This document shows positions 1 to 64,000 of a stretch of 64,000 bases of DNA, in pieces. The stretch lies in the NCBI GenBank assembly GCA_963805415.1, contig CAWDUD010000005.1:434455-498454 (forward strand), written 5' to 3'. Each line of letters opens with the position of its first letter. Position 1 is the first letter of the stretch. Made by a program: the position numbers and the translations under genes. Source of the stretch: an uncultured Acidimicrobiia bacterium. GTDB lineage: Bacteria > Actinomycetota > Acidimicrobiia > IMCC26256 > JAENVU01. The notes beneath the pieces are model-generated. The model saw only the letters and a program-made list of their open reading frames with translations. It had not been told where the DNA came from and ran no database searches.

Positions 1-274
1 AGAGGTACTCGGCCGAGCCCTTGCCCTCGATGTCACGGTCCATGGTGCCCTCGAACAGGATCGCCCCGAGGATGCGCCGGCCGTCGAAGGCGGGGCTGGT
101 GATGATCCGCGTGCGCATCTCGTGGATGCGGTCGAACATCTCGTCGTCACCCGAGTACTGACTCTCGTCCACGCCGTAGAGCTTGAGCGCCTTCGGCGAG
201 CTGCCCCCGCTCTGGTCGAGCGCGGCGATGAAGCCCGGGCGGCTCTTGACGACGTCGAAGCATTCCTGGTTCAT
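1..274 (-). CDS. fba: Class I fructose-bisphosphate aldolase, N-terminal 91 codons (gene continues beyond the window start)
   Basis: Reverse-strand reading from ATG (274-272) gives [107 protein letters not shown] and [12 protein letters not shown] are conserved N-terminal blocks of bacterial class I FBA. It is missing from the ORF track only because no stop lies inside the window. Confidence 0.8.
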
Positions 275-342
275 GGGTGAATCCTCGGTTCGTGGGCCGG
301 CCCCGTTGCCGGACTCCTGTCGTGACGGCGACCGGAATGTTG

Positions 343-1560
343 TCAGGCCGGCAGGTCCAGGCGCAGCATCCGGATCGCATTGCCCCGCACGATCTGCACG
401 ATCGTGTCGTCGTCCAGGTCCGCCATGATGTCCATCGCGACCTTGCGGGAGTGGGGCCAGGTGGAGTCCGAGTGCGGGTAGTCGGTCTCGAACGTGATGG
501 TCTCGGCCCCGATCTCGTCGAGCGACTTCAGGCCGTGTGGATCGTCGAAGAAGCATCCGAACACGTGCTCGCGGTAGAGCTCGCTCGGCGGGCGCAGCAC
601 CGTGTCGGCCACACCGCCCCAACCCCGGTTCTCGGCCCACACCTTGTCGGCGCGGTCGAGGACGTACGGGATCCAGCCGATCTGGCCCTCGGAGTAGGCG
701 ACCTGGAGATCGGGGATGCGCTCGAACACGCCCGACATCAGGTAGTCGGTCAACGACATCGCCGCGTTCATGTAGGTGAGCGTCGAGCCGACCGCGGGTG
801 GCGCGTCGGCCGACGTCGACGGCATCTTCGAGCTCGACCCGATGTGCATGCAGACGACGGTCTCGGTCTCCGCGCAGGCCCGGAAGAACGGGTCCCAGTA
901 GTGGTCCTTGTCGTGCACCGACGGCAGGCCGAGGAACGGCGGGATCTCGCTGAAGCACACCGCGTGCCCGCCCCGCGCCGCGTTCCGCCGCACCTCCTCC
1001 GCGGCGAGCCCGGCGTCCCAGAGCTGGATGATCGGCAGCGGGATCAGCCGGCCGTCCGAGCCGGCGCACCACTCGTCGAACATCCAGTCGTTGTACGCCT
1101 TCACACAGAGGTCCGCGAGCTCCTTGTCCTCGCGCTCGAGGAACGTCTGGCCGCAGAAGCGCGGGAACGTCGGGAACGAGAGCGAGGCCTCGACCCAGTT
1201 CACGTCCATGTCCTCGAGCCGCGCCTCCGGGTCCCAGCAGCCCTGGCGCATGTCGTCCATCGTGATCGGGCTGATCGTGACCTCGTCGCGCGGGACGCCC
1301 GCCGCGGCCATCACCCGCGTCAGCGGGTACCGCAGGTCCTCGTAGTCCCACCAGTCGCACCAGGTGCCGTCCTCGCCCTCGCCCGACTCGCGGTAGCTGA
1401 AGACGCCGCCCACGTACTTCATCTCGGCGATCTTGCGCCGCACCATCCGCGGGCCGGTGCCCGCGAACCGCTCGGGGAGCCGGTCCTGCCACACGTCGGG
1501 AGGCTCCATCACGTGGTCGTCGACGGAGATGATCCTGGGGAACTCGTCCGGGGTGAACAT
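343..1560 (-). CDS. Amidohydrolase-2 family (ACMSD/LigW-like) metal-dependent hydrolase/decarboxylase
   Basis: Intact 405-aa ORF. It has N-terminal [14 protein letters not shown] and C-terminal [13 protein letters not shown] signatures typical of the PF04909-type amidohydrolase fold. Amino-acid composition is protein-like, unlike the overlapping Arg/Pro-rich antisense ORF 277..2334. Confidence 0.75.
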
Positions 1561-1651
1561 GAGCGCAGGCTACATCTGACGCCCCGTCAGACCCGGGCTC
1601 CACCGCGTGCTCGTAGCCTCCGGGCGCGGAGCCGTCTCGGGAGGAGCAGCG

Positions 1652-2488
1652 ATGGACGTCGGCGTGGTGCAGGAGCTGTGGCGGTACCCGGTGAAGTCGA
1701 TGGCCGGGGAGACCCTGACCGAGGCCGTCGTCGGGGCGGGCGGTCTCGCCGAGGACCGGGGCTGGGCGGTCCGCGAGACCGAGTCGGGGAAGGTGGCGAG
1801 CGCCAAGCAACCCCGCACCTACGGCGAGCTGCTCGACTTCCGCGCGCGTGTCGAGGGTGCCGGCCCCGACGCCGTCGTGACCGTCGCCGGCCCGGACGAG
1901 CTCGCGCTGCGGAGCGACGACCCCGATCACGCCGCGGCCCTGACGAGCGCGCTCGGACGCCCGGTGACCCTCGAGCGCGCCGACGTGGTCGACGCCACGT
2001 ACGAGGCCGAGTGGCCCGACATGGAGGGGCTCGTCATCTCGAACATGACGCTGGACCTCCCCGTGGCCATGAGCACCGAGAAGACGTCCTACGTCGACCT
2101 CGCGGCCCTCCACCTGCTGTCGACCGCGTCGCTGGCGGCCCTCGCCGAGCTCGCACCCGCCAGCACGGTCGATGTGCGCCGCTTCCGGCCGAACCTCCTG
2201 GTCGACACCGGGGGCGCGCGTGGCTTCGTGGACACCGACTGGGTCGGCCACGATCTCGCGGTGGGCGACGAGGTCGTGGTCCGCGTGACCGACAACGCGA
2301 CGCGGTGCGTCATGACGACCCTGGCCCAGGGTGAGCTCGGCCGCGACCGTGGCGTGCTCCAGGCGCTCGCCGCCCACAACCCCCAGGAGTTCGCGGGGCT
2401 CGGCCGGTCGGCCTGCCTCGGCGTCTACGCCGAGGTGGTGGCGCCGGGCCGGATCCGGACCGGCGACGCGGTGCGACTCGCCGGCTGA
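1652..2488 (+). CDS. MOSC domain-containing protein
   Basis: ORF 1607..2488, with the probable start at MDVGVV (1652). [12 protein letters not shown] is the MOSC N-terminal beta-barrel motif. The C-terminal ATRCVMTT carries the conserved MOSC cysteine. Confidence 0.75.
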
Positions 2489-2489
2489 T

Positions 2490-3110
2490 TCAGCCCGCCC
2501 ACGCGGCGAGGACCGCCTCGGTCGTCGTGAGCGTGGCCACGAGGGCGAGCGTGTTGGCGACCACCGCCGCGGCGTAGTCGGCGGGCACGCCGGCGACCGC
2601 GTCCGTCGGCATCACGAACTGGTAGCCGCGGTTGACCGCGTCGAACGCGAAGTTCGTCATCCCGATGTTCACCGACACCCCGACCCCGACGATCGTCGTC
2701 ACGCCCAGGTTGCGCAGCATGGAGTCGAGCTGGGTCCCTGTCATCGGTCCGAGACCGTGATGACGCGGGAGCACGACGTCGCGCGGGTCGGCCCCGATCG
2801 CCTCGGGCACGCCCACCGCGGTCGAGCCCGGCGACAGGTGCAGTGGCGCCGGCGCACCCCGGCGAAGAGGCGCGCGTTGCGTTCGCGCCCACGAGGTCGT
2901 CGCGCGTCTCGGCGGTGCAGTGGAACACGGGAACGGACCGCTCCCGGGCCGCGCCGCGAGCGCGGCGCAGTGTTCGACCAGGTGGACCGCGCCGGCCGCC
3001 GCGGCGAGCTCGGGGAGCACCGACGGCTCACCGACCACCCCGTTCTGCACCTCCTGCAACACCAGCGCGGTGTGGGCGGGCGCGACCAGCGCGCTCAGGT
3101 CCGGCGGCAT
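2490..3110 (-). pseudogene. Isochorismatase-family (cysteine) hydrolase, frame-disrupted
   Basis: Starts [27 protein letters not shown] (ATG 3110-3108) and ends [39 protein letters not shown]...AAWAG. The central conserved block [17 protein letters not shown] sits in a different frame (ORF 2425..2928). This implies at least 2 indels between about 2830 and 2940. Confidence 0.65.
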
Positions 3111-3111
3111 G

Positions 3112-4807
3112 TCAGTCCTCCTCGAACTGGAGTGTGTCCTGCTCCAGGAGCACCGCCTTGACCACCTTGCCGGTGGCGTTGCGCGGGAGTGGCTCGGTCC
3201 GGACGCTCCAGTGCGTGGGGACCTTGAAGTACGCGAGCGTCTCGGCGCAGAAGGCGGCGAGCTCCTCCGGGTCGAGATCGACGCCGGCGCGGAACGACGA
3301 CCGCGCTCGACCTCCTGGCCGAGGGACTCGTGGTCGACGCCGATGACCGCGACCTCGGCGACGTCGGGGTGTGCCTCCAGCCGGTTCTCGATCTCGATCG
3401 GGTACACGTTCTCGCCGCCGCGCAGGATCAGGTCCCGTTTGCGGGTCGCCAGGTAGAGGCGCCCTCCCTCGATGCGGCCGATGTCGCCGGTGCGGAGCCA
3501 GCCGCCCGGGGAAGATCGTCGCCGCGGTCTCCTCGGGGCGCCGCCAGTACCCGGGCATCACCATCGGCCCGCAGGAAGATCTCGCCGTCCTCGCCCTCGG
3601 GGAGCACCGCGCCGTCGTCGCCGCGGATCTCGAGCTGGACCGTCGGCAACGGCCGCCCGGCGGACTCGGGGAACGCGACCAGCTCCTCGCCCGCGTTGAT
3701 CGTGGCGAGCGCGGCACACTCGGTCTGGCCGTAGCCGACACCCATCGACCCGCGGAGGTTCGGGATGGCGGTGCGGGCCCGCTCGAGCAGCGCGGGCGAG
3801 AAGGCGGAGCCGCCGCCGCCGCCGTTGCGCAGCCCGCTCAGGTCGAACTCGCCGAGCCGCGGGTGGTGCACGACCCGGTGGAGCATCGTCGTCGTGTAGG
3901 ACCAGCCGGTGATGCCCTCGTCCTGGATCAGCCCCATCACGAGTCCTCGTCGAACCGACCGAGGGTCCACACCGAGCGGATCCCCGAGATCATGAACGCG
4001 ATCGCACCCATGTGCAGCCCGCGACACGTGGAAGAGCGGATACGTCACGAGCTGGCACACGGGCGGCGGCGGCGTCGACGGGTCCGGCGTTTCAGACATG
4101 GCCTGACGGGCGCCGTGGAAGAACGACATGCCGATCGCGGCGATCACGTTGCGATGGGTGTTGATCGCGCCCTTCGGTCGGCCGGTGGTGCCGCTCGTGT
4201 AGAGGATGAGCGCGGGGTCGTCCTCGGCGATCGGCTGGTCCGGGAGCTGCGCGTCGGGGTGGGCGTGCCAGATGCGGTCGAAATCGTCCTCGATGACGAT
4301 CGTCGGCACGCCCGGGTCCTCGCCCCGCCAGCCGGTCCAGGCGCTTGCGGTCGGCGACGAGCACCGTCGGGTCGCAATCGGCGATCCCGTAGCGGATCTC
4401 GTCGCCGACCCACCAGCCGTTCAGCCCGACGGCGATGGCACCGAGGCTCACCGCGGCCCAGAACGTCACGATCCACTCGGGGGAGTTGCCGCCGAGGATC
4501 GCGACACGATCGCCCGGCCCCGACGCCGTACTCCTCGCGCAGGACCGCGCGACGGACGCCACCGCCCGGAGATGCTCGGCGTGGGTGACCACGCGCCGTT
4601 GCTCGCGGTCGGCGAACACGAAGTAGTCACGGTCGCCGAAGCCGGCCGACGCCTCGAGCGCGGCACGCAGGTGCGGCAACCGGTCGGCGAACACGTCATC
4701 GGCTCGCCGCCGACCGACCTCGGTGGCCGTCTCGAAGAAGCCGCCCGGGCGCGGTGAGCTGCGCCTCGAGCGCGGCCATCCCGTCGGGGAGCCGTCGTGA
4801 CGGTCAT
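3112..4807 (-). pseudogene. AMP-dependent acyl-CoA synthetase/ligase, multiple frameshifts
   Basis: Homologous segments are spread over at least 4 frames. N-terminus: LTAPGGFFE...FADRLPHLRAALEASAGFGDRDYFVF (ORF 4092..4694). AMP-binding core: ILYTSGTTGRPKGAINTHRN and GYGQTECAA (ORF 3428..4309). C-terminus: [24 protein letters not shown] (top of ORF 2490..3407) and [26 protein letters not shown] (ORF 3112..3741). Confidence 0.8.
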
Positions 4808-5914
4808 GCTCCGTCGGCGGCTCAGTCGGCGGAGGCTACAGAACGCCGCGGCCCGCCCCGCGGCGCGGCCCGGCCACGCGCCGCGGTGAGATCGGTCATC
4901 GTCTCGGCAATCCGCGCAGGGGGCGGACTCGCATCGCGCCGTCACGACGCCACAATGGCGTCGCCCTCGGGAGCAGGCCGCGGGCCTCCCTGCCCGGCCC
5001 GCCGGCCGCTCCGGGGGCATTTTTTCCGCTCCCCCGAATCAGCTTCAACCTCGGGCCCGGCGCGTGCCGATAAAACGGCCGTGGTCACCCGCGGCCCTCG
5101 CCGACCTTCCTCCTCGTCGCTCGGGCTCGCTGTGCGCGTCGCGGCCAGCGCGCATGTGGTCGCGTCCTCCACGACCGTGCGCGACCGGACCACCAGTGCT
5201 CGCCGAGGCGACACCCTCGCGAAGAGCGAGCCCGTCCGCGAGGAGTTCGCGTGGAAGATCGCCGACGCCATCGTGCCGCACACCGCCGCAGCCAACCCGA
5301 CCGAGATCAACCGCGCCAACGACATCGCGCGCCAAAGCCGTCGAGACCGCCGCGTTCCAGCAGGCCTTCGTCGCCGGCATGTCCCGGCGCTGTACGACCA
5401 GCTCGTCAACGGCGACCGGGCCGACGTCGTGCTCGACCCGGTCTCGTGACCAGGCCGTCGCCGCCACGGGCGCGACACCGCCGCCCGAGCTACACCTCGC
5501 AGGTCACGGCGTCCGACCTCCCCGACCTGCGACGCCGCTGGAGTGATCGGGCGCGCCGCGGGGCGCTCGGCGCGTTCGCCGTGCTGCTCATCGGGTCGGC
5601 CATCCGATCGTCCGACCACCGCGGCCGCGCGGTCATGCGCGTCGGGCGGTGGATGATCACCGTCGGGAATCGCTGACGATCGTCGCGTTCTGGGCGCTGC
5701 CGACGCTCGGCGTTGCTGCCGCTCGGTGGCTGGGTCGAGCGTGGTCGGCATCGTCCTCGCGACGGGCGACTGGCTCGTCGTCCCGGCGGCGGTCATCGCC
5801 GCGGTCGGGCATCACGATCGTGCGTGATCGGTCGCGCCGGCGAGACCGAGACGCGCCGCCGCAACCTCGCGGCGATCCCGCAGCCGGTCGGACGCACGCC
5901 GCACCGGCCCGCGA

Positions 5915-7012
5915 TCAGCTGACCGCGTCGCCGCGCGTCAGCCCGTCGAGCAGCCCGCCGACCGCACGGTCGCGGACGGCGACGAACCGCTCCACCACGA
6001 GATCGGCCCAACGCGGGTCGTCGGGTGCGAAGGCGGCCCGCAGCTGCTCCTTGACCGCGCGGCGCCGCGGTCCGCGTGGATCGCCGTAGCCGTGCAGCCA
6101 GGCGTCGGCGCGTAGCGCCGTCCGACACCTCGAGGATGTCGACCGTTCCCCACTCGATCGCGACGCCGGCGACCGCGACCCCGGGCAGCCACGCCTCGAT
6201 GCCGTCGAGGACGTCGCCCTGGACGTCGGCCGAGACCGAGGTGCCGTCGGACGGGACCGTGTAGTCGTCGAAGCACTGGTCGAGGCGGGCCCGCCCGTCG
6301 TCGTCGGGATGGCCCGCGATCAGCTCGCCGTGGCCGAAGGGTCCCAGGCCGGTGTGCAGGTCGAGCACCGCCACGTCGCCGGCACCGGCGAGGTGGTCTT
6401 CACGAGCGGTCTGCAGCGTCCGCTGCGACCAGACCGGCGCCGACCCGCCGAAGAACACGCCGCTCGGGTGGCGGTACTGACCGGCGCTCACCGCGGCCTG
6501 GAGGCCGTCGAAGCCGTGCTCGGCCGCGAACTCCAGCAGCGCGCCGGCGGTCTCGGCCTGGGTCGCCTCGTCCCACTGCGGACGGCACGAGACGCGTCGG
6601 CGAGCTCGTCGTAGCCCGGGTTGTCGGGGAGTGGCGCGCGCGAAGTCGATGCAGTTGCGGTTGAGGTCGACGTTGTCCTCGTTGACCCGGCGGATCCACG
6701 CGAACCCGTAGGGGTTGATCGCGTGCACGAGGACGAGCGCGAGATCGTCGGCGACGTCGACGCCGTCGCTCAGCCACGCCGACTGGCACAGGCTCCCGCG
6801 AACCCCTCCACACCGTGGGTGCCCGAGATGACGAGCATGCCGGTTCGGGCGCGTCGGGCGGGCCGAGCACCGCGACGTCGGTGGCCAGCGCGCCTCCGTC
6901 GGGCCGTGTCCGGGTGGTCGTAGTGCGTGAGGGCGCGCCGGCGCCGTGGCCGGCTCGAGGAACGCTGGGCGCGCGGCCTGCCGTAGTCGGAGGCGAGCGT
7001 CGGCGCCCTCAC
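5915..7012 (-). pseudogene. DUF2817 / M14-like zinc-peptidase-fold protein, frameshifted
   Basis: MLVISGTHGVEGFAG (ORF 6770..7012) and LVLVHAINPYGFAWIRRVNEDNVDLNRN...LDLHTGLGPFGHGELI (ORF 5793..7274) are the characteristic DUF2817 blocks. The C-terminus AVRDRAVGGLLDGLTRGDAVS-stop (stop 5917-5915) lies in a third frame. Confidence 0.65.
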
Positions 7013-8746
7013 CGGGTCGTCGAGACCGTGCGCGTGTCGCGGCCCGACCGCAGCACGGTGCCCGGGCGTCGCTCCGGTCGACGTGTTGGCGGTGCACGGT
7101 CTCCACGCCGTTGACGAACACGTGCTCGACCCCGGTGGCGTCGGCCGTCAGGCGCGCGGTGCCACCCGGGAGGTCGGCGACGAGCGTGGCGTGCTCGGAG
7201 CCGATCGGTCGCGGGATCGAACAGCGACGAGGTCGGCGCGGGCACCCGGCGCCGACGACACCGCGGTCGCGCAACCCGAAGAGCTCGCGCCGGGTCCGAC
7301 GTGATCATCTGCACCGCGCGCTCCACGCGGACGAGCCGCCGGCCGCGGAGCATGTCGCCGAGGAAGCGGGTCGTGTACGGCGCGCCGCACATCCGGTCGA
7401 GGTGCGCGCCGGCGTCGGAGCCGCCGAGCATCGCCCGTGGGTCCTCCCAGACCTGCTTGCGCAGGTCCCACGAGCCGGGTCGCCGTCGGGCGCGATCGGC
7501 CAGAGGATCGTGCGGAGGTCGTCGGCGATGCACGATGTCGAGCAGCGTGTCGAACGGCGCCGGTGCCCCGCTCGGCCGCGACGGCTGCGACGGTCCGGCC
7601 CTTGAGCCCCTCGTTCGCCGCCGAGTAGGTGTCCCCGATGCACGTAGTGCGCCCAGTCGGCGAGGCGGCGGAACACGCCGGCCTCCTCGCGAGTTGGCGC
7701 GGGCGTCCATCCAGGCGACGGGTCTCCGGGTCGCGCAGGCGCGCGATGCGTTCGCGGCACCGGGAGGCCCATCACCTCGCTCCATCCCGGGAGCATGAAG
7801 AGCGCGCAGTAGGTGAGGAAGCTCATGTTCATCGGGACGAGCACGGGCATCGTCAGGGCGACGACGCGCCCGCCGAGCGCCGCCGCCCGGTCGGCCGCCG
7901 AGAGCTGGCGGGTGACCCGCTCGGGGACCCGCGAGTCGACCGTCAGGACGTTCCAGTTGAGCGGTCGGGCGGCCGGCGGCCGACATCCGGGCGAAGAGCT
8001 CGATCTCGGCGTCGGCAGAACTGGTCGAGGCAGCCGTCGATGATGCCCTCGAGCGTGGTCCCCTCGTGCTCGCACGACCGCGGCGCAGAGGGCGAGCACC
8101 TCGTCCTCGCTCGCCCACCGCGAGGCGACGGGTTGCCCGTCGCCGTCGGAGTGCGTCTTGGAGAGCGTGGTCGAGAAGCCGAGGCCGCCCGCCTCGATCG
8201 CGGTGCGAGCTCGGCGACCATGGCGCCGACCTCGGCGTCGGTGGCCTCGCGGCCGACGGCCTCCGCGCCCATGACGTAGCGGCGGATCGCACAGTGACCG
8301 ACGAGGAAGCCCGGCGTTGACCGCGATGCCGCCCTCGAGCCGGTCGAGGTACTCGCGCGAAGGTCTCCCAGTCCCAGTCGACGCCGTGCTCGAGCGCGGC
8401 GAGGGGCATCCCTCGACCTTGGCCATCATCCGGCGCAGGTAGTCGGCGTCCTCGGCGTGCAGGGGTGCGAGCGTGAACCCGCAGTTGCCGCCGATCACCG
8501 TGGTGACGCCGTGCACGTTGCTCGGCGACGCGCTCGGGTCCCAGAAGAGCTGCGCGTCGTAGTGCGTGTGCGGGTCGACGAACCCGGGGTCAGCAGGAGC
8601 CCGTCAGCGTCGATCGTGCGGGTGGCGCCGTCGGGGACGTCGCCCACCTCGGCCACCCGACCGTCGACGACCGCGACGTCGGTCACCCGGCCCGGGGCGC
8701 CCGTGCCGTCCACCACCGTGGCCCCCCGAACGACCAGATCCACCAT
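7009..8746 (-). pseudogene. D-aminoacylase (N-acyl-D-amino-acid deacylase, amidohydrolase-3 family), multiple frameshifts
   Basis: N-terminus MVDLVVRGATVVDGTGAPGRVTDVAVVDGRVAEVG...LLLTPG (ORF 8495..8746) is followed by HGVTTVIGGNCGFTLAPL...YLRRMMAKVEG (ORF 7305..8516). Next come MPLAALEHGVDWDWETF (ORF 7009..8409) and further blocks in other frames. C-terminus: LTADATGVEHVFVNGVE and PGTVLRSGRDTRTVSTTR-stop at 7009. Confidence 0.8.
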
Positions 8747-8815
8747 CGGTTCTCCCCACGAAGGTCGTCGGGCGGAGGCTACCGCCGCGGGCCGGACGGT
8801 CGATCCCGGAGCGGC

Positions 8816-9220
8816 CTACCCCCGCTGCTCGGGATTCGGGTTGAGGTGGCGCGGCCGGCACAGCATCTGCTGCCCGCCGGTGGCGAGCAGCGTGCCCGAC
8901 TGCGACCAGATCGCGGCGGTGCCGCCGACGAGCCCGTCGCCGGCCGCGGGCGAGTGCGAGTCCGTCAGGAGGAACTCGTCGTCGGGGCGGTGGGCGTGGA
9001 ACCGGGCCTGCACGTCGATACTCGGCGCGTACCAGTGTCCGCGCCCGGATGGCCGCGTGCGGCGCGAGGTACCCGCCGTTCGGCCCCGTCTCCCAGCGCG
9101 GGAGAGACGGACGAACGGACCGGCCCAGGCGTCGCGCTCGACGGCCGAGCCCGGCTCGCGCCGCCGACGATCTCGGACCCGACCGGTAACCTCCGCAGCC
9201 GTTCGCAGCGAGGGGGCACC
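8816..9220 (-). pseudogene. Hotdog-fold acyl-CoA thioesterase-like remnant (short and frame-disrupted)
   Basis: ETGPNGGYLAPHAAIRA (frame of ORF 8604..9491) resembles the PHGGY motif of TesB/4HBT_3-type thioesterases. HWYAPSIDVQARFHAHRPDDEFLLTDSHSPAAGDGLVGGTAAIWSQSGTLLATGGQQML (ORF 8816..9253) resembles their C-terminal block. Only about 135 codons are available, about half the usual length as I recall it. Confidence 0.3.
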
Positions 9221-10838
9221 GTGGCACGCGCCGACATCGAGTTCGGGACACACCGAGGCTGCTGGCGCACGCCGCGGCCACCCGGGGGGAGCACCCGGCG
9301 ATCCACGACGGCGACGTCGTCGTCACGTGGGCCGAGCTCGAGCGCGTGGCCCGCCGGGCCGCGGCGGCGTACATGGCCCACGGTGTGGAGCCCGGCGACC
9401 GGGTCGCGATCTGGGCGCCGAACGTCTGGGAGTGGATCCCGGCCGCGCTCGGGATCCACCTGGCCGGCGGCGTGCTCGTCCCGCTCAACACCCGCTACAA
9501 GGGGGTCGAGGCCGGCTACATCCTCGGGCGCAGCGGCGCCAGGGTGCTCGTCACGATGGGCGAGTTCCTCGGCGACCGACTACGCCGGCATGCTCGCGGT
9601 GCGCCGTCGACGTCGCCGCCGAGCTGCCCGCGCTGCGCGGCGATCGTGACCCTGCGCACCGGCGGCCCCGTCGGGTTGGGACGCGTTCCTGGCCTCGGGC
9701 GACGGCGTCGACCCGGCCGAGCGTCGACGCCGCGCGTCGACGCGCTCACGCCGGACGACCTCTCCGACATCCTCTTCACCTCCGGCACCACCGGGCAACC
9801 CGAAGGGCGTCATGGAGACGCACGGCGCAGACCCTGCGCGCGTACCAGGCGCTGGAGCGACGTCGTCGGCCTCCGCGAGGGCGACCGCTACCTCATCGTC
9901 AACCCGTTCTTCCACGCGTTCGGGTACAAGGCGGGCATGGCTCGCGCGCGATGCTCACGGGCGCGACGATCTACCCGCAGGCGGTCTTCGACGTCGACGA
10001 GGTGCTCGAGCGCGTCGCCCGCGAGCAGCATCACGATGCTGCCCGGGCCGCCGACGCTCTTCCACACGATCCTCGACCATCCGCGCCGGCGCCGAGCTAC
10101 GACCTGTCGTGGCTGCGCCTCGCGGTCACCGGCGCGGCCGCGATCCCCGTCGAGCTGATCGTGCGCATGCGCGACGAGCTGACGTTCGAGACGATCATCA
10201 CCGGCTACGGCCTCACCGAGGCGTGCGGCATCGCCACCATGTGCCGCTTCGACGACGACCCCGAGACCATCGCGACCACGGCGGGCGCGCGATCCCCGAC
10301 GTCGAGGTGCTCGTGGTCGACGACGCCGGCACGAGGTGCCGCGCGGCGAGCCGGGCGAGGTCGTGGTGCGGGGCTACAACGTGATGCGCGGCTACTTCGA
10401 CGACCCGACCGAGACCGCCGCGACCATCGACGACGACGGCTGGCTGCACACCGGCGACGTCGGCGTCATGGACGAGCGCGGCTACCTGCGCATCACCGAC
10501 CGCACCAAGGACATGTTCATCGTCGGCGGGTTCAACGCCTACCCGGCCGAGATCGAGAACCTGCTGCTGCGCAACGCCGCCATCGCCCAGGTCGCGGTCA
10601 TCGGCGTCCCCGACGAGCGGATGGGCGAGGTCGGCGATGGCGTTCGTCGTGCCGCGGCCCGGCGCGCGACGCCACCCCGACGAGATCATCGCTGGTGCCG
10701 GGACGCCATGGCGAACTTCAAGGTGCCGCGCGTGTCGAGATCGTCGACGAGCTGCCGCTGAACGCCACCGGCAAGGTGCTCAAGTTCCGCCTCCGCGAGC
10801 ATCGCGGCGGAACGACGAGGGTGCCGTCCTGGACCTGA
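9221..10838 (+). pseudogene. AMP-binding fatty-acid--CoA ligase (FadD3-like), multiple frameshifts
   Basis: Segments found: DTPRLLAHAAATRGEHPAIHDGDVVVTWAELERVARRAAAAYMAHGVEPGDRVAIWAPNVWEW (ORF 9346..10158), ILFTSGTTGQPEG, and [14 protein letters not shown] (frame of ORF 8457..10838). Also [68 protein letters not shown] (ORF 10336..10761), then [17 protein letters not shown] and stop at 10838. Confidence 0.8.
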
Positions 10839-10911
10839 CCGCAGGAGGGCCGGGGTACCGCCGGCGTCGTGCCGTTGCACAGCGTGTGCAACGACCTCTA
10901 CGGTGCCGCCG

Positions 10912-11500
10912 ATGACGAGCACCCAGGCGGTCGACGGACCGCTCGGCCCGGGCCCAGCGCACGCGCGACTCGGTCGTCGACGCGGTGCTGTCCCTCGCCG
11001 GCGCCGGCAACACCCGGCCCACCGCCCGCGAGATCGCGGACGCCGCGGGGATCTCGGTGCGCTCGGTCTACGTGCACTTCGACGACCTCGACGACCTGTT
11101 CCGCGCCGCCGCCGACCGCCACCTCGCGCAGATGGCCGAGCTGCTGACGCCCGTCGACGCCGCGCTCCCGCTCGCCGAGCGGATCGCCGCCGTCGGCCGA
11201 GCAGCGGGTCGCGATCCACGAGCGGTTCGGTGCGGTCCGCCGCGCCGCCGAGCAGTGGGCACCGCAGTCCCCGCGCTCGCCGACGTGCTGCGCCAGGGTC
11301 GGACGGTCGGCCGCCACGACATCGAGCGGCTCTTCGGCGCCGAGCTCGGCGGCCGCGACGACGAGGACGTCGCGCTGAGCGCCATCACCACGATGATGAG
11401 CGCCGAGGCGTGGGACAGCCTGCCGGGAGCAGGGCCTCTCGGTCGCGCCGCCGCACGAGGTCGTCGCCCATGCGGTCGACCGCTCCTGGAGGGAGCCTGA
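10912..11500 (+). pseudogene. TetR/AcrR-family transcriptional regulator, frameshifted
   Basis: The HTH block TRPTAREIADAAGISVRSVYVHFDDLDDLF (ORF 10985..11500) is the TetR N-terminal signature. The upstream part from ATG 10912 (MTSTQAV...) is in another frame, and further shifts occur in the ligand-binding half. The stop overlaps the next gene's start (TGATG at 11498-11502). Confidence 0.7.
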
Positions 11501-12420
11501 TGGACGTCCTGCGCACGCCCGACGATCGCTTCGTGGACCTCGCCCGGGTATCCGTTCGCGCCGCACTACATCGACGTGCCGCGCGGCGACGGCACGGGCA
11601 CGCTCCGCGTCCACCACCTCGACGAGGGCCCGCCGGACGCGGCCGAGACGGTGCTCCTGATGCACGGCGAGCCGTCGTGGAGCTACCTCTACCGCCACAT
11701 GATCCCGGTGCTCGTCGCCGCCGGGCACCGGGTGCGTCGCGCCCGACCTCGTCGGCTTCGGGCGGTCCGACAAGCCCGCGCGCCGCGGCCGACTACACCT
11801 ACCAGCGCCACGTCGAGTGGATGACCGAATGGCTCACGGCCAGCGGACCTCGCGGACGTCACGCTCGTCTGCCAGGACTGGGGCGGGCTGATCGGCCTGC
11901 GGCTCGTCGCCGCGATGCCCGAGCGCTTCCGGCGGGGTCGTGGCCGCCAACACCTTCCTCCCCACGGGTGATCGCGACCCGGGCGAGGCCTTCCGCGCGT
12001 GGCAGCAGTTCTCCCAGGACGTCGATCCGTTCCCGACGGGCGGCATCGTCAACGGCGGCTGCACGACCGACCTGTCCGAACGGTGATCGCCGCCTACGAC
12101 GCACCGTTCCCCGACGAGATCGTACAAGGAGGGCGCCCGCCAGTTCCCGCTGCTCGTGCCCACCTCACCCGACGACCCCGCCGCGGCACGCCAACCGGGC
12201 GGCGTGGGAGGTGCTCGAGCGCTTCGACCGACCGTTGCTGTGCGCGTTCTCCGACTCCGACCCGATCATGGCCGGCGCCGACGCGCCGTTCCGCGAGCGC
12301 ATCCCCGGCGCCGCCGGCCAGCCGCACACCACCATCGTCGGTGGCGGCCACTTCCTCCAGGAGGACCGCGGGCCGGAGCTCGCCGCCGTCGTCGACGACT
12401 TCATCGCCTCGACCCCGTGA
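11500..12420 (+). pseudogene. Haloalkane-dehalogenase-type alpha/beta hydrolase, multiple frameshifts
   Basis: Segments found: [58 protein letters not shown] (ORF 11576..11824), and the [11 protein letters not shown] nucleophile elbow. C-terminus: LLCAFSDSDPIMAGADAPFRERIPGAAGQPHTTIVGGGHFLQEDRGPELAAVVDDFI (frame of ORF 10903..12420). The pieces lie in at least 4 frames. Confidence 0.75.
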
Positions 12421-12523
12421 TGCCCGTGCCCGTCGTCCGACCGCTCCGCCGACACGGCACTGCGTAAGGTTCGCAGCCGTGTTCCGGGGGGAGACACACC
12501 GAATCGAGCCAGAGGTCGGCGCG

Positions 12524-14675
12524 GTGAACGCGCTCGCGATCCGACTGATCCCGTCGGCGACGATGCGCCGCGTGCTCGCGCGCGTGCTGCCGATCGCGGT
12601 CGTGGTGTTCGCGGTCGAGGTCTACCCGTACAAGGCGCCGCTCGGCGTCGTGCTCAACGGAGCGCTCATCGGCGGTCGCATCTCGCTGATCGCGCTCGGC
12701 ATCGCGCTCGTCTACCGGGCCAACCGGGTCATCAACTTCGCCGCCGCCGAGCTCGGCCTCGTGCCGACGGTGTTCGCGGTGCTGCTCATCATCACCGCGG
12801 GCTGGCCGTACCTGCTTGGGCGCCGCCGCCGGCGTCGCGGCGACGGTCCTCGTGGCCTTCATCGTGCAGGCGGCGATCGTCCGGCGGTTCTCGACCGCGC
12901 CGCGCCTGATCCTCACCGTCGCCACGATCGGGATCGCCCAGCTCCTGATCGGCGTGTCGCTGCTGCTCCCGGGTTGGATGGAGAAGCTCACCGGCCAGTC
13001 GTTCGAGCAGTTCGGCAGCACCCAGATCTCGCCGCCGTTCACCGTCCGGTGGGAGCTCGGCGGCACGTTCTTCAACGCCAACGACATCATCACGATGGTC
13101 GCGGTCCCGGTCTGCTTCGTGGCGCTGGGTTGGTTCCTCTCGCGGTCGAACACCGGACGCGCGGTGCGAGCGGCCGCCGAGCGTTCCGACCGCGCCGCGA
13201 CCCTCGGCGTCTCGGTGACCCGGGTGCACACGATCGTGTGGGTCGTCGCCGGACTGCTCGCCTTCGTCGCGGTGTTCCTCCGGGCGGGCACCGTCGGCCT
13301 CCCGCTGGGCCGGGTCCTCGGACCCGTCTTCCTGCTCCAGGCCATCGCCGCGGTCGTCATCGGGCGGTTCGAGAGCTTCCCCACGATCGCGATCGCCGGC
13401 ATCGGCATCGGCATCCTCGACCAGGCGAACACGTTCCAACCCGGGAACCGACCCGCGTTCAACGACGTCATGCTCTTCGTGATCGTGGTGGTCGCCCTCC
13501 TGCTCGCCAAGCGCCCGACGCTCACGCGTTCCGGCGACGTGTCGACCTGGCAGGCCGCGGCGGAGGTGCGGCCGATCCCCGCGGAGCTCGCGCACCTGCC
13601 GGAGGTCCGGGCCGCGAAATGGACGCTCGTCGCGGCCATCGCCGGCTTCGTCATGACCCTGCCCCTCTGGTTGACCGAGGCGCAGATGAACCTCGCGTCG
13701 GTCGTGGTCATCTTCGCGATCGTGGCGATCTCGCTCGTGGTCCTGACCGGCTGGGGCGGGCAGGTCAGCCTCGGCCAGGTCGGCTTCATGGGCGTCGGCG
13801 CGATCGTCGGCGGCGCCCTCACGAGCCGCCACGGATGGGACATCTCGCTGGCGATGATCGCGGGGGGCATCGCGGGCGCGATCGTGGCGGTGGTCATCGG
13901 CTTCCCCGCCATCCGGCGGCGGGGCCTGACGCTCGCGGTGGTCACCTACGGCTTCGCGCTCGTCGTGTCGAGCTTCTTCGTCGCCACCGAGTTCTTCGGC
14001 GACTGGCTGCCGCCGTCGCGCATCGAGCGGCCGGCGGTGTTCGGCGTCATCAAGATCGACACCGAGACCCGGTTCTACTTCTTCTGCCTCGTGATGCTCG
14101 CCGTCGTGATGTTCCTCGTCCGCGGCATCCGGCACAGCCGGACCGGGCGCGCGCTGATCGCGGTCCGCGAGAACGAGGACGCCGCGCGCTCGTACGGCAT
14201 CAGCGCCGTCCGCACGACCATCACCGGCTTCGCGATCTCCGGGTTCCTCGCCGCGCTCGCCGGTGTGCTGTTCGTCCACCAGCAACAGGGACTCGGGACC
14301 GCGGTCTTCGCACCGGACGAGAGCCTCGCGACGTTCTCGTCGGTGGTCATCGGCGGCATGACGTCGGTGCCCGGCGCGATCCTGGGCTCGGTCTACGTCC
14401 GCGGCACGGAGTACTTCCTGCCCGGGAACTGGACGTTCATCGCGAGCTCGTTCGGGCTGCTCATCGTGCTCTGGCTCCTCCCTCGCGGGCTCGGCGGCTC
14501 GCTCGCGCTGCTCCGCGACATGCTCCTGCGCCGGGTCGCCGAGCGACGCGGGATCGTCGTCCCGAGCCTGCTCGCCGACCGCCGCGTCGAGGAGGCCGAG
14601 CCCTCCGCCGCGGGCACCGCGCGCGTGCTCGCCGCGGTGGGCGGCGCCGACTCGGTGATCGAGGAGGCCTCCTGA
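12524..14675 (+). pseudogene. Fused LivH-LivM-type branched-chain amino-acid ABC permease (one frameshift near 12815)
   Basis: GTG 12524 starts ...VLNGALIGGRISLIALGIALVYRANRVINFAAAELG (frame of ORF 11999..15589). The reading continues in ORF 12816..14675 through a LivH-like half, a linker (TLTRSGDVSTWQAAAE), and a LivM-like half (ISLVVLTGWGGQVSLGQVGFMGVGA...RTGRALIAVRENEDAARSYGI). Confidence 0.8.
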
Positions 14676-17664
14676 TGGCTCCGTTCTGGCGCCTGTCGTG
14701 GTGGCGGGAGTGGGTCGACGGTCTCGGCGGCGCGCAGCCCCTGTACCCCCTGATCGTGCTGTTCGGCATCAACTGCGTCGACGAGCTGGACCGGCGCGGC
14801 TTCGACGTGCTGCTCCCCGACATCCGGGACCACTTCGGCATCAGCACCGGCGGGATCCTGACCGTCGTCGGCTTCGCGGGGGTCGCCGCGCTCCTGTGCG
14901 CCGTGCCGATCGGCTTCTGGGCCGACCGCATGAGCCGGGTGGTGATCATGATCGTCGGGGCCGTCGCGTGGGGTGCGTTCTCGGTGATGACCGGGCTCGC
15001 CACCACCATCGTGCTCCTCGGCGTCGCCCGGGCCGGCTCCGGGCTCGGGCGGGCCGTGGTCGACCCCACGAACCAGTCGCTGCTCGCCGACTACTACGAC
15101 ATCCCGGACCGACCGCAGGTCTACTCGTTCCATCGCGCCGCCAACGCGCTCGGGCAGTTCCTCGGCCCCCTCGGCGCCGGGCTCATCGCGGCCGCGTGGG
15201 GTTGGCGGGCGCCCTTCTTCGTGTTCGCGATCCCGACCGCGATCTTCGTGATCCTCGCGCTGCGGCTCCGCGAGCCGGACCGCGGGCTGTTCGAGCGCAG
15301 GGCGATGGGCCTCGAAGGCGACGAGCTCGCGACGGAGGACGTGCCCCCGAGCTGGGCCGAGTCGTGGCGCGCGATCAAGCAGGTCAAGACGCTCCAGCGG
15401 ATCTACGTCGCACTCCCCTTCCTGGCGTTGTCGATCATCGGGCTCGCGAGCCTCACGTCGCTCTTCTACGACGAGGCGTTCGGCCTGTCGGTCGCGGAGC
15501 GGGGCTACGTCGCCGCCGCGGCCGAGCCGGCACAGTTCATCGGCCTCCTGATCGGCATCCCGATCGCGACCGCGCCTCATGCGACGTGACCCCGGGCTGG
15601 TCCTGCGGTTCGTGGCCCTCGCGGGCGTGATCTCCGCGGTCGCGTTCGTGATCTTCTCGCAGTCGCGCATCCTCGGCATCGCGATCGCCATGAACGTGCT
15701 CGTGTCGGGCGTGACCGCGGTGGTCGGCCCCCGCGATCTTCGCCGCGCTCTCGCTCGCGATCCCGCCCAAGGTGCGCTCGTTCGGCTTCGGGGTCGCGGC
15801 GCTCTACGTGCTGCCCGGGCTCGCGATCCTCCCCGCGATCGGCGGGATCGCCGATGCCTGGGGCATCCGCACCGGGCTCCTGCTCATGGCGCCGGTGTTC
15901 CTGATCGGCTGCCTGGTCATCGCGTCGGGCGCGCCCCTCGTGACCCAGGACCTCCAGCGGTGTGGTCGGCGGCCGCGGCGCAGTCCGAGGTGCTGTACGA
16001 GCGGCGCCAGGGTCGCGCCAAGCTGCTCCTCTGCCGGGGCGTCACCGTGCACTACGACCGCGTGCAGGTCCTGTTCGGCGTCGACTTCGAGATCGACGAG
16101 GGTGAGATCGTCGCACTCCTCGGCACGAACGGCGCCGGGAAGTCGACGCTGCTCAAGGCGATCTGCGGCACGACGGAGGTGAGCGGCGGCGCGATCGTCT
16201 TCGACGGGCGGGACATGACCCACACGCCGCCGAACGAGGCGGCCGAGCGGGGCGTCACGATGGTGCCCGGCGGTCAGGGAGTGTTCCCGTCGCTGACGGT
16301 GAGGGAGAACCTCGCGCTCGCCGGTTGGCTGCACCGGAAGGATCCCGATCACGTCGCCGCCGCGACCGAGCGCGTGCTCGACCTGTTCCCGGTGCTGCGC
16401 GAGAGGATCGGCCAGGCCGCCGGGAACCTCTCGGGCGGCCAGCAGCAGATGCTGACCCTCGGGATGGCGTTCATCGAACGCCCCCGGCTGCTCATGATCG
16501 ACGAGCTGTCGCTCGGGCTCGCCCCCACGGTGGTGGCGCAGCTCCTCACGATCGTGCAGGAGCTGCGGGACACGGGCACCACGATCATCCTCGTCGAGCA
16601 GTCGGTGAACGTGGCGCTCACGGTCGCCGAGACCGCGTACTTCATGGAGAAGGGGGAGATCCGCTTCCACGGGCCGACCGCGGAGCTCCTCGAACGGCCC
16701 GACGTGCTCCGATCGGTGTTCCTCGAGGGAGCCGGCACCCGCGACGTCGCCGCCGCCGCGACCGTCGGCGCGGACATGAGGCCGCCCGCTCCCCCGGCTC
16801 CGAACGGCGACACCGGCGTCGAGCCGCTCGCCGCCGGGACGGCGCCGGCCGAGGACCGGCTCGAGGTCCGTGGCCTCGACAAGCGCTACGGCGGCGTCGT
16901 GGCGCTCGACGACGTGTCGCTCACCGTCCGCGCCGGCGAGATCGTCGGCTTCATCGGGCCGAACGGCGCGGGGAAGACCACGCTCTTCGACGCGATCTCG
17001 GGGCTCGTGCCCATCGACGGCGGCCGCGTGCTGATGAAGGCGAAGGACGGCGAGATCTACGAGCTCGGCGAGCGCCCCGCGCAGGTCCGCTTCCGGCTCG
17101 GGCCTCGGCCGGTCCTTCCAGGACGGCCGGCTCTTCCCGTCGCTCACCGTCGCCGAGACGATCGCGGTCGCGCTCGATTGCAGCGTCGACGTGAAGGATC
17201 CGATCGCGGCCGCGCTCGCGCTGCCCGCCGTCGCCGACTCCGAGGCCGCGGTCACGGCGCGGGTCGACGAGCTCATCGAGCTGATGGGCCTCGAGGCGTT
17301 CCGCAACAAGTTCGTGAGCGAGCTCTCGACGGGGAGCCGGCGGATCGTCGACCTGGCCTGCGTGCTCGCCCACCAGCCCTCCGTCCTCCTGCTCGACGAG
17401 CCCTCGAGCGGGATCGCCCAGCGCGAGGCCGAGGCGCTCGGACCCCTCATCCTGCGCATCCGCGACGAGCTGCACGCGAGCGTGCTCATCATCGAGCACG
17501 ACCTCCCGCTGCTGACGTCGGTCTCGGACCGCATGATCGCGATGGACCTCGGATCGGTCGTCGCGCAAGGCTCCCCCCACGACGTCGTGAACGACCCTCG
17601 GGTCGTCGCGGCATACCTCGGAGACAACACCGCCGCGATCGCCCGATCCGGCGCCCGCACCTGA
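14675..17664 (+). pseudogene. MFS-transporter domain fused to LivF-like and LivG-like ABC ATPase domains (frame-disrupted)
   Basis: ATG 14675 overlaps the permease stop (TGATG). About 430 codons of MFS-type membrane protein are spread over three frames: LIVLFGINCVDELDRRGFDVLLPDIRDHFG; RLMRRDPGLVLRFVALAGV; VRSFGFGVAALYVLPGLAILPAIGGIADAWG...LIGCLVIASGAPLVTQDLQR. This runs, with no in-frame stop and no new RBS, into VWSAAAAQSEVLYERRQ...LLGTNGAGKSTLL...LSGGQQQML (LivF-like). It then continues into LEVRGLDKRYGG...GPNGAGKTTLFD...LSTGSRRIVDLA...VVAAYLG (LivG-like). Stop is at 17662-17664. Confidence 0.7.
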
Positions 17665-17677
17665 CCCGGGAGGCACG

Positions 17678-19382
17678 ATGGAACCCACCAGCTCCAAAGG
17701 CGGAGGGCCGGCACGCGCCAGCGCCGCGAAGCGGTACGGCCCGCTGGCCGTGATCGTCGTGATCGGCGTGGTCATCGCGCTCGTCGTCGCGTTGACGGGG
17801 GGCGGCGACGACAAGTCCTCGTCCAAGGACAAGGGCGCCACCGTGTCCGCCGGCAAGGGCTGGCCGTTCTGGACGTCGGCAACGGCCGGACGCGCAGGAC
17901 TGGGGCCCGCACTGCGACACCAAGCTCGGCACCGTGAAGGTCCCGTGGACCCGCGCCGCGCCGTGCGCGAAGCAGCTGAGCGGCGACAACGGCGGCGCCA
18001 CCGCGAGCGGCGTCACGGCCGACTCCGATCAAGATCGTCGTCTACCAGGGCGACCCGGCGAAGAACCCGCTCCAGGCCGCGCAGGTGAAGGGCAGCGGCG
18101 CGGACGTGTCCCCGGCCACCGCCCGCAAGGTCGTACGACGGGTACTTCAACGGGCTTCCAGAAGCTCTACAACTTCTACGGCCGCAAGCTCGACGTCGTC
18201 TACTTCAACGGCACCGGCAGCCCGTCCGACGAGATCGCGGCCCGCAACGACGCCAAGGCGATCGCCGACATGCACCCCTTCGCGGTCCTGAGCGGCGCCA
18301 ACCAGACCCCGGTGTGGGCGCAGGAGATCGCGGCCAACGGCACTGATGTGCCTCGGCGACTGCTCGCTCGCCGTCCCGCAGGCGACGGTCGAGCAGAACG
18401 CGCCCGTACCTCATCGGCAACGGGCCGACCCCCGAGCAGGCCGCGCAGCTGACGGCCGAGCTGGTGATCAAGCAGCTCAAGGGCCACAAGGCGCAGTACG
18501 GCGGCGACGACGTGAAGAACAAGAACCGCGTCTTCGGCGTCGCGCACTACAACACGGTCGACAACCAGCAGGGCCCGGCGTTCGACGTGCTCAAGAAGGC
18601 GTTGAGCGACGGCGGCGTGAAGCTCGCGGCGGAGCAGGAGTTCCAGCTCGACATCGCCCGCGGCCAGGAGCAGGCCCGCACGATCATCAGCAAGATGAAG
18701 TCGGCGGGCGTCACCACGATCATCTTCACCGGCGACCCGCTCACACCCGTCGAGCCTCACCAAGGAGGCGACCGCGCAGAACTACTTCCCCGAGTGGGTC
18801 ATCGGCCCGAACGTGCTCGTGGACATCGCGCTGTTCGGTCGCACCTACGACCAGGCCCAGTGGCAGCACGCCTTCGGGATCCAGCTCACCGGCGCACGCG
18901 TGAACGAGAGCGCAACGAGTCGTACACGCTGTACCGGTGGTTCACCGGCCACACGCCGGAGAACAACACCTACGGCGTGATCCTCGCCGACCTCGCGGAC
19001 CTCGTGACCGGCATCCACCTGGCCGGTCCGGACCTCACGCCCGACTCGTTCGCCAAGGCGCCTCCAACAGGCGCCGGTCAGCGGCGGCACCCCGCTCTTC
19101 CCGCGGGCGTCGCGCGGCGAGCACGGGCTCTGGCCCACCTTCGACTGGGGCGGCTGGGACGACATCGGCGTCATCTGGTGGAACCCGAAGGCCCACGGTG
19201 AGGACGAGATCGGCCAGGTCGGCGACGGCCTGTACGAGTTCGCCAAGGGGGGCAAGCGCTACACCTACGGCAAGGTCCCGACGAGCGACATCGGCCTGTT
19301 CGATCCGGAGGGCTCGGTCACCATCTTCACGACGGTGCCGAAGGAGTTCCAGCCACCGTCGTACCCCTCACCCGCGAAGTAG
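17678..19382 (+). pseudogene. Large membrane-anchored ABC substrate-binding protein, paralog 1 (at least 8 frameshifts)
   Basis: MEPTSSKGG...YGPLAVIVVIGVVIALVVALTGG forms an N-terminal TM anchor. Blocks collinear with the intact paralog downstream are scattered over all three frames: PCAKQLSGDNGGATASGVTADS, GFQKLYNFYGRKLDVVYFNG, MCLGDCSLAVPQ, KSAGVTTIIFTGDPLTP, YFPEWVIGPNVLVDIALFGRTYDQAQWQHAFG, IHLAGPDLTPDSF, VIWWNPKAHGEDEIGQVGDGLYEFAKGG, QPPSYPSPAK. Stop is TAG 19380-19382. Confidence 0.75.
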
Positions 19383-19448
19383 CCGCCGGACGGGTCCCCC
19401 GGCGCCGTGGCCCGGCGTCGGGGGACCGTCCCGCTACCCTGCGCGGGA

Positions 19449-21149
19449 ATGGAACCGACCGCGAAGCCGCCCCGCACCTCGGGCGCGTCGCTGCGTCGCT
19501 ATCTCCCGATCCTCGCCGTCGTCGTCGTGATCGGGATCGTGGCCGCCGTCATCGGCCTCACCGGCGGGTCGGACTCCGGGTCGAAGGCGAAGGACCACCC
19601 GAAGGTGAGCACGCCGACGGGTTCGCACGCCGGCCCGGTCACGTTGAGCTCGGGGAACCGGGACTCGGTGGACTGGGGTCCGCGCTGCGACGTGTCGCGC
19701 GGGACCGTCGCCGTGCCCCTCACGTACGCGCCGCCGTGCGTGAAGCCCTTCACCGGCGACAACGGTGGCGCGACGGCACCCGGGGTCACCAAGGACACCA
19801 TCACCGTCGCGCTCTACCAGTCCCAGCCCGACATCCTCCAGAACGCGGCCCTCGACCGCAGCGGGTCGGACGAGTCGCTCGCCGCCGAGGCCACGACCGT
19901 CCGCCAGTACCTCGACTTCTTCGAGTCCCACTACGAGACCTACGGGCGCCACGTGAAGCTCGTCGTGGTGAAGGCGAGTGGTCCGCCCGACGACGACCAG
20001 ACCGCCAAGGCCGATGCGATCAAGGTCGCGACCCAGGTCAAGGCGTTCGCCAGCTTCGGCGGTCCGGGCCAGACCGAGGCCTACGCGCAGGAGCTCGCGG
20101 CCCGCGGGGTGCTGTGCCTCGGTGACTGCATGCTGGCGTCGTCGGAGTCCTTCGTGAACCAGCGCGCCCCGTACGTGTGGCTCACGCTGCCGGCCGTCGA
20201 CCAGTCCGCCACCCACTGGGCCAACTTCGTCGCACGGGGGCTCGCCGGGCACCCGGCCCGCTACGCCGGAGATCCGTCGCTGGCCCGCCGGCGACGCGTC
20301 TTCGGGCTCGTGCGCTTCGACGAGTCCTTCGCCGGGTTCCAGGAGGCGGGCACGCAGTTCATCGCCAAGCTCCGGGCCGGCGGCGTGAAGCTCGCGGCCG
20401 ACGCCCCGTACGAGCTGGACCTCGCACAGGCGCAGGAGAACGCCCGGAACACGATCGCGAAGCTGAAGTCCGCGGGCGTGACGACGGTGATGTTCGCGGG
20501 CGACCCGTTGACGCCCGGGTACCTCACCACCGAGGCCACGAACCAGGGGTACTTCCCGGAGTGGGTCGACCTCGGCGCCGCGTACAGCGACACGTCGCTC
20601 TTCGGCCGGACCTACGACCAGAAGCAGTGGAAGCACGCGTTCGGGGTGTCCTCCCTGTACGTCCCCACGCCGCCACGGCTCGACCAGTACGCCGACATCC
20701 TCTCGTGGCAGTCCGGGAAGCCGCCGGCCGCGAAGACGTACAAGGTGCTCGTCCAGGCGCCGCTGATCTTCTACACCGCGGTGCATCTCGCCGGGCCCGA
20801 CCTCACGCCCGAGACGTTCCGCGACGCCCTGTTCCGGTTCCCCTCGAGCCGGACCCAGGCGAGCCAGATCCACCTGTCGTGGGGGCACCACGACATCTGG
20901 CCGGGCACCGACTACTTCGGCGCCGACGACGCCACCGTCATCTGGTGGAACCCCGACGCGAAGGGCATCGACGAGGTCGGCAACGCCGGCACCGGGATGT
21001 GGGAGTTCGCCGACGGCGGCCGGCGGTACCTGCCCGACCAGTGGCCGTCCCGTGCGCCGACCCTGTTCGACGCGTCGACGTCGGTCACGAGCTTCGACGC
21101 GTTCCCTCCCGGCCAGGGCCCGCCGAGCTACCCCTCCCCCGCCCGCTGA
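19449..21149 (+). CDS. Large membrane-anchored ABC substrate-binding protein, paralog 2 (intact)
   Basis: ORF 19407..21149, with the probable start at MEPTAK (19449). It has a basic N-terminus, then the TM helix LPILAVVVVIGIVAAVIGL with no lipobox Cys, followed by about 520 aa of periplasmic-binding-protein-like sequence collinear with paralog 1. It lies directly downstream of the transporter genes. Confidence 0.8.
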   Translation: MEPTAKPPRTSGASLRRYLPILAVVVVIGIVAAVIGLTGGSDSGSKAKDHPKVSTPTGSHAGPVTLSSGNRDSVDWGPRCDVSRGTVAVPLTYAPPCVKPFTGDNGGATAPGVTKDTITVALYQSQPDILQNAALDRSGSDESLAAEATTVRQYLDFFESHYETYGRHVKLVVVKASGPPDDDQTAKADAIKVATQVKAFASFGGPGQTEAYAQELAARGVLCLGDCMLASSESFVNQRAPYVWLTLPAVDQSATHWANFVARGLAGHPARYAGDPSLARRRRVFGLVRFDESFAGFQEAGTQFIAKLRAGGVKLAADAPYELDLAQAQENARNTIAKLKSAGVTTVMFAGDPLTPGYLTTEATNQGYFPEWVDLGAAYSDTSLFGRTYDQKQWKHAFGVSSLYVPTPPRLDQYADILSWQSGKPPAAKTYKVLVQAPLIFYTAVHLAGPDLTPETFRDALFRFPSSRTQASQIHLSWGHHDIWPGTDYFGADDATVIWWNPDAKGIDEVGNAGTGMWEFADGGRRYLPDQWPSRAPTLFDASTSVTSFDAFPPGQGPPSYPSPAR

Positions 21150-21791
21150 TCCGGCTGCGGTCGCCGCCGTCGTGCCGTGAGGACCTTGACCCATTCGGCG
21201 CGCTCGGTGTCGTAGCGGCGGATCACCCGGGCCGGGTTGCCGACCGCGACCGAGTAGCTCGGCACCTCGCCCGTCACCACGGACCCCGCGCCGACGGCCA
21301 CGTGCTCGCCGACGGTCGCGCCCGGCAGCACGATGGAGCCGTGTCCGAGCCACGAGCCGGCACCGACGACGACCGGGCGCGGTGGCGCGAACTGCCGGCC
21401 GATCGTCTCGTGGACGTCCTCGTACCCGTGGTTCGCGTCCGTGATGTACACGTGGTGCCCGGTGAAGACGCCCTCGCCGATCGTGATGGAGCGGTGGCCG
21501 ACGACCCCACTGCCCCGACCGATGAGCACCGGTCGCCGATGGTCACCACCGGGTCGTGGTCGGGCACGTGACCCGGCATCACGCCGGCGGAGAGGCTGCA
21601 GTACGGGCCGACCACGACGTCCGCGCCGATGCGGATGTAGCGCTCGCCGTAGACCGCCACGGTCGGGAACAGGATCCCGATCCGGCGCCGAACGCGCCGA
21701 AGCGGCGCGCCCGCCGGCTGCGGGGTCCGATCGCCGCCTGGCGCGCGTACCACCGGTAGAACCCTTCGAAGGCACCTCCGAGTCCACGCAC
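21128..21791 (-). pseudogene. Hexapeptide-repeat (LbH) acyltransferase, frameshifted
   Basis: N-terminus FYRWYARQAA (ORF 21579..21791). Then ILFPTVAVYGERYIRIGADVVVGPYCSLSAG...VVTIGDRC (ORF 21274..21753). Then LIGRGSGVVGHRSITIGEGVFTGHHVYITDANHGYED...VVVGAGSWLGHGSIVLPGATVGEHVAVGAGSVVTGEVPSYSVAVGNPARVIRRY (ORF 21128..21946). Left-handed beta-helix repeats are obvious. Confidence 0.65.
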
Positions 21792-21830
21792 CGCCGGAAT
21801 GTAGCGGTGCCGGCCCTAGGGTGAGCGCCG

Positions 21831-22857
21831 GTGCATCTCGGACTGCTCTTCGAGTACCCCCAGGGCGACGGTGGCGACGGCTTCGAGCGGGCGGTCCGCC
21901 TCGGACTCGACCGCTCCGGGTTCCGAACCGCGAACGTCACCGTCACCCGCCACGAGACCCTCGGCCTGCCCCACGGCCGGCTCGAGGACGTCGTCGCCGG
22001 CTACGAGACGCTCGCGGCCGCCGGGGCGGACCTGATCCTCGGCCCGTCGATCTCGGACAACTGCCTCGCCGCCCGTGACGTCGCCGACCGGCTCGAGGTC
22101 CCGGCGATCAACTACTCGGGCGGTGAGCGCACCCGCTCGGCGTGGATGTTCCAGTACCAGATCGGGTCCCTCGAGGACGAGCCACCGCTGCTCACCGCCC
22201 GCATGGGCGAGCGCGGCCTCGGCGTCCTGTGCGATCGTGCACGACGCGTCAGTCGTCGGCGACCGCTACCGCGAGGTCTTCGGCTGGTCCGCTGCCGACG
22301 CGGGGATCGGGGTGACCGGGTCGGTCGCGATCGACCCGCTGACCACCGATGCCTCCGCCGTCGTCGCCGGGCTGCAGCCGGGCGACCCCGACGCCGTGGT
22401 CTACCTCGGGCTCGGCGCCGCGTCGCACGCCGTCGCGACCGCGATCCTCGACGCGGGCTGGGACGTCCCCGTCCTCGCGAACTCCGCGCTCATGTTCGGG
22501 TACGTCCGTCCCGATTGGCGCGACGCGTGGGCGACGTGGGAGTACGTCGACACCATCGCGGACGACAACCCGGTCCGGCAGGAGCTCGCCGGGGTGGACC
22601 CGCGGAGCGCGGCGAGCCCGGTCGGGTGCGCGGCCTACGACCTCGGTCGGCTGGCGGGGCACACGGCGCGCCGCGCGCCGTCGATCGACCCCGCGGGGCT
22701 GCGCGAAGGCCTGGAGCGGGTGAAGCAGCTGCCCGCCGCGTCGGGGTCGGCGGGCACGCTGATGGGCTTCGGTGTGTGGGACCACGCCGCGTTGAAGGGT
22801 CCGTTCCTCGTCCTGCGCGCCTGGCGCGACGGCAGGACCGTCCAGCTCGCCCGGTAG
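21831..22857 (+). pseudogene. LivK/Peripla_BP_6-like ligand-binding protein without signal peptide (one frameshift near 22230)
   Basis: GTG 21831 starts MHLGLLFEYPQGDGGDGFERAVRLGLD...LILGPSISDNCLAARDVADRLEVPAINYSGGERT. The reading continues in ORF 22075..22857 (VYLGLGAASHAVATAILDAGWDVPVLANSALMFG...). No hydrophobic leader or lipobox is present. Confidence 0.55.
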
Positions 22858-22920
22858 CTCGAACCCCCGCGACGACACCCGGGCGCCCGGCAGGGTCATC
22901 CGAGCCCTCCCCGGACCGAC

Positions 22921-22965
22921 CGCTCGTCGCCCCGTCCCCGGAAACCGGAGCCCGGGCGACGAGCG
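22921..22965. terminator. Strong stem-loop between convergent genes (probable bidirectional terminator)
   Basis: cgctcgtcgccc (22921-22932) is the perfect reverse complement of gggcgacgagcg (22954-22965). The 21-nt loop contains an inner ccgg-aaa-ccgg hairpin. The element lies between the stop of the + gene (22857) and the stop of ku (22979). There is no U-tract, as is usual in high-GC genomes. Confidence 0.55.
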
Positions 22966-22978
22966 CGGGCTGGATCCG

Positions 22979-23851
22979 CTACGCGCTCTTCTTCCTGGGC
23001 GCCCGCTTGCGCTTCGGCGCCTCGCCGGCCGCCGGCCTCGTCGGCCGTCGGACTCGCCGGCCTCGCCGGACTCGCCCCCGCCGGCCGCGCTGGAGGCTCG
23101 CCTCGAGCGCCGCCATCAGGTCGAGCACCTTCGCGGGTGCCTCCGGCGTCTCGGACGCGACGATCTCCTCGCCGGCCGCCTTCTTGTCGATCAGGGCCAG
23201 CAGCTGCTCGCGGTACTCGTCGTGGTACTGCTCGGCGTCGAAGTCGCCCGAGAGGGTCTCGACGAGCTGGCGGGCCATGGTCGACTCGCGCTCGGTCAGC
23301 TCGATGTCCTCGTCCGGCAACCCCAGCGACGCGCGGTCCACGATCTCGTCGGCGTAGTGCATCGTCTCGACGCAGAGCATCCCGTCCATCGGGCGGATCG
23401 CGACGAGCTTCTCCTTGGAGCGCATCACCACGCGTCCGATCGCGACCTTGCCGAGCTCGGTCATGGCGTCCACGAGCAGCCGGTACGGCTTGGCGGCCTT
23501 CTCGTCGACCATCACGTAGTACGGCGTGTCGAAGTAGATCGGGTCGATGTCGGCGAGGTCGACGAAGTCCTCGATGTCGATCGTGTGGCTCGCCTTCGGC
23601 GCCAGGGTGTCGAGCTCGTCCTTCTCGACGATCACGTAGCGGCCCTTCTCCAGCTCGTAGCCCTTGACGATCCGGTCCGTCGGGACCTCCTCGCCGGACT
23701 GCTCGGAGACGCGGCGGTACCGGATGCGGGATCCGGTCCCGGCCTCGAGCTGGTTGAACGACACGTCCCGCGACTTCGTGGCGGGTGTGAGCTTCACGGG
23801 AACGGCAACGAGTCCGAAACTGATCGTTCCGGTCCACACGGCGGTGGGCAC
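22979..23851 (-). CDS. ku: Ku protein (non-homologous end joining)
   Basis: This is the C-terminal part of ORF 22979..25576: VPTAVWTGTISFGLVAVPVKLTPATKSRDVSFNQL...YELEKGRYVIVEKDELD...DIEDFVDLADIDPIYFDTPYYV...PYRLLVDAM. It ends in a basic Lys/Arg tail (APKRKRAPRKKSA). The start is GTG at 23851, or an alternative GTG about 30 nt upstream. Confidence 0.9.
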   Translation of the reverse strand: MPTAVWTGTISFGLVAVPVKLTPATKSRDVSFNQLEAGTGSRIRYRRVSEQSGEEVPTDRIVKGYELEKGRYVIVEKDELDTLAPKASHTIDIEDFVDLADIDPIYFDTPYYVMVDEKAAKPYRLLVDAMTELGKVAIGRVVMRSKEKLVAIRPMDGMLCVETMHYADEIVDRASLGLPDEDIELTERESTMARQLVETLSGDFDAEQYHDEYREQLLALIDKKAAGEEIVASETPEAPAKVLDLMAALEASLQRGRRGRVRRGRRVRRPTRPAAGEAPKRKRAPRKKSA

Positions 23852-23893
23852 GACTTCGACCTCCGGTGTCGGGTGAACCACTAGGTTCGCACA

Positions 23894-24781
23894 ATGGCTG
23901 ACGTCGCCGTGCAGATCGACGGCCACACCCTCCAACTGTCCAATCTGGACAAGGTTCTCTACCCCGCGACGGGCTTCACCAAAGCCGGGATCATCGACTA
24001 CTACTCGAAGATCGCGCCGGTGATGCTCCCCCACCTCCGGGACCGGCCGCTCACCCTGGTGCGCTACCCGAACGGCGTCGAGGCCGGTTCCTTCTTCGAG
24101 AAGCGCCGGCCGCCGTCGGCGCCGGACTGGGTCCGCTCCGGCGGCGAGCTCGGGTCGGTGCTCTGCGACGAGGCCGCAACCCTCGTCTGGCTCGCGAACC
24201 TCGCCGCGCTCGAGCTGCACACCCACCAGCACACCGAGGCCGCACCGGATCTGCCCATCGCGGTCGTGCTCGACCTCGACCCCGGGGACCCGGCAACCGT
24301 GCTCGACTGCGCCACCGTCGCGCTCGACCTCCGATCGATCCTCGACCGGCTCGGGCTCGTCGCCGTCGTGAAGACGTCCGGCTCGAAGGGCCTGCACCTC
24401 TCGATCCCGATCGCGACCGGGACCGTCGACGACGAGGGCACGAAGCGGTTCGCGCTCGCGCTCGGTCAGATCCTCTCCGACGCCGCGCCGGACCGCGTCA
24501 CGACCGTGATGGCGAAGGAGCGGCGGCCGGGCCGCGTCTTCGTGGACTGGAGCCAGAACGACCGGCACAAGACCACGGTCGCCGCGTACTCCCTGCGGGC
24601 GCGGTCCCGGCCGACCGTCTCGACGCCGATCACCTGGGACGAGCTCGCCGACGCACGCGACGGCGGGGACCCCGAGGCGCTGTCGTTCGAGACCGAGGCC
24701 GTGCTCGCCCGCATCGAGCAGCTCGGCGACCTGTACGCGGGCGAGCTCGACGGCGACCAGGTGCTCCCCGCGCTCGGGTAG
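23894..24781 (+). CDS. ligD: Stand-alone LigD polymerase/primase domain (NHEJ PolDom)
   Basis: Intact 295-aa ORF: LSNLDKVLYPATGFTKAGIIDYYSKIAPVMLPHLRDRPLTLVRYPNGV...VVLDLDPG...VKTSGSKGLHLSIPI...VFVDWSQNDRHKTTVAAYSLR. It has no ATP-dependent ligase or phosphoesterase domain. It is divergent from ku with about 42 bp between the starts. Confidence 0.85.
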   Translation: MADVAVQIDGHTLQLSNLDKVLYPATGFTKAGIIDYYSKIAPVMLPHLRDRPLTLVRYPNGVEAGSFFEKRRPPSAPDWVRSGGELGSVLCDEAATLVWLANLAALELHTHQHTEAAPDLPIAVVLDLDPGDPATVLDCATVALDLRSILDRLGLVAVVKTSGSKGLHLSIPIATGTVDDEGTKRFALALGQILSDAAPDRVTTVMAKERRPGRVFVDWSQNDRHKTTVAAYSLRARSRPTVSTPITWDELADARDGGDPEALSFETEAVLARIEQLGDLYAGELDGDQVLPALG

Positions 24782-24805
24782 TCGCGCACGCGGTAAGGTC
24801 CGGCC

Positions 24806-25624
24806 GTGGATCTCGCCGGAGCCGTCGCCGTCGTCACCGGCGCGAGCCGGGGGGTCGGTGCCGCGACCGCGATCGCGCTCGCGGAGGCGGGCGCGACCGT
24901 CGTCTGCGCGGCGCGGGCCACGGACGCGGCACCGCTCCCGATCCCGGGCACGATCGACGCGACGGTCCGGGCGATCACGGCGGCCGGTGGGACCGCCGTC
25001 GCGCGGCCGACCAACCTCGCGGTCGACGCCGAGGTCGAGGGTCTCGTCGACGAGACCCTCGAGCGGTTCTCGCGGGTCGACATCCTCGTCAACAACGCGG
25101 CCGTCACGTTCCCGGGCGACCTGGCGCTCCCGATGAAGCGCTTCGACCTGATCTTCGCCGTCGACCTGCGGGCCCCGGTGATCGCCACGGCGCGCGCGGC
25201 CCCGCACATGGTCGAGCAGGGACGCGGCGCGATCGTGAACGTCTCCTCGGCGGCCGCGCTCAACTACTACCCGGGCCAGATGGCGTACGGCATGGCCAAG
25301 GCCGCGCTCGAGCACTTCACCCTCTCGGCGGCCGAGCAGCTCCGGCCGCACGGCATCCCGGTCAACACGTTCCGGATCGACGTCCCCGTCGCGTCGGAGG
25401 GCTTCCTCGCCGCGCTCGCCGACGTCGACCACTCCGACTGGGAGCCGCCGGCCGTGGCGGCCGAGGGCATCCTCTGGATGCTGGCGCAACCGCCGTCCTA
25501 CACCGGGTACAACACCGGCATGGCCGCGCTGCGGGCGGAGCACGGGATCATGGCGAGCCGGACGGCCCGGCCCCACGAGCAGGCGCCGACGATGGTCACC
25601 GACTCACCGCTGAACAGGCCATAA
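24806..25624 (+). CDS. SDR-family oxidoreductase
   Basis: Intact 272-aa ORF (GTG start). It has the TGASRGVG dinucleotide-binding motif, the NNAA motif, and the catalytic YGMAKAAL (YxxxK). Confidence 0.8.
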   Translation: MDLAGAVAVVTGASRGVGAATAIALAEAGATVVCAARATDAAPLPIPGTIDATVRAITAAGGTAVARPTNLAVDAEVEGLVDETLERFSRVDILVNNAAVTFPGDLALPMKRFDLIFAVDLRAPVIATARAAPHMVEQGRGAIVNVSSAAALNYYPGQMAYGMAKAALEHFTLSAAEQLRPHGIPVNTFRIDVPVASEGFLAALADVDHSDWEPPAVAAEGILWMLAQPPSYTGYNTGMAALRAEHGIMASRTARPHEQAPTMVTDSPLNRP

Positions 25625-25679
25625 ACAACCGCACACCCGCGGTGGCGGACCCGGGACGCGCGGTTACGGTGCCGCGACC

Positions 25680-26356
<677 letters not shown>

Positions 26357-26360
<4 letters not shown>

Positions 26361-27652
26361 CCTGGGCCGACGCCGCCACCGCGGCGTTCCGCTCCCTCGC
26401 CCGGCGCTTCGGGCGGGCGACGCTCACGGTGCTCGCCGTCGCGCTCGCGGCCGCGCTCCTCAGCGCGCTGCTGATCATCTCGAGCGCCGCCCGGACCCGG
26501 GTGCTCACCCAGCTCTCGAAGGGCGGCCCCCTCGCGGGCATCCAGGTCGCGCCCGCGGCACCGGCCCCCGATGCGCTCGACACCGACAACCCGAGACCCG
26601 GCCGCGCCCGGCCGATCGAGGCGGGAACGATCCGCCGCATCCGACGGCTGCCCGGCGTCCGCTCGGTCGTGGCCCTCGAGACCACGCCCGTCATCGTCTC
26701 ACCACCCGACCCGGAGGAGGATCCGTTCCGGAACACGCTCGCGGGCGCCGACCTGAGCCGACTCACGAGCCTGCCGATCACCGTCGTGGCCGGCCGCACG
26801 CCGGTCCCGGGCTCCCGGACCGAGGTGGCCGTCACCGAGGGCTACCTCCACCGGGTGGGGCTCCAGCGGACCGATGCGGCGAAGGTCGTGGGGACCGAGC
26901 TCGAGATCGGCGCGCCGCGCGTGTTCGCTCGCGGCGCGCGCCGGCTCGACGTACGCGGCCGTTGGACCCGTGCCGAGATCGTCGGCGTCGTCGCGCAGCA
27001 GGTGTTCGACTCGCAGGTCATCGGCTCCAGGCAGATGCTGCGCGACGCCCGCGCCTGGTCCGACCTCTCGACGGACGCCGAACGGTTCGGCCTCGCCGCG
27101 CCCCGCTACGCCGGGCTGTTCGTGGTGGCCGACGGGCTCTCCCACGTCGGGGCCGTGCGCGCCCGCATCGACGGGCTCGGCTACTCGACGAGCGCGCCCG
27201 AGAACCTGGTCGAGACGGTGCAGCGCTACCTGCACGTGGTGGAGATCGTGCTCGCCGGGATCGGCGTGATCGCACTCGCCATCGCCGCGCTCGGCATCAC
27301 CAACGCCCTGCTGGCGGCGATCCGCGAGCGCCGGCGCGAGATCGGCGTCCTCAAGGCCATCGGTGCACGGGATCGCGACGTCCGGCGGCTCTTCCTCATC
27401 GAGGCCGGTGCCACCGGCGTGGTCGGCGGCCTGCTCGGAACGCTCACCGGCTACGGCATCGCGCTGGTCCTCGGGGCGGTCGTCAACCGCTACCTGGTGG
27501 CCCAGCAGCTGCCCGGCGTGGCGATCGGGTTCCCCTGGACCGTGCTCGTGCTCGGCGTGGTCGGCGCCGCCGGCCTGGCGACCCTCGCCGGCCTCGTTCC
27601 CGCGCAACGGGCGGCCCGCCTGCCCGCCCGCGACGCGATGGGGGACGCATGA
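26357..27652 (+). CDS. FtsX/MacB-type ABC permease with large extracytoplasmic domain
   Basis: Intact 431-aa ORF. It has an N-terminal TM helix, about 250 aa of extracytoplasmic region, then the FtsX domain (ALLAAIRERRREIGVLKAIGARDRDVRRLFLIEAG... with three further TM helices). Confidence 0.8.
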
Positions 27653-28421
27653 GGCGGCCCGCTCACCGCCGGACCGTCCTCGTCGCGGCCACCGCGCTCC
27701 TCACGCTGGTCGGCGCGTCCTGCACGAGCAGCGCGTCGTCGACGCCCGCGGCCACCGCCACGGGCCCGAGTCCCGTGTACGTCGCGCTCGGCAACGGGGA
27801 GACGGCCGGGAACGGCGTGAAGGACCGTATCCGCGACGCCTGGCCCCAGATCGTCTACCGGACCGAGCTCCCGGCGTCGGCGATCTTCGTCAACTTCGGC
27901 GAGACCGACGCCACCGTCGCCGATGCGCTCGCCGACCAGCTCGGCCCCGCGCTCGCGCTGCACCCGACCGTGGCCACGGTCCATCTGACCGATGACCGGT
28001 TCCAGGGGACCAGCGTCGCCGACTACGAGTCCCGCCTCACCGAGCTCGTCCGCCGGCTCCGGCGCGGGGGCCGGACCGAGGTGGTGCTCGGCACCGTGCT
28101 CCCCGAGGACCGCGAGCCGGGGGTGCTCGCCTGCACCGCCGACCCACCGCCCGACGGGCCCCGCTGTCGGATCGGGCCGGTCGACGACCCGGCCCGCAGC
28201 GGACCGCGGGTCGACGCCATGAACGCGGCGATCCGCGCGTGGCGGACGCGACCGGCGCCACCGTGGCGGACGTCCACGGCGCCTTCCTCCGGGCGCGTGC
28301 GGCCGGTCGGGAGGATGCCCTCTGGGCCGGCAACGACTTCTCCCCCAACCAGGCGGGCCACCAGCTCCTCGCCCGTGAGTTCGGCGCCGCCGTGCGGGAT
28401 GCGCTGAAATCGCACCGATGA
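27649..28421 (+). pseudogene. SGNH/GDSL-fold lipoprotein with degenerate catalytic motifs (one frameshift near 28235)
   Basis: ATG 27649 overlaps the permease stop (ATGA). It has a signal peptide with a lipobox-like LVGASC. Where block I GDSxx is expected the sequence reads ALGNGETAG. Where block V DxxHPxxxGH is expected the last 60 aa (ORF 28239..28421) read NDFSPNQAGH. Confidence 0.6.
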
Positions 28422-29104
28422 CGCCGCGGGACTCCCAGCGCAGCCGGGTCTACCGCGCCGAGACGCCGATGGGCGGGCGCCGCCTGCCCACGCTCCCGGA
28501 CTGCGCGGCGTTCGTCGACGAGGTCGTCGGCTCGCTCTGGTGGATCGCCCGGTTCCCCGAGCGGGACCTCGACCGCGTCCCCAAGCTCCGGCCGGGCAAC
28601 GGCGCCCGCCAGGCGTTCTACCGCGAGGACCCGGGCCGGCCCACGATCACGCTGCCCCGCCGGTACCGCACCACCGCCGTCGTGCTGCACGAGCTCGTGC
28701 ACTGGGCGCTCGCCGACGCGGTGGACCTGCCCAACCACGGCCGGACCTTCACGCGCGTCTTCCTCGACGCGACCGGCGAGTTCCTCGGCCCGGCCAAGCG
28801 GGAGCGGCTCGCCCGCTCCTACACCGAGCACAAGGTGCGCCTCGGCGGCCCGGCGCGCATCGGGCCGGACGGCACCTACGACTACGCCGTCGACGAGCGC
28901 CTGCGGCTCGGGCGGGGCCGGCACCTCGCGGTCCGGTGGGGCAAGAACTCCGAGGGCGACGGCGTGCTGCGCTCACGCGCCCACCGCAAGGTCACGCTCC
29001 AGCGGGACGACGCCACGACGGTGATCCCCGAGCGCGAGATCTGGTGGGTGCGACCGTACGACCCGGCTCAGTTGAGCCGCTCGACGATCATCGCCATGCC
29101 CTGA
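28418..29104 (+). CDS. HExxH putative metallohydrolase (resembles the actinobacterial TIGR04338/Rv0185-type family, from memory)
   Basis: Intact 228-aa ORF. SQRSRVYRAE near the N-terminus and VVLHELVHW (HExxH) match that family as I recall it. The ATG overlaps the previous stop (ATGA at 28418-28421). The 3' end overlaps the convergent thiolase by 37 nt. Confidence 0.6.
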   Translation: MTPRDSQRSRVYRAETPMGGRRLPTLPDCAAFVDEVVGSLWWIARFPERDLDRVPKLRPGNGARQAFYREDPGRPTITLPRRYRTTAVVLHELVHWALADAVDLPNHGRTFTRVFLDATGEFLGPAKRERLARSYTEHKVRLGGPARIGPDGTYDYAVDERLRLGRGRHLAVRWGKNSEGDGVLRSRAHRKVTLQRDDATTVIPEREIWWVRPYDPAQLSRSTIIAMP

Positions 29105-30282
29105 CCGCCGCCGACGCACATCGTCTCGAGGCCGACGGTCTTGCCGGCGTCCTCGAGGCCGTTGAGGAGGGTGCCCATGATGCGGGCACCGGTCATGCCG
29201 AACGGGTGGCCGAGCGCGATCGCCCCGCCGTTCACGTTCAGCTTGTCCCAGTCGATGCCCAGCGCCTTGGCGGACGGGATGACCTGGGCCGCGAACGCCT
29301 CGTTGATCTCCACCAGGTCGACGTCGTCGATCGTCATCCCGGCGCGGGCGAGGGCCTGCCGGCTCGCCTCGATCGGACCGAGGCCCATGATCTCGGGGTC
29401 GAGGCCGGTCACGCCCGAGGACACGATGCGCGCCAACGGCGTGACACCGAGCTCCCGGGCCTTGGTGTCGCTCATCACGATCACCGCGGCCGCGCCGTCG
29501 TTCAGCGGGCACGCGTTCCCGGCGGTGACGCGACCGGTCGGGCGGAACGCGGGCGCGAGGCTCGCGAGCTTCTCCCGCTCGGTGGTCGGACGCGGGCAGT
29601 CGTCGGCGCTGATCACCGCCCCCGCGCCCGTCGGGTACGGCGTGATCTCCCGCTCGAAGAAGCCCCGCTCGATCGCGGCGCCGGCACGCTGCTGGGAGAG
29701 GAACGCGTAGTCGTCCATCTCCTCGCGGGTGACGTTCTCGATCTCGGCGACGTTCTCCGCGGTCTCGCCCATCGCGATGTAGACGTCGGGCAGGCCCTCG
29801 GCCGGGGTCCACGGGCCCTGGTCGCCGGCGGTGCGGGCGGCGCTGCGCGCGGCGGCCGGGTCGAACTTGTGGTTCTGGGTGTTCGGCGTGTGGTCGGAGC
29901 TGCCTCCCACCATGAACCGGCTGACCGCTTCGACGCCGGCGGCGACGAAGACATCACCCTCGCCGGCACGCACGGCGTGCGCGGCCATGCGGATCGTCTG
30001 GAGCGAGGACGAGCAGTAGCGCGTGATGGTGCAGCCGGGGACCTTCGGCATCCCGGCGAGGACCGCGACGACCCGACCCATGTTGAAGCCCTGCTCCCCA
30101 CCCGGGAGGCCGCAGCCGAGCATGAGGTCGTCCACCAGCGCCCGGTCCAGCTCGGGCACCTTGCTCAGGACCGTGTCGACGATGAAGGCGGCCATGTCGT
30201 CCCCGCGCTCGTCGACGAACGAGCCCTTGAAGGCCCGGCCGATCGGGGTGCGGGCGGTGGCGACGATGACTGCTTCGGGCAT
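29068..30282 (-). CDS. Acetyl-CoA C-acyltransferase (thiolase)
   Basis: Intact 404-aa ORF. It shows the active-site region ITRYCSSSLQ, NEAFAAQ, GGAIALGHPFGMTGARI and CVGGGQGMA, the classical thiolase signatures. Confidence 0.9.
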   Translation of the reverse strand: MPEAVIVATARTPIGRAFKGSFVDERGDDMAAFIVDTVLSKVPELDRALVDDLMLGCGLPGGEQGFNMGRVVAVLAGMPKVPGCTITRYCSSSLQTIRMAAHAVRAGEGDVFVAAGVEAVSRFMVGGSSDHTPNTQNHKFDPAAARSAARTAGDQGPWTPAEGLPDVYIAMGETAENVAEIENVTREEMDDYAFLSQQRAGAAIERGFFEREITPYPTGAGAVISADDCPRPTTEREKLASLAPAFRPTGRVTAGNACPLNDGAAAVIVMSDTKARELGVTPLARIVSSGVTGLDPEIMGLGPIEASRQALARAGMTIDDVDLVEINEAFAAQVIPSAKALGIDWDKLNVNGGAIALGHPFGMTGARIMGTLLNGLEDAGKTVGLETMCVGGGQGMAMIVERLN

Positions 30283-30343
30283 GACGGGACTCCTCGGGGA
30301 GAACGGGTTGGGGCGACCTTACGCGGCGATCGGGGCCGGTTGC

Positions 30344-30868
30344 CTATCCGTCGAGGCGGCGCAGATCCCGGCGGTAGCGCTCGCCGTTCTCGACGTACTG
30401 GCGGGCACCCATCCGGATCATCAGCTCCGGTTCGACCGCGTCGGGCCGCAGCGTGGCCGGGACGCCGAGCGCCATGGCCCGGCTCGGCACCTCCATGTCG
30501 TTCGGGACCAGCGCGGCCGCGCCGACGAGCGCCTCGTCGTGGACGACCGCCCGGTGGAGGACGATCGAGCCGGATCCCACGAGCGCGCCGTTCCCGATCG
30601 TGCAGCACTCGATGTGGACGAGGTGTCCGATCACGCAGTCGTCCCCGATGACGGTCGGGAGCAGCCGCGTCGCGTGGATCACGCTGCCGTCCTGGATGCT
30701 CGTCCGGGCGCCGACCGTGATGCTGCCGTAGTCGCCGCGGAGCACCGCCTGGGGCCAGACGGTCGAGTCCGGGCCGATCGAGACGTCGCCGATGACGGTG
30801 GCGTCGGGATGCACGAACGCGGTGGGATCGATCCGGGGCACGAGGTCGCCGAGGGCGTAGATGGCCAT
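30344..30868 (-). CDS. Gamma-carbonic-anhydrase-family (YrdA/PaaY-like) LbH protein
   Basis: Intact 174-aa ORF: IDPTAFVHPDATVIGDVSIGPDSTVWPQAVLRGD...IQDGSVIH. Hexapeptide repeats and the His ligand pattern are typical of the family. Confidence 0.8.
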   Translation of the reverse strand: MAIYALGDLVPRIDPTAFVHPDATVIGDVSIGPDSTVWPQAVLRGDYGSITVGARTSIQDGSVIHATRLLPTVIGDDCVIGHLVHIECCTIGNGALVGSGSIVLHRAVVHDEALVGAAALVPNDMEVPSRAMALGVPATLRPDAVEPELMIRMGARQYVENGERYRRDLRRLDG

Positions 30869-30927
30869 GCGAGGAGCGTAGGGGACCCCTCGCGGTCGGT
30901 CGGAGGGCGCGGGGCTACGTTGGGGCG

Positions 30928-31737
30928 ATGCTCGATCCCGCCACCGTCGAGGAGCACGTCGACGCCGTCGCGCGCGACGGCTACACGATCGTGCCGGACG
31001 CGATCTCGCCCGACCTGCTCGACGCCCTCACCGCCGACCTGGAGACGCTCGAGCGCGTCTACGACGTCCAGCCCTCGCCGAACGCGTTCGAGGGGACGGA
31101 CACGGTGCGCGTGTACAACCTCCTCGGGCTCTCGCCGATCTGGGCCGAGGTGCCCGTGCACGACCACGTGCTCCCCGTCGTCGAGGGCGTGCTGGACGCC
31201 GGGTGCCTCGTCTCGTCGCTGTCGTCGATCCGCATCCGCCCGGGTGAGTCGGCCCAGCCGATCCACGCCGACGACCAGCTCATGCCGCTCGCCAAGCCCC
31301 ACGTCCCCACCGTGTGCAACTCGATGTGGGCGCTCACCGACTTCACCGAGGAGAACGGCGCAACCCGCATCGTCCCCGGATCGCACCTCGCGGATGCGTC
31401 ACCGGTCTACGGCGCCCACTACGACTCCGTTCCCGCCGCGATGCCGCGCGGCAGCGTCCTGATCTGGCACGGGAGCCTCTGGCACGGCGGCGGCGCGAAC
31501 CGCACCGACACCGACCGCGTCGGGATCGCGATGAACTACTGCGCGGGGTGGGTGCGCCAGCAGGAGAACCAGCAGCTCGGCATCCCCGTCGAGGTCGCGC
31601 GCACGTTCTCACCGCGCCTGCGCGAGCTCATCGGCTACGGCGTCTACAACATGCTCATCGGGCACATCAACAAGCACAGTCCGGTGGAGATCCTCGGTGA
31701 TGCGCCCGCCGCGTCGCGCATGGTCTGGGACGGCTAG
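30928..31737 (+). CDS. Phytanoyl-CoA dioxygenase (PhyH) family Fe(II)/2-oxoglutarate oxygenase
   Basis: Intact 269-aa ORF: QPIHADDQ (HxD), NSMWALTDFTEENGATRIVPGSH, WHGGGAN. Confidence 0.75.
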   Translation: MLDPATVEEHVDAVARDGYTIVPDAISPDLLDALTADLETLERVYDVQPSPNAFEGTDTVRVYNLLGLSPIWAEVPVHDHVLPVVEGVLDAGCLVSSLSSIRIRPGESAQPIHADDQLMPLAKPHVPTVCNSMWALTDFTEENGATRIVPGSHLADASPVYGAHYDSVPAAMPRGSVLIWHGSLWHGGGANRTDTDRVGIAMNYCAGWVRQQENQQLGIPVEVARTFSPRLRELIGYGVYNMLIGHINKHSPVEILGDAPAASRMVWDG

Positions 31738-32653
31738 GTGCACGACGGGTCCCGGCGCGCCATCGTCGCCGCGCTGCTCGCGAACCTCGGCATCGCGGTC
31801 GCGAAGGTCGTCGCCGCGATCATGACCGGCTCGGCGTCGATGCTCGCCGAGTCGATCCACTCCTTCGCCGACACCGGCAACCAAGGCCTGCTCTTCCTCG
31901 GCGGCAAGCGGGCGCGCCGGGCCCCCGATACCGCGCACCCCTTCGGGTACGGCGCCGAGCGGTTCTTCTGGGCGTTCGTGGTCGCACTCGTCCTGTTCAC
32001 CCTCGGTGCGATGTTCTCCCTGTTCGAGGGGTTCGAGAAGCTGCGCACGCCCCACGACATCGAGAGCCCGGGGATCGCCTTCGCGGTGCTCGGCGTCGCC
32101 GTGGTGCTGGAGGGCCTGTCGCTGCGGACCGCGGTCCGCGAGGCCGCGCCCGAGCGCGACGGTGCGGGATGGCGGGAGTTCGTCCGGCGGACCAAGAACC
32201 CCGAGCTCCCGGTCGTGCTCCTGGAGGACTCCGGGGCGATCCTCGGCCTGGCGCTCGCGATCGCCGGGCTCGGGCTCGCCGTCGTGACCGACCAACCGCG
32301 GTTCGACGCGATCGGCTCGATCGCCATCGGCATCCTCCTCGGCGCGATCGCGATCGTGCTCGCGATCGAGATGAAGAGCCTGCTCATCGGCGAGGGCGCG
32401 TCGGTTCCGGACCAGCACCTGATCGAGCGGACGCTGGCCGACCACCCGGCGGTGCGGTCGCTGATCCATCTCCGCACGCTCCAGCTCGGTCCGGAGGAGG
32501 TGCTCGTCGCGGCGAAGCTCGACTTCCACGAGTCGACCGCGAGCGAGCTCGCGCCGGCGATCGACGCGGTCGAGGCCGACGTCCGCGCCGCGGTGCCCGA
32601 CGCGCGCTCTGATCTATCTCGAACCCGATCTGGACCGGTCCCGCACCCGGTAG
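31738..32653 (+). pseudogene. Cation diffusion facilitator (CDF) transporter, 1-nt insertion near the 3' end
   Basis: GTG 31738 starts ...MLAESIHSFADTGNQGLL (the CDF metal-site motif), followed by six TM segments and a C-terminal cytoplasmic domain. Removing the single t at about 32608 restores DAR-LIYLEPDLDRSRTR-stop (TAG 32651-32653). As given, the frame runs on to 33237. Confidence 0.8.
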
Positions 32654-32661
32654 TCGGGTCG

Positions 32662-33090
32662 TCACCGTGGGCGGAAGTCCACCAGCGCGACGGTCTCCGA
32701 GCGGCGGTCCAGCACGACCTCGACCGGCAGGTCCAGGGCGAGGTCGGCGGGGTCGAGGCCCACGAGGTTGCCCACGAGTCGCGGACCCTCCTCGAGCTCG
32801 ACCACGAGGACCGCGTAGGGCAGGTGCTCGGCGAAAGCCGGGTCCGTCGCCCGGTGGGTCGTCGTCCACGTGAACACGCGGCCGCGACCGCTCACCGGCT
32901 GCCACGTCCACGCGGCCGAGCCGCAGGCCGCGCACAGCACACGCGGCGGGTGCCGCCACGTGTCGCAGTCGGTGCAGCGCTGGAGGTGGACGCGCGCAGT
33001 GGACGCCGCGTGCGCGTAGAACTCCGCCGCGAGGCCGTCCCCGCCGGGCAGCACGCGCTCCGGCCGCCGGTCCGCGTCGCCGACGCTCAC
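32662..33090 (-). CDS. DUF35 OB-fold/zinc-ribbon protein (partner of SCP-x-type thiolase)
   Basis: This is the C-terminal part of ORF 32662..33231, starting at GTG 33090: [21 protein letters not shown] (zinc ribbon), then [12 protein letters not shown]...[17 protein letters not shown] (OB fold). The start overlaps the upstream stop (GTGA). Confidence 0.75.
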
Positions 33091-34262
33091 CGGTCGACGC
33101 CCAGGACGGCGATGCTGCCGTCGCCGAAGTCGCCCCAGCCGGTCACCAGCCCGAGCTCGGCGCCGGGAACCTGCAGCGCGGCGTCGCCGCGGAGCTGGCG
33201 GACGGACTCGACCACGTGGTTCATCCCCCACATGTGACCCTGCGACAGGAGTCCACCGTGGGTGTTGGTGGGCAGCGCACCGTCGATGCGGAGCCGCCCG
33301 TCGCGCACGAACGCGCCCGCCTCCCCCCGCCCGCAGAGACCGAGCGCCTCGAGCTGGAGCAGCACGACGTAGGTGAAGCAGTCGTAGATCTCGCAGAAGT
33401 CCACGTCGGTCGCGTCCACGCCGGCCATCGCGAACGCGCGGGGCGCCGCGTCGGTGAGACCGATGTGGAACAGGTCGGGGCGGTTGGCGATGTCGTCCGC
33501 CGGTGACGGGTGGCCCTCCCCCACACCCAGGATCACCGCCGGTGGACGCGCGAGGTCACGCGCCCGCTCGGTGGTCGTCACGATCACCGCGGCGGCGCAG
33601 TCGGTCTCGACGCAGCAGTCGAAGCGACGGAACGGCTCGCTGACCCAGGCACTGGCGAGGTAGTCGTTCATCGTGAGCTCGCGGCCACGCATCAGGGCCT
33701 TGGGATGGTGGTGCGCGTGCTCACGGAACGCGAGCGCGATCTCGCCGAGATCGGTCTCGAGCGTGCCGTACAGCTGCTGGTGCCGCGTCGCGATCCAGCC
33801 GTAGAACTGCGCGGCCGACCGCGCGCCGTAGGGCAGGTAGAAGTCCACGAGCACGTCGGCGACCGCGTTGGCGTCCATGCCCCGCCGCGGGGTGCGGGCA
33901 CCCGGACGGTGACGGAATGCGGAGTAGCCGTTCCACCCGACGACCACGAGGACGTGCTCGGCGACGCCGGCGGCCACGGCGATCGCCGCGTTCTGCACCG
34001 CCGCGACCGACGACGCGCCACCCATGTGGACCGTCGCCGAGTAGGCGACCGAGGGGATGCCGAGGTTCGCCGCCAGCTCCTCGACGGTCGTGTACCCGGG
34101 CGGCGGGACCACACCGTCGATGTCGGCGACGGCGAGTCCGGCGTCGGCAATCGCCTCCTGGGCCACGCGCAGCATCATCTCGACCGGCAGCTCGTCGGCG
34201 CCGCGGAGGTACTCGGTCTCGGCGATGCCGACGATCGCCGCCCGTCCGCGGAGGCCCGTCAC
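33087..34262 (-). CDS. Thiolase-like lipid-transfer protein (SCP-x/Ltp type)
   Basis: Part of ORF 33087..34463, starting at GTG 34262: [11 protein letters not shown]...[29 protein letters not shown]...[20 protein letters not shown]...[20 protein letters not shown]. The arrangement with DUF35 downstream is the usual pair. Confidence 0.8.
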
Positions 34263-34572
34263 AGCTGCACCAGCTCGAACTCGACGGCGTACTCGACCCC
34301 GACGGCCTCGCCGGCGGACCGGGCATGGCCACGCAGGAACGGGTCCGGGTCGGTCGTCGTCGTCCCCGAGCCCGGCGAGGTACGCCCGGTGCTCCGCGAG
34401 CGACGCCACGCCGCGGTCGATGGTGGCCGAGACGTCCACGAAGTGGGACGGGGTCGGCGGCACGCCGACGGCGGCCCAGCGGACGCCGCTCCAGGGTTCG
34501 AGCCCCTCGTCGAGCAGCTCGGTGAAGACCCACCGGTTCCCGGCATCTCGCGCCGCGTCGAATGGGTTCGGC
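34259..34572 (-). pseudogene. 5'-truncated, frameshifted hypothetical gene cut by the breakpoint
   Basis: Reading: [69 protein letters not shown], then (other frame) [30 protein letters not shown]-stop (34261-34259, a GTGA overlap with the next gene). Upstream it hits an in-frame TAG (34574-34572) with no start codon. I do not recognise the family. Confidence 0.4.
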
Positions 34573-34602
34573 TACGGCGCGAGGCCCAGAAGAAAAAGTA
34601 AC
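34572..34602. other. Compositional and taxonomic breakpoint (probable chimeric join)
   Basis: To the left are GC3-saturated actinobacterial-type genes. To the right come an A-rich 'agaagaaaaagtaac' and then recX with clearly lower GC3. The left gene loses its 5' end here. Confidence 0.7.
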
Positions 34603-35235
34603 ATGGCGTTTCGCACACCCAAGCCGCTCGACATCGAAGGTTTGATGGACTACGCGGCGCGGGCTCTTTCGGTCCGCGGGTACACGGTGTCCGAGCTCAA
34701 AACGCGCCTGAAGAAACGCGCGGCGCGGGCGGAAGATGTCGAAGTGGTGCTCGGTCGCCTCAAGGACGCTGGCGTGGTGAACGATCGCCGCTTCGCTGGC
34801 ACTTTCGCCGAATGGCGCCGGGAAAGCCAGGGGATGGGGAAGACTCGCGTGCTGCGCGATCTGATGGCTCGGCGCGTCGCGCCCGGGGTGGCGAAAGAGG
34901 CGGTGGATGCGGCCTTCGAAGGGGTCGATGAGACGGCCATGATCCAGGCGTTTCTGGAGCGCAAGTATCGAGGTAAGGATCTCGGGGCGTTGCTGCAGGA
35001 CCAGAAGCAGCTAGCATCGGCGTTCCGCAAATTGCGGGGCGCGGGATTCAGTACCGGCAACTCGATTCGCGTGCTGAAACGCTACGCTGCGGAAGCGGAG
35101 CGGCTGGAAGAGATGGAAGACGATAGCGGGGGTAACGCCAGCGCCACGATTGTGCGGATCGATAGCGTAGGCTGGGACTCTAGATCAGGCTGGGGCTTGC
35201 CCGTTTGCGGGACGTATCATTCGCGCTCTGGTTAG
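34603..35235 (+). CDS. recX: Regulatory protein RecX
   Basis: MAFRTPKPLDIEGLMDYAARALSVRGYTVSELKTRLKKRAARAEDVEVVLGRLKDAGVVNDRRFAGTFAEWR... shows the three-repeat RecX pattern. It is the C-terminal part of ORF 34057..35235. The last 30 or so residues may not be conserved. Confidence 0.8.
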   Translation: MAFRTPKPLDIEGLMDYAARALSVRGYTVSELKTRLKKRAARAEDVEVVLGRLKDAGVVNDRRFAGTFAEWRRESQGMGKTRVLRDLMARRVAPGVAKEAVDAAFEGVDETAMIQAFLERKYRGKDLGALLQDQKQLASAFRKLRGAGFSTGNSIRVLKRYAAEAERLEEMEDDSGGNASATIVRIDSVGWDSRSGWGLPVCGTYHSRSG

Positions 35236-35662
35236 GCTGGACTTCCGAAGATTTTCCATTTGTCTCTGTATCGAAGAACCGATTCTTGCGTCACTTCATA
35301 CCATATAGAGTGTCGCCTCCGACGCTCGCGGGTGAACTTGGCTAACCTGACACTGGAGACGACGAAAAACTCTGGGGCTCTGGCTCGGCTTTGCCCCGCT
35401 TCTGCCTGAGGTTGACTAGAACGTAGATGTGGCTTCGCGCGTTGAGGTTGAGGGCGTTCTTTCCGACAAGCCAGAATCCAAACGTTCTTGCATTGGTCTT
35501 GACCTGAACCGAGAATGCCCTTGAACAGGAATGGTTTGTCACCAGTAAATCCGCACCCGCCGCGCTTCGCGACGTGGGGGAGACGATGAACCCCAAGCGC
35601 GAGAGTTCCGCCGCCACCAAATATACGCCCCGCATCCCGGTGATTTGGCCTTTTGATGGCAT
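35232..35662 (-). pseudogene. Small PD-(D/E)xK nuclease-like protein (one frameshift near 35385)
   Basis: ORF 35342..35662 reads GQITGMRGVYLVAAELSRLGFIVSPTSRSAAGADLLVTNHSCSRAFSVQVKTNA...SHIYVLV. This fits the G-x-x-G-x-x-x-V-x-x-E-L-x-x-x-G ... D-L-L-V ... VQVK pattern of small restriction-endonuclease-fold families (DUF4365/PF11645-like). The C-terminus EFFVVSSVRLAKF...RYRDKWKIFG is in the frame of ORF 35232..35675. Confidence 0.4.
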
Positions 35663-35760
35663 AGGTGCCCCTCAACTTGATGCTTTAGCGCCCAGGCCAT
35701 TATAGGCCACAGCGAACACTCAGGCGCGAGGACGGCGAACGCAGCGTCGCGGCCCGCCCT

Positions 35761-35849
35761 GTGGGGCAGGATTGCATCCTGCTCGCGGGTTTGTAACCCT
35801 CGCACGGCGCCGATTGGAAATCGGCGCGCAGGTTGAAAACCTGCCCCAC
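35761..35849. repeat. REP/MITE-like structured element: four consecutive hairpins bounded by 10-nt inverted repeats
   Basis: The termini gtggggcagg (35761-35770) and cctgccccac (35840-35849) are exact reverse complements. Internal hairpins: gcaggat-tgc-atcctgc (35766-35782); gggtt-tgt-aaccc with flanking pairs (35784-35802); gcgccgat-tggaa-atcggcgc (35807-35827); gcaggt-tgaaa-acctgc (35828-35844). Confidence 0.6.
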
Positions 35850-35856
35850 TCACTGC

Positions 35857-35911
35857 TTGACCGCGATCCTCGTAATGTATTATTATTCAGTCGACTGCAT
35901 AATCATTCACT
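35857..35911 (+). promoter_or_regulatory. Putative argF promoter overlapped by two tandem ARG boxes (ArgR operator)
   Basis: TTGACC (35857-35862) is followed 15-18 nt later by TATTAT. Box 1 aatgtattattattcagt (35874-35891) matches 14 of 16 defined positions of TNTGAATWWWWATTCANW. Box 2 actgcataatcattcact (35894-35911) matches 12 of 16. The 2-nt spacer fits the classical pair. argR closes the operon. Confidence 0.6.
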
Positions 35912-35965
35912 GTGGAGACTTCCGTGGCCGCATCGAGCTTCGCCGAACCGGGGTTTACTAAAACG

Positions 35966-36855
35966 ATGGTCCAGCACCTGACCCAGGACTTGGATTTGTC
36001 CCAGGATGCGCTGGTCCGCGTTCTCGACCTGGCCGCCCAGGTCAAGCGTACCCCGCAGCGCTTTTCGCAGGCGCTGGCCGGGCGCTACATCAGCTTGCTG
36101 TTCGAAAAGCCGTCGCTGCGGACACGGGTCACTTTCGAGCTGGCGATCAAACAGCTTGGCGGCGATTCCGTCACCTCCGTCGGCTCCGTCGGCGAGCGCG
36201 AGCCGGTCAAGGACGTCGTCCGGAATCTGGACCGCTGGACGCAGGCAATCGTGGCGCGGGTGTTCTCGCAGGACACGTGAAAGATCTCGCAAAATGGTCG
36301 CATGTGCCGGTGATCAACGCTCTGAGCGACCTGTATCATCCCTGCCAGGCGCTGGCCGACGTGCAGACGATCAAGGAACGCTTCGGCCGATGGGACGGGC
36401 TCAAGCTGGCGTACGTCGGCGACGGTAACAACGTGGCGCATTCACTGATGCTGACGGCAGGGCGGCTGGGAATGCATGTCGCCGTCGCGACGCCCAAGGG
36501 TATGAGCCGAAGCCGCATGGTGACCGAGGCGGCGAGCCGGCTGGGACGGATCAGCCTCACCAACGATCCTCTGGAAGCCGTGGACGGCGCGCACGCGGTC
36601 TACACCGACGTGTGGGCCAGCATGGGCCACGAAGGCGAAAAGGAAGCCCGGCTGCAAACATTTCCTCCCTATCGCGTGGATGAGGCGCTGATGTCCAAGG
36701 CGCGGCCGGATGCCATCTTTATGCACTGCCTGCCCGCTCATCGCGGCGAGGAAACCACCGACGCTGTGATGGAATCGGCGCACTCGGTGGTGTTCGATCA
36801 GGCCGAGAATCGCCTGCACGCCCAAAAGGGACTGTTGCTCGCATTGCTGGGATAA
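35966..36855 (+). pseudogene. argF: Ornithine carbamoyltransferase (1-nt deletion at 36277)
   Basis: SLLFEKPSLRTRVTFE (carbamoyl-phosphate site) lies in ORF 35912..36280. HVPVINALSDLYHPCQALAD and HCLPAHRGEE lie in ORF 36277..36855. FSQDT-TGA / GTG-KDLAKWS join if one G is added (acg gtg). Confidence 0.9.
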
Positions 36856-36893
36856 CGACGCCGGGCTGACCGCAACATTTACAATTTAGACTT

Positions 36894-38129
36894 ATGCAAA
36901 AACCCAAGAAGGTAGCGCTCGCCTACTCCGGCGGACTGGACACATCGATCATCATTCCATGGCTCAAGGAACACTACGACTGCCAGGTCGTCGCCGTGTG
37001 CGGCGATATCGGGCAGGGCGGTGAAGAGCTGTCGGGCCTGGAAGCCAAGGCGCGCAAGACCGGCGCGTCCGAAGTGCTACGTGGCGGACATGCGCGAGGA
37101 GTTCGTCTCCGAATACCTGTGGCGGATGGTGCGCGCGGGCGGCGAGTACGAGCACAAGTATCTGCTGGGCACTTCGATCGCTCGGCCGCTGCTCGCCAAG
37201 AAGCAGGTGGAAGTGGCGCTGGCGACCGGTTGCGATGCGCTGGCGCACGGCTGCACCGGCAAGGGGAACGATCAGGTCCGTTTCGAGCTGACCTACAAGG
37301 CGCTGGCGCCGCATCTGCCGGTGATCGCTCCGTGGCGCGAGTGGGACATCGTCTCGCGCGAGGATGCGATCGCCTACGCGGCCAAGCACAAGATGCCCGA
37401 TCGCGCAGACCACCAAGAAGATCTACAGCCGCGACCGCAATATCTGGCACATCTCGCACGAGGGCGGGGCACTGGAAGATCCCGCCAACGCTGCTCCGGA
37501 CGACGTCTGGATGCTCACCAAGAGTCCCAGGAAAGCTCCCGACAAGCCGACCGACGTGACCATCGGATTCGAAGCAGGGCAACCCGGTTTCCGTGAACGG
37601 CAAGAAGGCGTCCGCCGTGGCGCTGCTCGAACAACTGAACAAGATCGCCGGCGACAACGGCGTGGGGCGGATCGACCTGGTGGAGAATCGCTTCGTCGGG
37701 ATGAAATCGCGCGGGGCGTATGAGACTCCCGGCGGCACGCTGATCATGGCCGCGTTCCGCGAGCTGGAAGCTCTGACGCTGCCGAAAGATCTGGCGCACT
37801 ACAAGCAGAAGCTCGCGCTGGATTACGCGGAGATGGTCTACAACGGCCTGTGGTTCACGCCTCTGCGCGAGTCGCTCGACGCGTTCTTCGACGTCGCCTG
37901 CCAGAACACCACGGGCGAGGTCACGCTGCGGCTGTACAAGGGCAGCTTCCAGCCGGTGAGCCGGAAGTCGCCGTATTCGCTGTATTCGCTCGATATCGCC
38001 AGCTTCACCATGGGCGCCGAGTACGACCAGAAGGACGCACGCGGGTTCATCAACCTGATCGGGCTGCCGATCCAGGTGCGGGCGGCGGTGATGAAGGCTA
38101 ACAAGAAGTCGAAGAAGAAGACGGTATGA
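36894..38129 (+). pseudogene. argG: Argininosuccinate synthase (at least 3 frameshifts)
   Basis: [14 protein letters not shown] (ORF 36894..). [11 protein letters not shown]...[15 protein letters not shown] (ORF 37021..37596). [18 protein letters not shown] (ORF 37364..). VENRFVGMKSRGAYETPGG (ORF 37593..38129). An extra g at 37071 is visible (tcc-g-aag tgc tac gtg). Confidence 0.9.
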
Positions 38130-39519
38130 AGCTCTGGGGCGGCCGGTTTGAGGAAGGTCCCTCGGAAGTCTTCGAGCGGTTTTCCGGTTCGCTCCATTTT
38201 GACCGGAGGCTGATCGATGCGGATATCCGGGGCTCGCAGGCGTTCGCGCGGGCTCTGGAAGGCGTCGGCATTCTGAAGGCCGCGGAGCGGGCGGAACTCG
38301 TCTCGGCGTTCGATGCGATTCGGGATGAGGCTCGCAAGCGCGGAGTTCTTCGCGGGCGCAACCGACGAAGACGTCCACACGCGTGGTCATCCGCAAGCTG
38401 AAAGAGCGTGTGGGCGCGCTGGCCGACAAGATCCACACGGGCCGCAGCCGCAATGAGCAGGTGTCTCTCGATGTGCGGCTGTGGCTGCGCGAGGAGATCG
38501 ATCGGGCCACGGGTTTCCTGGGCGGACTGATGGAGGCGCTGCTCGGAGTGCGCCCAGCGCTATCCCGACGCCGTGATTCCCGGCTATACGCACATGCGGC
38601 GCGCGCAGGCGGTGCTGTGGCCGCATTATCTGCTGGCGTATTTCGAAATGTTCGCGCGGGATTTCGAGCGGCTCCAGCAGGCTCGGGCGCGCGTGAACGT
38701 GATGCCGCTGGGCAGCGGCGCGCTGGCGGGCAGCGGATTTCCGTTCGATCGCGAAGCCATGGCGCGCGATCTGGGATTCGCGGCGGTGACCAACAACAGC
38801 ATGGATGTATCGGCCGACCGCGATTTCGCGCTCGACTTTCTGTACGCGGCATCGACCACGATGCTGCACCTGAGCCGGCTGGCCGAAGACTGGATCCTCT
38901 ATTCGAGCGAGGAGTTCGGGTGGCTGGAACTGGGCGACGGCGTCACCAGCGGGTCGAGCCTGATGCCGCAGAAGAAGAATCCCGATTCGCTGGAGCTGAT
39001 CCGCGGCAAGTGCGGCCGCGTGCTGGGGTTCGCTCAGCGCGCTGTTCGTCACGATGAAGGGTCTGCCGACGACCTACAACCGCGACATGCAGGAGGACAA
39101 GGAACCGCTGTTCGAGGCGGCGGATCAACTGTGCGGGTCGCTCGAGATGGCGCGCGTGGTGGTGGATTCGGCCAAGCTCAACGCGCAGCATCCGGCGGCC
39201 GCGGCGGAGGCGAGCTGGGTGGTCGCGACGGATCTGGCGGAGGCGCTGGCTCGCAACGGGACGCCGTTTCACCAGGCGCATCAGATTGTCGGGCGGTTGG
39301 TGCTGGAGAGCGTTCGCGGCGGGAAGAAGCCCGCGGATTGGAACGCCGACGAACTGGTCGAAGTTCGCGCCGGAGTTTACTCCCGAGATGGCGAAGCTGC
39401 TGCAGCCCGCCGAGGGCATGAAGACGCGCGAGATTCGCGGCGGGACCGGTCCGAAGGCGGTGGCGGCTGCTTTGAAGGAAGCCGAGGCGCGCGTCTCGAA
39501 AGCTGCGCTCAAGCAATGA
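38126..39519 (+). pseudogene. argH: Argininosuccinate lyase (at least 5 frameshifts)
   Basis: MKLWGGRFE (ATG 38126, an ATGA overlap with argG). HTGRSRNEQV (ORF 38383..). [13 protein letters not shown] and [20 protein letters not shown] (ORF 38573..39421). [17 protein letters not shown] (ORF 39054..). The C-terminus is in ORF 39286..39519. Confidence 0.9.
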
Positions 39520-39953
39520 ACAAGAGCTACCGCCAGGGCCAGATTCTGAAGCTGGTCCGCTCGCGATCCTTGCGCACCCAGGACGAACTGGCGCGGGCGT
39601 TGCGAGCGGTCGGCATCCGAGCCACGCAGGTTACGCTGTCGCGCGATATTCGCGAGCTCGGGCTGGTGAAGACCGCCGAGGGCTACGCGCGACCCACGGA
39701 ATCCGCGGCGCCCGCCGGTCCCGACCTCGCTACGGTGCTGCGCGAGTTTCTGCTGGACGTGCGCGTCGCGCAGAATCTGCTGGTTCTGATCACGCCGCCG
39801 GCGCATGCGAACTCGGTGGCGGAAGCGCTGGATCAAGCGGCGTGGCCGGAAATCGTGGGGACCATCGCGGGGGACAATACCGTTGTGGCGATCGCGCCGA
39901 CGTCGAAGAAAGCCGTCGCGCTGCGCGAAAAGCTGATGCGGTTTTTGGGCTGA
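39516..39953 (+). CDS. argR: Arginine repressor
   Basis: The ATG overlaps the argH stop (ATGA). RQGQILKLVRSRSLRTQDELARALRAVGIRATQVTLSRDIRELGLVK is the winged-helix ArgR N-domain. GTIAGDNTVVAI is the C-terminal oligomerisation/arginine-binding motif. Intact. Confidence 0.85.
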   Translation: MNKSYRQGQILKLVRSRSLRTQDELARALRAVGIRATQVTLSRDIRELGLVKTAEGYARPTESAAPAGPDLATVLREFLLDVRVAQNLLVLITPPAHANSVAEALDQAAWPEIVGTIAGDNTVVAIAPTSKKAVALREKLMRFLG

Positions 39954-39957
39954 AGGC

Positions 39958-40592
39958 TTACTGCACGTTCGCGATCTCGCCCCACATCACCTGATAGGCT
40001 TCGATGGCTCCATACAGGTCGGGGCCGGCGCGAACAAACACGCGCGTGTTCACCATCGCCGCGGACAGCATCCTGCTGCGCGCCATCGCCCAGGTAGCGA
40101 GTGTCTTTCCGCAGCAGCAGCGTCTGCTCGCCGTCGTGTGTGCGGAGCGTGATCGACCTGGCGTCGCGCCGGATGATGACGCCCGAAATCGTCCGGTCGC
40201 CGTGAGGTAAGTCGAACGTCGGGCGGGCGGCCGCCGCGGGTTTCACGCGCCTGGGAGGACCAGCGGGCGGAACCACGTCCAGCATGCGGATGTAGCAATC
40301 GCGCGAACCAGGCTTGTGGTCGGTGATGATCTCCAGGGGATCGCCGGGCTCGAGTTTCGTCACCGGGACGCGCCGGCGGGAGAGCTGGAGGATGCTCAGG
40401 GAATCGTATCCGCAGCCTTCCACGATGCCGGCGGCATTGCGCGCCAGCAGCACGCCCTTGACCGGCGAGCCTTCCCAGCTGACCATGTGGCCGTGAAACA
40501 AGCCCTTCGGCATATCGGCCGGCGGCACACAGCGGCGCGATGGCTACCACGATGGCGATCGCGCGAGAAAGGCGCATGGTCACGCTCATCAT
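39958..40592 (-). pseudogene. Secreted hypothetical protein (2 frameshifts)
   Basis: Signal-like MRLSRAIAIVVAIAPLCAA (ORF 40050..40592). Then PADMPKGLFHGHMVSWEGSPVKGVLLARNAAGIVEGCGYDSLSILQL...ITLRTHDGEQTLLLRKDTRYLGDG (ORF 39833..40528). Then VFVRAGPDLYGAIEAYQVMWGEIANVQ-stop (39960-39958) in a third frame. I do not recognise the family. Confidence 0.45.
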
Positions 40593-40613
40593 ACGACCCT
40601 GCCATTATACAAT

Positions 40614-41668
40614 TTGAGATTGACATCATTTCTTGAGCAGGCGGGTTGCTGGTTCTTGCACTCCGGAATTCAGGAGAGCGACGGTGGGGTTGCCCGCTTC
40701 TATCGGTCTGATTCCGCAACCAACGCCGCTGTTTCGACCGAGATTACGGGATACGCGGCGAGCGCGCTCGCGTACCTGCACGCCCGCACCGGCAAGCAGG
40801 AGTATCTGGACGCGGCGGTGCGCGCGGCGCGTTATTTGACGCGACCAGGCGTGGGACGGCGCGGCGTCCACGTTCCCGTTCGAGCCCGGATCGGATCGCG
40901 CGTATTTCTTCGATATCGGAATCATCGTGCGCGGGCTGCTCGCGGTGTGGCGCGCGACGGGCGAAGAGGAGTTCCGTACGCGGGCGCAGGAAGCGGCTCT
41001 GTCCCTGGCGTTCGATTTTCTGGGCGACGGCGTGTTTCATCCTGTGATTTCGCTGCCGGACAAGCAGCCGCTGCGCTGAAGAACCCCGTTGGTCGCGCAA
41101 ACCGGGATGTTATCAGTTGAAGTCGGCGCTGGCGTGGCGCGAGATCGGCGATCCGCATGCCCGGCAGATGTTCGATGCGGCGGTCAGTGTTCGCGCTCGC
41201 GAGCCATGAGACGTTTCTTGCGGAAGAAAAGGATCGCGAGAAGGTCATGGACCGGCTGCACGCCTATTGCTACTTCCTGGAGGCGCTGCTGTTCACATCG
41301 GATTCACGCGATGCCCTGGCTTCCGGCGTCAAACGCGTCGGGACAACTCTTGCGGGAGATCGGGCCGTCGTTCGAGCGCTCCGACGTGAATGCGCAACTG
41401 CTGCGGGTCCGGCTGATCGCGCATCATCTTGGCATGGTCGCGTTGGATGAGAACGCGGCGCGGGAAGAAGCCTCGCACGCTGCGTCCTTCCAGGCGTTGG
41501 ATGTCGCCGATCGTGCGGCTGCGCGGCGGCTTCTGGTTCGGGCGAAAGGGTGAGCAGATGCTGCCGTTTTCGAATCCCGTGTCGACGGCGTTCTGTCTGC
41601 AGGCGCTCGCGCTGTGGGACGACCATCAAACGGGGCGCTGGAGCTTTGAGCTCCCACAACTGATTTGA
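40614..41668 (+). pseudogene. Hypothetical protein, possibly alpha/alpha-toroid (prenyltransferase/terpene-cyclase-like) fold; several frameshifts
   Basis: WFLHSGIQESDGGVARFYRSD...STEITGYAASALAYLHARTGKQEYLDAAVRAARYL (ORF 40614..). Later blocks lie in other frames: YFFDIGIIVRGLLAVWRATGEEEF; DRLHAYCYFLEALLF; PFSNPVSTAFCLQALALW. The fold assignment is tentative. Confidence 0.4.
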
Positions 41669-43030
41669 CACTGCAAGTCAAAGTTCTCTTCGCTTCCGCG
41701 TCGGATCCCGTGGTCGCGCTGGCGATCGAACGGTTCCGGCTATCTTTCCCGAACTTCCGTTGGTGGTGGTGTCGGAGTTTGCGCCGTGAGCGATGCGGAA
41801 TGGATTCCGTATCACATCCGCCGGACGTGGAAGGAGAATCGCGATCTGATTCAGGCGCGGCTGGCAGGGCGGCGTGTCCGGCTGGCGGCCGTGATTCTGG
41901 AGCCGCGCATCCCGCACTGGCGCCTGCGGGCCTTGGGATTCGCGACTCGCGCCGCTCCATTTCCTGGCGTTCAACGAAACGGGCGAGCACTTCATGCTGC
42001 GGCCCGCGACAGCGTTCCCACGATGCTGCGGCACGTGACGTGGCGCGCGAAGAATCTGGTGCGAAACCAGCGTCAGCCCGAGTCGAGCGACGTATCGCGC
42101 GATGGAGTGGGTTCGTAAGCCGGAGAAGTTCCGCCTGTCGATGCTGTACCGGATGGCGATGGCGCGCGGGCGGACTGCTTTCCCGATCACGTCCCGTGAT
42201 CCAGCCACGTCGCATTCGCGAGAATCAGCGGCCGCGAGGCATCTCCGTGGTGATCCCTTCGCGGAACGGGCGCGAGCTGCTGGAACAGTGCCTGCCCGGC
42301 ATTCAGGACGCGGACGAGATCATCGTGGTCGACAACGGCTCGGACGACGGTACGGCGGAGTATCTCGGACGGTCTTGGCCGAAGGTTGTCGATCGAGCAC
42401 AGTCCGCAGCCGCTGGCGTTCTCCGTGGCGGTGAATCGCGGCATCCGGCGCGCCCGCTTCTCGCATGTGTGCGTGCTCAATAACGACATGCGTGTCGAGG
42501 GCGGCTTCTTTCCGGCGCTGCTGCGGCCGTTTGAGACCGTCCCGGATCTGTTCTGTTCCACCGCGCAGATCTTCCTTCCCGAAGGCCGGCGGCGCGAGGA
42601 GACCGGCAAGACGGTGATGAATCCTGCGCCCGGCGTGACCGAGTTCCCGGTGCGCTGCGACATTCCACTGGAGGGCGAAGATCACAGCTACGTTCTGTAC
42701 GGGAGCGGCGGATGCAGCTCTGTACGACGCGGCGAAGCTGGAAGCACTGGGCGGGTTCGACGAAGTGTACCAGCCGGCGTATGTGGAGGATCTCGATCTC
42801 GGCGTGCGCGCGTGGCTGCGTGGCTGGCCGAGCGTCTACTGCGCCGGGGCGCGCGTGCTGCACGAGCATCGGGCGACGACGTCGCGATACTTCTCGCCGG
42901 AGGATCTGGATCGGGCGCTGGAGATCAACTACGTCCAGTTCCTGGCGCGCGCCGTCGGCGATCCCGAGACGTTCTCGCGCCTGTGGCAGCACAATGTGCT
43001 GCGGCTGAAGGCTCTCGAAAAGGAAGCTGC
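41665..43030 (+). pseudogene. Family-2 glycosyltransferase with N-terminal extension (several frameshifts; may be fused to the next GT)
   Basis: ISVVIPSRNGRELLEQCLPGIQDADEIIVVDNGSDDGT (ORF 41665..42483). SVAVNRGIRRARFSHVCVLNNDMRVE (ORF 42386..). FDEVYQPAYVEDLDLGVRAWLRGW (ORF 42765..), carrying DxD and ED motifs of GT2. The end is not resolvable because of indels. Confidence 0.7.
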
Positions 43031-43083
43031 GCTTGTCGGCCGCTGCGCATCAGACAGCGGTTGCAGCCGCTCCGACGGGAGAC

Positions 43084-44290
43084 ATGCGCTTTCTCGATCT
43101 GGTCAATGGCGAGGTGGCGGTGTTCCCGGGACGAGCCGCTTCCGGCAAGCCGGTGATCCTGGTCGCGAGTCCTTACGTTCCGTTTCCGCTGTCGCACGGA
43201 GCCGCTGTGCGCATCTACAACCTGATGCGCCGCGCCGCGGCCGATTTCGATCAGGTGCTGGTGGCGTTCACGGAAGAATCGCGCTCCTGTGCCGCGCGAG
43301 CTGCGCGAGATTTGCACGGAGATCGTAACCGTTCGGCGCGCCGGAAGTCATGCGCTGCCCTCGCGCGGGCGGCCCGATACCGTCGAGGAGTTCGACACGC
43401 CCGGCGTTTCATGCCGCGCTGCGGCAGACGATCGCCAAGTGGCGGCCCGGAATCGTGCAACTGGAGTTCACGCAGATGGCGATGTATGTGCCGGACTGTG
43501 CGCCCGCGCGGACGATCCTGGTGGAACACGACATCACCTACGATCTGTACGCCCAGATGCTGGCGACAGGCAGCGACGACTGGGAGATCCGCCGCCAGCA
43601 CCAACTGTGGACCAGCTTCGAGACTGCGGCGTGGCATCAGGTGGATCGCGTCGTGACGATGTCGGAGAAGGACCGAGCGCTGATCGACGCGGAGCAGTGG
43701 CGATTCCCAACGGCGTCGATCTGGACCGCTTCCAGCCGTCATCGCAACCGCCCGATCCGCGAAGGCTGCTGTTCATCGGATCCTTTGCGCATCGGCCCAA
43801 CGTGATGGCGCTGGAGTTCTTCCTGCGCGACGTGTTTCCGCGCCTCGAGAACGTCACGCTGCACGTGATCGCGGGCCAGCGGCACCAGCGCTTCTGGGAT
43901 CTGCAGCATCCCGGCGTCGAGGTCGAAGGGTTCGTCTCGGATGTGCGGCCGGCGTACCAGCGGGCGACCTTGGTGATCGCGCCGCTGGTGGCTTCCGCGG
44001 GCACCAACGTGAAGATCCTGGAAGCCATGGCGATGGGCAAGGCGATTGTTTCGACCGAAGCCGGGATTCACGGATTGGAGCTGGAGCGCGGAGCGGACGT
44101 CGTGGTGACGGACTCGGCGGAAGCGATGGCGGCGGCGATCACGCGGCTGCTGGAGGATCCTGAAGAGCGCGCCGCGATCGAAGCCCATGCACGGCAAACA
44201 GTCGAGCGCGTGTACGGCTGGGACGCCATCGCGCGCGAACAGAAGAAGCTGTACGAGAGTCTGCTTACAGCTTCCGCGCGAAGATCGCGT
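43084..44290 (+). pseudogene. Family-4 (GT1-type, GT-B) glycosyltransferase (several frameshifts)
   Basis: KPVILVASPYVPFPLSHGAAVRIYNLM (ORF 43033..). VEHDITYDLY (ORF 43350..). IPNGVDLDRF...LLFIGSFAHRPN...LVIAPLVASAGTNVKILEAMAMGKAIVST (ORF 43289..44533, E-x7-E region). The 3' end is approximate. The open frame to 44533 would overlap the convergent gene. Confidence 0.7.
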
Positions 44291-45812
44291 AGTCTAAGCC
44301 GCCGAAGAACGCGTCCCGAACCGCAGGCGGCAATTCAGCGAGCGCAGGCATGCTGTCGACCGCTGGAGTCAGCCGCTCGATCTCGACACTTCCGAACCCC
44401 GCTTCGATTCGAGATAGAAGCGCAACAGCGGCGCCGGAACCGGGCGCGTGTGCGTCGGGTCGAGATAGAAGTGGGTCGCGAAGATCGCCAGGCACTCCGG
44501 GTTGGGCGTCTCGATCGCGACCAGCGCTCCTAACCGTAGCTTCTGCGAAAGCAGCTTCACCAATCGCGGCACGGCCGCTGGAGGAAGATGCTCCACCACT
44601 TGGGCGCAGTACGCGCCTCCCAGAGAACCGTCGGCCAGGGATTCGAGATACTCGAACATGTCGCCCTGCTCGACGTCCAGGCCCTTGGAACGGCACAGCG
44701 CGACGGATTCCGTGATTCTGGTCGATTCCTCGTGCCGCGAGTCCGGCAGCCTTGGCGGCTTCGAGGAATTCGCCGCGCCCGCAGCCGATGTCCAGGATCT
44801 CGCCGAGGCGACCGGCAAAACGTGCGACGTAGCATTTCTGCTGCTCGCGAATCCGGTCTTCCGATCCGCGAAACTGTTCGGCGAAGCCCACCCAGTCGAT
44901 GTCCGGATGTTCCTGTGGCGCTGGCGTTGCCGTCGGTGCGGGAACCGCCGCGCCGGTCGCCGCGAGCTTCTGGCGCAGCAGCCGCAACTCGGTATGGATC
45001 AGGCGGTCATATTCGCCGCGGATCTTTTCCATGTCCTGCCACAGCCGCTTCTGGATGTCGAGCGTCCGCCGGTCCAATTCGTTGGTGAAATCGTCGTGCT
45101 GCTGGCGAACCGACTCGCGGAAGTTCTGCTCGATCACGCTGGCTCGCAGGTGGAACGCCGATTGAAGCTCGGACACGGTGCGCAGAAGATGGATCTCGCT
45201 CGCGGCGCGGCGCTCTTCGATGCCCGCGCGCCATTCGTCGGAATGCTTCTTGAGATCCTCGGCATTCGTCCGCAGTTCATGATGATAGGCGGTCAGGGCC
45301 GCCAGACCTCGCGTCAGCTCTTCGGAACTGGTCTGCAGCTCTGATGATGCGCGCCCAGAACGGCCAGACTCGAGTCAGTTCCTCGGAAGTCGTTTGCAGG
45401 TCTCGCCCTCGCCTGCAGATCCTCGGAACTTGTCTGCAGGTCTCTGCGCAGATCCTGATGATAGGCAGCCAGAGCCGCCTGACCCCGGGTCACATCGGCC
45501 AGCGCCTCCAGCGTCGCCTGAACGCAGGCCATGGTGGCGCGATTGAACTCGACCTGTTCCCGCACGTGCCAATCCAGCGCGCGGGAGACGAGCCGCTTGA
45601 AGCGCTGGATGATCGCCGTTCTTGAACCCGGGAGGACGCGGGTTTACGGTGCCGATCGCGGCGACCTTGGCCTCGGCGGCATCGCGAGCGTGCACCAGCG
45701 GCATCAGGTCGGCGGCCGTGACGCCATCGATGCCCAGTGAGCCTTGCGGAACTCGCGAGCGGGCGCGCTGCTGGACCTCTTGGATCGCCGCAGTTAATTC
45801 TTCGTCAGTCAC
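44265..45812 (-). pseudogene. Class I SAM-dependent methyltransferase with long N-terminal coiled coil (several frameshifts)
   Basis: Motif I is ILDIGCGRGEFLE (ORF 44265..45176). The post-I/II region VEQGDMFEYLESLADGSLGGAYCAQVVEHL is in ORF 44369..44818. The N-terminus TDEELTAAIQEVQQRARS...IGTVNPRPPGFKN starts at GTG 45812. Three imperfect repeat units of roughly 22-27 aa (ELTRG-AAL-AYH--LR--LQTSSE-L) lie at about 45250-45500. Confidence 0.7.
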
Positions 45813-45813
45813 C

Positions 45814-46225
45814 CTAACCGCTCCGCTGGCCACGCTTGCTCCGGGCCCACTGCGCCGTGATGCGCGTGGAAATGCCGCCGCGAGGAGTGAAGTCGCCGAC
45901 CAGCGTCGCGGAAACGGGGTCGCGCCCATTTGACGACATCCGCGAGCATGCGATTCACCACGTTCTCCTGAAAGATTCCCAGGTTCCGGAAAGCCAGCGT
46001 GTACATCTTGAACGATTTCAGCTCCAGACATAACTTGTCAGGTACGTAGCGCAGGGTCAAAGTGCCGTGATCGGGCAAGCCGGTCTTGGGACAGATCGAG
46101 GTGAACTCCGGCATCAGGATTTCGATCTCGTATCCGGTCCGGTACTGATTGGGCCAGGTTTCGATTTCAGGCAGATCCGCTTTCACGCCGGCTGCGGCGT
46201 GTTCGTCGGTGTACTGCCGCTTCAC
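45814..46225 (-). pseudogene. queF: NADPH-dependent 7-cyano-7-deazaguanine reductase (1 frameshift near 45925)
   Basis: EILMPEFTSICPKTGLPDHGTLTLRYVPDKLCLELKSFKMYTLAFRNLGIFQENVVNRML carries the QueF catalytic-Cys motif E-F-T-S-x-C-P. The C-terminus LVGDFTPRGGISTRITAQWA is in the adjacent frame. The GTG start overlaps the upstream stop (GTGA at 46225-46222). Confidence 0.85.
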
Positions 46226-47455
46226 CGGGTGCCCTCGGCCTGAGCGACTTCCGGCAGCGCCGCGGCGAGCGAGCCCAGAAATTGTCCGACGTCGGTCACG
46301 ACGCCGATGGCCTGGCCCGTTCCGCGATCGCTGACCTTGGTGGCGACCGCCGGGTTGATATCGACGCAGACGATCTTCACCCAGCTCGGCAGCATGTTGC
46401 CGGTGGCGATGGAGTGCAGCATGGAGCCCAGGCACAGGACCACTCCAGCGCCCTTCAGTTGCTCGGCGTAGGCATCCTGAGCCTTGTTCATGTCGGTGAT
46501 GGTGTCGGGCAGGGGACCGTCGTCGCGAAGGCTTCCGGCCAGCACGAAGGGGATGCCCGCCTTCACGCATTCATACATCACGCCGCTCTTCAGACGCCCG
46601 GATTCGACGGCCTTGGCGATGCCGCCGGCGTGATAGATCGCGTTGATCGCCCGCATGTGGTTGCGATGGCCGTGCTCCTCCTGGCGGCCGTCGCTTAGGC
46701 GGACACCGAGCGATGTGCCGAGCAGCGCGGACTCGATATCGTGCACGCCGAGGGCGTTTCCGGCGAGAAGGCCGTTCACCCATCCGGAGCGGATCAGCTT
46801 CGCCAGGGGAGCGACTCCACCGGTGTGCACCACGACGGGACCGGCCACCACGAGGATCTTCTTTCCCTCGGCGCGCGTCTGCTGCATCAGGGCGGCGATT
46901 TGGCGGACGGCGGTTTCGAGCTGGCGCTCCGAGGAGATTTCGTTGCTCATGAAGGCGAACGCCAGGCGGTCGCGCTCCTTGGATTCGGGAACCACGCGGA
47001 TGCCGTTCATGCCGACGACCACGCGGTCGCCCTTCTTCAGATCCCGCAGCCTGCGGCATGTCGCGCGCTTGCCGGCGACGACGATCATCGCGTCCATGCG
47101 CTGGTTCTCGACCTCCACCCACTTGGCCGGCGTGGCGCACCAGGGTCTTATGGTTGGTGGTGGAATAGAAATCCTCGGGCGCGCAGCAGTCGCGCTCCAC
47201 GGTGGCGAGATCGGCGTTGCCGGTATCGGCCGGACTGCAGCCCAGTCCGAGCAACTGGCTGAGCACCTGCTGCATGTCGGCCTCGTCCGGCGTTTCCACG
47301 CGCAGGCGCAGGTAGGACTTGTCGGCATTGGTGCGGCCGATGCGAAACTCTTCCACTTCAAATTTGCCGTTGTATTCGACCACCGTGTCGAAGATCTGCT
47401 CCATTAGGTGCGAATCGATCAGGTGGCCTTCGGCCTCGACGACTTCCTGTTGCAT
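46222..47455 (-). pseudogene. TIGR00300 / LOR-SDH-type protein (ornithine-cyclodeaminase-like; 1 frameshift near 47130)
   Basis: N-terminus MQQEVVEAEGHLIDSHLMEQIFDTVVEYNGKFEVEEFRIGRTNADKSYLRLRVETP (ORF 46571..47509). Remainder WVEVENQRMDAMIVV...LVVAGPVVVHTGG...GHRNHMRAINAI...AGSLRDDGPLPDTITD (ORF 46222..47361). The family assignment is from memory of the TIGR00300 pattern. Confidence 0.65.
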
Positions 47456-47759
47456 GGGGGTATCTTCAGGATACCGTGGCCCTGCGGGTCGGTGTAAACG
47501 CAGCGACAAAACGAACCCAGGAAGTGCTTGAAATCAAAGGGTCGCGATTTTTCATGTCCAAAATCCTACTTGCGGGGTTCCGCGGCCGTCGAGGTTGCGG
47601 ACTCCAATTCAAAGTTTGGGTCTGGAGGCGCGGAAGCAGGGGCGAAGGGAGATGCAAGTGGCTGAAAGGAGTTGAAAGAACGTTCCTGGAGATTGGAGAT
47701 TGCCGGGGGCAGCTCTTTCATGCGTCTGACAAAGGGTAAGTTTCGAGACAACGCGATCA

Positions 47760-48307
47760 AGGGATGTGTGGAGAATGTGCAAAATAGAAGTTGGTATTTA
47801 ACCGCGATGGCTGACTTGTCCGTTCCCTCATGCGACGCAACTCTCTCTCGGTCTGGGTCATCGTTTGAGTCTAGGCTGCTGTCCGTCGGGCGAGAAACAC
47901 GATCCGGCTCAACGTCACTGACGTTGCGGTCTGGGATGTCGAGGGCGCTGCAGGATGTCGAACGCAAAATCGTCGATGGCGCCGGAAAGAAAGGGACAGC
48001 GGGGCCGATGATGGTCGCTGTGCCGTCAAGCTTTAAGAGGTTGTCTTCATGATTCGACTGGGGAGCGTTGCCGTCTGACACAACCGTATCGCCCGAAATT
48101 CTGATGTCCGTGGCGGTCGGTTCGATCCTGATTGTTTGACGAATGATCTTTAGATCGACCGGCGCGCCGGGAATCAGAATTTCTCCAAACATTGATTTTT
48201 GAACGTCCAATGCCCAAGCTCCGGTCCACCTTGCCGGGACCGGGCCGGTCTGGCCGGACTGCAAAACAGACGGACTCAAAGAGGCAGATTCTGGCAAGCC
48301 GTTTCAC
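47760..48307 (-). pseudogene. Small secreted hypothetical protein, frame-disrupted (limits uncertain)
   Basis: Signal-like MKRLARICLFESVCFAV (ORF 48047..48307) is followed in another frame by LQSGQTGPVPARWTGAWALDVQKSMFGEILIPGAPVDLKIIRQTIRIEPTATDIRISGDTVVSDGNAPQSNHEDNLLKLDGTATIIGP (ORF 47566..48297). The distal half of that ORF looks non-coding. Confidence 0.3.
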
Positions 48308-48531
48308 AGTGCTACCGAGTATATACGAGCTGCTTGTTTCATAGATGGTCCTTTGAGAGACAAGGCGTGACTTAATTCACGACTTTTCTGCCCCGCCTCC
48401 GCAGTGGAGCACCGTCATCAGCAGGAGAGGGATGCACGCGGGTTTCCCAGGAGCAGAAAAACAGCTAACTAGCCATAATAAAATCGGTATCCAAATCGTC
48501 AAATGGTGACGGCACAGGAGGCCGGAGAATC

Positions 48532-50166
48532 GTGCGAGGACTCGCATCCATAGGCTACGCCGCTCTTTTGTCGGGCGCGGCGTTGGCCCAGTCGAGCGAC
48601 GTCACGCCCAAGTTTGGAACCGTGGACGTCCACGCCAGCGCCCCGAATACGATTCCGCGGATGAGGAGCCGATTCTCTCGCGGCCGTTATGAATTAGGGA
48701 ACGCCACGGTGGTGGATCTGATCCGGACGGCGTGGGATGTGGATGCCGATAACGTGCTGGGCGGACCGGGCTGGCTTGGGACGGACCGGTTCGACGTGAT
48801 CGCCACGGCTCCCCCTGGTTCGAGTCCCGAGAACCTGAGGGCCATGCTCCGCGCCTTGCTGGCGGACCGCTTCCAGTTAGCCGTCCATACGGACACGCGG
48901 AAACATCCGGCGTTCGCGATCACGCTGGCGAAAAAGCTCCAGCTTAAGGCACCCGCCAACTCTGAAGAAACCGGATGCCAGCTCCAGCCCAGACCGAATC
49001 CGCCGATCCGGCGCGGCCCTCCGCGAGCCGCTGGTGTTCGCCTGCCGCACTATGACTATGGCGGCGTTTGCGAATCAGCTACCCAGTCTGCCGGGCGCAT
49101 CCGGTTATCTGCTCAACTATCGCGTCGTGGATCAGACCGGACTGAGCGGCGCCTGGGATTTCAGCATCCAGTGGTCGATGCTCGATCCTGGTCCTCGCGG
49201 TCAAGCCGCAGGCAATAAGATCACCCTATTCGATGCGTTCAAGAATCAACTCGGGCTGAAGCTCAGACTAACCCAGGTCCCGACACCAGTCGTGGTGGTT
49301 GACAGCGTCAGGAAGCCGGCCGTCAATCTGCCGGGGGTGACGGAAAAACCGCCCGCGCACCCTATGGAATTCGAGGTGGCGTCTATCAAGCCGGCCGCCT
49401 CGGATGTGCGGGGCGGGAACGTTGCCATCGAGCCCGGTGGCCGGGTGCGCATCACCATGACGCTGAAAGATCTGATCTGGGAGGCGTGGGGCAATCTGAA
49501 TACGGACAGGATCGTTGGCGGGCCGAATTTCATGGGCACCACGGTATGGGTCATCGTGGCGAAAGCGCCCACCCACGGACGATACTCCGGGGTGGAACGG
49601 GCCGGTGTGGAATGGGCTCGATCTCAACTCCATGCGGATGATGCTGCGTGCGCTGCTGAGGGATCGCTTCGGGCTGGAGGCTCACGCGGAAGACCGGCTG
49701 GTATCGGGGTATGCGCTGGTGGCGGCGAAGCCGAAGCTCCGGAAAGCGGATCCCTCGAATCGTCCGGGATGCAAGGATGGCCCGGGGGCCGACGGGAAGG
49801 ATCCGAGGATCGCGAATCCCGTGGCGTCCAAGCTGGTGACGTGCCGGAACATGACGCTTGCGCAGTTCGCGGCGGAGCTGAGTAAGCCGACTGGCGAGGA
49901 GAATCCCATTCTTTTCAATTTCCCGCCGGTGGTGGATTCGACCGGGATCGAGGGCCGGTACGACATGACCATCAACTTCACTCCACCGGCCGCGTTCCCG
50001 AACCTGGCAGCGACAGTCGGCGATGCTGTGGCATCGGAGCTTGACGGGACAATTTCAATTTTCGAGGCGCTGCGACAAGCAACTCGGGTTGAAGCTGAAA
50101 TCGCGAAAGGTGACGGCGCAGGTGCTCGTCATCGACCACGTGAATGAGACGCCGACGGAGAACTAG
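48532..50166 (+). pseudogene. Secreted protein with two TIGR03435-type ('Solibacter uncharacterised') domains (several frameshifts)
   Basis: GTG 48532 follows the RBS ggagg. Domain 1: FGTVDVHASAP...YELGNATVVDLIRTAWDVDADNVLGGPGWLGTDRFDVIA...LRAMLRALLADRFQLAVH...VVDQTGLSGAWDFSI...LFDAFKNQLGLKLRLTQVPTPVVVVDSV. Domain 2: FEVASIKPA...MTLKDLIWEAWG...IVGGPNFMGT...MRMMLRALLRDRFGLEAH...VVDSTGIEGRYDMTI...IFEALRKQLGLKL...VLVIDHVNETPTEN-stop (50164-50166). Confidence 0.75.
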
Positions 50167-50220
50167 CCAATCGCAAAATCCCTCTGGTCTCTCAATTGCA
50201 ATAATACGGACGAGGGCAAC

Positions 50221-50550
50221 ATGATTGAAGCAATGAAGGGATTTCCCGCGAAGGTTCTGGCCTTCGCTTGCAAGGGACACGTCACGAAAAGCGATTACGA
50301 AACGGTGCTGATTCCCGCGGTAGAAGAAGCGCTCAAGCAAAAAGGCAAAGTACGCCTTTATTATCAGATCGATCCCGACTTTTCCGGGATTGAGCCCGGC
50401 GCCATGTGGGACGATTTCAAGGTCGGGATGGAGCATGTCCTTCGCTGGGAGCGCATCGCCGTGGTTACCGATGTGGATTGGATTCGGCATACGATCCGAG
50501 CCTTCAGTTTTGTGATTCCCGGGGTGGTGAAGATTTTTCGAGTTGCCTGA
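50221..50550 (+). CDS. STAS/SEC14-like (SpoIIAA-like, DUF3478) domain protein
   Basis: Intact 109-aa ORF: GFPAKVLAFACKGHVTKSDYETVLIPAVEEALKQKGKVRLYYQIDPDFSGIEPGAMWDDFKVGMEHVLRWERIAVVTDVDWI. This matches the family as I recall it. Confidence 0.65.
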   Translation: MIEAMKGFPAKVLAFACKGHVTKSDYETVLIPAVEEALKQKGKVRLYYQIDPDFSGIEPGAMWDDFKVGMEHVLRWERIAVVTDVDWIRHTIRAFSFVIPGVVKIFRVA

Positions 50551-50649
50551 GGCGGCCAAGGCACGGGAGTGGATCGCAGAGGGAATGACGCCGTGAGTCT
50601 TGCGCCGCTGCGCGATTTGGCCAGCCGTTTAGCGCGATAACGCGCGGCG

Positions 50650-51816
50650 CTAGCTCCCGGAGGTGCCGACGGTACCCAACTTGCGCAGCAGCGTGAATTT
50701 CGGGTGGGTATGCGGGCTTTCCGGAAGGCTGCTGACATTGCGCGCCAGCGCCTCGCAGGCTTTGCCGAAGGAGCTGCTGGAAGAAGCCAGGCGCGTTTCC
50801 AGAATCGAGTTGCGGACTTCTCTGTAATCGTTGGGGAGAGTCGCGAACACCTTCCCTTCCAACAGCCTTCTCGATGGTTTCCGCCTTCAGTTGACCGCGC
50901 TCCCAACGGTTGACCAGAAACTTCACGTTATCCGTGGGGATCTCGCAGCTTTCGAGCTCCGTCCGGCGCAGCTTCGCCAGCCTCACGGAAGGCAACTCGG
51001 GTTGGCACACGATGAAAACCGCCCGCGCATTGCGCACGAACTCAGCGGTCGCCTGGTTGATGACTTCGGGCAGATCCACCACGATGTAGTCGTACTGCTT
51101 CTGTGCAAAGAGCAGCAACTGGTAGTAGTCGGCCCACGAGGGAAGGCGTCCGCGGCGGTTGGGATTTGCGAGCAGCAGGTCCAAGCCCTTATGCGACGCT
51201 ATGACCTGGCGCCATTCCAGCGGACTCAGGAATTCGCCCTGATATTCGCATAGCATCGGCGAGGCCCTTATTGTCCTCCAGGTCCAGCATGATCGAGAGA
51301 GGGCCGGAGCGCTGGTCGCATTCGATCAGCAGCACCTTTTTGTTCGGCGGCAAGCGCGGCTGCCAGGTGGAGCGTCACGGTGGAGCATCCGCCTCCGGCC
51401 TTGGCCGGCACAAACGCCAGGATGTTCTGGTGGGTCAGCGGATAGCGCCGGTGGATGGCTTCGTACGCAGCCGCCTCGATATCGCCGGGCGAGAAGGGCT
51501 CGGCGAGAAGGTCCAGGATGCCGGCCTCTTCGAACTGGAGCTGCTCGGTTCGATCCCAGCGCGGCCGGAATCCGATAATCACGGTGCGCGGCAGGTTTGA
51601 CTGGATTTCCTTGGCGATGCCCGCGGCTTCGATCCAGTCGCCCAGATCCAGAAGAACAAGGGCGGGATTCTGGACCGTGAGTGCCCGGATGACTTCCTTG
51701 AGGTGGGGTACCGGTGTGATCTTGTAACAGGGCTGAAACGCGCCCGATTCCATCGTCAGCATCTCAATGGCATCGGCTGCAACGGGGTTGGGGGTCACTA
51801 CGGCGAGCCGAAGCAT
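50650..51816 (-). pseudogene. CpaE/TadZ-like protein: receiver-like N-domain plus MinD/ParA-type ATPase (2 frameshifts)
   Basis: ORF 51268..51816 gives MLRLAVVTPNP...LVLLDLGDW (receiver-like), then ILAFVPAKAGGGCSTVTLHLAAAL (deviant Walker A). The reading continues in ORF 50504..51256 (YDYIVVDLPEVIN...VFIVCQPELPSVRLA) and ORF 50650..50862 (FATLPNDYREVRNSI). Confidence 0.65.
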
Positions 51817-51864
51817 GAGTCTTTAATCGTCATTCTACCCGTTTGTCGTAAGCCAATGGAACTT

Positions 51865-52524
51865 CTAGTACCCAAAACGCTCTTCCTGCCACGGATCGCC
51901 GCGCATGTGGTAGCCGTTTTCCTCCCAGAAACCGGCCTTGTCGGTTTCCCGGAACTCGATTCCTGCCACCCACTTGGCGCTCTTCCAGGCGTATAGCCGC
52001 GGGACGATCAGCCGGGCCGGGCCCCCGTGCTCGGCCGTGATGGGCTCGCCATCGTGGGTCAGGGCGACCAAGGCATCCTCGGCCAGGAAATGTTCCGCCG
52101 GGAGGTTGGTGGTCCAGCCGTAGTCGTAGCCGTATACCACCACGAACTGCGCGTTGGGGAGGGGACCTCCGGCCCGATCCACCAGTTCCCGGACGGAGAC
52201 ACCTTCCCATAGGTTGCCGAGCCTCGACCAGCGGGTGACGCAGTGGAAATCGGCAAAGACTTTGACCCGGGGAAGGGCCTGGAACTCGTCCCAGGTCCAG
52301 GAGATAGGCCTGGCGACCAGGCCTTCGATGGAGAATCGCCACTTCGCGAGGTCGATGGAGGGCGCGCCGGAGGCGTCCAGAACCGGCCATTTGAGCGTGC
52401 GCGACTGGCGGGGCGGAATGCGATTCTCGCGGCGGGTATCGGGACTGACGATGACGTCTTCGCCCAGGGTTTCCGGGGAAGGGATCTGCTTGCCTTGGAG
52501 CTTGGAGGAATCCATGCCGAACAT
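51865..52524 (-). CDS. Sulfite-oxidase-like molybdopterin oxidoreductase
   Basis: Intact 219-aa ORF: WRFSIEGLVARPISWTWDEFQALP...ADFHCVTRWSRLGNLWEGV...HGGPARLIVPRLYAWKSAKWVAGIEF. This is the Oxidored_molyb pattern with the conserved Cys. Confidence 0.8.
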   Translation of the reverse strand: MFGMDSSKLQGKQIPSPETLGEDVIVSPDTRRENRIPPRQSRTLKWPVLDASGAPSIDLAKWRFSIEGLVARPISWTWDEFQALPRVKVFADFHCVTRWSRLGNLWEGVSVRELVDRAGGPLPNAQFVVVYGYDYGWTTNLPAEHFLAEDALVALTHDGEPITAEHGGPARLIVPRLYAWKSAKWVAGIEFRETDKAGFWEENGYHMRGDPWQEERFGY

Positions 52525-53649
52525 ATGGGGAAGGTAAGAGATCCGATCTTACCTCCAGTGTATTCGGGCCGGGCTTTAGCGTCGTGTGCTTGGTGTCCAT
52601 TTCACAAGGGAGGCAACTTGCGTCGAGTATTGTTGCTGGCAAGTTGGGTTTGTCGTCGTGGAAAGCGCTGCTGCTGAGCATGTTCGTTTTCGGCATGGTC
52701 GCGGGTGCTAGACGTCACGCGAACCTGCGGCTGTCATTGCGAGTATCGCTGCGGGAGCCATCCTCCTCGGCGCGGGGTTAGCGGCAACGGGCAAGCCAGA
52801 GAGTCGCTGCCCGGATCAACTTGTGGACAGTACCGATCATCTACCCCTCGTTTTTTCTATTGATTCCCTTTCGAATTGCGCTCTCTCGGGATCTTTCGTG
52901 GTTCTTTGCGCGGCGATCGTTATTCCTGGCCTCTTCTGGCTCTTCGCGGCACGACACAATTGGCCGTCGCCAATATCGAAGGCATTTCCATCGCGGCACC
53001 CAGGTCTCACGAGCGGCTTAGGAGTGGGCGTATTCGTCACGTGGTTGTGGGCGCATTCTTTTGTTCCCTTGGCTCTACCGTGGTGGCCTGATCTCGGGGA
53101 TTGCGGTCGCCGACCTTTGTTAAACGAGGACGGCGTGCCGACGCAACACCGATTTTACGGCGAGAGTGCTATTCGTGGGTCCGAAGACATTCGGGCAAGT
53201 CACTGTGGTCGATCGCGCGAAGTCAACAGAGGACTTTGCCACCTCATGGCTGTCCGAAAATAGTGATCCTTCGAGCTTCTTTTGAATCAAACGACAAATC
53301 GGTCACTTATTTGTCGAGGGACGTCGCAGCTACGGAGCATTCCTCGGCTTTCTACCAGTCATCGAGCCTGGCTCCTTGCGGACGTATCCAACCTGGCAAG
53401 GACGCCGAGGTCGCGCTTCGAATCCTTCAGCGACGGACCACCGAAGACTGGCGTGCGCTTGATTGGCCGGTCGCTGTACGAGGAGAAATCGAAAAGGCCT
53501 GTCCCTTGGCAACATCAGTTGGAGTCAGGATTCGCGAGGGCTTCTGGTCGTACTTCGACCTTGAAAACCGGAGAACTTGAAGATGCAAGTATCTATTACC
53601 GTAAACGTTAGCTGAGAATTCTGATCGCGTTGGCGAACTAATTCTCTCT

Positions 53650-54093
53650 ATGCGCGGTTTTGCTTCTCTGCTGGTCGGATTTGCTAGTCTGGCGGCGGCC
53701 CAGACCAGTGTGGAATACATAGGAGGAACCGCCCCGCAACTGGCGGCGGGAACCCACGGGTCCATGGCGTTATCGGACGAGAAGTATCTTGCGTTCTACG
53801 CGGGGAAGACCCAAGTCCGGGTAGCCTATGACCGCATCAATCTGGTCGAATACGGCCAGCAAGTCGACCGGCGTCTGGCGCTGGCGCTGGTGCTCTCGCC
53901 GGTCTTCCTGCTCAGCAAGTCGCGCAAGCATTTCCTGACCATCGGCTACAGCGGCGAGGACGGCAAGCAGCAGGCGATGGTGTTTCGTGTCGACAAGAAC
54001 GGGATTCGATCCACTCTAGTTGCTTTGGAGGCGCGCACTGGATTGAAGGTTCAGTATCAGGATGAGGAGGCGCGGAAGGCTCGTAATCAATGA
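53650..54093 (+). CDS. Secreted hypothetical protein
   Basis: Intact 147-aa ORF with the signal peptide MRGFASLLVGFASLAAAQ. The stop overlaps the next start (ATGA at 54090-54093). I do not recognise the family. Confidence 0.55.
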   Translation: MRGFASLLVGFASLAAAQTSVEYIGGTAPQLAAGTHGSMALSDEKYLAFYAGKTQVRVAYDRINLVEYGQQVDRRLALALVLSPVFLLSKSRKHFLTIGYSGEDGKQQAMVFRVDKNGIRSTLVALEARTGLKVQYQDEEARKARNQ

Positions 54094-54647
54094 AAAAGAC
54101 GATTTTGTTGGTGGCGCTTCTGGGTGCCGGGGTCGTCCGCGCCCAGGTGGACTTGTCGAAGCAGTTGTTGAGCATCCAGCGGATCTATGTGGACCGGCTG
54201 ACGGGCGGGGAAACCGCCGCGCAGATGCGCGATCTGATCATCTCGAGCCTGCACGGAGCGAAGCTGTACATTTTGACCGAGAATCCCGAGCGAGCAGACG
54301 CCGTTTTGCACGGCGCGGCCGAGGATTTGATCTACACGGACCAATTCGCGTCGTCGGACGGCGTGGACCTGCGCAGCGGGGTGAGCGCCGGTTCCCGTTC
54401 TACCCGGACTTCCAGCGGCGCTCGTTCGCTCAGCGTCGACGTGGGTGACAGAGAATCCACGGACATCCATGAGCGCAAGCACGAAGCGCTGGCCACTGTC
54501 CGGCTGGTGAATAAAGACGGCGATGTGATCTGGTCGACCACGCAGGAAAGCGACGGGGCGAAGTTTCGCGGGGCGAGCGCGGATGTGGCGGATAAGATCG
54601 CGCGGCAATTGACGACGGATGTCGATCGGGTGCGGGGCAAAGAATGA
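54090..54647 (+). CDS. Secreted hypothetical protein
   Basis: Intact 185-aa ORF with the signal peptide MKKTILLVALLGAGVVRAQ. It is translationally coupled to the previous ORF. It contains a Ser/Arg/Thr-rich central linker. I do not recognise the family. Confidence 0.55.
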   Translation: MKKTILLVALLGAGVVRAQVDLSKQLLSIQRIYVDRLTGGETAAQMRDLIISSLHGAKLYILTENPERADAVLHGAAEDLIYTDQFASSDGVDLRSGVSAGSRSTRTSSGARSLSVDVGDRESTDIHERKHEALATVRLVNKDGDVIWSTTQESDGAKFRGASADVADKIARQLTTDVDRVRGKE

Positions 54648-54651
54648 CGCT

Positions 54652-54671
54652 TGGCAGGCGGAACCGCCTGC
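54652..54671. terminator. GC-rich hairpin between convergent genes (probable bidirectional terminator; shares the CCTGCCCCAC motif with the 35.8-kb element)
   Basis: ggcaggcgg (54652-54660) and ccgcctgcc (54663-54671) are exact complements. The hairpin is followed by ccac. It lies between the stops at 54647 (+) and 54699 (-). Confidence 0.55.
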
Positions 54672-54698
54672 CCCACCTAGAAGTCTGCTCCACCGGGC

Positions 54699-55067
54699 TC
54701 AGGAGCTCGAGTGGCGCTTGAGGATCTGGGGCAGGTTCTGGGAAAACGCGGAGCGCGCCAGCACCATATCGCAGCCGGCTTCCTGGGCCTGCTGCTTCAA
54801 CTCGCCCTGGACGTGTGAAAGATACCCCAGCAGGTTGATGCGCCTGGTGCTCTCGTCGGCCTTCAACTTGCGGATGAGCGCGAGCGGATCCACGCCCTGG
54901 AAGTTGATATCCATGATGATGAGCGCAGGGTTGAGCTTGGCCTGCTCCAGCACGTCGTGCTCGCTCTTGACGAAGGTGATGCCCAGACCGGCGCGTTTCG
55001 CGGCTTCGTTGATCTTGACGGTGAAGAACAAATCGTCGAGAACAGCCAGGACTTTCTTGGATTCCAT
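54699..55067 (-). CDS. Single-domain response regulator (CheY-like receiver)
   Basis: Intact 122-aa ORF. VLAVLDDLFF (acidic pair), LIIMDINF (phospho-acceptor Asp position) and the alternating beta-alpha pattern support the call. No output domain is present. Confidence 0.7.
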   Translation of the reverse strand: MESKKVLAVLDDLFFTVKINEAAKRAGLGITFVKSEHDVLEQAKLNPALIIMDINFQGVDPLALIRKLKADESTRRINLLGYLSHVQGELKQQAQEAGCDMVLARSAFSQNLPQILKRHSSS

Positions 55068-55102
55068 TTAGGAGGGGGTAATCCCAATGCTACCATGCAG
55101 AA

Positions 55103-56594
55103 ATGACGGAGATCCGGAATCCTTTTGCGGATCCCCTGCGCTTTGAGCGCCGCGTTCCCGAGTGCGCCATCGTGATTTTCGGCGCGGCGGGCGATCTGGC
55201 CAAGCGTAAGCTCCTGCCTGCTCTGTACCGGCTGGCCTACGACCGGCGCCTGCCGGCGTCCTTCGCGATCGTCGGCAACTCGCGCACGCACATGACCGAC
55301 GATGAGTATCGCGAACGCATGCGCGAGGCCGTCAAGCAGTTCAGCGAGGACGGCGACTTCGACGAAGCCTTGTGGAAGCGTTTCGCCGCCAACCTGCACT
55401 ACGTGGCGGGCGACGTGAAGGATCCGCAACTGTACGTGGCGCTGAAGGAGAAGGTGACCGAGATCGGACAGGCCAATGTCCTGTTCTATCTCTCCACCCA
55501 GCCCAGCTACTACACGGTCATCGTGGACGGGATCGGCCATTCGCACCTGGCTGCGGCTCCCGACGGCGCGCTGGCGACGGCTGATCGTCGAAAAACCCTT
55601 CGGCCACGACCTGGGGAGCGCCAAAGAGCTGAATGCCCGCATCCACGCGGTCTTTCGCGAAGAGGATACCTACCGCATCGATCATTATCTGGGCAAGGAA
55701 ACGGTCCAGAACATCCTGGCCCTGCGCTTCGGGAACGGAATCTTCGAGCCGCTGTGGAACCGGCGCTATATCAACCATGTGCAGATCACGGCCGCCGAAT
55801 CGATCGGCGTCGAGGGACGGGGCGGCTATTACCAGGAAGCCGGCGCGCTGCGCGACATGATCCAGAATCATCTGCTGCAGGTGATGGCGACGGTCGCCAT
55901 GGAGCCGTCGGCGGTGTTCGAGCCGAATGCGGTGCGCGACGAGCGGGCGAAACTTCTGCGGTCCATCAAGATCATGCGCCCGGACGAAGTGGATCAGTAC
56001 GCGGTGGCGGGGCAATACAAGGGGTTCCGCCAGGAACCGGGGGTGAATCCGGACACGCAGACCGACACCTACGCGGCCGGCACCTTCTTCGTCGACAATT
56101 GGCGCTGGGCGGGCGTGCCGTTCTTCATTCGAACCGGCAAGAAGCTTCCCAAGCGGGTCACCGATATCGCCATTCAGTACAACTCGGCGCCTCTGTCGCT
56201 GTTCCGGTCGGGGGACGGTGCGCAGGGGGCGCGACCGAACCTGTTGATCCTGCGCATTCAGCCCGAGGAAGGTATTTCGCTGCTGTTCCTGTCCAAGGAA
56301 CCGGGCAGCGGGATGCGGCTTCGGCCCGTCTCGATGGACTTCAACTACGGCACGAGCTTTGGGGAGCGATCTCCTTCTGCCTATGAGACTTTGCTGGTCG
56401 ACGCCATGGTCGGGGATCCGACGCTTTACACCCGCCAGGACATGGTGGAAGCGAGCTGGACAGTGATCCAGCCCATCCTCGAGAACTGGAACAACCGGCG
56501 CTTCGATTTTCCGAATTACGATCCCGGCACGTGGGGTCCGGCGGAGGCCGATGCCATGATCGCCAGGCTGGGGCGGCAGTGGCGGAACAGTTGA
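55103..56594 (+). pseudogene. zwf: Glucose-6-phosphate dehydrogenase (1 frameshift near 55560)
   Basis: IVIFGAAGDLAKRKLLPALY (NADP site, ORF 55103..). RIDHYLGKETVQNILALRFGN (active-site signature, ORF 55476..56594). Confidence 0.9.
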
Positions 56595-56610
56595 GTTAAG
56601 GGCAGCACCT

Positions 56611-57566
56611 GTGAGTACAGCGACCATTCAGCCCGAACGAATCCTGCGCGACCTGCAACAGTTGTGGGCCCAGATGGCGCAGGACCAGGCCAATGCGGGA
56701 GGCGTGCTGCGCGCCTGCGCGATGACGCTGGTGGTGGCGGCCGAGAGATGCCGCCGACGCCGAACGCGGTCCGCCAGACCGTGGGCGTGCTGATGCACAA
56801 TCATCCCAGCCGCGCGATCGTGGCTCAGCATGCCGGCGGCGGGGCGGCGATCTGGACGCCCGGATTTTCGCCGAGTGCTGGAAACCGTTCGGCAAGGCCC
56901 AGCAGATCTGCTCGGAAGGAATCGAGATTACAGCGGGGCAGCAGCGGGTTTTCCGAAGTCGCGAAGTTTCTGGTGCCGCTGCGGGTTCCGGATCTTCCGG
57001 TGGTGCTGTGGTGCCGGGGTGAGGCGGCGCTCGAGCCGGGACCGTTAGAGCCGCTGTTCCCGCTGGCCGATAAGATCATCTTCGATTCCGACCATGTCGC
57101 GGACGCGGATAGCGCGCTGCAGTTTCTGCGGCGGCTGCGCGGGCGAGGGAGGCGCGTGGCCGACCTGCACTGGACCCGGCTCACCGGCTGGCGAGAAGTG
57201 TTAGCCCACTTGTTCGACGACCAGGCGCTGCAGCCGAGCGACGTGAAATCCGCGCAGGTGACCTTTGGCGGGCCGTCGGTGACCACGGGCGCCCGCTATT
57301 TCGCGGGCTGGATCCGGACGGCGTTGCCGGGGGCGCGCGTGACACTCGAATCCGGTGAAGGCACACCCGGGCTGCGTTCCGTGACCCTGGCCACTGCGTC
57401 CGACAATCTCACCATCTCCCTCGGCAGCGATCACTGCGTGGAAGTATCGGGCTGCGGACGCCACTACCGTTCGCTGCTGCCATCCACGTCGGAAGAGGAA
57501 CTGATGCACGAGGAATTGGGCATCCTGGGGCCGGATCCGGTTTACGAAAGGGCACTATCCGCGTAG
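56611..57566 (+). pseudogene. opcA: OpcA-like glucose-6-phosphate dehydrogenase assembly protein (about 3 frameshifts)
   Basis: GTG 56611 starts ILRDLQQLWAQMAQDQANAGGVLRACAMTLVVAAE. Then VRQTVGVLMHNHPSRAIV, ARIFAECWKPFGKAQQICSEGIEI, and PLRVPDLPVVLWCRGEA...DLHWTRLTGWREVLAHLFD (ORF 56664..57566). The position between zwf and pgl supports the call. Confidence 0.65.
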
Positions 57567-57575
57567 AGGTTCCGT

Positions 57576-58304
57576 ATGGGCACGCTGAGGAAGATGGATG
57601 TTTTGCGGTATGCCAATTCCTTCGAAGCCGCAGAAGCGTGCGGGCAGCGCATTTTAGACCTGTTGGCGAAAGCCATCGATACCCGGAAACGGGCGACGCT
57701 GGCGGTTTCCGGAGGGACATCGCCCAAGCCGATGTTCGAGCTGTTCGCGAAGAGCGAATTCCCGTGGAACCAGGTGCACGTGTTCTGGGTGGACGAGCGG
57801 TGCGTGCCGCCCTCGGATCCGCAGAGCAATTTCCGGATGGCGAACGAAACGTGGCTGGTCCCGGCGAAGGTTCCCGCCGGCAACATTCATCGCGTACCGA
57901 CGGAGCTCGAACCGCGCGAGGCTGCGAAACAATACGCCCAGGAGCTGCACGATTTCTTTGGCGTCCGGCTGGGGGAACTGCCGCAATTCGACGTGATCCA
58001 TCGCGGCATGGGACCGGACGCGCATACCGCGAGCCTGTTTCCGGAGGAGCCGCTGATTGCGGATCACGAGGGTCTCGCCGCCGCCGTGTGGGTGGAGAAG
58101 ATGCATCAATGGCGGGTCACGCTGCTGCCCGGAGTACTGGAGGCGGCCTGGCACACGGTGGTGCTGGCCACGGGCGCGGATAAAGCGGCTGCGCTCGAGG
58201 CCGTGTTGCACGGTCCGTACGATCCTATGAAATGGCCGGCCCAGATTGGCGCTCGGGACATTAATGTAACCTGGTTCACGGATCTGCCGAAGGATATGAA
58301 ATGA
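57576..58304 (+). CDS. pgl: 6-phosphogluconolactonase
   Basis: Intact 242-aa ORF: ATLAVSGGTSPKPMFELF...WNQVHVFWVDERCVPPSDPQSNF...FDVIHRGMGPDAHTASLFP. Confidence 0.85.
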   Translation: MGTLRKMDVLRYANSFEAAEACGQRILDLLAKAIDTRKRATLAVSGGTSPKPMFELFAKSEFPWNQVHVFWVDERCVPPSDPQSNFRMANETWLVPAKVPAGNIHRVPTELEPREAAKQYAQELHDFFGVRLGELPQFDVIHRGMGPDAHTASLFPEEPLIADHEGLAAAVWVEKMHQWRVTLLPGVLEAAWHTVVLATGADKAAALEAVLHGPYDPMKWPAQIGARDINVTWFTDLPKDMK

Positions 58305-59300
58305 AGCTCACGCGGCGGAGACTTCTGCCCCTGGCGGGCATTCCGATCCTGGGCGGCTTCCCTTTTTCGAGAACGGCCGAGCAAGCGGCGCCCGAACCGG
58401 TTCGAACGCACCTGGTTCTGGGCGGCGATGTGATGCTTTCGCGGCACGTGGCCAGAGTTGCACGCGAGCGGAAGGATCCGGCGTTCCCTTTGCGCGACCT
58501 TGCTCCGGTTCTGCAAGCCGCCGATATCGCGTTCGTGAATCTGGAATCGCCGTTTTCGGATCGAGGGGCGGTGGTCGAGCACGGAATGATTTTCAAGGCC
58601 GAGCCGGAGATGATCGCGGCGCTGGAGCTGGCCGGTATCGATGTCGTCTCCACCGCGAACAACCATGCGCGGGATCAGGGATCGCACGGCGTGGAGTTCA
58701 CGCTGGACTGGCTTGAGCGGCACCGGATCGCGGTGGCGGGAACCGGAATTTCGGCGGAGGCGGCCCACGCCGGAGTGGTGATCGAGCATAACGGAATCAA
58801 ATTCGGGTTCCTCGCGTACACCTACGACCAGTCCAACGGGAATCATACCGATATGGACGACCGCGTGGCGGTGATGGACGTTGCTCGCATGCGCGAGGAC
58901 GTGACGCGAGCTCGGCGCGCGTGCCGACGCGATTATCGTTTCGATGCACGCCGGCACGGAATACTCGCCCAAAGCCAATGCGCAGCAGGTGGCGTTCGCG
59001 CACGCCGCCATCGATGCGGGCGCGAGCGTGGTGGTGGGGCATCATCCGCACGTCACCGAACCCTGGGAGCGATACGGCCAGGGCGTGATCTTCTATTCGC
59101 TCGGCAACCTGGTGTTCGACCAGTTCCAGCGCGTCGAAACGCAGCACGGCGCACTGGCGGATCTGGTGTTCGAAGGGCCGCGGCTGGTTGAGGCCAGCCT
59201 GCTTCCGGTGGATATTGTCGGAACGGCCCCGCGGCTGGCGGGTGCGAAACCCGTCACGACAGCCCGCGCTGGCGCTTCCGGCGGATCAGGGGCAAAGTAA
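58301..59300 (+). pseudogene. CapA-family (PGA_cap metallophosphatase-like) protein (1 frameshift near 58915)
   Basis: The ATG overlaps the pgl stop (ATGA). It has a Tat/Sec-like leader MKLTRRRLLPLAG. LVLGGDVMLSRH...ADIAFVNLESP...VVSTANNHARDQG is in ORF 58301... MHAGTEYSPKANAQQVAFAHAAIDAGASVVVGHHPHV is in ORF 58944..59300. Confidence 0.75.
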
Positions 59301-59911
59301 CCAATCCGAGCCCGACCAGCAGCATGGTGCGCGGTTCGGGAACCGCGGACGCCGGTCCGTACGCTTCAAAGTTCGTCAATACGGTGGTGAACAAGGTGCC
59401 CTGGTCGCGAATGTACAGCGGGGCGGTTATGGGCGAATCGCTGACTATTCCAAAGAACTGCACGGTGGACGAAGCGACCGAGGAGAAGTTGTTATCGCAG
59501 GTTTGGACGGTCAACTCGACGCACAGGTTCGCAGTGCCGGAAGTTACGGTGAAGTGGAATCCGAGCGCGAAGATACCCGTGGCGGGGAAGGTGATCTTGA
59601 CTGCGCTCGCCTGCGTTCGTCGCGATCAGCTGGCCGGAGGTTACCGTAAAATCCTCCGGAATCGTCGGGAAGAGAAAGTCATCGAATCCCAGGAAACCGA
59701 TGCCGGTGCCGCTGGCGTTAAAGAGGCCATTGGTCCCCAGATCGCCGCTGGAAAACGTCAGGGCTGGATCCAGCAGCGTCAAGCCCGCCACGGCGGTGTC
59801 AAACGAGGTTTCGCCGGACGCGCCGGTGTAGTAACTGGTGGTCGCCTCGGCGGGCGCCACCAGCAAGATCGCAATTGCAGAGAGGGGAACAAGAGTTCTC
59901 AAACTAAGCAT
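59254..59911 (-). pseudogene. PEP-CTERM sorting-domain protein (about 2 frameshifts)
   Basis: Signal peptide MLSLRTLVPLSAIAILLVAPAEA starts at ATG 59911-59909. The C-terminus AVPEPRTMLLVGLGLVTLPLIRRKRQ (ORF 59254..59514) is a canonical PEP-CTERM anchor: PEP, TM helix, basic tail. Confidence 0.75.
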
Positions 59912-60101
59912 GCCACCACCTCCGTACCAATTCGAAAGATTTCCATTTCGATACTTGGTAGGAGGAAGGGAGAGGTTTGTCTCTAGCGGTGAGTTATCGG
60001 GAGATTCCGTAGTCCATCGTCGCGTGAGTATTCCAGGGGTTCGCGGAATCACTTCCGCCACTACGGCTGCCGCGGAGCGGGGACAGGTAGGCAGTCCCCT
60101 A

Positions 60102-60332
60102 TTACACCTTGGGCGCAGGAGGCGGCAGGTCGCGGGCGGGGCACACGGACTGGAAGCTGACTTTGCGATGGGACCCGTCGCAGAAGGGCTTGTTTTCGGA
60201 ATGGCCGCAGCGGCACAGGCCGATGGCGGTGCGTCCGCCCAGGCCGAACGGTTTGCCTTCGGCGTCGCTGATCTCGAAGTCGCCTTCCACGCGGATGGAG
60301 CCGTTGGGGTTGATGGTGATTTTTGCGGGCAT
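60102..60332 (-). CDS. CDGSH iron-sulfur domain protein
   Basis: MPAKITINPNGSIRVEGDFEISDAEGKPF...LCRCGHSENKPFCDGSH. The C-x-C-x2-S-x8-C-D-G-S-H motif is intact. It forms the C-terminal part of ORF 60102..60809. Confidence 0.8.
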   Translation of the reverse strand: MPAKITINPNGSIRVEGDFEISDAEGKPFGLGGRTAIGLCRCGHSENKPFCDGSHRKVSFQSVCPARDLPPPAPKV

Positions 60333-60419
60333 TCTCTCGATGCTAGCAGATGTCATCCAGATCCGATAAATACGTGCCAGATCCTCTAAAAACCGTGGCC
60401 AGTGCCATAATGAACACAA

Positions 60420-61564
60420 ATGCGGGTGTTGGCAGTCCTGATTGCAGCAGCTCGTATGCAATGGCCCAGGGGGCCGATCTTTTGCCTCGCATACGGGAAA
60501 AAATGGCCGGGATTCTGCAGCGCCAGCCGGACTACACCTGCACGGAAACCGTCGAGCGCACGCGTCAGGCGGTGGGGAGCCGATCGCGCGTGGAAGACAC
60601 GCTGCGGCTGGAAGTCGCGCTGGTGGACGGCACGGAAATGTTTGCGTGGCCGGGCTCGAAACAATTCGAAGATCGCGACCTGAAGGACTTGGTATCCACG
60701 GGGATGTTCGGGAACGGGAACTTCGCGACCTACGCGAGGATTCTATTTCTGACAAACATGGCGGTCTTCGAAAACCGGGGGGAGACTCAATTGGACGGCC
60801 GTCCGGCATGGCGTTACGACTTTCGAGTATCGCGATCGAGCGGCGGTTCCCGGCTGCGTGTGGATGGTCTCGAGGCGGTGGTCGGATTCCACGGGTCGGT
60901 TTACGCGGATCCGACGACGCTGGACGTCCGCCGGATGGAAGTCGAGGCGGAAGATATACCGGCGGAGCTGAAGGTTTTGGATGCCGAAACCACGGTCGAC
61001 TTCAGGCGGCTCCGCATCGGCGACGAGGACTTTCTCCTGCCGGCGGAGAGCCAGCTTATGATGGCCATGCCTGACGTGGTGGATCGGAACTCGGTCCGGT
61101 TTTCCTCTTGCAGGAAATTCACGGGCGAAAGCACGCTGTTGTTTAACGATCCGTTGTTGACGGAAGCGTCCGCGCCGGTAACGCCCAAGGAAGTGGAAAT
61201 TCCCGCGGGTCTGACCCTGGGGCTTGAAATTTCGGACTTGGATCTGATGCAGGGGGCCGTGGGAGATCCGGTTCGCGCGGTACTGCAACGGACTTGAAGA
61301 ACCGCCGCCAACTGCTTGCGCCCAAGGGCAGCGTCGCGAGCGGCCGGATCGTGCTGTTGGACCGGTATCCCAGCGATTTCGCGCTCCGGATCCAGTTTCA
61401 GGATCTGGATTGGCCCGGTGGACACGCCCGGCTGAAGCTGAGCTTTGACCGGACGGCTTTCCCTACGCGGCTGATCGGACGGCAGCCGGACGGGGTCGAT
61501 CCTGATCTCGCGCCAAGCCGGACCGCGTTTAAGCGGTATCCTCATGTTCTGGAGATCGGAATAG
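60420..61564 (+). pseudogene. Secreted hypothetical protein (at least 2 frameshifts; limits approximate)
   Basis: Signal-like MRVLAVLIAAA (ORF 60420..). Then AQGADLLPRIREKMAGILQRQPDYTCTETVERT...FGNGNFATYARILF... (ORF 60350..61297). The reading continues as LKNRRQLLAPKGSVASGRIVLLDRYPSDFALRIQFQDLDW (ORF 61294..). A TAG at 61562-61564 in the third frame abuts the next gene's GTG. I do not recognise the family. Confidence 0.45.
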
Positions 61565-62683
61565 TGATTCATCTTTCAAGCGATACGGGCGACTTGTTCG
61601 AGCAGGCATACGCCTTTTCGCAAAAGCAAGTGCGTAAACTGATCGAGAAGCATCCCAGCTTTTATCCACTGCATACGCAGAACGGCAAATGGGAGCTGGA
61701 GGGTCCGGCCTGGACGCACTGGGGCGACGGGTTTCTGCCCGGCATGATGTGGATCTTCCACAAGCATTCGCCGGCCGAATTCCACCGAAGCCAACTATTG
61801 GCTGGAGCACGCCATCAAATACACGACGCCGCTGGAACCGCGCAAGGAGGATCACGACGTCCACGATCTCGGATTTCTGTTCCTATCCACCTATTACCGC
61901 TGGTGGCGGCTGACCGGGGATCCGGCGCACAAGGAAGTGTTGATTGAAGCAGGCCGGACGCTGGCTCTGCGGTTCAAGGAAAGAGGGCAGTATCTGCGCT
62001 CGTTTGTCGCGGATAATTCCCTGTTCATCGACATCATGATGAACGTGGGAATTATTTTTTTCGCCGCCAGGGAAACGGGAGACCGGCGGCTGCGCGATAT
62101 CGCCATGCGGCATTCGCACACCACGCGGCGCGTGCTGGTGCGGGGCGACGGATCCACCGCGCAGGAAGGAATCTTCGACACCGACACCGGCGAATTCCTG
62201 CGCCAGACGACGCACCAGGGATACCGCGGCGATTCGTGCTGGTCGCGCGGGCTCACCTGGGCGATGTACGGATTCACCACCTGCTACGAGTACAGCCGCG
62301 ATCCGCATTTCCTGGACACGGCCGAAGCGTGCGCGGATTACTACATCACGCACTCGCCTCCCGATGGCATTCCGCCATGGGATTTCAACGCGCCGGCCGA
62401 AAATCGCACGCTGCCGGACTCGTCCTCGGCCGCGATCTGCGCCGCGGGCATGCTGCGCCTGTGCCGCCTGGTCCCGGATTCGCTGAAAGGGCATTTGTAC
62501 TGGTCCACGGCGGTTCACATATTGCGGTCGCTGTGCGAGAGGCACCTGGCCAAGTCCGATCCCAAATGGGAAGGAATTCTCAAGGGCGGGATGTATCATG
62601 TCAACAAAAGCCTGGGCGTGGATGAGTCGGTGATGTGGGGCGAGTACTTCTTTTGTGAGGCATTGGAACGAGTGTTATGGTAA
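61564..62683 (+). pseudogene. Glycoside hydrolase family 88-like (unsaturated glucuronyl hydrolase type; 2-3 frameshifts)
   Basis: WTHWGDGFLPGMMWIFHK (ORF 61294..61947). HDLGFLFLSTYYRWWRLTGD (ORF 61689..). FIDIMMNVGIIFFAA...HQGYRGDSCWSRGLTWAMYGF...PPDGIPPWDFNAP...DSSSAAICAAGMLRL...ESVMWGEYFFCEAL (ORF 61937..62683). Confidence 0.7.
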
Positions 62684-63100
62684 CTGACCATCGTCAAATC
62701 ATAAAGCGTTTCTATCGGCTGTACGCGATTAAGGATATCCGCGCGACCATGGATCTGTTCGATCCGCAAGCGGAGATGCATCCCGCGGAAAACTTCATCT
62801 ACGCGACCGGGAATCCTTATGTCGGTCCGGATGCGATCCGGACGAGCATTTTCACCCGGGTGGACGCGGACTGGGACGGGTTTACCGCGACGACCGAAGA
62901 GATTCTGGGGGCCGGGGAAGTCGTGATCGCGCGCGGCCGGTATCGCGGAACGTTCAAAGCCACGGGGACCACAATTGACGCGGAATTCGTGCACGTGTTC
63001 CGATTCAAGGACGGCAAGATCGCCATGTGGCAGAGCTACACGGATACGGCCCAGTTCAAAGAAGCGGTGGGCGGGCAGAGCGCGGGGGCAGTCGCGATGA
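62677..63100 (+). CDS. SnoaL/NTF2-like small protein (3' end approximate)
   Basis: The ATG overlaps the GH88 stop. IIKRFYRLYAIKDIRATMDLFDPQAEMHP...GAGEVVIARGRYRGTFKATGTTIDAEFVHVFRFKDGKIAMWQSYTDTAQF shows the NTF2-like pattern. The open frame continues artefactually to 63516. Confidence 0.6.
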
Positions 63101-64000
63101 CAGAGTCGCCGGATTCGCGGCGATGTTGCTGGTGTTGCCGGCCGTTCAGGCGCAAACCCGGATCGATTCCTCGTTCCAGAAGTTCTGGTCGGCCGATTCC
63201 ACGGCTGCTGCCGCGCGGGCGGCCGAGATGTTGTGAAGAGCGGTGTCACTTCGACGACGCGCTGCGGCGGCTGAAGCAGGGCAGGACGTACGCGGCGCAA
63301 AAAGAGGGCGTGGTCGAGTTGAGCAATCGCACCGCGGACGGTGTCGAACATAACTACGCAGTCACGATTCCACCGGGATACGATCCGGCGAAGCGGTATC
63401 AGGTCCGGTTTCAACTTCACGGAGGCGTAGGCGGACGCACCGATAACAAGCCGCGCGGGAATGGCCAGATCGGGACACTTGCCGGTGAGGGCGCGGCGCC
63501 GAGCAGTTTTACGTGATTCCGTACGCCTGGAACGACGAACCCTGGTGGAGCGACGATCAGGTGCTGAACCTGCACGCGATTGTCGACGACTTGAAGCGGC
63601 GGTACAACATCGACGAGAACCGCGTGGTGGTGGCGGGGGTTTCCGATGGCGGCACCGGCGCATACTTCGTCGCGATGCGGGATACCACGCCGTATGCGAG
63701 CTTTCTGCCGCTGAACGGCTACATCATGGTGCTGGCGAACGGCGAGATCGATGACGGCCGTAACTTCCCCAACAATTTGCGCGACAAGCCGCTGTTTGTG
63801 GTGAACGGCGGCAAGGACCGCCTCTATCCGATTTCGATCGTCGAGCCGTTTACGCGCCACCTGATGAAGAACGGGGTGCAGATCGACTATCATCCGCAGC
63901 CCGACGGCGAGCACAACACCAAATGGTGGCCGGAGATCCAAGGTCCGTTCGAGAAATTCGTGGCGGATCACCCGCGCGATCCGGATCCGGACAAACTGAC
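63098..64000 (+). pseudogene. Secreted alpha/beta-hydrolase (esterase/peptidase S9-like), frameshifted, 3' end outside the window
   Basis: Signal-like RVAGFAAMLLVLPAVQAQ (ORF 63027..63236). YAVTIPPGYDPAKRYQVRFQLHGG (ORF 62677.. frame). NRVVVAGVSDGGTGAY (nucleophile elbow G-x-S-x-G) and FVVNGGKDRLYPI...DGEHN lie in the frame running to the window end. Confidence 0.6.

Follow-up and report, generated by a model that had tools for sequence, protein, structure and literature searches.

Contigs combining sequences of several phyla have been documented for metaFlye, metaMDBG, and hifiasm-meta, and such chimeras are recognised by a sudden shift of GC content, coverage, and gene-level taxonomy (bioRxiv 10.1101/2025.04.22.649783). 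In that study, chimeras of long-read assemblies are defined by read clipping and coverage steps, whereas the joint described here is known from sequence alone. The stretch of DNA analysed in the present work, comprising 64,000 nucleotides and referred to as the window, resembles the chimeras of long-read assemblies in that GC content and gene taxonomy shift at one breakpoint, that the sequences joined belong to different phyla, and that the flanks otherwise represent normal chromosome. GUNC (bioRxiv 10.1101/2020.12.16.422776; PMC8201837) detects MAG bins that are contaminated or chimeric, and the window shares with bins of this type the occurrence of genes from two distant lineages within one nominal genome record. 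In case the window consists of concatenated contigs of one bin, it would represent ordinary bin contamination. An abrupt compositional boundary is also known from genomic islands and other horizontally acquired regions. Unlike genomic islands, the window features neither tRNA genes nor an integrase nor direct repeats, both of its sides represent syntenic core chromosome, and genes are cut on both sides of the boundary.

According to homology, the window switches from Acidimicrobiia-type to Bryobacterales-type DNA at position ~34,561, the switch being located within three bases. This joint is very probably of non-biological origin, produced either as a chimeric contig or by the concatenation of two contigs. 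In the initial annotation, a sharp breakpoint at the phylum level had been described for the region 34,540–34,610, and its existence was borne out by GC content, tetranucleotide usage, and homology.

Nucleotide composition of the window

The GC content amounts to approximately 72% on the left and approximately 62% on the right of the joint. Evaluation of 1-kb blocks resulted in values between 0.70 and 0.76 for nearly all blocks to the left of 34 kb, with three blocks showing values of 0.67–0.68, and in values between 0.57 and 0.67 for the blocks to the right of 35 kb. Applying a two-segment model, the maximum-likelihood change point for GC content was placed at position 34,587, with a gain of ~381 log-likelihood units compared to a single segment.

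The same division was found in tetranucleotide frequencies normalised for GC content. For the 4-kb blocks of the left side (below 32 kb), correlations with the remainder of that half ranged between 0.89 and 0.95, compared to 0.43–0.55 for the right half. Likewise, the blocks of the right side (above 36 kb) featured correlations of 0.84–0.90 with the right half and 0.33–0.63 with the left half. Exactly two tetranucleotide domains are present in the window, the block at 32–36 kb being the sole mixed one. The compositional step is thus a real and single one that far exceeds chance expectation. One sharp switch is visible in the sliding profiles of GC and tetranucleotides, which had been proposed as a check of the breakpoint, and GC content and k-mer usage change abruptly where the gene-level taxonomy changes as well.

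Taxonomic affiliation of the two halves

The left block (positions 1–34,561) represents chromosomal DNA of the Acidimicrobiia type (phylum Actinomycetota), as deduced from GC content and tetranucleotides, and from position 21,446 onwards also from homology. It is characterised by ~72% GC and a GC3 value of ~0.9, and encodes Ku, a stand-alone LigD PolDom, thiolases, an SDR, an ABC/FtsX transporter, PhyH, and a cation-efflux protein. Positions 23,086–34,561 share 91.4% nucleotide identity with a 3.83-Mb contig (L001; ENA ERZ25039549), and positions 21,446–34,561 share 77–81% nucleotide identity with three contigs from NCBI assemblies (L025–L027; GCA_0543...), in which the gene order is kept. The collinear order of genes in this region is PBP6, Ku, PolDom, SDR, thiolase, hexapeptide protein, PhyH, cation efflux, DUF35, Ltp, and PIG-L. 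The thiolase cluster of the three NCBI loci (P0024) bears the NCBI name 'MAG ... [Acidimicrobiia bacterium]'. The actinobacterial character previously attributed to the left half was thereby refined to the class Acidimicrobiia of the phylum Actinomycetota on the basis of homology.

Two genes located next to the joint on the minus strand are intact. The gene for a DUF35 protein of the ChsH2 type with an OB-fold, representing the partner of the Ltp thiolase, occupies positions 32,668–33,090; its product was recovered by tblastn in a single frame with identities of 85% and 73% to the proteins of L001 and L025, respectively, and the Pfam domains zf-ChsH2 and OB_ChsH2_C were identified in the DUF35 proteins of the relatives. 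The adjacent gene (33,090–34,262) encodes an Ltp-type thiolase of 391 amino acids (Pfam Thiolase_C_1, 1.5e-46) that is 98% identical at the protein level to its counterpart on the 3.83-Mb contig (P0001).

The first 21 kb (1–21 kb) were assigned to the left block as well, on the basis of composition (GC, GC3, and tetranucleotides) and Pfam content only. According to Pfam, this region encodes ordinary enzymes and transporters. For the permease encoded at positions 12,816–14,672, the metagenome scan yielded a single match, which was 33% identical and located on a 2.4-kb contig.

The right block (positions 34,562–64,000; GC ~62%) was classified by homology as chromosomal DNA of the Bryobacterales/Terriglobia type (phylum Acidobacteriota). 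Genes identified in this block include recX, argF-argG-argH-argR, a large glycosyltransferase gene, an ArgZ-like ornithine cyclodeaminase gene, zwf-opcA-pgl, and TIGR03435/DUF3738 genes. The recX open reading frame (34,603–35,235, plus strand; 210 amino acids) was recognised by the Pfam domains RecX_HTH1/2, and its product is 93% identical to proteins of relatives (P0121/P0122) whose source names are Acidobacteriia or Bryobacteraceae. TIGR03435 was matched at 49,034–49,882, and zwf and pgl were matched as well (NCBIfam). The Acidobacteria-type character and the lower GC content described earlier for this half were confirmed, including the presence of TIGR03435, recX, argF, argG, and argH.

Nucleotide identities of 90–91% were obtained between positions 34,577–39,205 and a JGI contig (L002; JGI 3300006638), and identities of 81–84% were obtained between the right block up to position 44,993 and a Terriglobia MAG (L005; SRVP_10). 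Moreover, positions 34,600–64,000 are collinear, at 79–87% nucleotide identity, with two overlapping pieces (L028 and L029) of a 388-kb contig (ERZ26871208:contig_85290_np1212), which holds the relatives of both recX and zwf. Exceptions to this collinearity are an insertion at 47.5–50.7 kb containing TIGR03435/DUF3738 genes and a few shorter unaligned gaps; in addition, the ruvX-recX block is locally inverted in the 388-kb contig. The GTDB representatives among the right-hand relatives are MAGs of the Bryobacterales/Terriglobia.

Taken by themselves, both sides represent ordinary syntenic housekeeping chromosome of their own lineages (21.4–34.5 kb on the left and 34.6–64 kb on the right). The gene order is conserved on both sides in several relatives of the respective lineage, and accessory content of the island type was not found. 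The best relatives of the left half are Acidimicrobiia MAG contigs and those of the right half are Bryobacterales/Terriglobia MAG contigs, the best matches originating from different contigs and different samples and never from one genome. In the NCBI taxonomy, the two lineages are placed in different phyla and even in different kingdoms (Bacillati vs. Pseudomonadati). Separate taxonomic classification of the halves, suggested in the initial annotation as a further check, consequently assigned them to different phyla.

Structure of the joint

Base-level three-way alignments placed the joint at positions 34,559–34,563. The last base matching the Acidimicrobiia relatives is 34,561 (...GCGTCGA), and the first bases matching the Bryobacterales relatives are 34,561–34,563 ((A)ATGGGTT...). 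Alignments end at 34,561 in all four Acidimicrobiia relatives (L001 and L025–L027), corresponding to locus position 9,703 within a PIG-L-family gene, and they begin at 34,561–34,563 in four relatives from the Bryobacterales/Terriglobia (L002, L004, L005, and L006). The breakpoints deduced from these eight relatives, representing six distinct contigs, agree within 3 nt, and at most 3 nt (GAA, 34,560–34,562) are assignable to both sides. The break itself lies within the interval proposed earlier, 10–25 nt to the left of the position estimated there. Ungapped BLAST initially placed the start of the L002 match at 34,577 because this relative contains an additional 21-nt tandem copy, which is missing from the window and from L005.

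Neither filler sequence nor a shared repeat was detected at the joint in the three-way alignments. A mis-join mediated by k-mers or repeats was considered and rejected, as the sequences that continue beyond the joint in the relatives of either lineage bear no similarity to each other at this point. An adapter search revealed no long-read or Nextera adapters at the joint; two TruSeq matches were obtained, both located away from the joint and originating from an over-permissive 13-mer pattern with four errors allowed. The window is continuous and does not contain N runs. An exact search with a 70-mer spanning the joint returned nothing from the collections of genome and metagenome contigs, and a second copy of the joint was not found. 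Exact look-up of three proteins of the window, namely the recX product, a thiolase of 404 amino acids, and a zwf fragment, likewise yielded no record.

The breakpoint ignores gene structure: an open reading frame is cut on each side, and the native neighbours of both are gone. On the left side, synteny and tblastn comparisons with the relatives identified the 3' fragment of a gene of the PIG-L family (LmbE-like deacetylase family) at positions 34,262–34,561 on the minus strand. The fragment covers the region from residue ~136/147 to the end of the proteins of the relatives, which comprise 237–245 amino acids; the first 135–146 codons are absent. The last left-hand gene had already been reported to lack its 5' end, and tblastn now identifies it as this PIG-L-family gene. 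The PIG-L proteins of L001 and L025 yielded two HSPs only in the window, in frames -3 and -1, and the fragment contains an internal insertion of 1 nt at 34,358. Residues 1–135 had no tblastn match in the 64-kb window. In the relatives L001 and L025–L027, the thiolase gene is preceded by a gene of the PIG-L family, one of the beta-lactamase family, and one for a carboxylesterase; the latter two neighbours (beta-lactamase and COesterase) likewise had no tblastn match in the 64 kb. Pfam did not return a match for the reconstructed PIG-L fragment taken alone. A DUF35 identity of the truncated gene was also considered and rejected, DUF35 being located on the other side of Ltp.

On the right side, the last 12 codons and the stop codon of a conserved gene preceding recX were identified at positions 34,563–34,601 (plus strand) by alignment with L002, L004, L005, and L006. 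In the relatives, this gene encodes 144–155 amino acids, of which the first 130–140 codons are absent from the window and only 12–13 are kept. The gene order ruvX-yceG-hyp-recX (yceG corresponding to mltG) was found in L002, L003, and L029, whereas tblastn returned no match in the 64-kb window for RuvX, YceG, or the remainder of the gene preceding recX. The cut gene opening the right-hand side, with its 12–13 remaining codons, had been overlooked in the earlier description. An in-frame TAG (34,574–34,572) that had been regarded as the point where the left-hand gene loses its 5' end does exist, but it is not an end of that gene; it represents the reverse of a CTA Leu codon belonging to the C-terminus of the right-hand gene. 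The distance from this TAG to recX had to be corrected from 25 to 28 nt, since recX starts at 34,603.

Search for mobile genetic elements

No tRNA or tmRNA genes were predicted in the 64 kb by ARAGORN, and no Rfam families were found over the whole window. Direct or inverted repeats bracketing the joint were not detected, the window containing one edge only. Integrase, transposase, and recombinase domains were absent from the ~58 open reading frames scanned with Pfam or NCBIfam, a set in which short open reading frames were covered in part, and the Pfam lists computed beforehand for the syntenic relatives were likewise free of integrase and mobility domains. No conjugation genes were found in the open reading frames scanned. 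Comparison with a plasmid collection yielded no match for the right side, and on the left side only the thiolase gene matched, at ~74%. The absence of tRNA genes, integrase, transposase, and direct or inverted repeats at the joint, as asserted in the initial annotation, is in agreement with these results, which cover the whole window for tRNA genes and ~58 open reading frames for protein domains.

Origin of the joint

Composition, homology, and the cut genes support the explanation that had been put forward as the simplest one, namely a chimeric assembly or two concatenated contigs. Two unrelated chromosomal stretches, one from an Acidimicrobiia and one from a Bryobacterales-like population, would have been fused at their ends during data processing, both populations presumably originating from the same soil-type metagenome. 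Two routes may lead to such a product: a metagenome assembler may create a chimeric contig, with a chimeric long read as one possible cause, or two contigs may be concatenated without a spacer within a bin or record that is contaminated. Because the breakpoint is without shared sequence, a chimeric read or plain concatenation appears likelier than a graph or overlap error.

Among the alternatives, a real and very recent transfer between the phyla by illegitimate recombination was rated highest, but still as very unlikely; it would encompass at least 29 kb in case the right side is foreign or at least 34.5 kb in case the left side is foreign, with one end of the insert being visible in the window. 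Illegitimate recombination can produce blunt joints without microhomology and with genes cut on both sides, and the continuity of the window, with neither an N run nor an adapter, would be compatible with such an event. However, each half looks native and is collinear with chromosomal contigs of its own lineage at 79–91% nucleotide identity, both halves are rich in housekeeping genes, and amelioration of GC content or tetranucleotide usage is not visible. A second boundary is absent within the 29–34 kb on either side, the missing halves of both disrupted genes are not present in the window, and neither tRNA genes nor, among the ~58 open reading frames scanned, genes for integrases, transposases, or conjugation were detected. 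Furthermore, the frameshift load described below is that of a draft-quality consensus, for which chimeras are a known failure mode. That the joint is real, with a living bacterium harbouring core chromosomal DNA of another phylum that amounts to at least 29 kb, is not ameliorated, and was joined in the midst of two genes by illegitimate recombination, was likewise rated as very improbable. If true, it would represent a snapshot of a very recent and very large transfer between phyla.

Even more improbable is a reading of the joint as the edge of an inserted mobile element, be it a genomic island, an ICE, or a prophage, with its integrase and second end located outside the window. Near the edge, neither a tRNA/tmRNA target nor an att-like direct repeat nor an integrase was found, and the cut runs through two conserved genes instead of lying beside an attachment site. 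Although a sharp compositional step is a classic signature of such elements, neither side carries mobile-element genes, both are syntenic with the core chromosome of MAGs from their own lineages, and plasmid similarity is missing on the right and limited to the thiolase gene on the left.

A natural landmark within one genome, such as a replication origin or terminus, was given next to no weight as an explanation for the sign change of the GC skew at ~31–35 kb: the cumulative GC skew does have its minimum near 31–34 kb, with mostly negative skew to the left and positive skew to the right, but the flip is simply explained by the way in which two unrelated pieces are oriented to each other, the GC shift of 10 points, the tetranucleotide change, and the phylum change of every gene would be left unexplained, and no dnaA-type gene was present among the scanned open reading frames.

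Assuming that the joint is a chimeric or concatenated one, any operon, defence system, synteny, or HGT claim spanning ~34.56 kb would be an artefact, and further analyses should treat the halves as two distinct fragments that originate from different organisms. If the joint lies inside a deposited contig, the record and any MAG holding it should be flagged as chimeric. The value of the result lies in quality control and not in biology; evidence from reads for a real joint would be needed to make the locus remarkable.

Frameshifts and sequence quality

Single-base indels break the conserved genes argF, argG, argH, zwf, and opcA, the pieces of which are mostly ~90–100% identical to close relatives. 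The argF gene is split at position 36,278, argG is distributed over four frame segments, and argH is shifted at least twice. Frameshifts were also found in the large glycosyltransferase gene, in a ParA-like gene, and in other genes, and on the left side the AMP-binding genes at ~2.5–4.7 kb and 9.3–10.8 kb are likewise split. Indels of this kind, hitting essential genes whose sequence is otherwise nearly identical, are not regarded as evolutionary decay. From the frameshift pattern, the source of the window appears to be a noisy long-read consensus that was under-polished or of low coverage. Apart from the indels and frameshifts, only the Flye-style names of contigs found among close relatives point to a long-read origin.

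Compared to the relatives, three frame switches were counted on the left side (21.4–34.5 kb), at least 18 on the right side adjoining the joint (35.9–45.0 kb), and ~9 further to the right (45–64 kb). The frameshift density consequently differs 4- to 10-fold across the joint; the difference between the left and right rates (p ~0.01) represents a modest contrast, as the relatives differ in closeness and sequence context may contribute. An uneven frameshift density is expected from two populations at different read depth or from a thinly supported bridge, and read support may have been particularly low directly to the right of the joint. Owing to the frameshifts, gene calling is unreliable across the window, above all in the region 36–45 kb, and requires frameshift-aware handling. 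Apparent pseudogenes (argF, argG, argH, zwf, and others) and the long recX should not be taken as biology.

With respect to recX, the 210 amino acids of the open reading frame compare to 175–177 amino acids in the relatives, and tblastn together with a comparison of the C-terminal parts revealed similarity over residues 1–177. The 33 additional codons probably represent read-through, for which a 1-nt error in a run of G residues at ~35,129–35,133 would be responsible; one more G in this G5 run would abolish the 33-codon extension.

Frameshifts and Consensus Quality

Conserved genes were found to be interrupted by pervasive single-base frameshifts across the window, their density peaking between 35,900 and 45,000, with further sites located at 45,000–64,000, at 22,230, 28,236, and 34,358, at about 2,500–4,700, and at 9,300–10,800. 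The affected genes comprise argF, argG, argH, zwf, and opcA, as well as genes encoding a glycosyltransferase, ParA-like, PGA_cap, GH88, AMP-binding, PBP6, GDSL, and PIG-L proteins. The pieces of these frameshifted genes were mostly about 90–100% identical to close relatives, and the frameshifts look like consensus error of noisy long reads rather than pseudogenisation. The contig of the closest left-hand relative (L001) also bears errors, its SDR and ABC/FtsX genes being split.

The recX gene reads as 210 amino acids in the window, compared to 175–177 in all relatives, and similarity to the latter stops at residue 177 (window 35,100–35,235). Addition of one G to a run of five G within this gene would yield the expected stop (…DSGG*).

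Region between recX and argF

The interval between recX and argF (35,128–35,800) is of low GC content (54–58%), and no nucleotide similarity to the relatives was found for it. A 147-aa minus-strand ORF of the window located in this interval had no Pfam match. Each relative carries a different gene at this spot, namely a 209-aa hypothetical protein gene in the closest right-hand relative (L002) and LemA in the 388-kb acidobacterial contig (its part L029). Since the ruvX-recX block of the latter is inverted with respect to the arg operon, this spot appears to be prone to rearrangement.

An imperfect inverted repeat with 43-nt arms, composed of several small hairpins, lies 5' of argF (35,761–35,849), followed by the AT-rich palindrome TGTATTATTATTCAGTCGACTGCATAATCATTCA (35,876–35,909); Rfam returned no match for this upstream region. 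The palindrome resembles an ArgR operator; an argR homologue is encoded in the window at 39,516–39,947.

Insertions and Lineage-Specific Indels

Compared to the 388-kb acidobacterial contig, the window contains an insertion of ~3.2 kb (47,500–50,700) featuring a lower GC content (about 58%), TIGR03435/DUF3738 paralogue fragments (48,532–50,147), and unannotated ORFs. In the left block, the segment encoding an ABC-ATPase, a MacB-FtsX permease, and a GDSL-lipase (25,590–28,420) is shared with L001 and missing from the more distant Acidimicrobiia relatives (L025–L027); it is an ordinary lineage-specific indel. A Clp_N gene, located between Ku and PBP6 in these three relatives, is missing from the window.

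In L002 (JGI Ga0075522_10000035, 9,956–9,997), the gene preceding recX carries at its 3' end two tandem, in-frame copies of a 21-nt unit (…GCGCGAAGCCCAGAAGA…), a duplication which is present neither in the window nor in the Terriglobia MAG SRVP_10 (L005). Because of this duplication, the first ungapped BLAST boundary was off by 16 nt.

GC Skew at the Joint

The cumulative GC skew reaches its minimum at about 31,000–35,000, and at the joint the skew itself switches sign, negative values giving way to positive ones. An origin of replication was rejected as the reading of this minimum, the signature being only mimicked; the flip results only from two unrelated pieces being joined in opposite replichore orientation.
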